This document shows, piece by piece, positions 1 to 26,912 of a stretch of DNA of 26,912 nt. Made by a program: the position numbers and the translations under genes. The notes beneath the pieces are model-generated. The model worked only from the letters and a program-made list of their open reading frames with translations, was not told the origin of the DNA and did no database searches. This stretch comes from a virus (taxonomy: Duplodnaviria; Heunggongvirae; Uroviricota; Caudoviricetes). Positions within the stretch are counted from its first letter, which is position 1. Each line of letters opens with the position of its first letter. The stretch is from IMG/VR virus record IMGVR_UViG_3300033124_000732, one strand, 5' to 3'.

Positions 1-1290
1 TTGTCCCTTGGCCATGTTGGCTTTGATCAAATGATCAGTCATGGTCTGCCGCAATTGACCTACCACAGTTTCTGGACCCATGTTCATGGCACGAATGGCT
101 GATGGATATAGTGAATTGATGTCCACTGATCCAATCCACATGTGCAAGCCCTTTTTAGGATATGCTACGTAAGCACCTGCAGCCTGTGTGTCATCATCTG
201 TGAGGCGTTGCTTGCGATTGGGCACAACCATGCCACGTTCGTGTGCTTCATTGATAATGGCCTGTTCAGTCACTGCCACCGCACCCATTGTGGTTTGTAG
301 CAACACAGTATTGGCATGTGCCAGTTCATTGGCCAGATCCAAGAAGCGCAATTTCTTGTCCAGTTTGGCAATGATCATGGTGTCTTGGCGGTTGTACTCA
401 ATGAACTTCTTAAAGTGTTGGTTGTACAACTGATCCAGTGTGCCTTCAAACTGTGTTTTGCGTTCGCCCAGTTCGTATTCGCCAATAGCATCCAAACTGT
501 ATGAGTGGCGTTCTTCGTATGTGTACTTGCGATACAACTGCATATAGTCCATATGCACACGACCAATCAAGTCGTAGGTCTGATTCTCTGCGCCAAAGCG
601 TTCAAACATACGTTGCTTGGGAAACTGACCCCACAAACAAAAACGCCTTGTGTCGTCCTTGCTGAGTATTCGTGTGGTACGATTTACTGTGTAAGGAATG
701 TCATAGCCTTCTGAGTTCCAGCCTGTAAGTACATCTGCACCTTCAATCACGTCCAGGAACATCTTGATCATGTCTTCTTCACGCTCAAACAAGATGGTGT
801 TTTCAAACTCACTCACCAGCTCTTGTGCTGTGTCCCAACTTAGATGTTTGGGCGGCACTGCCAGTGTGATCATCTGATCCAACCAGTCCAAATATACAGA
901 TATTGCAGTGATAGGATTGAATGGATCTGCCACAGGTGAGAATCCGCGCTCTTGGTCAAACGCAACTTCAATGTCGAAAAATGCTGTGTGCAGTTCCGGA
1001 GCATCTTGGTCTTTGTAGTTTTCTTCCAAGCATCTAAAGATGGGATTGATGTCTGATTCATACAACTGCTTGCCAGACTGGCTGCGAACTTCCTTGCGAA
1101 ATTCTTTGTTGTTGCGCGATGAGAATCTATTTACAGGTGTGCCGTAAATACTTTGGAACTTGCCTCTAGGATCGTCATAATAGAAGATGTAGTTGGCAGG
1201 ATATTCTTTGTAGACTCGTTCGCCATTGCGGCGTTCTACAACATGAATGCGATCGTGTTCACGATCAAACAGTGCGTCGATATAGCTCAT
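1..1290 (-). CDS. polB: Family B DNA polymerase (T4 gp43-like), N-terminal 430 aa; runs off the window edge
   Basis: Not in the ORF track because no stop falls in the window. Manual translation from ATG 1290 (MSYIDALFDREHDRIHVVER...) gives ExoI FFDIEV, ExoII GWNSEGYDIPY, ExoIII YNRQD and polymerase motif A SVDINSLYPS, still open at base 1. A GGAG lies 4 nt before the ATG. Confidence 0.95.
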   Translation of the reverse strand, partial: MSYIDALFDREHDRIHVVERRNGERVYKEYPANYIFYYDDPRGKFQSIYGTPVNRFSSRNNKEFRKEVRSQSGKQLYESDINPIFRCLEENYKDQDAPELHTAFFDIEVAFDQERGFSPVADPFNPITAISVYLDWLDQMITLAVPPKHLSWDTAQELVSEFENTILFEREEDMIKMFLDVIEGADVLTGWNSEGYDIPYTVNRTTRILSKDDTRRFCLWGQFPKQRMFERFGAENQTYDLIGRVHMDYMQLYRKYTYEERHSYSLDAIGEYELGERKTQFEGTLDQLYNQHFKKFIEYNRQDTMIIAKLDKKLRFLDLANELAHANTVLLQTTMGAVAVTEQAIINEAHERGMVVPNRKQRLTDDDTQAAGAYVAYPKKGLHMWIGSVDINSLYPSAIRAMNMGPETVVGQLRQTMTDHLIKANMAKGQ

Positions 1291-1351
1291 TGATCTCCAA
1301 TTGTGGCTGGTGTGCCATGATACATGCCTGTAAAGTAGGCGACTCTACTGT

Positions 1352-1357
1352 TACTTA
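1352..1357 (-). promoter_or_regulatory. TAAGTA variant of the late-promoter box upstream of polB
   Basis: Minus strand reads ATAAGTA 61 nt upstream of the polB ATG, in the intergenic gap; one mismatch to the TAAATA motif recurring in this window. Confidence 0.4.
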
Positions 1358-1369
1358 TGCTGACAATTA

Positions 1370-1957
1370 TCAGCTGTACATTTGTTTGTGCTCGGATAAG
1401 AAGTTGCCCATTATATTATGGTCTAAAGATGTCTCTTCTTTTAATTGATTGAACCAAGACTTGCATTCTACATAATTTTCAATCAAGTCGCAAGCACGAT
1501 ACGGCGACTTTTGTAGAAATCGATAATCTGTTTCTTTGGCAATGCCAAATAAACCAAACAAGTAGAGAGAATCATTAATCAACGGTTCAAACTCAACAAT
1601 AACTGCTTCTGTAAATCTTGTTTGAGTCAGCTGCTGATGACATTCCACAAACCAAAAAGTTTTTTCAAACTCGTCTTTACTTACAAAAAAACTACTAATG
1701 TTTTTGCCAGTATACTTTACAAATTCTTTGGTACGTTGTCCTACCAAACTGCTGACAATAGTGTCAAAGTTATTTTGTCGTCGACTTATAACCACCAGTT
1801 GATCATCTGCAACGTCAACCAAGGCATTGTGAGTGTGAACTATTGGAAGTTTGAATTTGACGTGCCAATTCAAATTATGCCACACTAACATTGACCCAGT
1901 TCTGCTGGCAGACACAAGAACTATAGACTTAGCAGACATTAGAAATGATTGTTGCAT
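1370..1957 (-). CDS. Sulfotransferase-like / P-loop-like protein
   Basis: N-terminal beta strand plus loop SIVLVSASRTGSMLV resembles the sulfotransferase 5'-PSB loop (RTGS). Visibly more AT-rich than its neighbours. Confidence 0.5.
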   Translation of the reverse strand: MQQSFLMSAKSIVLVSASRTGSMLVWHNLNWHVKFKLPIVHTHNALVDVADDQLVVISRRQNNFDTIVSSLVGQRTKEFVKYTGKNISSFFVSKDEFEKTFWFVECHQQLTQTRFTEAVIVEFEPLINDSLYLFGLFGIAKETDYRFLQKSPYRACDLIENYVECKSWFNQLKEETSLDHNIMGNFLSEHKQMYS

Positions 1958-1962
1958 TACTC

Positions 1963-2220
1963 TTAAAGAGTTTTTCCAACAGTTTCAAGAATTGTTTCTA
2001 GAGTTTCGTGATCTTGTTTTTCTTTGCCAAATTCAGCCTTGTGTGCCAGTTTGATGGCCTTCTTGAGAATGGCAGGTTTGATTTCCAACTCTTCGGCCAC
2101 AGCCTTGATAGTGTCAGTGAGTCCGCCGTTGAGTGTTTCGATCTCGTGAAGCACTTGCATGCCTTCGTTGATGATTTGGGTAAGTTTGAGTTTTTGTTCG
2201 CCGTTAAATGTCTTGCTCAT
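1963..2220 (-). CDS. dsbA: T4 DsbA-like (GapR-like) double-stranded DNA-binding protein
   Basis: 85-aa helical protein; IKAVAEELEIKPAILKKAIKLAHK parallels the T4 DsbA core as recalled. Strong SD AGGAGG at 2225-2230. The symbol refers to the phage dsDNA-binding protein, not the thiol oxidase. Confidence 0.7.
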   Translation of the reverse strand: MSKTFNGEQKLKLTQIINEGMQVLHEIETLNGGLTDTIKAVAEELEIKPAILKKAIKLAHKAEFGKEKQDHETLETILETVGKTL

Positions 2221-2239
2221 AGAGCCTCCTAAAAAAACA

Positions 2240-2268
2240 AGTATACAGTTTTAGCAGAGGAATGTCAA
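2240..2268 (-). promoter_or_regulatory. Sigma70-type early promoter for dsbA-like / sulfotransferase / polB
   Basis: TTGACA (2263-2268), 17-nt spacer, TATACT (2240-2245), then AGGAGG and ATG 2220. Confidence 0.9.
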
Positions 2269-2278
2269 GATGAATTTG

Positions 2279-2349
2279 CTCACTTTGGATCGCAAGGTAG
2301 CGAATCCATTGACCCAGGCAGCAGCCGCCTACTCGGTCCTAAGGCTGAG
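2279..2349 (-). ncRNA. Candidate structured RNA (multi-stem junction with possible pseudoknot); family not recognised
   Basis: Minus strand: CTCA/TGAG closing stem; GACC..TAGGC-loop(GGCTGCT)-GCCTG.GGTC hairpin; GGAT.CGC-loop-GCG.ATCC hairpin; 5' CAGCC is complementary to loop GGCTG. GC-rich and fills the intergenic gap. Confidence 0.45.
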
Positions 2350-2354
2350 TTTGG

Positions 2355-2723
2355 TTAGCCACCTGCGGCTTGAATTCTTCTCGCTAGGGAATTGATCTGT
2401 TGGTGTAATGCCTGTGCCTCGAGGTCTCGGGGCATCATGCGGTCGGCATATTGATAACTGTCGCCGCCTAGTTGTTTATATTTGTCTTGTTTTGCAGACA
2501 GTTCTCTTTTCAATGCATCAACATCAACTGACGCTGCATCTGCTGCTGCAGATTTTGCTGCTTGTGTTTGTCGAGCCAGATACGCTGTTCGATCTTGTTT
2601 GCGTAGCTCGTCATGTTCTGGATCACCATGTATACGGAGATTGGCAAATTGAGGATTATTTTTTTGTAGCTGTTTGAAATAATCTGTCAAACTATCGTTT
2701 TCAAATAAATCAGCAAGTTTCAT
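2355..2723 (-). CDS. Hypothetical protein, putative internal head protein
   Basis: 122-aa ORF with N-terminus MKLADLFE, coupled to the upstream gene (TAA-T-ATG). Confidence 0.75.
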   Translation of the reverse strand: MKLADLFENDSLTDYFKQLQKNNPQFANLRIHGDPEHDELRKQDRTAYLARQTQAAKSAAADAASVDVDALKRELSAKQDKYKQLGGDSYQYADRMMPRDLEAQALHQQINSLARRIQAAGG

Positions 2724-2724
2724 A

Positions 2725-3411
2725 TTATCGTTCTTCTATGTAATCTTGATTGAGATTTTGTTCTGGCCGATTACGCTGTTTATGAGCGCGGAACAAATCA
2801 ACTGCTATGCCTGCTTCGTCAGATGTGCGGAATCGACTGGGCAAGCTACGACCACGATGGCGTATTTCATAACCGTTGCCTTCATCACCGTGTATTTCAA
2901 ATATGGCACCGTCATCCAGTTCCATGACTTTGATGGGCTGTTGTGGATTGCCTAGTTGGGTATCTATGTTGTCTTCGATGCCATGCACTGTGCTAGGATC
3001 AGTTAGTTCATAATCGTTTTCTTCAATTTCTTCTTCGGCGGTGTGTTTTTCCACAGCGTCTTTGGCTTTGTCTTTGAGTTCACGATCAACTCGGACTTTT
3101 TTCTCCAGTTGATCAAGATACTGTGTGAGGTCTTTTTTGACCTTGCTCAACATATCTTCTTCGACTTCTTGCATGGCCTCTCCAAGCGATGGTTTCTTTG
3201 GAACAACAGAGTCGCCCACTAACTCACCATGCATGGGATGTTGAGGATCTGTCTTGGCACCTAGTGCTCGAATGCTGTGCGGCTTGAACAATGCTGGCAA
3301 TTGATGCACTGATTTTTGTTGTTGATTAAGTCCATGTTTAACGTTTACTGGAGTAGTTTTGCCTTCTACTATACTCAAACGTTGCAGTATGTCTCTAATG
3401 TCGTTGCTCAT
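2725..3411 (-). CDS. Hypothetical modular protein, putative internal head/core protein
   Basis: 228 aa: N-terminal DIRDILQRLSIVE, a charged coiled-coil middle, a small beta/alpha C-terminal module, ending DYIEER. ATGA overlap with dps. Confidence 0.8.
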   Translation of the reverse strand: MSNDIRDILQRLSIVEGKTTPVNVKHGLNQQQKSVHQLPALFKPHSIRALGAKTDPQHPMHGELVGDSVVPKKPSLGEAMQEVEEDMLSKVKKDLTQYLDQLEKKVRVDRELKDKAKDAVEKHTAEEEIEENDYELTDPSTVHGIEDNIDTQLGNPQQPIKVMELDDGAIFEIHGDEGNGYEIRHRGRSLPSRFRTSDEAGIAVDLFRAHKQRNRPEQNLNQDYIEER

Positions 3412-3851
3412 GCTCTTTCGTCTTTCAAGAAACTTCTCAGCATCCAGCCATGCTTTTGTTGAGCATCAATGCGTTCTGCTATAAAATTAGCGATGCCTTG
3501 TTGATTTTCTTGTTCAGCAACAGCAAAGCATTGGTTAAGAAGTTCCAACAGTTGGGTGTTGTTAGCCAACAGTTCTTCAATCATGAGTCGGGCACGAGGT
3601 ATCTTGGTCTGGCCCTTGATTTCTGACAGCTCAGCAAAACGCTCAAAACTGCCCGGCGAGTAGTCGCCTAGTGCGCGAATGTATTCAGCGGTTCGGTCTA
3701 TTGATCCGTTATAGACTTCTTCATACAAGTTTCCAAAAAACTCGTGTAATTGAGCAAAGTCCGGTCCTTCCACATTCCAGTGAAACAGCTGGGCTTTGAT
3801 GCTGAAAGCATACTCAGTTGCCAGGAGAGTTTTTAAAGCGTCCGCTAACAT
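3408..3851 (-). CDS. dps: Dps / ferritin-like DNA protection protein
   Basis: HWNVEGPDFAQLHEFFGNLYEE...DRTAE ferroxidase-centre pattern and C-terminal KHGWMLRSFL. SD AAGGA upstream. Confidence 0.92.
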   Translation of the reverse strand: MLADALKTLLATEYAFSIKAQLFHWNVEGPDFAQLHEFFGNLYEEVYNGSIDRTAEYIRALGDYSPGSFERFAELSEIKGQTKIPRARLMIEELLANNTQLLELLNQCFAVAEQENQQGIANFIAERIDAQQKHGWMLRSFLKDERA

Positions 3852-4032
3852 GTTTATTCCTTTTGTATTCCTTAGGCGTGTTCGGTGTAGGATCAGAGCC
3901 TGTTACATATTTACCACTTAACATGGATCCGCCAGATCTTGACACCATGCCCAATGGCTGACTTACAGGTGCTATAGACCCTGAACTAGTGCCACCTACT
4001 GACGCATTTTCCATTATTTCTTTCATTCTCAT
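3814..4032 (-). CDS. Small hypothetical protein, putative internal head protein
   Basis: N-terminus MRMKEIME followed by a Ser/Gly-rich segment. ATGA overlap with the upstream gene; overlaps the dps start by 38 nt. Confidence 0.65.
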   Translation of the reverse strand: MRMKEIMENASVGGTSSGSIAPVSQPLGMVSRSGGSMLSGKYVTGSDPTPNTPKEYKRNKHVSGRFKNSPGN

Positions 4033-4328
4033 GATGATGGTATTTCCAATGTTATTTGATCGTCGTGTATCGCAGCATTTTTACTGACTACTCGCATGTT
4101 TCTTATTTTTAGTTTGCTGCCACACGGTTCCACCAGTTCATATTTAATTTTGTACAATCCTGGAGGTGCTTCAATCACTATCACTTCTTCTAAGTAATAC
4201 TCTTTACCATTCCAAATCCATGATCTTTCTGTAAACAACTCGTCATTTACATACAGTCTATAGCGGGTGTCATTGCCATCCCACTTGCAATAAACATCAC
4301 AATGAACTTGAACTGATTTGGTCTGCAT
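4029..4328 (-). CDS. Hypothetical beta-rich protein (99 aa)
   Basis: Start moved from 4442 to ATG 4328 (MQTKSVQVHCDVYC...), which lies 4 nt after a TAAATA box and avoids overlap with the divergent radical SAM gene. Confidence 0.75.
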   Translation of the reverse strand: MQTKSVQVHCDVYCKWDGNDTRYRLYVNDELFTERSWIWNGKEYYLEEVIVIEAPPGLYKIKYELVEPCGSKLKIRNMRVVSKNAAIHDDQITLEIPSS

Positions 4329-4332
4329 TAGA

Positions 4333-4338
4333 TATTTA
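4333..4338 (-). promoter_or_regulatory. T4-like late promoter box TAAATA
   Basis: TAAATA-TCTA-ATG(4328); no SD. Confidence 0.7.
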
Positions 4339-4352
4339 GTCAAATATACAGC

Positions 4353-4360
4353 TATAAATA
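4353..4360 (+). promoter_or_regulatory. T4 late promoter consensus TATAAATA
   Basis: Exact TATAAATA, then TCACA, then ATG 4366. Confidence 0.8.
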
Positions 4361-4365
4361 TCACA

Positions 4366-5430
4366 ATGTTAAAACTATCAGAAATTCGTCGATTGCATAT
4401 TGAATTGACCACAAGATGCAATGCAAGATGTCCCATGTGCATGCGAAATTATAGAGGGTACGAATACAATTCTGGATACCCAACATGTGAATTGTCTCTA
4501 GCAGATTTCAAACACATTGTTACTCCTGAACTGCTGGCGCAACTAATTCGCCCTGACGAACCTATTAATGGTCGAATACCAACAGTGTTTGGATTTAGAG
4601 GCATTACATTTAATGGCAATCTTGGTGATTTTGCATCAGCTCGTGATGCGGTAGACATAGTTGAATATATTGCTGCTCACAACGTGCCAGTTCATATCAA
4701 TACCAATGGTAGTTTACGCAGCCCAGACTGGTGGAGCAGACTAGCACTACCCAGAGTCACAGTGGGATTTGCAATCGACGGCATGAGTGACACTCACAAA
4801 TTATATCGTCAAGACACAGATTGGCACAGAATCATTGATCATGCACAAGCACTAATTCGTGCAGGAGGTCGGGCTGTGTGGCGATTTGTGCCTTTTGATC
4901 ACAATCGCCATCAAGAACAAGAATGCCGCCAGCTGGCACATGATCTGGGTTTTTTTGAATTTGAAAACATATACGATGGACGAGATCGTGGACCAGTATT
5001 CACTAGAGATGGAAAGTTTAGTCATGTGATTGGACTCGCTGAACCTGGTGAAGTTCCAACAATTGAAGCATTGTTAGAAAATCATGTCACTTGGTATGAT
5101 TCTAAAACATATCGTTCTCACAAAGATGTTCCAAATTTGTCAATGAACTGTATTCACAAACAAAATCAAGAAATATACATTGCCGCAGATGGTAGTGTGT
5201 ATCCATGTTGCTTTTTAGGGTTTTATCCACACACCATGAGTCATCCGGGCAACAAGGAACTGGCACCCATGGTACAAGAAAACAATGCGTTGCAGTATCC
5301 ATTGGAACATTGTTTGGCCTGGTTTGAAAGTGTAGAACAAGCATGGAGCAAATCCAGCATTGCCGAAGGCAGACCATATCAGTGTGTTAGCACTTGCGGG
5401 AAAACAGCCTCTGCTGTTGCTACTCTATAA
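4366..5430 (+). CDS. Radical SAM enzyme with C-terminal SPASM/twitch domain
   Basis: CNARCPMC (CxxxCxxC), NGNLGD, TNGS, FAIDG, and C-terminal C...IYIAADGSVYPCC...CVSTC. Start refined to ATG 4366. Confidence 0.9.
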   Translation: MLKLSEIRRLHIELTTRCNARCPMCMRNYRGYEYNSGYPTCELSLADFKHIVTPELLAQLIRPDEPINGRIPTVFGFRGITFNGNLGDFASARDAVDIVEYIAAHNVPVHINTNGSLRSPDWWSRLALPRVTVGFAIDGMSDTHKLYRQDTDWHRIIDHAQALIRAGGRAVWRFVPFDHNRHQEQECRQLAHDLGFFEFENIYDGRDRGPVFTRDGKFSHVIGLAEPGEVPTIEALLENHVTWYDSKTYRSHKDVPNLSMNCIHKQNQEIYIAADGSVYPCCFLGFYPHTMSHPGNKELAPMVQENNALQYPLEHCLAWFESVEQAWSKSSIAEGRPYQCVSTCGKTASAVATL

Positions 5431-5433
5431 TTA
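5426..5433 (+). promoter_or_regulatory. Late-promoter variant TATAATTA
   Basis: One mismatch to TATAAATA, 5 nt before ATG 5439; overlaps the radical SAM stop codon. Confidence 0.45.
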
Positions 5434-5438
5434 ATGCC

Positions 5439-6323
5439 ATGACCAGCGCAAAAATCTTATACCTAGCACGCTATCGTGTGCCGCATGCTATAATGAGCCT
5501 ACAACCAGAATTTACTCAACACCTTATTGGTGTGGATAGAACTTGCATTGCCAGTCCTGTGCCCAAAGATGAACTTTGGGAAGTATTTGAAAAGCACGGT
5601 ATAGACACTGCAAAATTTGACTATGCACCTGACTCGGAAATTTACAGAATATATCCTGAAGTTAATGACTGGGTTTTTGAAGGCGACTATAGAACCTACT
5701 GGTTGCGTCAACAGGCCATCAAGTTTGCTTTCTTAGATTATTTAGATTACGATCTCATGATCATGCATGACTGTGATTGCTTGTTGATCAAAGACTACGA
5801 GCCCTTTAAAGATGGCAAGCTGAACTTTATGGTGTTAGAAAACGAACGGCACAGTTGGGGTTACTATGAGAGCATCAAGAATGCTCTGGGCTTTGACCGA
5901 CTCACACCACACTGCTTTATTTCAGAGTTTGTGCCTGTGCTGAAAAAAGACTTCAACGACCTTGTGAAGTTCCTGGAACAAACACACAACAAAAAATGGC
6001 TGAATGCCATGATTGACTCATGCCCGCCCGAGCCTACTGTGCCACCTTGGGGCAATGGTGAACTGATTCGTTGGTTCTCTGAATACGAATTCATTGGCAA
6101 CTGGGCCATGAGTCGTCAGGATATAACCATGGAATTCCAGCGTAGATATCACTATGACGACATGGAAAAGATTGGCGACTTTGACCCCACTTACCATACT
6201 GCTGTGTGTGATGCTGTGCCTGACCTAAGTCGCAGTTTGCAGTTTGACTGGGACAAAAAAGAAATTCCTAAGTTTGATTACTACATGGACAAGATTCGTG
6301 AAAGACTTGCACGCCACACTTAA
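5439..6323 (+). CDS. DUF6492-like putative glycosyltransferase (GT-A-like)
   Basis: YWLRQQAIKF motif followed by MHDCDCLLIK (DxD), resembling the paralogue at 8677-9486. Start refined to ATG 5439. Confidence 0.6.
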   Translation: MTSAKILYLARYRVPHAIMSLQPEFTQHLIGVDRTCIASPVPKDELWEVFEKHGIDTAKFDYAPDSEIYRIYPEVNDWVFEGDYRTYWLRQQAIKFAFLDYLDYDLMIMHDCDCLLIKDYEPFKDGKLNFMVLENERHSWGYYESIKNALGFDRLTPHCFISEFVPVLKKDFNDLVKFLEQTHNKKWLNAMIDSCPPEPTVPPWGNGELIRWFSEYEFIGNWAMSRQDITMEFQRRYHYDDMEKIGDFDPTYHTAVCDAVPDLSRSLQFDWDKKEIPKFDYYMDKIRERLARHT

Positions 6324-7371
6324 GGTATTTTCTCCGGGTTACCACGCAACTGAATGGGGGTTTGATTTCAAGCAGATTGTGGATTTGCCAACTGCCCTGG
6401 CACAGCCGCATCGCATAGCAGTGATGCCAGTGTTTTACAGTTTGCCTAACAAGTTTGATTATTGTCCAGAGTACATGCAATTTCCTTTGCATGAGTTTGA
6501 TCTTGTGTTATTCACTGACATCGAATGGCGCAGCAAAAAAGAACTTGTGACCTGGATCGAGACCACAGGAGTCAAAAATTGGCTATTGCACACAGCCAGC
6601 ATTTGGTTGGATGAACCTGCTGACCCAAGAGTAATTTACAGACCAGCCTGGAGTTTTAATTTCCTACGTTGGAATCCACCACGTGTGGATTTCCCACTTG
6701 ACCGCCCGTATGCATTTGAGTGTTTGCTAGGAGCCAGGCGCGAGCACAGAGACTTTGCCATGCTGGGTCTACAACAATCAGGATTACTGGAGCAAGGCAT
6801 TGTGACCTACAGAGATCTGTTTGTGGGCCATTGGATCAATCAAACTCCTGAACGTGTGACTGCACTGTTTAACAACACAAAATTGCAATATCCTTATGTG
6901 AGCCCACACCTTGACCCTTTATGGGAAGTAAAATCTCAAATGGACCATTCAGTCAGTGGATTTGTGCCATGGGAAATATACAATCGTACTTGGTTTTCAG
7001 TGGTGTGTGAAACTCTGGGCAAACACGTCTCTGAAGACCGCATATTTTTGTCAGCAGAAAAAATGGCCAAATGCCTGCAAGCTCGCAGACTGTTTGTGGT
7101 ATTTGCTATACAAGGGTTTTTGCAATATTACCGAGACTGGGGATTTGAAACTTTTGGCGATGTCATAGACGAATCATACGACAACAAGCCAGACGACATT
7201 GCAAGATGGCATGGTGCGCTTGAACAAGTGCAATGGTTGTGCAGTCAAGATTTGCCTGCACTGCTGAAAAAATTAAAACCCAGACTAGACCACAATCACA
7301 ATAGACTGTATGAGTTTGAACAGGAAAACACTCAACAGCTACAGAATTTTGTTGTGAATCACTTGAAGTAA
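6307..7371 (+). CDS. Putative glycosyltransferase with a GT10 (fucosyltransferase)-like C-terminal motif
   Basis: FSVVCET...FLSAEKMAKCL...GFETFGDVIDESYD resembles the GT10 FEN...TEK nucleotide-sugar motif. The start is uncertain: TTG 6307 is preferred over 6244. Confidence 0.5.
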   Translation: MHATLKVFSPGYHATEWGFDFKQIVDLPTALAQPHRIAVMPVFYSLPNKFDYCPEYMQFPLHEFDLVLFTDIEWRSKKELVTWIETTGVKNWLLHTASIWLDEPADPRVIYRPAWSFNFLRWNPPRVDFPLDRPYAFECLLGARREHRDFAMLGLQQSGLLEQGIVTYRDLFVGHWINQTPERVTALFNNTKLQYPYVSPHLDPLWEVKSQMDHSVSGFVPWEIYNRTWFSVVCETLGKHVSEDRIFLSAEKMAKCLQARRLFVVFAIQGFLQYYRDWGFETFGDVIDESYDNKPDDIARWHGALEQVQWLCSQDLPALLKKLKPRLDHNHNRLYEFEQENTQQLQNFVVNHLK

Positions 7372-8168
7372 GCAAGCCAGTGCTGATAGAAGTGTTCAGC
7401 AATGATTTCTTGTCCAGCAGGGCTTGAGTGATAGCCAGGATCTTCGCCCGTAAACGGATTGTTACCGCAAATGGCCTGTGGCGAGCGTGCTTCGTCCAAG
7501 TTGATATAGTGATCAGGTACAAGAGCAGGAAATGCTTCGCGCCACTGATTGACATTGGCAGGGTCAAAGGGCCATAACAAGTTAGGCAGCACCAAGAACT
7601 GGATGTCTTCTAAGAACATGGTGATCACACCTTCTCGTATCATCCACTCGTCCTGTTGTTTTTTCCAGGCATTGTCGTAGATTGAATCAATCCAATGCCG
7701 CACACCCGTCTGCGCTTGTTTAGTAATGCGGCCCATTCTGTACGGATGATCAAAGTTTTCAGCTAGTGTAAAGATAGTTTCACAGATCATGTTTGATTGC
7801 TCTCGACCATAGTTTACATTGCGTATGCCATCTTCTCTGCAGTAACCATTACCTAGTTTTCTATTCTGTAAGTGCTGTTCCAATGGAGGATTTTCTCCTG
7901 CACTAGGCGCTTGAGTCCAGTCATAAGGCACAGAGTTGGCAGGTATTTCCATCCTATCCCAAAAGGTAGGCCCAATCACAGCAAAGTCTGGACGCTGTCT
8001 ACGAATTTCATCTATTTGAATGCGTATGCCGCCATTTGAACAGCCTTGTCTAGCAAGATTGACCAATTCCCAGCCGCCTAGTTTTTCAGCCAGGCGTTCA
8101 CTCCAGGCAGTGCCCGGTAAAGTTTGACTCACAGCTGAAAATGAACAGCCTGCTACCATTAATTTCAT
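7359..8168 (-). CDS. SGNH/GDSL-like hydrolase or acyltransferase
   Basis: Block I MVAGCSFS, block II NLARQGCSN, C-terminal DPGYH. Its 3' end overlaps the convergent gene by 13 nt. Confidence 0.75.
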   Translation of the reverse strand: MKLMVAGCSFSAVSQTLPGTAWSERLAEKLGGWELVNLARQGCSNGGIRIQIDEIRRQRPDFAVIGPTFWDRMEIPANSVPYDWTQAPSAGENPPLEQHLQNRKLGNGYCREDGIRNVNYGREQSNMICETIFTLAENFDHPYRMGRITKQAQTGVRHWIDSIYDNAWKKQQDEWMIREGVITMFLEDIQFLVLPNLLWPFDPANVNQWREAFPALVPDHYINLDEARSPQAICGNNPFTGEDPGYHSSPAGQEIIAEHFYQHWLAYFK

Positions 8169-8680
8169 TGACGTTCCTTGTAATCGTTTTGATGTGTTAT
8201 GGGATGAAAGCCACGCACAATCTCACCATGCAGTGGTAGTTCATCTATGCTATATGTATCTGGTGGCACAGTGTAGGTCACAGTTCCTTGGCCCGGCGGA
8301 GCAAAAGTAACCACTCGTGGATGATTGGCTACAGCTCGGTAAACCAAACGATGATGTATGTGTCCATAATCCCCCTGCTTGTCGTGTGTGAGAATCAAGT
8401 CGTAGTTGGCTGCCAACTGTGCGCAGGCTGTTTCTGCATCTAGTGCAGACCAGCATGTGAATCGTTGTTGTTCATTGTCGTGCCAATGATCTTCAAAGCC
8501 CAAGAACACACAGTTGATTCCACGCTTGTGCCAAAAGTCAGAGAGTTCTGATCCACGAGGATCTTGCTCTGTATAGGTCAAGTAGCCAATAGTCCAGTCA
8601 TGGTCAGCATGATTGTGAATATAACTGAGTGCAAATATCACACAGTCATCTGGATGTGCTACCAAGCACAAGGCTTTCAT
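8165..8680 (-). CDS. PIG-L / LmbE-family N-deacetylase
   Basis: LVAHPDD and LILTH...GDYGHIHH metal-binding motifs. Start refined to ATG 8680, giving ATGA overlaps at both ends. Confidence 0.8.
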   Translation of the reverse strand: MKALCLVAHPDDCVIFALSYIHNHADHDWTIGYLTYTEQDPRGSELSDFWHKRGINCVFLGFEDHWHDNEQQRFTCWSALDAETACAQLAANYDLILTHDKQGDYGHIHHRLVYRAVANHPRVVTFAPPGQGTVTYTVPPDTYSIDELPLHGEIVRGFHPITHQNDYKERQ

Positions 8681-9486
8681 AAGATGCCTCTTTCGGCTAA
8701 CAATGTATGATATTGTTGCTGTTGTTCTTTGCTTAGTTGTGACCATGCATTTCTGTGTATGCTTACTGTGAGAGTTTTGGGCTGATTCATTGTGTTAAGT
8801 TTTGAATCAAAGATGCCTGTTTCACTGTGGCAAAGATTAGCAGGATGAATGTTTGATTGTGTGTGATATCTCTTGTCAAATGTGCAATCTCGGTACCACA
8901 CATAGCCTGAATACAATATGAACTCTGTAAGCCGACCCTGTTGTTGAAAGTAGTCACTAAAGTCTTGGCCAGTTCTGTGTTCTACTTCTTGAATCATTTC
9001 TCTTGTTAAACTGGGTTCAACAAAAAATGGCACACCACCGGGGCCTAACTGTGCTGGCAAATCAATATCAAACAACTGGTTGGTTATGTTTCGGCTGGCA
9101 TCAAATACAGGATAGATTGGCATACTTCCTGTAGCAGCACGCCCGTCTACTATCACTTGATCCAACTCAATTGGTCGCACAAATAGTGTTTTGGCATCTA
9201 CAATCATGCACCAGGTATTCTCACTCTGAGCTGCACCTAATATCTTTAACACTTGTTGACTGACCCAACCGTTGTCACTCCAAGCGCAACCAAATGCAGA
9301 TCTTGGAACGATTTTTACATGATCAGCAAATGCACCATACCAGGCAGGATCTACTCGGCTAAGATCATTCACCATTACAAAGATATTTTTCAAGCCGATG
9401 TCTTTACAATATAGCTCAATGCTACGGGCTTGTAGTTTTAGAATGTCAAGTTCGGATTCAAATACAACTGTGCAGATATCAATCAT
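8677..9486 (-). CDS. DUF6492-like putative glycosyltransferase
   Basis: IDICTVVF...LQARSI, GWVSQQVLK, MIVDAKTLFVRP, PFF, TEFILY pattern. Confidence 0.65.
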   Translation of the reverse strand: MIDICTVVFESELDILKLQARSIELYCKDIGLKNIFVMVNDLSRVDPAWYGAFADHVKIVPRSAFGCAWSDNGWVSQQVLKILGAAQSENTWCMIVDAKTLFVRPIELDQVIVDGRAATGSMPIYPVFDASRNITNQLFDIDLPAQLGPGGVPFFVEPSLTREMIQEVEHRTGQDFSDYFQQQGRLTEFILYSGYVWYRDCTFDKRYHTQSNIHPANLCHSETGIFDSKLNTMNQPKTLTVSIHRNAWSQLSKEQQQQYHTLLAERGIL

Positions 9487-9501
9487 GCACTTATGTATGG
9501 G

Positions 9502-10005
9502 TCAATGTCCAGTGGCTGCTAATTCAGCGCCTTTGTTGAATGAGTTTGACCATGAAGCTGCACTCTTGCGTCCTCGAGCAACACTCCAATTGTATCCAGC
9601 ACGGTGTCCGGAACAGTCTTTGGTGCATTGTGAACCCATAAAGGTGAGCTCGTTTAGCTGCTCTTCGTTTAGTCCAAACCCTTCACGAATCTCATTCATT
9701 AACTCGCTTACACTGGCTTCTGTGTTGGGCAATTTACCTCTATAAGCATCATCAATGTATGGATCACCTTCTTCTACTGTGCCTAATGCGTATGAAAAGA
9801 AACCTTCCCCAGCGTTTTCTATAATAACAAAATAAAACTGGTCATCAGTTTCTTGACCTTTCACACTAAACATAAAAGTGCCATCGCTTTGACGTTGCCC
9901 TTTCCAGCCCGTGGCTTTCATTGCGCTGTTGATTTTGTTAACAACCCAAGGCCATGTCAACACAGTTCCTAGGGTGTTTTCAGTTACGATGTCTGAGATT
10001 CTCAT
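9502..10005 (-). CDS. Two-module hypothetical protein with a C-terminal Cys/His module; putative internal head protein
   Basis: N-terminus MRISDIVTE; linker GLNE-EQLNE; then the FMGSQCTKDCSGHRAGYNW module. Confidence 0.75.
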   Translation of the reverse strand: MRISDIVTENTLGTVLTWPWVVNKINSAMKATGWKGQRQSDGTFMFSVKGQETDDQFYFVIIENAGEGFFSYALGTVEEGDPYIDDAYRGKLPNTEASVSELMNEIREGFGLNEEQLNELTFMGSQCTKDCSGHRAGYNWSVARGRKSAASWSNSFNKGAELAATGH

Positions 10006-11225
10006 TTTTTAGGTTGTTGAGCTGTTGGTACATTTCGGTACACACGCCGGGCAGGATCATACACAGTTTTTAACGGACCCAGTCCAGCTAATTTTTTCAC
10101 TCTGGCAACCATGTCTTGATAGTCATCGCCGTAGTCGGCTTCGGGCGGATCACGATAGTCAGCACCCTTTTGTTGTTCGCCTTCGTCCATGCCTGATTTT
10201 TTGTTACCATGTGGCCATTTAATGCCCATACTCTTGTCTAATTTGGCAGTTAAACCTTTGTCTAAATGATCAATGTCTTTGGCATATTTGCCCGGATCAT
10301 AATAAGCACGTGGTGCTTCACCACCACCATATGCACCACTGCTACGATGTATCATGCCTGTTTTGGTTTTTTCAACTTCGCCTTCTGTGGTGCGGTCAGG
10401 AAGTTTTTTGTAGTTGCTGTTTTTGTCTGCAGAGTGAAACTCTTTTGCCACTGCCGGACTGATGCCAACTTTCTTGGCAAATTTGGGATTGTGTGCTGCC
10501 GCTGCCATGGTGCGGAATTGTGCTTGGCTCACTGACTTTTCTGCCAACTGGTCTTCTGCCACACCTTGCTCTTTAACAGGCCAAGGCTTTAATGGGCGAC
10601 CTTTAGCATTGAACCAACCTGTTTGCGTGGCGTTGTCCCACTTGGCCCAAACTGCGCTATCACCGACAACTGTTTCACCTTTGCTGTCGGTGCGAAATTC
10701 ACTCATGTCATCAAACACCCGTGCGTTAATGCTATCAGTGGCTCTGTCCCATTCTGCTTTGTCTTTGGTCTTGACATTATCTGTAGTCATATCAGCATTG
10801 CGAATCACAGGACCCGGCATGTGGTCAACATCATGAGGGAAGCCTTCCGCCATGCCTTTCTTCTTGTTTAACTCTTTGTTTAGAATCTTTTCAGCATCCT
10901 GGGCTACTTTTTTAGCAGTGGTTGCTTTAGCAGTGTATTCTTTCTTGCCGGCGTCTGAATCGTTACTACCATCACGACCCGGAGGAGTTTGTGATTTGTC
11001 CATTTCCATCACACCTTCGTTCTTGCTGTTGCCATAGTTGTCAGCGCCTTTTTTACGACACTGAACCAGTCGTCCTGACGCATAGGCTGATGGCCATACC
11101 TTAGCCGACGCTTTGACTTTATAGTAACAGGCATCTTTTTTCTCAGCCAGGATCAAGTCTGAAAACGAAGGACCGCCGCATTCGGGGCAGGTTTGATGAG
11201 ATTCAAATAAGTCAGTTATAATCAT
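10002..11225 (-). CDS. Multi-module hypothetical protein, putative internal head polyprotein
   Basis: N-terminus MIITDLFE; modules CPECGG, KKDACY...WPSAYASG (DUF5872-like), KSVSQAQF...AAAAHNPKFAKKVGI and MVARVKKLAGL, separated by x-x-E linkers such as QGVAE. Confidence 0.8.
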   Translation of the reverse strand: MIITDLFESHQTCPECGGPSFSDLILAEKKDACYYKVKASAKVWPSAYASGRLVQCRKKGADNYGNSKNEGVMEMDKSQTPPGRDGSNDSDAGKKEYTAKATTAKKVAQDAEKILNKELNKKKGMAEGFPHDVDHMPGPVIRNADMTTDNVKTKDKAEWDRATDSINARVFDDMSEFRTDSKGETVVGDSAVWAKWDNATQTGWFNAKGRPLKPWPVKEQGVAEDQLAEKSVSQAQFRTMAAAAHNPKFAKKVGISPAVAKEFHSADKNSNYKKLPDRTTEGEVEKTKTGMIHRSSGAYGGGEAPRAYYDPGKYAKDIDHLDKGLTAKLDKSMGIKWPHGNKKSGMDEGEQQKGADYRDPPEADYGDDYQDMVARVKKLAGLGPLKTVYDPARRVYRNVPTAQQPKK

Positions 11226-11569
11226 TTTTTCTTTGTGGCCACATTAATGGCCGGTCCTTTGCGGTTGGGATTGGGATCTTGTCTGCGTTTTCTGGCTGCT
11301 GCTGATGCTCGGCCTTTCTTGCCTAGAGCATGTGCCTTGGCCTGCGGCAAACACTTGGGCTTGCCTTCTTTTGAACTGTCTCTGGCACAATTACCACGGA
11401 TTTTGCCATCAGGCCCAAAGCGTACCCATTTTTCTTTGAACCAGTTTCGGAGATTTTCTTCCAGATCCTGCTCGCTGATCTTTTCACAACTGCCTTTGGA
11501 ATACTCGGTGGTGCCGGGTTTGCGGCGATAACCGTCCCAGCAGGCTTCGAGAATCTCTTTGTAAGTCAT
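11222..11569 (-). CDS. Small basic Cys-containing two-module protein, putative internal head protein
   Basis: N-terminus MTYKEILE; modules ACWDGY...GSCEK and NLRNWFKEKWV...C...PKCLP. Confidence 0.8.
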   Translation of the reverse strand: MTYKEILEACWDGYRRKPGTTEYSKGSCEKISEQDLEENLRNWFKEKWVRFGPDGKIRGNCARDSSKEGKPKCLPQAKAHALGKKGRASAAARKRRQDPNPNRKGPAINVATKKK

Positions 11570-11575
11570 GATTGT

Positions 11576-14500
11576 TTATTTATTGCGTTTGGCTTTAGCC
11601 CGCCCAGCCTTCATGTTGGCCATCCAATGTGCCAGTTGCCCTTTGCGACCGCCTTGTTTGGCCACTTTACGCAAGGTGCTTACTGATGCTTTGGTGGGCA
11701 CGCCGTGTCTTTTTGAATCGCCCTTGTCTTGCGGATTCCGACCATCAGCAAAGTTTTCAGGCAGTTCTTCCTTGCCCAAGAATGTTTGAGCAAACAACTG
11801 ACATTCGCCCCATAGTTGGTCATTCTCAGTCACATACACACGGAAGTCAGCGTCCGAATCGTCATGCTGTGTGGGGTCTTGATAGCCGGCATATACTTTG
11901 TGTATGCCTACAGAGTTTAACAAGTCTTTGCAACTTTCTCCGTGGCGTTCTTCCATGGGCGAGTTGCAGGGACTGCAAGTTGTAACCACAATACTACCTT
12001 GTGGAATTTCACCAATGGATTTTCTATACTTGTCTATGGCCACTCGTTCAGCATGGCGGCGTGTGCCATCTTTAGCAGGCAAGTTGATGCCGTAGATCAT
12101 TCGGTTGTCGGGGTCAATCACACAGGCAGCAACTTGTCCATAGCGTTTGGGATCTCGCTGTTGACCTTGTACAACCATGCGACAGCATTTGGCCAACACT
12201 TGGTCCAGCTTGGGTCTATCATGCAGTTCATAGTCGCTGGCATCAGCTTCAGTTACATTGTAGGTAGGATCAGTCTTTTGACGCGGCATGCCTGCAGGTT
12301 GTGCGGGATCCACAGGATCAATGTCAGTAGTGGTTAGCCCAGTTTGTTTCAATGCCTGTATATACTGATGTTCTAGATCTTCGTCACCAAAACTTATGAT
12401 AGCACTGGGTGGTCCTTTGCCAAAGTCATGTTTGCCCAGACCCTTCATGTTTGAAATATGCTGACCCAGTTTGTACCAGTCATACACATCACTCACATCC
12501 ACTCGCACAGTGCCAGCTGGCATTGTGGGCGGTGTCTCTGGACCAGGAGGATCAAAATTGCCGTAGCGATCCTTGCCTTCTGTCATGATAGGATACACTT
12601 CAAAGCCTTCGCCTGACACGCCCCGTCCATTGTTTCGCAACCAAGTGGCTGCAACTCTGTTGGCATCCGATTGACTATTACCCACGCCTGAGAATCTATA
12701 AACTTCTTCACCGTTGACCAACACCTTCCATGCACCAGAGAATGTGCCTGGCGTGGCTCTCTGTTGTGCCAAGGCTGCTGTGGATCCTGCAACAGCAGAC
12801 CGGCGGGTACGATAGTCAGCATCTCCATGGGTTTCACGGTACTGTAGTAATCTTTGTATAGCCGCACTATCATCGGGGGCAAGGAATGCAACAGCAATTT
12901 GCCCAGTATCATTATTAAAAATTTCGTATTGTTGTGGGCTTGCAAATTCTAGGTCTGGCTCAATGTCAATGATACCGTTTTGTTCAGCATCTGATCTAGA
13001 ACCTTCTCTAGTTCTTACTTCAAAGTCGTTGGGATTGTGGCCATTTTGACTTAGCCAAGTTCTTGCTTCTGATTCTGCGGCACCGCGATTTGTGAACTCT
13101 GTATTGTAGTACACTTGGTTGTTGTTTCTGTTGGCCACTTCCCACGGACCTGGACCAGTTGGGCGTAAAGGGTTTACATTTGTTTGACTGTTGGCTGATT
13201 GAATAGTGTAATCGTCGTTACTCCATCCTTGAGTGTTCATAAAATCAGTTGCTTGGATCATAGCAGCATTTTGATTGTCTGCATTGAAGCGATGAACAAC
13301 TTCTTGATCACTGTTACGTCGAATTTCCCAGTTTGGAGCACCACGTGCTGCACCAAACTGTGATGTGTCTCGTGGTTCTGATGGTTCAATCTCTTGAGCA
13401 ACTAATGCAAGACCATTTCCTGGTTGCCGTGTGTTGTAATCCTGTATCCAGTCTTGCGCAGCCGCCTGGTCAGTAAATCTTCTAGTTACAGACTGACCGT
13501 CAACATTCATTTCAGCATAGCGATCAAGCATTGCTACCCAAACACCCCAATTGCCAGAGGTTGCACTGTCTTGATCTTGTGCAGGTTTTTCTTCGTATGG
13601 ACGCACGGGCTTGGCCACAATGGATTGTCTTGTGTTGGTCCACGAAGGATAGCCATCTGGGCCTAGGGCCTTTTCAATGGCTTCTTCTCGAGAGGTAGCA
13701 ACAACTTCTATACCGGCAGAACTTTGCGGGGGATTGGTAACGCTCCACCACATCTTTTGATTGCCGGCTTCACCGCGTTTTACCTTGCGTTCTAGTTGTG
13801 CTTGTTTCACAAAACTACGCAAGGCAGCCTTGGGAATCTTGCCTGCCACATAGTCTGAGAAGTATCGGATTGTGTCTGAATCCTTTTGATCCTGAGTCAA
13901 CAGCTTGTACAGTTTCTTTTGGTATTCTTCTCGATAGGCTTCAGGATTTAATGCCGCACTCATAGCCACTGTGAATCTCAACAGAGTGTTTTCAATCTTG
14001 TCAAAGTTGTCGTCCAACCAGTCGCCACCGGGCGAGCGGAATTCAATGTGTCCGTCTTTGGTGTTGATTGATGTGTATTTGTCTGTGCTGCCTGAATGGA
14101 TGGCTTTAGAAGCCAGTTCACCCATTTGGCCCTTCATCTTGTCCAGTAAACGTTGTGCGTCTTCAGGGTTGGATCGCACACGATCACGCACCTTGCCCAA
14201 GGCGGATTTGGTATAGGTATTTGAGCTACGACCAAATTGTTTGAGCACATACTCGTCGCCCAACAGAAGGGCCAATTTCACAAAGTCCAATCGGTCTCTG
14301 CTGTAGTCAGGCACTGAAATGTTGATGTGCAAGCCAGTTGAACTGTTGGTATAAACACCCATACGTCCAGCCCAGGACTTGACAGCGTTCAAATCTTTCA
14401 ATAGTTCATCTATGGGCATGGGCGGGCTCACAAACTCCAGGCCTTCGTCGCCTGGATTGTCGCCTTCCAAACTGCCGTCTGGTTCCACCACATAGAACTG

Positions 14501-16582
14501 ATTGCTTGGATCGGGTCTGGCACCGGACTGATGATATCTTGTGTTCACTCGCACTTCACGGCCCACAGCCTGACTGAATTCGTCAGCCACTTGATCTGCG
14601 TCAATCTCGCCGCTGTTTATGCTAGTCCAGTATGGCCAAGTTATATCATAGGCACTTTCAATGCCACTCATGCGGTCAAGGTCTTCGGCATCTAACCAAT
14701 CGCTTTCGTCCCAGTTGTCCTGATTTTCTTCACGGTATTCATCAAAGGCCTGATTGTAGTAATCACTAGAAGGATCAGCATAAACATTAGCAACAAATTG
14801 ATCAAGTGAATCGGTTTTGTCTGCATCAAGGTCTGCCCACTCGTCTTCATCTACATTATTCACAATCCATTCTCTGAGGTATTCTTCGCCGTCCATGCCC
14901 CAGGAATCGCGAATTTTATCATCCTGCCATTCAGTGAAATCGTTGTACATTCTGTCACGTAATTCAGCAACTTCTCTTCGACCGTTGTAGTCGCCGTCAT
15001 GAAAGAAGTTCACAGCATCATCAATACTAACACAGCGTTCATCCTGATCATAGTCGGGTTCCTGTTCAGGATCTTCAGACTCCATGCCAGGCACAATCAT
15101 TTCAAATTCCATGCCAGCAATGGCACCTGTCTTGGCTGCTTCTCGGCGTAGACTCTTGCTGCCCATGTTTATTTCAAACAGGTCTTGTTCTTCAAACAAT
15201 TCAAATTCTTGGGCAAGGCTTTCTGCCAACTTTATCTTGCCGTCTGCTCGCAACAGTTGTGGATGACCTTGTGCATCAGTAGCCAGTCTCATCTTGTTGG
15301 CTTCTTTACCTGTTTGTCCTGGTTGCACATCAACAGTTAGTGCCATCTTAAAGCGTGGATCGTTTGCTTGTGCCTTGGTAGGAATATATCCTGATGATTC
15401 ACGAATGGCTTCTTGGTCAAACAAGTCTGGGTGTGCATCTGCAAAGTCTCGCATGATGATGCCTGCCACAGCGTGTGCTTCATTTTCTATAGGTGACCCT
15501 GTGTTGCCAGATGTGTGATCCAATTGTTCTAATTCATTTTGACGACAGTGTGCCAGTTCATGTGCTGTGGTTCGCAAAATATCCATGATATGACGATTGC
15601 GAATGTTCACATGCAACACATGTTGATCGGGAATGTACATGCCAAACGAATGATTTTCTTCACTCCATCCATCATTGTCATGCAGCACAATTTCAGGCAT
15701 GCGCTCAATGCCCAAGCGTTCAGCAGTGTCTTGAATGAACTGTTGCACCATGTTTTCAGTGTCATCTTCGTTCAAGAACATTTGTGTGCTGGGTGCCACG
15801 CCATCTGGTGAGCTGTAGGGTTGACCTTGATGGCCTTCTGCAAATCCCCAATGGAATTGCGGAGCATGGTCTTGTTCTTTTAGACTTAGTTCATGATCTT
15901 GTGCGGCTGTTCTGGCTGTGCGCAAATCTTTAATGCAGCCTTTGTTGCGCAGAATTTTAAACACAATGTTTTCGCAACCAAACTCACCGTGAGCATCCAA
16001 GCCACTTTGACGCATGGACTTGATCTTGTCCCACAGTCTGCTCATGTGTTCAGCATTGCCAGATTGGATGGCAGAATGTATTCTGGCATCCAAATCTTCT
16101 ACCTTGGCTCGCACACAGGTATCATCAATTCTAGCACGTTTTCTGCGTGGTACTTGAATCCATTCTTCACGTGGGATAGAATACTCGCCTTGGCTCACAG
16201 GGGATTCGGCTGCATTTTGCACATACAATTCCACAGGCACGCCGCCAATGGCTAGATTGTGTTCGTCGTTGTATTGATATTTTTTGGCATTGAACAGTTC
16301 CTGATAAACTTCGTCGTCAGCAGGAAATTCTACCACAAGGTGTAGATCAATGTCGGAATATGGAGTATAGCTGTAGGCAGCATTGCTGCCTGAGATGGTT
16401 ATGTCTCGGACGTCAAGGTCGCCCACGCCAAGAAATTCGCGAAAATTGTCCGCAATGGCCATGAGTTTTTCACGCACCTCGGGCAACAAGTGCTCGTCTC
16501 GCCCCCAGATTTTAGGGTTGAGACGATTGTGAAACTTTACAGCATCGCTTAGTTTAAAGGAGTCCAGTTCTGTAATATGCAT
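11576..16582 (-). CDS. 1668-aa polyvalent protein: pol-beta-superfamily nucleotidyltransferase + HExxH metallopeptidase + amidoligase + six repeats + RibD-like deaminase + small modules
   Basis: GS...SDIDLH (NTase); HELAH at 15548-15562; GMEFE / EPDGSL / LEFVSPP / TGLHINIS / IEFRSPGG (amidoligase_2-type COOH-NH2 ligase); HAE at 12047-12055 with SPC...C...QDP (deaminase). Confidence 0.88.
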   Translation of the reverse strand: MHITELDSFKLSDAVKFHNRLNPKIWGRDEHLLPEVREKLMAIADNFREFLGVGDLDVRDITISGSNAAYSYTPYSDIDLHLVVEFPADDEVYQELFNAKKYQYNDEHNLAIGGVPVELYVQNAAESPVSQGEYSIPREEWIQVPRRKRARIDDTCVRAKVEDLDARIHSAIQSGNAEHMSRLWDKIKSMRQSGLDAHGEFGCENIVFKILRNKGCIKDLRTARTAAQDHELSLKEQDHAPQFHWGFAEGHQGQPYSSPDGVAPSTQMFLNEDDTENMVQQFIQDTAERLGIERMPEIVLHDNDGWSEENHSFGMYIPDQHVLHVNIRNRHIMDILRTTAHELAHCRQNELEQLDHTSGNTGSPIENEAHAVAGIIMRDFADAHPDLFDQEAIRESSGYIPTKAQANDPRFKMALTVDVQPGQTGKEANKMRLATDAQGHPQLLRADGKIKLAESLAQEFELFEEQDLFEINMGSKSLRREAAKTGAIAGMEFEMIVPGMESEDPEQEPDYDQDERCVSIDDAVNFFHDGDYNGRREVAELRDRMYNDFTEWQDDKIRDSWGMDGEEYLREWIVNNVDEDEWADLDADKTDSLDQFVANVYADPSSDYYNQAFDEYREENQDNWDESDWLDAEDLDRMSGIESAYDITWPYWTSINSGEIDADQVADEFSQAVGREVRVNTRYHQSGARPDPSNQFYVVEPDGSLEGDNPGDEGLEFVSPPMPIDELLKDLNAVKSWAGRMGVYTNSSTGLHINISVPDYSRDRLDFVKLALLLGDEYVLKQFGRSSNTYTKSALGKVRDRVRSNPEDAQRLLDKMKGQMGELASKAIHSGSTDKYTSINTKDGHIEFRSPGGDWLDDNFDKIENTLLRFTVAMSAALNPEAYREEYQKKLYKLLTQDQKDSDTIRYFSDYVAGKIPKAALRSFVKQAQLERKVKRGEAGNQKMWWSVTNPPQSSAGIEVVATSREEAIEKALGPDGYPSWTNTRQSIVAKPVRPYEEKPAQDQDSATSGNWGVWVAMLDRYAEMNVDGQSVTRRFTDQAAAQDWIQDYNTRQPGNGLALVAQEIEPSEPRDTSQFGAARGAPNWEIRRNSDQEVVHRFNADNQNAAMIQATDFMNTQGWSNDDYTIQSANSQTNVNPLRPTGPGPWEVANRNNNQVYYNTEFTNRGAAESEARTWLSQNGHNPNDFEVRTREGSRSDAEQNGIIDIEPDLEFASPQQYEIFNNDTGQIAVAFLAPDDSAAIQRLLQYRETHGDADYRTRRSAVAGSTAALAQQRATPGTFSGAWKVLVNGEEVYRFSGVGNSQSDANRVAATWLRNNGRGVSGEGFEVYPIMTEGKDRYGNFDPPGPETPPTMPAGTVRVDVSDVYDWYKLGQHISNMKGLGKHDFGKGPPSAIISFGDEDLEHQYIQALKQTGLTTTDIDPVDPAQPAGMPRQKTDPTYNVTEADASDYELHDRPKLDQVLAKCCRMVVQGQQRDPKRYGQVAACVIDPDNRMIYGINLPAKDGTRRHAERVAIDKYRKSIGEIPQGSIVVTTCSPCNSPMEERHGESCKDLLNSVGIHKVYAGYQDPTQHDDSDADFRVYVTENDQLWGECQLFAQTFLGKEELPENFADGRNPQDKGDSKRHGVPTKASVSTLRKVAKQGGRKGQLAHWMANMKAGRAKAKRNK
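11577..11582 (-). promoter_or_regulatory. Late promoter box TAAATA
   Basis: TAAATA-AACAATC-ATG(11569); overlaps the last codons of the upstream polyprotein gene. Confidence 0.65.
12585..13760 (-). repeat. Six diverged ~45-60 aa tandem domain repeats inside the polyvalent protein
   Basis: Units begin KMWWSV, GNWGVW, PNWEIR, GPWEVA, QQYEIF and GAWKVL, and share the pattern W/Y-x-V...F...A..A...W/F...G...(Y/F)-x-V. Boundaries are approximate. Confidence 0.7.
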
Positions 16583-16590
16583 ACGAACTG

Positions 16591-16596
16591 TATTTA
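16591..16596 (-). promoter_or_regulatory. Late promoter box TAAATA for the polyvalent protein
   Basis: TAAATA-CAGTTCGT-ATG(16582); no SD in the 17-nt gap. Confidence 0.7.
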
Positions 16597-16599
16597 CCG

Positions 16600-17520
16600 T
16601 TAAGCCGCGGCTGCTTCTTTCTTGGATTTCTTCTTGCTACTTGCCAACACTTCTGTTTTGACTTCTGCAGGGGCAGAATCAGCCAACACAGCTGGTGTGG
16701 CTGCAAGAGTAGCATTCATTGCTGCCACTTCCTCAGTGGCCTTAGCGGCCTTTGCAGCGGCAGCTTGAGCAGCTTCGGGATCAAACATCACACGTAGATC
16801 CTTGTACAGTTGTTCATGTGTGTTGTAATCAAACACATAGGTGCCTGTGTGACGCAACAGGATACGCTTGTCAATCCAAACCTGACCACCCAGATCACGC
16901 CAGTTTTCACAGAATGTCCAGTCTTCTGAGTAGTAGCGATTTTCACGCACAGCAGTGTCAAAGTAGGTTTTCATGTATTTGTCTAGACTAGAGTCAAGCC
17001 CAATGTCATTGTTGAAATGACGCACAGCGGGGTGAGCATTCAATTTCTCAAATACTTCACGTTTCATCAACAAGAAACCAGTGCCAGTTTTTGTAACTTC
17101 AACATGGTTAGAGGTAGGATCTTCTGCTTGGCCAGGAATGCCGTTCACACACCATTTCACAGGCAGTGATTTCATTGGGTATAGGCCGCCTATAACATCT
17201 TTTTGTGCGTCTAGCAACACCAGTAGGTGCCATGGCTCCCAGCCAATGTCAGCGTCAATAAACATCAAGTGTGTGGAACCTTCTGTGTTCAAGAACTTGG
17301 CTGTGAGTGTGTTTCTAGCACGACTGATCAAACTTTCGTTTGTCATGGTTTCTACTGTCCAATCAATGCCCAGTTGGCGTGCGGTATTGGCCCATTTGAT
17401 AAAACTCATAAAAGTTGATTCTGTCAGCTGGCCGCCATAACAGGGCATGCAGATATGAACTCGAGTGGTTTTCAAGTAATCGATGTTGACTTGAATTTGT
17501 GTTTGTGCTTGATCAGCCAT
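16600..17520 (-). CDS. GT-A fold glycosyltransferase (GT2-like) with an Ala/Lys-rich tail
   Basis: ICMPCYGG, SLISRARN, LMFIDAD (DxD), GTGFLLMKREVF, SEDWTFC and LRHTG. SD GGAGA upstream. Confidence 0.82.
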   Translation of the reverse strand: MADQAQTQIQVNIDYLKTTRVHICMPCYGGQLTESTFMSFIKWANTARQLGIDWTVETMTNESLISRARNTLTAKFLNTEGSTHLMFIDADIGWEPWHLLVLLDAQKDVIGGLYPMKSLPVKWCVNGIPGQAEDPTSNHVEVTKTGTGFLLMKREVFEKLNAHPAVRHFNNDIGLDSSLDKYMKTYFDTAVRENRYYSEDWTFCENWRDLGGQVWIDKRILLRHTGTYVFDYNTHEQLYKDLRVMFDPEAAQAAAAKAAKATEEVAAMNATLAATPAVLADSAPAEVKTEVLASSKKKSKKEAAAA

Positions 17521-17546
17521 TGAAGGTCTCCATAAAAGTTGTGTAT

Positions 17547-17552
17547 TATTTA
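17547..17552 (-). promoter_or_regulatory. Late promoter box TAAATA
   Basis: 26 nt upstream of ATG 17520, with a GGAGA SD in between. Confidence 0.6.
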
Positions 17553-17558
17553 CTAGGG

Positions 17559-18728
17559 TTATAAAGACTCGGATTTTTTCCAGGCCTCATGTAGTTTAGG
17601 CAAGCACGTGGTCCAATCTAAATTGCGTCTATTGTCAATAGATTTTAGATATTGTTGCCAGCTTCCGTTATCTTGGGTGCTGGTGGATTTTTTTAATATG
17701 TCACGAATCGTGGAGTGGACATAGTTATGCCCAGCATATTTTTCCATCCAAACTTGTTTTAGTTTTTCAGAACTGTACTCCAATGCTAAAATTCCGTAGC
17801 AGGGATGAATTACAAATCCTGACATTTTTTTGTAAGTTTGGCGCATATTCCTAAACCAATTGTAAGTGTCTTCGGCAATGTCAATATTGTACACACCCAA
17901 TACAAAGGCCACGTTAAAACTCACAACAGGTATGTTTTGTTCATGCCACCAACAAATATTTTGCTCAACAGTTTCCCAGTTCAAGGGATTTCTAATGTAT
18001 TCAAATGCTGATCCAGTTCCGTCAATACTGAAATTTACCACCAGTGATTTACACTTGGCTGCCAGTTGTATAAACTCCTGTGATGGCCTAATGCTACCAT
18101 TGGTATTAAATGATAGGTTCAATTGAGAAATAGTACCAATTTGGTCAATTTTTCTTAAAAACTTCAAGGGCTCTTTGCTCAACATGGGTTCACCGCCGTT
18201 GAAATAAAGGCTCGTCAATTGAGATACATCAATGGATTCCCAGGCAGAGTTGTGCCTGGTGGCGTTAGTTACTCGCACATCAATGATTACGCCATGCGCC
18301 GCATCCTCTGCTGCCCAGGCACTACTAAAGTGCGAACTGCACTGAATGCAACGAGCATTACAGATGGGATCCACATTCCAGTCTAATTTGGTAAGAGTTG
18401 GTTGATTCAGATTTACTGTAACTGAGTTAAACTGTTGAATTGCACTGTCCCTTAAACTGAAGTTTTTGGGATTATTATCACAACGATCACAACCAGGCAC
18501 CAATTGCCGTGATCTAACTAACTCACGCTGTGATTGGAGATATAGGTCATTATCAAAGTCGATTGTATCTGTTTCTGGGCCAAGAGTATTGACACAGCAT
18601 GCGGATATTTTTACTTTGTCTTGATTGACTTTTTCTACATACATTCCGTTAAAAATTAACGGGCAGTAGTAAGGATTATCGGTTTGATCGTTCGTCAATG
18701 TAATCTTCTGCAATGGGTTGATTTTCAC
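17559..18728 (-). CDS. Radical SAM enzyme with an N-terminal SPASM/twitch-like Cys domain
   Basis: YCP...ACC...GCDRC, then CNARCIQC, YFNGGEPM, FNTNG and FSIDG. AT-rich. The start is uncertain (53-nt overlap with the upstream gene). Confidence 0.85.
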   Translation of the reverse strand: MKINPLQKITLTNDQTDNPYYCPLIFNGMYVEKVNQDKVKISACCVNTLGPETDTIDFDNDLYLQSQRELVRSRQLVPGCDRCDNNPKNFSLRDSAIQQFNSVTVNLNQPTLTKLDWNVDPICNARCIQCSSHFSSAWAAEDAAHGVIIDVRVTNATRHNSAWESIDVSQLTSLYFNGGEPMLSKEPLKFLRKIDQIGTISQLNLSFNTNGSIRPSQEFIQLAAKCKSLVVNFSIDGTGSAFEYIRNPLNWETVEQNICWWHEQNIPVVSFNVAFVLGVYNIDIAEDTYNWFRNMRQTYKKMSGFVIHPCYGILALEYSSEKLKQVWMEKYAGHNYVHSTIRDILKKSTSTQDNGSWQQYLKSIDNRRNLDWTTCLPKLHEAWKKSESL

Positions 18729-19773
18729 GTTGTTGATAACTGGCGGTCATTCCGCCCACAAAGTTTTGTCCGTCCATTTCTGCCACATCAGGTTTGTCCA
18801 TCAGAGGACCACCTGTGACCCAGGCATCGCAGGTTCTGCGACTGGCGCACTTGAATTTTAGGAACTTGCAGTAGCCCAGATCTCCTGCGTCAATCACACC
18901 TTCAGCGTCCTCGGGTGAGTCGCTGTCAATACCTTGGGCAATGCAGTCTAGTGTGTCTTGACGTATGTCAAATGCCGCACAGTTGCCGCACAGACTTTGC
19001 TGTGCTTCTTCCATGCTGTCAAGATTCCATTCGTCAACCTTCTTCATCCAAAACTTGGTGTTGGGCATGTCTGGGTTGAGTGGTCCGTAGCCATATTCGT
19101 CGATGGCTTTTTGTCTGTTCTTGAGATTCAGTGTAATGTCTTGTGTGGCAGGAGGGCACTTTTTGACAGCTTCGGTAACACTTTCTGTGCTGCCTATTGC
19201 TGCGTCTAATATTTTGACCACAGTCTGTGCCAGCTTGAGATTGCCTTGAGTCTTTGGGTACAGACTCATTACTAGTGCAGTTTTTCGCTGATTATTCAAT
19301 TGTGGCCAGGCTGTGCGAATTTCTGTAGCTGACGTCATTCCGGGACCAAACTCCACTGTGGGCAAGTAGGCCATGTAGGCGTGCTTGGCAAACGGCTCCA
19401 GTCGCTTGGCACCTATCAGTGGTTGCAAGTACGCAGGATTGCCATCTTTCTTTATGCCGCCGGCCTGTGGCTGTTTTGTAGCGTCTTTGTCTGAACGCAC
19501 AAAAATTAACGTGTCCCGAGCAGGATCAAATCTACTAGTAATTTCTTCAGCACGAAACGGTGATTTAACCTGTACAAAATGACCAGCATCTACCCCAGCC
19601 AGCTTGGCCAGTTTTTCTTTTACTGCAAACGGAAATGGTCTAGCTGAGGTATCATTGGTGGCTGCCACAAAAACTTCAGCGTCAGGGAATGCCCGTTGCG
19701 CGGATTGATAAAGTGCTAGGTGCCCTGCATGGAAAGGATGAAATCCCCCGGGCATGATTACTACAGTGGTCAT
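18676..19773 (-). CDS. HxGH-superfamily (cytidylyl/adenylyltransferase-like) nucleotidyltransferase fused to a Cys-rich module
   Basis: MPGGFHPFHAGH and SATEIR motifs; after the VTE linker a CPP...CGNC...GYC...C...RTCDAW module; ends DYIDER-SNR. Confidence 0.82.
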   Translation of the reverse strand: MTTVVIMPGGFHPFHAGHLALYQSAQRAFPDAEVFVAATNDTSARPFPFAVKEKLAKLAGVDAGHFVQVKSPFRAEEITSRFDPARDTLIFVRSDKDATKQPQAGGIKKDGNPAYLQPLIGAKRLEPFAKHAYMAYLPTVEFGPGMTSATEIRTAWPQLNNQRKTALVMSLYPKTQGNLKLAQTVVKILDAAIGSTESVTEAVKKCPPATQDITLNLKNRQKAIDEYGYGPLNPDMPNTKFWMKKVDEWNLDSMEEAQQSLCGNCAAFDIRQDTLDCIAQGIDSDSPEDAEGVIDAGDLGYCKFLKFKCASRRTCDAWVTGGPLMDKPDVAEMDGQNFVGGMTASYQQRENQPIAEDYIDERSNR

Positions 19774-19779
19774 ACACTG

Positions 19780-19785
19780 TATTTA
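19780..19785 (-). promoter_or_regulatory. Late promoter box TAAATA
   Basis: TAAATA-CAGTGT-ATG(19773); no SD. Confidence 0.7.
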
Positions 19786-19789
19786 GTAG

Positions 19790-20227
19790 TTACATATTTT
19801 CCAGCAACCACAGATAAATTGGTGTGGAAAATTCTACAATTACCTGGCCATTACAACCCATATTTCCATAAAAAGGATTGATAGTTTTGTCACCTGTGCC
19901 GTTGAAATTGTGTTCGTATTTGAATGTTTTGATGTTGTCTAACGATATCTCATCAATACTAAAATTGGTTAATGTCAACAGTGCATCTTTAACAATTTCG
20001 CCAGCGTCATTGACCACAGTATGTTGCTGTGTTTTGCCCGACATTTCAAATATCAATGTGTGCTGTTGTTCAGCATCTGGAATCCAACATTCAAATGGTA
20101 TGGTTTCTTTTACATGTTGCTGATCAAGTATTACCTGGCCGTTTAAAATTACACGCAGGCTCAACGGCACAGTTGGATCAGAAGTGCTAATTTCGCAACG
20201 AAATGGGGTGAGATTTTCTTGTGTCAT
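19790..20227 (-). CDS. Hypothetical beta-rich protein
   Basis: 145-aa ORF tightly packed in the operon (TAA-CT-ATG coupling). Confidence 0.75.
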   Translation of the reverse strand: MTQENLTPFRCEISTSDPTVPLSLRVILNGQVILDQQHVKETIPFECWIPDAEQQHTLIFEMSGKTQQHTVVNDAGEIVKDALLTLTNFSIDEISLDNIKTFKYEHNFNGTGDKTINPFYGNMGCNGQVIVEFSTPIYLWLLENM

Positions 20228-20229
20228 AG

Positions 20230-20595
20230 TTAATAAGTGATAGTTACAGAATTTATAGTGCCACCTTCAAATGCAGTGACATTGGTGCGGACCCATACAA
20301 AATTGCCCACAATGCTTTCGGGGTGATAATCAGTAAGTGGAATACTACTGCCATCACCTATTTCATACACATCAAACCATGTGGCAGTAGCAGGCACAGT
20401 ATCTAGTGTGGCCTGCAACACAATTCTTCCTTCAAATTGATCCAGGCTAAACGTTACAGTTTGTAGTCCACCACGCCCACGATAATAATCTGCGGCTTGT
20501 GCAGGATCTGAATACCAGTCTTGGCTTGATCCGTCATAGTTGCCGGATGCTTGCCCGTAAACTGTGGTAGCTAAGATGGTCTGCGTTTGCGACAT
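20230..20595 (-). CDS. Hypothetical beta-sandwich protein, possibly virion structural
   Basis: 121 aa with alternating beta pattern (FEGRIVLQATL, DWF/TWF, GNFVWVR); TAATG overlap with the upstream gene. Confidence 0.7.
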   Translation of the reverse strand: MSQTQTILATTVYGQASGNYDGSSQDWYSDPAQAADYYRGRGGLQTVTFSLDQFEGRIVLQATLDTVPATATWFDVYEIGDGSSIPLTDYHPESIVGNFVWVRTNVTAFEGGTINSVTITY

Positions 20596-20759
20596 TATGC
20601 GCGGTCCGCTTCCACAACAACACCGGCGCCAGCCAGTTCTTCTGCTACTGATTGCAATGCTGCCACAATGTCATCAGTGGCAATTGCTTGCACTGAGGCA
20701 TCGTCTTTGACCAATTTTGATAGTTTGATCACAACTATTTCTTCGTGTATTTTTGCCAT
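20595..20759 (-). CDS. Small 54-aa protein (below the ORF-track cutoff)
   Basis: Manual translation MAKIHEEIVVIKLSKLVKDDASVQAIATDDIVAALQSVAEELAGAGVVVEADRA*. Preceded by TAAATA; TAATG overlap with the next gene. Confidence 0.8.
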   Translation of the reverse strand: MAKIHEEIVVIKLSKLVKDDASVQAIATDDIVAALQSVAEELAGAGVVVEADRA

Positions 20760-20766
20760 AGTGTGT

Positions 20767-20772
20767 TATTTA
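20767..20772 (-). promoter_or_regulatory. Late promoter box TAAATA
   Basis: TAAATA-ACACACT-ATG(20759); the TAA is also the stop codon of the upstream gene. Confidence 0.7.
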
Positions 20773-21465
20773 TTGTTTTTTTACTATGGGCAGGGTTTTT
20801 CTAACCATGCCCGGACATATCATACTCAACATGGTTTCGTATTGTAAACTGTTGTGCTCAATGTAGTAATAGCTTTCAGTGGCGTCGCCGCGCCACCAGT
20901 ACATTTGTTTTGGACTGATTTCAATATTTAAAAATGCCTGCAAACTCTTGCTGGCTGCAATGTCATCGCCCTGGGTGGTTACCCATGCAGCCAGTCGGGC
21001 CTTTTGTGTTTTGCCAAGTGATCGTCCACGGAAATAAGTGCGGTACTGATATTGTGGATTTTTCAACAGTATGGTATCAGGTGGCAAGTTGAGTTCTGCT
21101 CGTTTGAGATCTACAGACTCAATCCAATCGCACGCCATCAATCGACCATGCAGGCCAAGATTGTTTGTGTACACTGTGAGAAAATTGTTAAAGAACACCA
21201 TTTTCTTTGGGTGAGTTTCTGCGGCTAACAGTGCTCGCATGCCTTCTAAATTGTCGCGACAGCGTGTGGTAAATTTGCTTTCAAATTTTTCGTTATATCG
21301 TTGGTAATGAGAATTTCTACTTTGTTCGTAATCCATTCTCATGCGAATGTGCGACAGCATTTTGTTTTGATCAAGACTGCGAATACAGCCAATCTCGTCC
21401 TGCTGCCAGGTCATGGCATATTCATATGCGTTGTAATACAACGAACTACGCGATTCACTTCTCAT
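20770..21465 (-). CDS. Hypothetical protein
   Basis: 231-aa ORF whose start overlaps the clpA stop; no recognisable motif. Confidence 0.75.
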   Translation of the reverse strand: MRSESRSSLYYNAYEYAMTWQQDEIGCIRSLDQNKMLSHIRMRMDYEQSRNSHYQRYNEKFESKFTTRCRDNLEGMRALLAAETHPKKMVFFNNFLTVYTNNLGLHGRLMACDWIESVDLKRAELNLPPDTILLKNPQYQYRTYFRGRSLGKTQKARLAAWVTTQGDDIAASKSLQAFLNIEISPKQMYWWRGDATESYYYIEHNSLQYETMLSMICPGMVRKTLPIVKKQ

Positions 21466-23728
21466 TGTCCACCACTATGATTCCATCAGCGTTCACACTG
21501 GCCACAACTTCCACCGGGATGTCTGCTTGAACATCAAACACAATTTCATCCGCCACAACATCAGCAGTGATTGAGCAATCACGCAAGCGATCAAACAAGA
21601 TCTTCTTGCTCAACGGCACACGGATCAATTCGTCAATCTTGCGAGAGAGTGGTCGCGCACCCATCTTCGAATCGTAGCCTTTGTCAGCAAGTGTGTCAAC
21701 GGCTGATTCGGATAGATTGAGGAGTATACCTTTTGCAAGCAAACGCGTTTTGAGTTCATCCACAAACTTGACCACAACTTTCTTGATGGCCAAGGTGTCC
21801 AGCTTGGCAAACTTGACAATCTGGTCAATCCTGTTGCGCAGTTCAGGCCTAAAGAACTCTTTGAGGGCTCGGTCATCTTCACCAGTCTTTTCAAAGCTAC
21901 CAAAGCCGATGTTATTTGCTTCCGAATCTCGTGCTCCTAAGTTTGAAGTCATGATGATGATAGTGTTCTTTAGATCCACACTCTTGCCGTTTGCACCTGT
22001 GATGCGACCTTCGTCCAACATCTGCAACATGATGTTTACCACATCAGGGTGTGCTTTTTCAATTTCGTCAAACAACAACACAGCAAATGGGCTCTTGCTG
22101 ATGTCAGAGATCAGTTTGCCACCACTCACATTAGAGTCGTCAAATCCCACGTAGCCAGGAGGAGCACCAATCAAACTTGATACAGTATGGCGTTCTTGAT
22201 ATTCACTCATGTCATATTTCAACAGTTTCATGTCCAAGTTGTCGGCTAACAATCGAGCCAATTCTGTTTTGCCTGTGCCTGTGGGACCCAGGAACAAGAA
22301 ACTAGCAATGGGCTTTTTGTCTTGACCAATACCTGAGAAGTTGATGTACACACGTTCTAGCACCGAGTCTACTGCGGCGTCTTGACCATACAACCGTTGT
22401 TTGATGTTTGAATCCAGTTCCACAATCTTTGCAGAACGCTCGTTCTGCAAGCGATCCATGGGTACAGAAGTCACACGCGATACCTGTGCCATGATTTGAT
22501 CCCTAGTGACTTTGATTGTACCAGCATCTTTCACACGCTCTCTAGCACAGGCAGCATCCAACAAGTCAATTGCTTTGTCAGGATTCTTTTTGTCGTGAAT
22601 GTATCTGTTGCCAAACTCCACAGCACTCATTATGGCATCAGTTTCGATCAGCACATTGTGAAACGTTTCCAGCCGGGGAGATAAGCCAATAAGAATCTGC
22701 TCTGTGGTCGCAGTATCCGGCTCATCAATACTCAAGCGGTAGAATCTACGCATGAGTGCGCGATCTTTCTCAAACGATTCATAGTATTCTTCCCAAGTGG
22801 TTGACCCAATAACTTTCAAACTGCCCTTGGTAATAGCAGGCTTCAACATGTTGGCAAAGTCTAATGAACTGTTTGAACCTGATCCAGCACCACGCATGGT
22901 GTGTGCTTCGTCAATGAACAGGATGCATTTCTTCTTGGCTTCTAAGGCCGCAATCACTGCCTTGAACTTTTCTTCAAACTCACCGCGATACTTGGATCCT
23001 GCCAGCAGTGTGCCAATCTCTAGCGACCATACTTCGTGATCTTTCAAGAACTCTGGCACGTTGCCGGCTATGAGTTCTTGTGCCAGTCCATCCACAATGC
23101 AAGTCTTGCCCACACCAGGATCGCCAACCATCAGCACATTTGATTTGAATCTACGAGCCAACACAGCAATCATTTCTGCCAGTTCTTCTCGTCGACCAAT
23201 CAACGGCTCCAACTGATTGTTTCGGGCGCTATCAGTAAGATTGGTACAGTATTCTGTCAAGATTTCTGTGGCCTGTTTGTCAGTCATTTTGACGTCTTGT
23301 CGATTGTAGCTGGACTCCCAGTGTTTCACAAACTCAGTCTTTTTCACGCCATACTTGAGAAAGAAGTAGTGTGCGTGGCTGTTGGTTTCGGCCATGATTG
23401 ACAGATACAAGTCAATAGTGGTCATTGCTCGACGCCCTGTAAACATCACCTGCACATTGGCCCTGTTGAATATGCGTTCAATGGTCTGTGTTTTCTTTGG
23501 CTGATAGTCTTCTGTTTTTGTGATACTGCGCAGACTGCTCAAGTAATTCACAATTTCTTGTTCCATCTGTGTGACTTCCACACCAAATCGATCCAGGCAC
23601 TTGCGGAATGGATCGTACTGAATCAGTGCCAGCAATAAATGCTCTGTGATCACAAACTCATGTTTCTCAACACGAGCAATGCTCACTGCTTGTTCAATGA
23701 TGTGTTCAATTTCGGGATTTTGTTGCAT
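21455..23728 (-). CDS. clpA: ClpA-type Hsp100 AAA+ chaperone / protease ATPase subunit
   Basis: Clp N-domain, Walker A GDPGVGKT and GPTGTGKT, pore loops GSKYRG and GYVG, ClpP-docking IGF loop (NNIGFG), and no ClpB middle coiled coil. ATG 23728 is preferred (AAGGA 5 nt upstream). Confidence 0.92.
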   Translation of the reverse strand: MQQNPEIEHIIEQAVSIARVEKHEFVITEHLLLALIQYDPFRKCLDRFGVEVTQMEQEIVNYLSSLRSITKTEDYQPKKTQTIERIFNRANVQVMFTGRRAMTTIDLYLSIMAETNSHAHYFFLKYGVKKTEFVKHWESSYNRQDVKMTDKQATEILTEYCTNLTDSARNNQLEPLIGRREELAEMIAVLARRFKSNVLMVGDPGVGKTCIVDGLAQELIAGNVPEFLKDHEVWSLEIGTLLAGSKYRGEFEEKFKAVIAALEAKKKCILFIDEAHTMRGAGSGSNSSLDFANMLKPAITKGSLKVIGSTTWEEYYESFEKDRALMRRFYRLSIDEPDTATTEQILIGLSPRLETFHNVLIETDAIMSAVEFGNRYIHDKKNPDKAIDLLDAACARERVKDAGTIKVTRDQIMAQVSRVTSVPMDRLQNERSAKIVELDSNIKQRLYGQDAAVDSVLERVYINFSGIGQDKKPIASFLFLGPTGTGKTELARLLADNLDMKLLKYDMSEYQERHTVSSLIGAPPGYVGFDDSNVSGGKLISDISKSPFAVLLFDEIEKAHPDVVNIMLQMLDEGRITGANGKSVDLKNTIIIMTSNLGARDSEANNIGFGSFEKTGEDDRALKEFFRPELRNRIDQIVKFAKLDTLAIKKVVVKFVDELKTRLLAKGILLNLSESAVDTLADKGYDSKMGARPLSRKIDELIRVPLSKKILFDRLRDCSITADVVADEIVFDVQADIPVEVVASVNADGIIVVDNEK

Positions 23729-23751
23729 TAGCATCCTTGGTAGTTTTTGTT

Positions 23752-23780
23752 ATTATACTGCAATTTCAAACAGCATGCAA
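23752..23780 (-). promoter_or_regulatory. Sigma70-type promoter for clpA
   Basis: TTGCAT (23775-23780), 17-nt spacer, TATAAT (23752-23757). Confidence 0.8.
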
Positions 23781-23789
23781 GTGTTTTGA

Positions 23790-23795
23790 TATTTA
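23790..23795 (-). promoter_or_regulatory. Possible late promoter box TAAATA upstream of clpA
   Basis: Includes the dnaJ stop codon; 61 nt upstream of the clpA ATG. Confidence 0.4.
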
Positions 23796-24578
23796 TTCAC
23801 GGTATTTTTCAATGGCTTCGAGCAATTCGGGGCGAATGGTTTTGGGTATTGTGGGCATCACACGGATCATGAGATCACCAGTGTTGCCTGATCGATCACG
23901 CAGGCCATGTCCACGCAATCTTATGAGTGTTTTGGGTTGTGTATACGGCGGCATGCTAGTGGTCAATTGGGATCCGGTAAGTGTTTGTACTGTGATATCT
24001 GATCCTAGAATCATGCTCCAGATATCTGCTGTGACATCAGTCACAAGGTCTAGACCATTGCGTTGCCATAAGGGATCTGGATGCACTCTAAACTGTATGA
24101 CCAAATCTCCTCCACCAGGTGCTAGGCCCTGATACTGCACGTTGTCACCATCATTGATACCAAGTGGTATTTCCACTTCAATGGTGCTTTGTCCGTGTGG
24201 TGTGCCCACTGCTACTGGTCGAGTACCACCTTGTGCCACATCAGTCATGCGGATCCATAACGTCATTCTGGTGTGCGATTGCTGTCTACGTGGTTGTTGC
24301 CCAAATGGTGATTGGCCACCAAACATGCTTGAAAAGATGTCATTCATGTTGAAGTGTGCGCCACCAGGCATGCCAGAAAACTGAGGGCGTGGATTGTCGT
24401 AGTCAGCTCGTTTGGCAGCATCGCCTAGGGTGTCATAGGCTGCTTGTATCTCTTGAAACTTTTGGGTATTGCCACCTTTGTCAGGATGATGCTGTGAGGC
24501 CAACTTGCGGAAGGCTCGTTTGATTTCATCCGGTGTGGCAGTTCGGGCAACACCTAGTGTGGCATAATGGTCAGACAT
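23793..24578 (-). CDS. dnaJ: Class B J-domain co-chaperone (DnaJ/CbpA-like, no zinc finger)
   Basis: J domain with HPD (QHHPDKGG), a G/F-rich linker, no CxxCxGxG repeats, and a C-terminal GDL...GLRDRSGNTGDL domain. Confidence 0.92.
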   Translation of the reverse strand: MSDHYATLGVARTATPDEIKRAFRKLASQHHPDKGGNTQKFQEIQAAYDTLGDAAKRADYDNPRPQFSGMPGGAHFNMNDIFSSMFGGQSPFGQQPRRQQSHTRMTLWIRMTDVAQGGTRPVAVGTPHGQSTIEVEIPLGINDGDNVQYQGLAPGGGDLVIQFRVHPDPLWQRNGLDLVTDVTADIWSMILGSDITVQTLTGSQLTTSMPPYTQPKTLIRLRGHGLRDRSGNTGDLMIRVMPTIPKTIRPELLEAIEKYRE

Positions 24579-24586
24579 AGCTAGTA

Positions 24587-24615
24587 ATTATACTACGTCC
24601 AACCAGCGTTGTCAA
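24587..24615 (-). promoter_or_regulatory. Perfect-consensus sigma70 promoter for dnaJ (near-leaderless)
   Basis: TTGACA (24610-24615), 17-nt spacer, TATAAT (24587-24592), only 8 nt before ATG 24578; no SD. Confidence 0.9.
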
Positions 24616-24619
24616 ATCC

Positions 24620-24826
24620 TTACTTCTTTTCAGGAACTTTTTCGCCATCCAGCTTTTTGTGCTGTTTGATTTCTTTGCAGTTCTGTTTGACTTTACCGTT
24701 CTTGTCCTTGACTTCTTTGCCTTCTTTGTCTTTGACGTCTACACAGACCTTTCGGGTTTGTTTGGGTTCGTCAGCCACAGCTGGCAAGCAAAGAATCAAT
24801 CCTGCTACAAATATAATATTTTTCAT
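24620..24826 (-). CDS. Small exported Lys-rich protein with two Cys
   Basis: Signal-peptide-like MKNIIFVAGLILCLPAVA/DE, with a mature CV...NC pair. Confidence 0.7.
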   Translation of the reverse strand: MKNIIFVAGLILCLPAVADEPKQTRKVCVDVKDKEGKEVKDKNGKVKQNCKEIKQHKKLDGEKVPEKK

Positions 24827-24827
24827 T

Positions 24828-25355
24828 TTATCTCTCTGGAAAATCTGTAATGACTGGGGGTGCTTTTTTGCCTCCCCATCCCGCTGTTACGTCTGCGGTG
24901 GCTGTTGTACCCCAAGCGGCAGCGGTGGGTACGCCATAGCCTGCTGACACAGGGGTGCCGAAACTTTGGGTAATTGTTGTGGCCACTGGTGCACCAAAGT
25001 TACTGGGCTGTTGTCCCACTGCTGGCGGCGGCGTATATGTTGTACCCACATTCGGTGGTAGTTGGATTCCTCCATTGTTGGCTCCTCCCAGTTTTTCTTG
25101 TGTGCGACCATAAGCCGCAATACCCAGCACAGCACCCATGGCAATGTGATACAAGCCTGCACCTTGCAGTGTAATAGGTTGCCACTGCACGTTGACTTGG
25201 CCTTTGCTTACACTTTGCAGAATTGACCATAGCACTGGAAATATCACAAAGTCTGCAATACAGGTCAGCATGTATGACCAACCCATCATTGGACGCCATT
25301 TGGAGTTCATCCAATCTTCTTTTTTCTTTTCTGACTCTGACATTTTTGTTGTCAT
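24828..25355 (-). CDS. Holin-like membrane protein (GTA 3TM holin family-like)
   Basis: KWRPMMGW, hydrophobic segments, WQPITLQG.GLYHIAMGAVLGIAAYGRTQEK, then a Pro/Gly/Thr-rich tail. SD GAGGT upstream. Confidence 0.7.
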   Translation of the reverse strand: MTTKMSESEKKKEDWMNSKWRPMMGWSYMLTCIADFVIFPVLWSILQSVSKGQVNVQWQPITLQGAGLYHIAMGAVLGIAAYGRTQEKLGGANNGGIQLPPNVGTTYTPPPAVGQQPSNFGAPVATTITQSFGTPVSAGYGVPTAAAWGTTATADVTAGWGGKKAPPVITDFPER

Positions 25356-25366
25356 ATGTTACCTCT

Positions 25367-26113
25367 TTAGAATGGTACGGTTGCAGTTTGTGTCACTGTG
25401 CCGTTATTGGTTACAGTTTGTGTGCCTGATGTGTCTGTAGTCACCGCCGCACCCAACATCAAGTATTTGGTGTTAGCCAGACTGGGCAATGGCGCCGACG
25501 GTGCTGTAACTGTACTACTGGTGCTGTTATACACAGCCGACCCAACAGTGATTCTAAGGTTAGTTATAAAGCCAGGCCAATATCCACCATAGAATCTGCC
25601 TATCCAGTTACAGACACCTGTGTAATCAAGATTGTTAACCTGTGTTCCCCCGCTCACACTAGAACCTCCTGCGGCAGCAGTAGCACGATTACAAGTCACA
25701 TAAGCACTAGTATTGACAAAAGTGCCTACCCACATAGTTTCTACTAGTGTACTAGCATTACGGATGAGGATGAGGTACTGCCACTGATTGACTTGTAAGG
25801 TGTTATTGGGAAAAGTATAAGTTCTAGCACCTAGGCCGCCGTATTTGTCCAAGGTAAATGACTGTGCATCATTGTTGAATAAACTTAGGGCAGCCGATTG
25901 ATCTGTAGCAACAAATCCCTTTTGGGCAGCGTAGGTACTGTTGTTGTAGAACCAGCCTTCTATAGTGTAAGCACCGCTACCTAACGCAAATCCTGGTGTC
26001 ATTGAGAGATATTGACTGCTGCCGTTAAATTGCAAACTACCCGCAAGTGCAGTATAACTTACTGAACTAGCAGGCACAATATTGTTCATACCGCTCATCA
26101 TGATTCCGCTCAT
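25367..26113 (-). CDS. Concanavalin A/LamG-like domain protein, putative tail fibre/receptor-binding component
   Basis: SLQFNGSSQYL, YTIEGWFY, NQWQYLILIR and GFITNLRIT LamG-like pattern. Confidence 0.75.
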   Translation of the reverse strand: MSGIMMSGMNNIVPASSVSYTALAGSLQFNGSSQYLSMTPGFALGSGAYTIEGWFYNNSTYAAQKGFVATDQSAALSLFNNDAQSFTLDKYGGLGARTYTFPNNTLQVNQWQYLILIRNASTLVETMWVGTFVNTSAYVTCNRATAAAGGSSVSGGTQVNNLDYTGVCNWIGRFYGGYWPGFITNLRITVGSAVYNSTSSTVTAPSAPLPSLANTKYLMLGAAVTTDTSGTQTVTNNGTVTQTATVPF

Positions 26114-26912
26114 TATGTTAGTCCTGTTCCGTTAATGAACCAAACATTGGCTGCGGTGTTCATAATGGTGGCCATACCAAATGTGCTCAACACTCTGTTG
26201 CCTGCAGTTGCATTGCCTGCTAGATAGAGGCTTACGCCTGTACCTTGATTTATCAAAATGTTTCCTGTGTTGGCATTCACAATTGAAATAGCAGTTCCTA
26301 CTGGCCAGGCAACTGAAGAGTTATCGGCAATGGTTAGTGACAAGTTTGAAGCACTAGTCGAATAGTAATGTTTGCCACTGTCTGTGAGTGCAGTGGTGGT
26401 GTTGGCAGCAAGACTTATTTGAGGAATATTCAAGTAACCAATGGAGTAGTTGGCTGTGGTCACTGTGGCTGTGTTGCCGGTGATGCTCAAACTTGCTGTG
26501 TTGGTCAATCCTGCTGTGGTCACGTTGCCACCAGTAATGTTACCAGTTGCTGAAATCAAACCGGCAGTTAAGATGTTGCCACCACGTATGTTGCCAATAG
26601 CAGAAATATTACCAGTAAAGCCACTTCCAATGGTTAAATTACCGCCAACGATATTTCCAGTAGTACTAATAAACCCAAACGAATTAGTTTGAAAAATATT
26701 TCCTGTGGTAATAAAATTACCAGACATTGTCAAAGTACTAGTGCCTATCCCAGTGACTGCATTTACATTACTAGCGTCAATGTTCCCAGTTGCAGATATC
26801 AATCCACTTGTTAACAAATTGCCAGCATCTATATTTGCGCTTGCTGATATTGTGGTTCCTGTGAGTGATGTGGTGCTAACATTGCCGCTGGTAATGTTGC
26901 CTACTACGCTGA
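26113..26912 (-). CDS. Tail-fibre-like protein, C-terminal part (start lies beyond the window)
   Basis: The frame stays open upstream of the 26817 TTG to the window end (SVVGNITSGNVSTT...). Contains GN(I/V)xGGNxxTxGLISATGNI repeats and a C-terminal GYLNIPQ...WFING domain. Confidence 0.8.
   Translation of the reverse strand, partial: SVVGNITSGNVSTTSLTGTTISASANIDAGNLLTSGLISATGNIDASNVNAVTGIGTSTLTMSGNFITTGNIFQTNSFGFISTTGNIVGGNLTIGSGFTGNISAIGNIRGGNILTAGLISATGNITGGNVTTAGLTNTASLSITGNTATVTTANYSIGYLNIPQISLAANTTTALTDSGKHYYSTSASNLSLTIADNSSVAWPVGTAISIVNANTGNILINQGTGVSLYLAGNATAGNRVLSTFGMATIMNTAANVWFINGTGLT

What the first reader, a model, noticed from the sequence alone, without database searches (positions are those of the whole stretch)
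2355..16582. Shared capsid-targeting-like N-terminal leader on six late proteins
Seen: the N-termini MKLADLFE (2723), MRMKEIME (4032), MRISDIVTE (10005), MIITDLFE (11225), MTYKEILE (11569) and MHITELD (16582) share the pattern M-x-h-x-D/E-h-h-(x)-E although the proteins are otherwise unrelated. Known: the T4 capsid-targeting sequence is MKTYQEFIAE on IPII/IPIII, and T4 Alt begins MELITELFDE (recalled). Inference: a common packaging tag defines a cargo family in this phage.
Basis: partly seen in the sequence, partly recalled or inferred. Interest (0 to 1): 0.75.

Follow-up and report, generated by a model that had tools for sequence, protein, structure and literature searches.

The report
Capsid-targeting leader on jumbo-phage proteins
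Several unrelated proteins of an uncultured lake jumbo phage start with the same short tag, which closely matches the one phage T4 uses to load proteins into its head, so this phage's packaged (and probably injected) proteins may be readable from sequence alone.

Summary
All six N-termini are present, and a seventh lies outside the window. A pattern written from the window alone matches 6 of 141 protein starts, against 0.12 expected. It recurs in relatives: 4 in a syntenic 153-kb contig and 38 in 28 related viral loci, against 0.06 and 0.3 expected. Conservation is at the amino-acid level, not the DNA level.

The window is part of a roughly 27%-complete contig of a freshwater jumbo phage. Its closest cultured relative is Pseudomonas phage PA5oct. 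That lineage has a T4-type prohead protease, scaffold and major capsid protein.

Read from the T4 genome, the leaders of IPII/IPIII, Alt and gp24, all cut by the prohead protease, follow the same pattern. Small tagged proteins continue after the leader's Glu with the sequence that follows a hydrophobic-x-Glu site near the capsid protein's N-terminus, its likely maturation cut. In PA5oct, 6 of 10 loosely tagged proteins were detected in virions, against a base rate of 20%.

My best reading, at about 0.7, is a T4-type capsid-targeting leader that the head protease removes. Packaging, cleavage and late timing are not shown for this phage, and the MHITELD member is weak.

This is a new member of a known kind. 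The scan has already noted similar leaders on other uncultured T4-like phages.

The parts
2355..2723 (-). 122-aa tagged protein. Leader MKLADLFE, predicted cut before ND. No known family.
   Evidence: Orthologues with the same leader in L015, L019 and L012.
3814..4032 (-). 72-aa basic tagged protein (pI 10.2). Leader MRMKEIME is followed by NASVGGTSSGSIAP, which resembles the PA5oct capsid protein just after its LVE site.
   Evidence: local alignment; 1 of 500 shuffles reached the score against the G002 capsid protein. phrog_17311 matches residues 1-27. Conserved as a 72-aa gene in five loci.
9502..10005 (-). 167-aa tagged protein. Leader MRISDIVTE has the exact T4-type spacing. It is built of two exchangeable modules (residues 7-113 and 112-167).
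   Evidence: In relatives the same modules sit behind other leaders (MKLLELFEQ, MRAQEFVNE, MKISDFKIV).
10002..11225 (-). 407-aa tagged modular protein. Leader MIITDLFE. Its modules are shared with T4-like cyanophage proteins.
10845..10856 (-). Internal linker KKK-GMAE-G in the 407-aa protein (aa 124-127). Candidate protease site and module joint.
10554..10565 (-). Internal linker KEQ-GVAE-D in the 407-aa protein (aa 221-224).
10182..10193 (-). Internal linker variant KKS-GMDE-G in the 407-aa protein (aa 345-348).
11222..11569 (-). 115-aa basic tagged protein (pI 10.0). Leader MTYKEILE. First gene of a three-gene run (115, 407, 167 aa) whose starts and stops overlap.
   Evidence: Orthologues begin MRYKEILEACW in L013, L015, L019 and L026.
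11577..11582 (-). TAAATA box (AATAAATAA) 7 nt upstream of the 115-aa gene's start, with no Shine-Dalgarno sequence. Resembles a T4 late promoter.
11576..16582 (-). 1668-aa multi-enzyme protein: nucleotidyltransferase (aa 14-233), HExxH motif (aa 341-345), amidoligase (662-855) and cytidine-deaminase domain (1467-1566). Starts MHITE-LD. A weak leader member that resembles the ITE-6 site of T4 Alt.
   Evidence: PMC5694885.
15836..15847 (-). GFAE-G site (aa 246-249), just after the nucleotidyltransferase domain of the 1668-aa protein.
16591..16596 (-). TAAATA box (GGTAAATAC) 8 nt upstream of the 1668-aa gene's start. Present in 26 of 27 distinct upstream regions of homologous genes.
2725..3411 (-). 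228-aa protein starting MSNDIRDILQRLSIVE-G. A possible variant leader in a shifted register; low confidence.
   Evidence: Similar starts MDMKKILQA in G002 and MDMKQILQA in L006. Not tested further.

Best explanation
The shared N-terminus is this lineage's version of the T4 capsid-targeting sequence.

Inferred mechanism:
1. A short amphipathic acidic leader, M-x-h-x-D/E-h-h-(x)-E, directs otherwise unrelated proteins into the scaffolding core while the prohead assembles.
2. The T4 gp21-type prohead protease then cuts after the leader's last Glu, a hydrophobic-x-Glu site. It probably also cuts at internal Q-G-V/M-A-E linkers.
3. The mature cargo stays in the head with the DNA and is probably delivered to the host on infection. 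The cargo includes small basic modules, a 72-aa protein and possibly a 1668-aa multi-enzyme protein.

Shown here:
- The tag exists, is strongly over-represented at N-termini, and is conserved as protein rather than as DNA.
- It heads varied cargo across the lineage.
- The lineage has the T4-type protease, scaffold and capsid protein.

Inferred, not shown: targeting, cleavage, residence in the virion, ejection and late timing.
For: 1. Enrichment and replication: 6 against 0.12 expected in the genome, 4 against 0.057 in G002, and 38 against 0.30 in 28 related loci.
2. Selection acts on the protein. Among the seven paralogous leaders, identity is 0.60 at second codon positions and 0.28 at third positions, and the upstream DNA is unrelated. 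Thirty-seven genes of the MRAxEFhxE class vary at synonymous sites.
3. Match to proven T4 cases, read from the T4 genome: IPII/IPIII MKTYQEFIAE, Alt MELITELFDE, gp24 MAKINELLRE and gp22 MLKEQLIAE. The CTS is cleaved once and is sufficient for packaging (PMC8442874). The diverse internal proteins share only the CTS (PMC3012670). Alt is cut at ITE-6 (PMC5694885).
4. Machinery. Peptidase_S77 is found in the syntenic relative G002 (E 2.3e-27) and in PA5oct (E 7e-25). The scaffold is 40% identical to that of PA5oct.
5. Site mimicry. The capsid proteins read KYLSE-SATAGATSAGNVA (G002) and RFLVE-NASAGATQAGNIA (PA5oct). Tagged small proteins read MKIYDIIKE-TATAGATSAGNIA and MRMKEIME-NASVGGTSSGSIA.
6. 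Virion evidence in PA5oct. Of 10 loosely tagged proteins, 6 carry the ESI-MS/MS virion flag (EST35_0150, 0198, 0230, 0237, 0238, 0349), against 93 of 461 overall; binomial p 0.007 (PMC7318152).
7. T4 calibration. The strict pattern, allowed one extra residue, finds IPII, IPIII and gp24, and Alt by eye, plus only two other proteins.
8. A 601-aa tagged protein in L024 has an ART-PolyVal ADP-ribosyltransferase hit, which parallels T4 Alt. The hit is below Pfam's cut-off.
Against: - There is no direct evidence for this phage. Its head genes are not on the 95.7-kb fragment.
- The PA5oct test used a loose pattern that is unspecific in T4, where its 18 hits include lysozyme, thymidylate synthase and UvsY. 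With the strict pattern only 2 of 3 PA5oct hits are virion proteins.
- T4 gp61.1 and modA.2 lie among T4 early genes, have no known head role, and also match.
- The tagged genes lie among metabolic and replication genes, not in the structural module.
- The TAAATA boxes also precede untagged genes.
- The internal QGVAE linkers are conserved at silent codon positions (GTG 29 of 35 Val, GCG 31 of 43 Ala). A protease site alone does not explain that.
- The MHITELD start is conserved together with the following domain in 38 loci, so it may be part of the fold.
Confidence: 0.7

Rival explanations
1. The leader is only a protease-removable propeptide or substrate-recognition element. It does not itself target proteins to the prohead; entry depends on other parts of each protein.
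For: The clearest sequence evidence concerns the cut site: the hydrophobic-x-Glu end of the leader and its likeness to the capsid protein's site. Nothing here tests targeting.
Against: The cargoes share nothing else that could direct them. In T4 the equivalent 10 residues are sufficient for packaging foreign proteins (PMC8442874; PMC9024508).
Confidence: 0.1
2. The tag is a recognition sequence for another phage enzyme encoded nearby.
For: The contig has five radical-SAM genes, two of them in the window. A ClpA-like ATPase and a DnaJ lie upstream in conserved synteny.
Against: G002 has 11 or more tagged genes, but its only radical-SAM match (22 bits, below Pfam's cut-off) lies 15 kb from them. 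PA5oct has tagged virion proteins and no radical-SAM gene. T4 has the same leader type with neither kind of enzyme nearby. Linkage to the Clp-like gene was not tested beyond two genomes.
Confidence: 0.08
3. The shared start is a DNA-level cassette (promoter, ribosome site and start) that serves as a crossover point for gene shuffling. The peptide is a by-product.
For: The same genome and its relatives do use DNA-conserved junctions: the QGVAEG linker shows strong silent-site conservation.
Against: The seven leaders in this genome are about random at third codon positions (0.28 identity) and have unrelated upstream DNA. The MRAxEF class varies freely at synonymous sites.
Confidence: 0.03
4. It is chance, or a generic helix-starting N-terminus with no shared role.
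For: Loose versions of the pattern are common. In T4 they give 18 hits, most of them cytoplasmic enzymes.
Against: The strict pattern is about 50-fold over-represented here and replicates in relatives. Tagged genes are clustered, and the tag persists while the cargo changes.
Confidence: 0.04

Closest known systems
T4 capsid-targeting sequence (CTS) of internal proteins IPII and IPIII (MKTYQEFIAE; Mullaney & Black 1996, as cited in PMC8442874 and PMC3012670)
   Same: It sits at the extreme N-terminus, is 8-10 residues long, and has the pattern M-basic/polar-x-h-x-acid-h-h-x-E ending in a hydrophobic-x-Glu protease site. It heads unrelated and often basic proteins. The lineage has a gp21-type protease. 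The MRAxEFhxE class in relatives is almost the T4 sequence.
   Different: The leader is one residue shorter in most window members. There are many more cargoes: at least 7 on a 27% fragment and at least 11 in a relative. Cargoes include modular multi-part proteins and large enzymes. The host phage is a PA5oct-like jumbo phage. No experimental proof exists.
N-terminal propeptides of T4 Alt (MELITE-LFDE, cut at ITE-6) and gp24 (MAKINELLRE)
   Same: MIITDLFES and MHITELDSF resemble Alt. G002's MKINELLTE resembles gp24. Like Alt, some cargoes are enzymes, and one relative has an ADP-ribosyltransferase-like domain.
   Different: The cargoes are not homologous to Alt or gp24. Alt's C-terminal processing has no tested counterpart here.
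Propeptides of head and ejection proteins in phiKZ, 201phi2-1 and SPN3US, cut at S/A/G-x-E (PMC5694885)
   Same: These are jumbo phages in which a protease related to gp21 cuts after Glu. Many head proteins are processed, and some propeptides have several sites.
   Different: Those propeptides are long and have no shared short N-terminal tag. The residue two before the cut is small there, not hydrophobic. The phage lineage is different.
P1 DarB N-terminal packaging signal (PMC9024508)
   Same: An N-terminal signal that is sufficient to load a very large anti-restriction enzyme and reporter proteins into a capsid.
   Different: It needs more than 9 and up to 30 residues, and no consensus is shared among the Dar proteins. 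It is not linked to a T4-type protease site.

Membership tests
T4-type capsid-targeting sequence | A short tag at the extreme N-terminus, shared by otherwise unrelated proteins of one phage | tested here: met
   Six strict members plus one weak member among 141 proteins, against 0.12 expected. The downstream parts have different or no families.
T4-type capsid-targeting sequence | Sequence pattern like the T4 leaders, ending in hydrophobic-x-Glu | tested here: met
   Compared with T4 IPII/IPIII, Alt, gp24 and gp22 read from NC_000866. In T4 the same pattern recovers the known processed proteins.
T4-type capsid-targeting sequence | The same phage encodes a gp21-type prohead protease and a scaffolding core | tested here: inconclusive
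   Not on the window's own 95.7-kb fragment, which is 27% complete. Present in the syntenic relative G002 and in PA5oct, each with scaffold and capsid genes.
T4-type capsid-targeting sequence | The prohead protease removes the leader by cutting after Glu | not testable with these tools
   Only inferred. Tagged small proteins carry, right after the leader's Glu, the sequence that follows the capsid protein's hydrophobic-x-Glu site.
T4-type capsid-targeting sequence | Tagged proteins are found inside virions | tested here: inconclusive
   Cannot be tested for this uncultured phage. In PA5oct, 6 of 10 loosely tagged and 2 of 3 strictly tagged proteins were detected by ESI-MS/MS, against a 20% base rate.
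T4-type capsid-targeting sequence | The tag is sufficient to encapsidate a foreign protein | not testable with these tools
   Needs a leader-reporter fusion in a cultured relative.
T4-type capsid-targeting sequence | Expression together with the head genes (late) | tested here: inconclusive
   TAAATA boxes precede the 115-aa and 1668-aa genes, the latter in 26 of 27 distinct upstream regions. They also precede untagged genes. No expression data are available.
Polyvalent proteins of phages (Pfam 'PolyVal' domain families such as PF18760 ART-PolyVal) | A very large protein that strings together several unrelated enzyme domains | tested here: met
   The 1668-aa protein has nucleotidyltransferase, HExxH, Amidoligase_2 and cytidine-deaminase domains. 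No PolyVal-specific Pfam domain was found in it. Delivery with the DNA is not testable here.

The most novel reading that the evidence does not exclude
In a large clade of uncultured freshwater jumbo phages related to PA5oct, the packaged and injected protein set can be read directly from sequence through this tag. That set is unusually large and fluid. It would include a 1668-aa multi-enzyme effector (nucleotidyltransferase, metallopeptidase-like motif, amidoligase, deaminase), Alt-like ADP-ribosyltransferases, and multi-part proteins of exchangeable modules. The QGVAEG joints of those proteins would serve both as head-protease cut sites and as DNA-level crossover points.
Probability: 0.4. 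Interest if true: 0.75.

Novelty: new member of a known kind. Interest (0 to 1): 0.55.

Why it matters
If the tag works as in T4, it gives a simple sequence rule for listing the proteins that a whole group of uncultured jumbo phages carry in their heads and probably inject. Such proteins act first in infection, for example in counter-defence or host takeover. Here they are mostly of unknown function and include very large multi-enzyme proteins.

The tag could also be a practical handle for loading foreign proteins into PA5oct-type capsids, as the T4 CTS is used today. In the full-text library I searched, none of the 21 papers that use the phrase 'capsid targeting sequence' describes such a tag in PA5oct-like or uncultured phages. 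The scan itself has already noted the same kind of leader on other uncultured T4-like phages, so this is a further case and not a first.

Tried and rejected
- Complex prediction of the G002 scaffold with a 104-aa tagged protein of the same contig gave no verdict: score 0.00 and low fold confidence. It counts neither for nor against binding.
- Megablast of the region against cultured phages found nothing.
- A small scoring matrix trained only on 15 leaders from relatives ranked four claimed members as the top four of 141. It was dominated by the MRAQEF class and separated poorly above its threshold, so I use it only as a weak check.
- I checked whether the internal G-M/V-A-E sites are relic or internal gene starts, since the middle codon is almost always ATG or GTG. 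No gene in any locus starts at such a site. The MAEE starts that turned up belong to an unrelated holin-like family.
- The radical-SAM tag idea and the DNA-cassette idea were tested and found unlikely.
- The supplementary tables of the PA5oct paper, which might hold peptide-level data, are not held as text.
- Pfam gave no family for most tagged cargoes.
- I did not fetch the whole PA5oct feature table. The virion test therefore rests on the published total of 93 of 461 and on the flags of the ten proteins I looked up.
Full report
**What the window is.** The window is the minus strand of positions 31301-58212 of a 95.7-kb IMG/VR contig. CheckV estimates the contig at 27% complete. Almost all genes run on the window's minus strand. 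From high to low coordinates they are:
- a ConA-like lectin protein, a holin-like protein, DnaJ and a ClpA-like ATPase;
- a cytidylyltransferase-like protein and a radical-SAM protein;
- the 1668-aa protein, followed by the 115-, 407- and 167-aa proteins;
- a glycan-tailoring group (DUF6492, PIG-L, and on the plus strand a SPASM protein and another DUF6492);
- the 72-aa protein, a Dps/ferritin, a 228-aa protein and the 122-aa protein;
- the start of a family-B DNA polymerase.

The contig holds no prohead protease or capsid gene. That says nothing about the phage, because this is a fragment.

**The observation.** A seventh tagged gene lies outside the window at genome 27451 (MKITDVILEA). A strict pattern taken from the six, M-x-h-x-[DE]-h-h-(x)-E, matches 6 of 141 N-termini, against 0.12 expected from its internal frequency. 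MHITELD does not pass it.

Because the pattern was written after seeing the data, I applied it unchanged to other DNA:
- 4 hits against 0.057 expected in G002, a 152.8-kb contig syntenic with this one;
- 38 non-identical hits of 425 against 0.30 expected in 28 related IMG/VR loci;
- 3 hits against 0.33 expected in PA5oct.

Those loci were found through homology to the C-terminal modules of the 167-aa protein, not through their N-termini. Even so, the proteins found begin MKLLELFEQ, MRAQEFVNE, MKADEFITE, MKISDFKIV and the like. G002 has at least 11 tagged genes in the same place, between the ClpA-like gene and the DNA polymerase.

**Protein-level or DNA-level conservation.** Among the seven leaders of this genome, identity is 0.44, 0.60 and 0.28 at codon positions 1, 2 and 3, and the upstream DNA is unrelated. 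Thirty-seven genes of the MRAxEFhxE class in relatives vary freely at synonymous sites and have different upstream sequences. The tag is therefore selected as a peptide. This rejects a promoter or ribosome-site cassette as the explanation.

**Comparison with T4, from sequence rather than memory.** In NC_000866 two genes begin with exactly MKTYQEFIAE (IPII and IPIII). Alt begins MELITELFDE, gp24 MAKINELLRE and gp22 MLKEQLIAE, and gp23 carries FLTE-AEIGG. The literature states the following:
- The CTS is about 10 residues, is cleaved once, and carries foreign proteins into heads (PMC8442874).
- The diverse internal proteins share only the CTS (PMC3012670).
- Alt is cut at ITE-6, and all T4 internal head proteins join the core through a CTS (PMC5694885).

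The window's leaders follow the same pattern and are usually one residue shorter. MIITDLFES and MHITELDSF are closest to Alt.

As a calibration, the strict pattern with one optional extra residue finds five proteins in T4, and Alt also fits by eye. These are IPII, IPIII and gp24, plus gp61.1 and modA.2, two proteins of unknown function encoded among early genes. A looser pattern is unspecific in T4, with 18 hits.

**Machinery in the lineage.** G002 encodes a Peptidase_S77 (gp21-type) protease (E 2.3e-27). The gene order there is portal, a 78-aa gene starting MILRELFYF, an acidic 272-aa protein, the protease, a 363-aa scaffold starting MLDALKQLFENN, and the capsid protein. The scaffold is 40% identical to that of PA5oct, the closest cultured phage, and PA5oct has the same protease. 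The capsid proteins read KYLSE-SATAGATSAGNVA (G002) and RFLVE-NASAGATQAGNIA (PA5oct).

Small tagged proteins carry that same sequence directly after the leader's Glu. The window's 72-aa protein reads MRMKEIME-NASVGGTSSGSIA, and an 82-aa protein in L001 reads MKIYDIIKE-TATAGATSAGNIA. The 72-aa alignment to the G002 capsid protein was reached by 1 of 500 shuffles. This is my main reason to place the cut after the leader's Glu. The true maturation site of these capsid proteins has not been determined.

**Virion evidence in a cultured relative.** In PA5oct, ten proteins match a loose form of the leader. Six are flagged as detected in virions by ESI-MS/MS:
- EST35_0150, the small gene after the portal, starting MKINDIITE;
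- EST35_0198;
- EST35_0230;
- EST35_0237;
- EST35_0238, starting MKIKDILVE;
- EST35_0349.

The base rate is 93 of 461 (PMC7318152), which gives a binomial p of 0.007. Several of the six sit in a block of 'structural' proteins of unknown role between the primase and ribonucleotide reductase genes, much as the tagged genes here sit beside replication genes. The test is modest, because the pattern was loose, and only 2 of 3 strict hits are virion proteins.

**Internal linkers.** The tagged proteins also hold K/E-Q-G-V/M-A-E linkers between modules: four in the gene at 27451, three in the 407-aa protein and one variant in the 1668-aa protein. Across all loci these linkers are eight times denser in tagged proteins than in the rest (Fisher p 4e-6). 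They fit a hydrophobic-x-Glu protease site.

They are also conserved at silent positions. Val is GTG in 29 of 35 sites, against 26% genome-wide, and Ala is GCG in 31 of 43 sites, against 7% genome-wide. No gene ever starts at such a site. A protease site alone does not explain this. A second role as a DNA crossover point for module exchange is the simplest addition. I found the linkers before reading two earlier notes of this scan that say the same for other genomes.

**Cargo.**
- The 115-aa and 72-aa proteins and several predicted fragments of the 407- and 358-aa proteins are basic, with pI 9-10, against a genome median of 5.9.
- The same modules occur in a 399-aa protein encoded just downstream of the gp16 terminase gene in T4-like cyanophages. 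That protein lacks the N-terminal tag but has an internal EEFVNE.
- The 1668-aa protein has nucleotidyltransferase, HExxH, amidoligase and deaminase parts.
- Its start, MN-I-x-E-L-D, is conserved along with the next 25 residues in 38 loci. It may therefore belong to the domain, and I rate this member as weak.
- Stand-alone homologues of the nucleotidyltransferase part in a cyanophage and a Maribacter phage begin MNLQEFVDK and MNLKTLVET.
- A 601-aa tagged protein in a relative has a sub-threshold ART-PolyVal hit.

**Timing.** ATAAATA occurs 7 times on the coding strand of the contig and once on the other strand. A TAAATA box lies 7-8 nt before the start codons of the 115-aa and 1668-aa genes, with no Shine-Dalgarno sequence. 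It is present in 26 of 27 distinct upstream regions of genes homologous to the 1668-aa gene. In G002 the same box precedes the portal gene and other large genes of its structural region. It also precedes untagged genes here, so 'late' is plausible but not shown.

**Rivals.**
- A radical-SAM or other maturase recognition tag is unlikely. G002's only radical-SAM match (22 bits, below Pfam's cut-off) lies 15 kb from the tagged cluster, and PA5oct has none.
- The ClpA-like gene is syntenic with the cluster in two genomes. I could not exclude it as a reader of the tag.
- Chance and the DNA cassette are rejected by the counts and the codon analysis above.

**Verdict.** It is a further member of the T4 CTS kind, in a PA5oct-related uncultured jumbo phage, with a larger and more modular cargo set. 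Earlier notes of this scan describe like leaders on other uncultured T4-like phages. In the paper library I found no description of such a tag for this lineage.

Noticed in passing
window 10554-10565, 10845-10856; genome 27451-28527 (outside the window); many related loci: The inter-module linker Q-G-V/M-A-E-G is conserved down to silent codon positions: GTG for Val in 29 of 35 sites and the rare GCG for Ala in 31 of 43. It therefore also acts at the DNA or RNA level, most simply as a crossover point for module exchange.
   Followed up: partly
window 16591-16596 and 11577-11582; L081-L118: A TAAATA box sits 4-9 nt upstream of the start codon with no Shine-Dalgarno sequence. It is kept in 26 of 27 distinct upstream regions of genes homologous to the 1668-aa gene. 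This suggests T4-late-type promoters that give almost leaderless mRNAs.
   Followed up: partly
window 3814-4032: After its leader, the 72-aa protein copies about 15 residues of the capsid protein (NASxGxTxxGxIA), the stretch that follows a hydrophobic-x-Glu site there. It might compete with the capsid protein for the protease or for a contact made by that N-terminal arm.
   Followed up: partly
L031:2302-3501 (Synechococcus phage ACG-2014d): T4-like cyanophages encode a 399-aa protein just downstream of the gp16 terminase gene, built from the same small basic modules (about 80% identical over 50 residues). It has no N-terminal tag.
   Followed up: partly
window 21455-24578: A ClpA-like double-AAA ATPase and a full DnaJ lie just upstream of the tagged gene cluster. 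The same order is kept in the relative G002.
   Followed up: no
window 11576-16582, aa 341-345 (window 15548-15562): The 1668-aa protein has an HExxH motif (HELAH) between its nucleotidyltransferase and amidoligase parts. No Pfam model reports it. It may be a metallopeptidase module.
   Followed up: no
T4 NC_000866 18966-19130 (gene 61.1): T4 gp61.1, a 54-aa protein of unknown function next to the primase gene, begins MKTFKEFIKE, very like the CTS of IPII/IPIII.
   Followed up: no
L024:2653-4458: A 601-aa protein with the leader MRAQEFIVE has a weak ART-PolyVal (ADP-ribosyltransferase) match (E 3.4e-5, below Pfam's cut-off). This recalls T4 Alt.
   Followed up: no
window 4029-4658: The 137-aa and 69-aa open frames here look non-coding. 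The stretch is more likely the divergent control region between the minus-strand operon that starts at 4032 and the plus-strand glycan-tailoring genes.
   Followed up: no
window versus G000:C1:31301-58212: The window differs from the stored genome copy at 11 positions, so the two are near-identical but not the same record.
   Followed up: no

Follow-up and report, generated by a model that had tools for sequence, protein, structure and literature searches.

P0001 is rather likely to be a late-expressed cargo polyprotein that is packaged in the head of a T4-like jumbo phage with a genome of about 350 kb, and is presumably cleaved and injected. The gene lies in the window analysed here, a 26,912-nt stretch of virus record IMGVR_UViG_3300033124_000732, and would probably supply by itself a kit of enzymes that rides in the virion into the host. 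An earlier note on this DNA had read the gene as a candidate virion-borne effector polyprotein cut apart at hydrophobic-x-Glu sites. The present analysis supported this interpretation, for which we infer packaging, cleavage and injection alike.

Table 1. Features of P0001 and its surroundings (positions in the window)
Feature	Position	Strand	Residues and remarks
Whole gene P0001, candidate cargo polyprotein	11576..16582	-	1668 aa, ~186 kDa
Module 1, predicted Pol-beta-type nucleotidyltransferase and helical domain	15875..16582	-	aa 1-236
Linker 1, disordered	15767..15874	-	aa 237-272; motifs GFAE(249), FLNE(272)
Module 2, putative zincin-like HExxH metallopeptidase	15398..15766	-	aa 273-395; ends A-I-R-E(395)
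Linker 2	15173..15397	-	aa 396-470; KLAE(454), DLFE(470)
Module 3, glutamine-synthetase-fold amidoligase	13763..15172	-	aa 471-940
Six small beta-beta-alpha-beta modules, predicted	12578..13762	-	aa 941-1335; modules within 944-1331
Fold-unassigned module	12248..12577	-	aa 1336-1445; ends D-P-T-Y-N-V-T-E(1445)
Deaminase cassette, RibD/TadA-like zinc deaminase	11756..12247	-	aa 1446-1609; ends E-L-P-E(1609)
Basic C-terminal tail	11579..11755	-	aa 1610-1668, NFADGRNP...ANMKAGRAKAKRNK; pI 11.8, net charge +13
P0001 stop codon	11578-11576	-	
TAAATA box, T4-late-promoter-like core	16591..16596	-	8 nt 5' of P0001 ATG
Three genes downstream of P0001	9502..11569	-	115, 407 and 167 aa; CTS-like leaders

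Gene, promoter and setting

The P0001 reading frame was intact and open across all 1668 residues. No Shine-Dalgarno sequence was found between the TAAATA box and the start codon. Of the 48 copies of TAAATA in the genome, 16 lay within 40 nt upstream of ORF starts (16 of 136 ORFs, against about 1.2 expected), and the ORFs preceded by the box included, besides P0001, a baseplate/tail-fibre-like gene. By this box P0001 is a predicted late gene, which agreed with the earlier description of one gene under a late promoter.

GT2-like and radical SAM genes lay directly upstream of P0001. The 95.7-kb fragment that contains P0001 also carried a T4-like DNA polymerase, a clamp loader and a baseplate-wedge-like gene. 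The phage is a giant lake phage. The proteins of the three downstream genes started with MTYKEILEA, MIITDLFES and MRISDIVTEN, resembling capsid-targeting sequences (CTS), and the 407-aa protein also contained (K/Q)G[MV]AE separators. The three genes probably belong to the same cargo set as P0001.

Modules of P0001

In P0001, disordered linkers joined four enzyme modules to about nine small ones and to a basic tail. The nucleotidyltransferase, HExxH peptidase, amidoligase and deaminase, together with the small modules, were thus all found in one gene, as the earlier note had claimed.

Module 1 starts with M-H-I-T-E|L and ends with L-S-L-K-E(236). The first 233 residues of P0001 matched phrog_36119 at 4e-43, and the catalytic motif S-G-S...D-I-D (GS...DxD) was kept, plus E118. 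The match to NTP_transf_2 (PF01909) was weak (18.1 bits, below the cut-off of 21), and so were the fold matches to AadA, CD-NTases and minimal NTases (all E >0.05), obtained by Foldseek with a model of residues 1-1000 that was too large for clean single-domain searches. Stand-alone homologues of module 1 ended at LSL or LSLK, corresponding to residue 234/235. The Atu_ph07 'nucleotidyltransferase' gp195 was considered as a relative of this module and rejected as not related.

In the AlphaFold model, pLDDT was below 50 over residues 236-273 (linker 1) and 391-472 (linker 2). The G-F-[AS]-E motif of linker 1 was present in 63 of 120 homologues; the homologue in G001, a complete relative, had SMRE instead of GFAE before the same GHQGQP. 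Linker 2 included a small basic module (SGYIP...DPRF, 396-445) and an internal CTS-like stretch, S-L-A-Q-E-F-E-L-F-E, at 455-464.

The module 2 residues H341, E342, H345 and E366 were invariant across homologues. The predicted order of elements (a helix, three strands, the HExxH helix and a Glu helix) was zincin-like, and comparison with the phrog_87 metallo-protease gave matches in 5 of 27 members (best E 2.6e-6). Module 2 had no Pfam match, and no PDB sequence match when searched singly and as a profile. Its stand-alone forms were 190 aa long, carried the leader MRFSQIVLE and ended near residue 389.

Amidoligase_2 (PF12224) matched residues 662-855 of module 3 (31.2 bits against a cut-off of 22, E 2.5e-7), and the Foldseek matches of the module to glutamine synthetases were weak (E >0.05). 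About 150 aa of the module formed a helical insert that is acidic, with a net charge of -42.

The last of the six small modules (1284-1331) was found in essentially all homologues. The region ended in I-M-T-E(1335), and stand-alone core proteins ended at the residue aligned to 1333/1334. ESM Atlas gave no usable match for this universal small module. The VIA search, the results of which were dominated by the deaminase, aligned the small module at 1010-1068 to the 70-aa chain 8g9s_A with a Z of 5.8, below the meaningful level. The module that follows (1336-1445) was present in about half of the homologues.

The deaminase was recognized by dCMP_cyt_deam_1 (PF00383) over residues 1467-1566 (42 bits against a cut-off of 25, E 9e-11). 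Its zinc motifs, HAE and C...C, were visible in the sequence, and the CDA fold was matched to RibD and TadA by Foldseek (E 2e-5) and by VIA (Z 13). Stand-alone deaminase forms of 211 aa matched residues 1449-1609. In the G001 homologue, which lacks the deaminase, NVGE directly abuts NFADG, so that the difference falls exactly between two junctions. The deaminase is a cassette inserted between two hydrophobic-x-E junctions.

The basic tail also occurred in stand-alone proteins of 64-68 aa that start with a CTS-like leader, and it formed the C-terminal end of some 40 further proteins that bear a leader. ESM Atlas returned for it only unnamed viral clusters of 58-65 aa. In Pfam searches of seven sub-regions of P0001 and three neighbours, DUF6321 was the only match, and it lay in a cargo protein that is a paralogue.

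Hydrophobic-x-Glu motifs at the junctions

The nine motifs that the earlier note had listed were found at exactly the residues it gave: SLKE(236), GFAE(249), FLNE(272), AIRE(395), KLAE(454), DLFE(470), IMTE(1335), NVTE(1445) and ELPE(1609). All nine fell in low-confidence linkers of the AlphaFold model. The list is a selection, because P0001 holds 28 [LIVMF]xE and 12 [LI]xE motifs in total. Its wording, that almost every boundary carries the motif, was correct, because no clear hydrophobic-x-E motif was seen in the linkers that separate the six small repeats from one another.

Seven of the 12 [LI]xE motifs lay in the linkers, which make up 21% of the residues (binomial p 0.005; Fisher test among Glu residues, p 0.004), as did 11 of the 28 [LIVMF]xE motifs (p 0.02), a modest enrichment within P0001 for linkers defined by AlphaFold confidence. 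Composition was rejected as its cause, since Glu was equally frequent in linkers and domains and hydrophobic residues were rarer in the linkers. Enrichment at the borders beyond Glu content, a check proposed in the earlier note, was therefore observed (p 0.004-0.02).

Conservation, which the note had also proposed to check, was found among the homologues at site 236 (107/115), 395 (93/120), 470 (120/120) and 1335 (77/91), and the middle residue (P2) was variable across 120 homologues. Both P3 and P2 varied widely, with 6-19 tripeptides per site, and a conserved DNA crossover sequence was accordingly rejected as the cause of the junctions. Conservation alone was not diagnostic, because hydrophobic-x-E motifs inside folded domains (49, 700 and 726) were equally conserved.

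Homologues, cassettes and stand-alone forms

The P0001 family is large and unannotated. Public metagenomes contained 1701 homologues of 917-2919 aa, counted as cluster representatives within the searched length range alone, on contigs of up to 365 kb. Against cultured phages, megablast with the gene gave no match, and tblastn gave single-module matches only.

Every P0001 module was also found as a separate protein in related phages, bounded at the junctions. The stand-alone forms ended or started at 235/236, about 389-395, 470, 1334, 1446-1449 and 1609/1610. Six of the nine sites (236, 395, 470, 1335, 1445 and 1609) lay where stand-alone homologues end or where cassettes are joined, which placed the motifs at domain borders, as proposed. 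The hydrophobic-x-E of stand-alone leaders aligned to 395 at one related locus (L079) and to 470 at L060, L063, L074 and others.

The region after the core was variable in the family. Hydrophobic-x-E preceded the tail in 56 of 58 occurrences, with at least 12 different upstream contexts; DPTYNVxE was followed by at least 10 unrelated modules, and PIMxE, at the 1335 junction, by many. The variable C-terminal cassette, a deaminase in P0001, was GH19 with LysM, M23, GNAT or M48 in relatives. The peptidoglycan-hydrolase domains in this region of the relatives fit a protein that enters with the DNA.

Many stand-alone modules carried the leader M-R-A-x-E-F-I-x-E, the core of which (E-F-I-x-E) matches the T4 CTS, MKTYQEFIAE (PMC8442874). 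The pattern M[RK]xxE[FILV]-hydrophobic-x-E started 109 distinct ORFs in 77 related loci, against one match at 9489 internal Met residues used as a control. P0001 itself starts with MHITELDSF, which is not a canonical leader and has only I-T-E at residues 3-5.

Protease, head module and virion proteomes

The proposed processing calls for a gp21-like protease elsewhere in the genome. PF03420 gave no match on the 95.7-kb fragment (27% complete), in which the head module is missing, and none in the control genomes. A gp21-like Peptidase_S77 was present above the Pfam cut-off in four of five complete polyprotein-bearing relatives of about 350 kb; G002, a 99%-complete relative, had no S77 or gp23 match.

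The four included G001 (364 kb, complete), which is collinear with the P0001 genome. Besides a portal, it had a head module in T4 order, with the gp21-like protease (212 aa; G001:262533-263171, minus strand), a scaffold and a gp23-like capsid protein. The scaffold protein beside the protease contained 24 hydrophobic-x-E motifs, and the capsid protein had four in its first 42 residues (the propeptide) and one, at residue 389, in the remaining 356.

Homologues of two modules were found in purified virions of T4-superfamily phages, both as stand-alone proteins. S-CREM2 ORF156 matched module 1 at E 1e-42, and was detected in the virion proteome with 6 unique peptides (PMC10665884); its sequence begins MKKLISE, followed by L8. 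Atu_ph07 gp196, the gene of which is two genes from the portal, matched the amidoligase at E 9e-30, and was detected with 14 unique peptides and 30% coverage (PMC6102473); here KKLTE stands before L14. For RsoM2USA, which also has an amidoligase homologue, the virion data cover only ten abundant bands.

Proposed processing and alternatives

In the pathway that we propose, incorporation of the precursor into the prohead core would depend on one or more of three elements: the degenerate leader at its N-terminus, the CTS-like stretch at 455-464 and the basic tail. Cutting by the gp21-like protease would follow, after Glu at the exposed junctions. The predicted products are the nucleotidyltransferase (27 kDa), the HExxH peptidase (14 kDa), the basic module (6 kDa), the amidoligase with the six small modules (about 97 kDa), a 12-kDa module, the deaminase (18.5 kDa) and a 59-aa peptide of charge +13 that may stay bound to DNA. 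Once released, these products would leave the head together with the DNA and work on targets in the host at an early stage of infection. Near relatives would swap the variable C-terminal cassettes, a pattern expected of cargo in an arms race.

A wider reading is plausible, and we put it forward tentatively. These T4-like jumbo phages may use a combinatorial system of cargo cassettes, with the capsid maturation protease also acting as a polyprotein processor. Its grammar, shared by more than 100 proteins, would combine a leader resembling the CTS with hydrophobic-x-Glu junctions and, optionally, the +13 tail, and would let effector modules move between stand-alone genes and polyproteins. From P0001, a single precursor matured in the head, at least six products would then be delivered separately, and four of these would be enzymes. 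Far more speculatively, and with very little likelihood, the C-terminal Glu left by cleavage on a small module, beside a PafA-like carboxylate-amine ligase, might serve in a pupylation-like ligation to host proteins.

A rather unlikely alternative, though one with arguments of its own, is that P0001 is a classical polyvalent protein, packaged and injected essentially at full length, or processed by its own HExxH domain before packaging or after entry, with the prohead protease at most trimming it. The HExxH...E residues are invariant in all homologues, the peptidase is apparently intact, and such a processing role has been proposed for MPTase domains of polyvalent proteins (PMC5512222). Both fates are cited there, DdrB being processed and the N4 virion RNA polymerase being packaged unprocessed. 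The SPN3US prohead protease, its own self-cleavage aside, removes N-terminal propeptides only (PMC10052503). Against self-processing, the junction motif has the specificity of T4 gp21, with Glu at P1 and a hydrophobic residue at P3. The same motif ends the leaders of stand-alone modules that have no peptidase, and fills the scaffold and the capsid propeptide of G001. Zincins typically do not select Glu at P1.

It is improbable that P0001 is no virion cargo and works late in the cytoplasm as a protein of several enzymes, modifying for example DNA or the virion surface. Hydrophobic-x-E would in that case be a habit of the linkers, or would have arisen as cassettes recombined. The adjoining GT2-like and radical SAM genes would suit this reading, and amidoligase, nucleotidyltransferase and deaminase are plausible nucleotide-modifying activities, but the virion-borne homologues of two modules, the cell-wall hydrolase cassettes in the relatives' polyprotein, the T4-CTS-like leaders of stand-alone modules and the variation at P3 and P2 all argue against it.

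Significance

Injected virion proteins are a phage's first move against host defences, and to our knowledge few of them have been described outside T4, P1, N4 and phiKZ-like phages. If the junction grammar is real, leader, junctions and tail would allow cargo proteins to be recognized directly in the sequences of uncultured T4-like jumbo phages. A natural set of enzyme cassettes would become available as well, including nucleotidyltransferase, amidoligase, RibD/TadA-like deaminase, GNAT and cell-wall hydrolases. If the reading is true, the gp21-type protease of a tailed phage would not only remove propeptides but also process a true polyprotein. A suggested use is the loading of several foreign proteins into T4-type capsids at fixed stoichiometry.

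Comparison with known systems

We know of no characterised case in tailed phages of a polyprotein cut by a virion protease. In retroviral Gag-Pol and picornaviral P1-P3, as in the proposed scheme, one product is translated, its parts have a fixed stoichiometry, and cleavage for maturation takes place within the assembled particle. They are evolutionarily unrelated to P0001, and the likeness is one of analogy only.

A giant-phage counterpart is found in the inner-body and ejection proteins of phiKZ, 201phi2-1 and SPN3US, processed by gp175/gp245 (PMC9026906, PMC10052503). There a diverged gp21-like protease cuts many head proteins after Glu at a short motif, the propeptides have redundant sites, and the cargo is ejected. 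These phages are of another lineage, without the T4-like replication module. Their cleavage motif differs as well, being reportedly S/A/G-x-E (Thomas et al. 2012). The cuts in SPN3US, that of the protease itself aside, remove N-terminal propeptides (PMC10052503), whereas those at the P0001 junctions would separate enzymes.

The T4 internal proteins IPI-III and Alt carry a CTS and are cleaved by gp21 (Mullaney and Black 1996; PMC3012670, PMC9026906, PMC8442874). The likeness extends to predicted late genes, to the leader core E-F-I-x-E, seen on stand-alone modules, that ends in the Glu cleaved in T4, to the gp21-family protease and T4-order head module of G001, and to diverse, fast-evolving cargo that would be injected with the DNA. 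On the other hand, T4 cargo is single-domain with one cut next to the leader, while P0001 would be a 186-kDa precursor with up to about nine junctions, and its N-terminus, unlike those of the T4 internal proteins, is a degenerate leader only. We know of no T4 counterpart of the shared basic C-terminal tail module.

The closest published concept is that of the polyvalent proteins (Iyer, Burroughs, Anand, de Souza, Aravind 2017; PMC5512222). The earlier note, which knew of no characterised example with this domain combination, missed this concept. No precedent for a multi-enzyme polyprotein was found. Polyvalent proteins combine, in a single chain, between two and fifteen effector-type domains that are unrelated to one another, including Pol-beta NTase and zincin-like MPTase domains. 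P0001 likewise strings several such domains together, among them a predicted NTase and a putative MPTase. They are encoded by phages with portal and terminase, are predicted to be co-delivered with the DNA, and have been proposed to be proteolytically processed. The setting of P0001 corresponds to this, with T4-like genes on the fragment and portal, protease and capsid genes in the collinear G001. In the text of PMC5512222 the word 'amidoligase' is absent and 'deaminase' appears only three times; the P0001 combination of domains is apparently not catalogued there. P0001 differs from the polyvalent proteins in its prohead-protease-type junction motif, and in that its modules alternate with stand-alone, leader-bearing forms. 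These two features point to processing in trans by the capsid protease, and not by the MPTase.

Gene organization and probable late expression

P0001, the candidate cargo polyprotein, was encoded by one open frame of 1668 codons that spans window 11576-16582 on the minus strand. The source record is a 95.7-kb IMG/VR fragment, and its completeness of 27% by CheckV indicated a phage of about 350 kb. Its genes include those for a T4-type DNA polymerase and a clamp loader, as well as a baseplate-wedge-like gene. G001, a complete relative of 364 kb with terminal repeats, was collinear with the fragment; over 46 kb of alignment the nucleotide identity was about 85%.

The gene had been thought to have a late promoter, and at the sequence level this held. 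TAAATA, which forms the core of T4 late promoters (TATAAATA), was found 8 nt before the ATG (window 16591-16596), with no Shine-Dalgarno sequence there. Of 48 copies in the genome, 16 were located at most 40 nt before an ORF start (16 of the 136 ORFs of the fragment), against about 1.2 expected. P0001 is probably expressed late. The spacing to the ATG was often 3-8 nt, without a Shine-Dalgarno sequence between, which implies that late mRNAs would be leaderless or nearly so.

Domains, linkers and motifs

Four enzymes had been proposed in P0001. The amidoligase and the deaminase were upheld by Pfam, the nucleotidyltransferase stayed below the cut-off, and the HExxH peptidase was recognized by four residues invariant in 40 aligned homologues (H341, E342, H345 and E366) beside a weak match. 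Its predicted order of helix, three strands, HExxH helix and Glu helix suggested a zincin-like module. The deaminase model resembled RibD, TadA and dCMP deaminases (Foldseek E 2e-5; VIA Z 13). The amidoligase starts at the strand A-G-M-E-F-E-M (489-495) and contains an acidic, helical insertion about 150 aa long.

Between 944 and 1331, AlphaFold predicted six beta-beta-alpha-beta modules of about 50 aa each. One of them (residues 1010-1068, window ~13379-13555) scored Z 5.8, below the meaningful level, against 8g9s_A, a 70-aa chain from a type I-C CRISPR-Cas3 study (rmsd 2.5, 57 residues aligned). The last 59 residues were strongly basic (pI 11.8, net charge +13), and the rest of P0001 was acidic.

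Features of P0001, its stand-alone relatives and other genes of the source phage (aa, P0001 residues)
Feature	Location	Strand	Description
Unnamed PHROGs family	aa 14-233		strong match
NTP_transf_2	aa 56-123		Pfam, slightly below cut-off
Metallo-protease	aa 297-373		weak PHROGs match
Amidoligase_2	aa 662-855		Pfam, above cut-off
Cytidine/dCMP-deaminase zinc domain	aa 1467-1566		Pfam, above cut-off
Linkers	aa 236-273, 391-472, 998-1008, 1067-1082, 1195-1224, 1227-1237, 1254-1281, 1334-1406, 1414-1452, 1603-1621		AlphaFold runs of at least 10 residues with pLDDT below 50
Stand-alone nucleotidyltransferase	end ...LSL(K) = aa 234/235		L074 (locus of a related phage), S-CRM01 g125, S-CREM2 ORF156
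Stand-alone HExxH module	end ~aa 389		190-aa proteins
SGYIP module + core	leader V-L-K-E aligned to A-I-R-E(395)		L079 (locus of a related phage)
Stand-alone amidoligase core	leader into D-L-F-E/I-N-M (= aa 470); stop aligned to aa 1333/1334		696-884 aa
Stand-alone deaminase	match aa 1449-1609		211-aa proteins
Stand-alone tail			64- and 68-aa proteins
122-aa ORF	window 2355-2723	-	leader MKLADLFEND; no known family matched
72-aa protein	window 3814-4032	-	leader-bearing
167-aa ORF	window 9502-10005	-	leader MRISDIVTEN; no known family matched
Micro-domain protein, 407 aa	window 10002-11225	-	
Micro-domain protein, 358 aa	G000 (95.7-kb fragment):27451-28527, outside window		
ClpB-like double AAA+ ATPase, 759 aa	window 21455-23734	-	phrog_4871, E 4.5e-239
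261-aa protein	window 23793-24578	-	adjoins ClpB-like ATPase; N-terminal part matches several unnamed PHROG families

Nine hydrophobic-x-E motifs had been listed as cleavage sites at domain borders. All were found at the residues given (236, 249, 272, 395, 454, 470, 1335, 1445 and 1609), and all nine fell within linkers, which make up 21% of P0001. The protein contained 28 [LIVMF]xE and 12 [LI]xE in total, so the nine were a selection. Enrichment in linkers relative to Glu content was borne out: linkers held 7 of 12 [LI]xE (p 0.005 in a binomial test and 0.004 in a Fisher test among Glu residues) and 11 of 28 [LIVMF]xE (p 0.02). Glu frequency was equal in linkers and domains, and hydrophobic residues were rarer in linkers. 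The enrichment within the protein was real but modest; the comparative evidence was decisive.

Junctions and cassettes in the family

In the family, 1701 cluster representatives had lengths of 917-2919 aa; their N-terminal part, about 940 aa, was conserved and the C-terminal part varied. The variable part carried a deaminase, GH19 chitinase/lysozyme with LysM, M23 peptidase, GNAT or M48.

The earlier note had asked whether the motifs are conserved across homologues, and they were. In 120 homologues, the sites retained Glu (P1) and a hydrophobic residue (P3) while P2 varied. Among the homologues aligned at each site, conservation was 120/120 at 470, 107/115 at 236, 93/120 at 395, 92/119 at 464, 77/91 at 1335, 66/101 at 249, 61/114 at 272 and 51/112 at 454. 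In 56 of its 58 occurrences the basic tail (NFADG...) followed a hydrophobic-x-E motif, and the sequences upstream represented at least 12 unrelated contexts. Many unrelated modules followed DPTYNVxE (site 1445) and FEVxPxMxE (site 1335).

Every module of P0001 was also encoded on its own in related phages, by genes whose ends coincided with the domain borders drawn earlier.

The collinear G001 homologue lacked the deaminase, and its NVGE was joined directly to NFADG. This identified the deaminase as a cassette carrying its own C-terminal junction, ELPE. The same homologue had an additional GVAE behind PIMTE, and SMRE instead of GFAE ahead of an identical GHQGQP.

Compared with this homologue (L008:10001-14170), P0001 differed in the deaminase cassette, the repeat set and a linker insert; over residues 1-1009, the segment that aligned best, identity was 84%. 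For the DNA polymerases of the two phages, a protein identity of 99% is reported. Such different module content beside near-identical polymerases pointed to the polyprotein locus as a hot spot of cassette exchange.

Leaders resembling the T4 capsid-targeting sequence

The stand-alone forms began with M-R-A-[QTSK]-E-F-[ILV]-x-E, with variants including MRYQEIKIINE and MRFKEVKKVLKE. Among the ORFs of 77 loci retrieved around P0001 homologues, 109 distinct ones started with M[RK]xxE[FILV]-hydrophobic-x-E, against one match at 9489 internal methionines. The core E-F-I-x-E is common to these leaders and the T4 capsid-targeting sequence (CTS), MKTYQEFIAE. In T4, the CTS brings internal proteins into the prohead and is then removed by the prohead protease gp21 (PMC8442874; PMC9026906; PMC3012670).

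Six ORFs of the source genome had CTS-like leaders, three of them directly downstream of P0001. The N-terminus of P0001, MHITELDSF, was a degenerate leader common to stand-alone nucleotidyltransferases (MKLTELD; MKKLISE/L). An internal S-L-A-Q-E-F-E-L-F-E (455-464) was found shortly ahead of the invariant DLFE(470).

G[MVLIF]AE occurred 11 times in the source genome, against 2.2 expected. Two paralogous micro-domain proteins with CTS-like leaders had repeated (K/Q)G[MV]AE[GDEH] separators between modules of 25-90 aa, including CPECGG zinc ribbons, a putative DUF3008-like stretch and a DUF6321 tail. Both matched PHROGs labelled virion structural proteins.

The 72-aa protein, MRMKEIME/NASVGGTSSGSIAPV, resembled the predicted maturation site of the G001 gp23-like capsid protein, LKE/NASSGSTVSGNIA. 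Possibly it acts as a decoy or as a co-assembling peptide.

Prohead protease and head module

A gp21-like protease had been expected elsewhere in the genome. Peptidase_S77 gave no match on the 27%-complete fragment. Four of the five complete relatives of about 350 kb carrying the polyprotein, including G001, had matches above cut-off (E 1e-23 to 1e-27). The head genes of G001 were ordered portal, acidic protein, 212-aa protease, 364-aa scaffold and 398-aa capsid protein, the last matching Pfam Gp23 (E 7e-98).

The scaffold contained 24 hydrophobic-x-E motifs. In the capsid protein, residues 1-42 contained four and the other 356 residues just one (residue 389), and its L-K-E(42)/N-A-S-S-G-S resembles the maturation region of T4 gp23. 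The motif-rich scaffold and capsid propeptide region indicated that this phage group applies a T4-like cleavage grammar to canonical substrates.

Unlike the other complete relatives searched with each profile, G002 (342,865 bp, 99% complete), which has a polyprotein homologue, gave no Peptidase_S77 or Gp23 match. Either its head module is divergent or the match was missed by the first-pass search filter.

Homologous modules in virions

S-CREM2 ORF156 (126012-126725), the stand-alone nucleotidyltransferase, matched residues 11-235 (34% identity, E 1e-42). The proteome of CsCl-purified virions lists it by 6 unique peptides, as presence only, N-termini not given (Table 3, PMC10665884).

Atu_ph07 gp196 (AUZ94978, 500 aa, 57.9 kDa; N-terminus MRWQDISSKKLTE/L) was homologous to the amidoligase (31% identity, E 9e-30). 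It was detected in virions by 14 unique peptides at 30% coverage, again as presence without N-termini (Supplementary tables, PMC6102473). Its gene is two genes from the portal, and Atu_ph07 has a gp21 homologue, gp204 (PMC6102473). ClpB and DnaJ chaperones are reported in Atu_ph07, and the source phage has a ClpB-like ATPase.

Proposed processing and its alternatives

We took as observed the architecture, junction grammar, cassette behaviour and leader family, the protease of relatives, and the occurrence of two homologous modules in virions. In the pathway we propose, a 186-kDa precursor would be made late and join the prohead core, a gp21-like protease would cut it after Glu at exposed junctions, and the products would be ejected with the DNA. 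That P0001 is packaged and cleaved at several junctions is the reading we favour, as reasonably probable. Complete separation of all four enzymes is rather doubtful.

The main alternative, though an unlikely one, is an Aravind-type polyvalent protein that reaches the host uncut or is processed by the HExxH peptidase it contains (PMC5512222). Against it, leaders of stand-alone modules without any peptidase end in this same Glu-ending motif. A metabolic role outside the virion, which the adjoining glycosyltransferase and radical SAM genes would favour, is at odds with the virion proteomes of homologues and the cell-wall hydrolase cassettes of relatives and is quite improbable.

As a speculative extension of the packaging and cleavage reading, cleavage might give the universal small module, which adjoins a PafA-like ligase fold, a Glu as its C-terminus. 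We give this hardly any credence, because Q, R, S or A is the last residue of the stand-alone forms.

Already known are polyvalent proteins, the CTS/gp21 system of T4 and, in phiKZ-like phages, extensive proteolysis in the prohead. In SPN3US, the reported cuts, except the protease's own, take off N-terminal propeptides (PMC10052503). The set of nucleotidyltransferase, zincin, amidoligase and deaminase is apparently absent from the 2017 polyvalent-protein catalogue, and the word amidoligase has zero occurrences in that paper (PMC5512222). What appears new is that these features are combined: in a very large and so far unannotated family, multi-enzyme precursors have inter-module junctions in the grammar of a capsid protease, and the modules alternate between fused and leader-bearing stand-alone forms.
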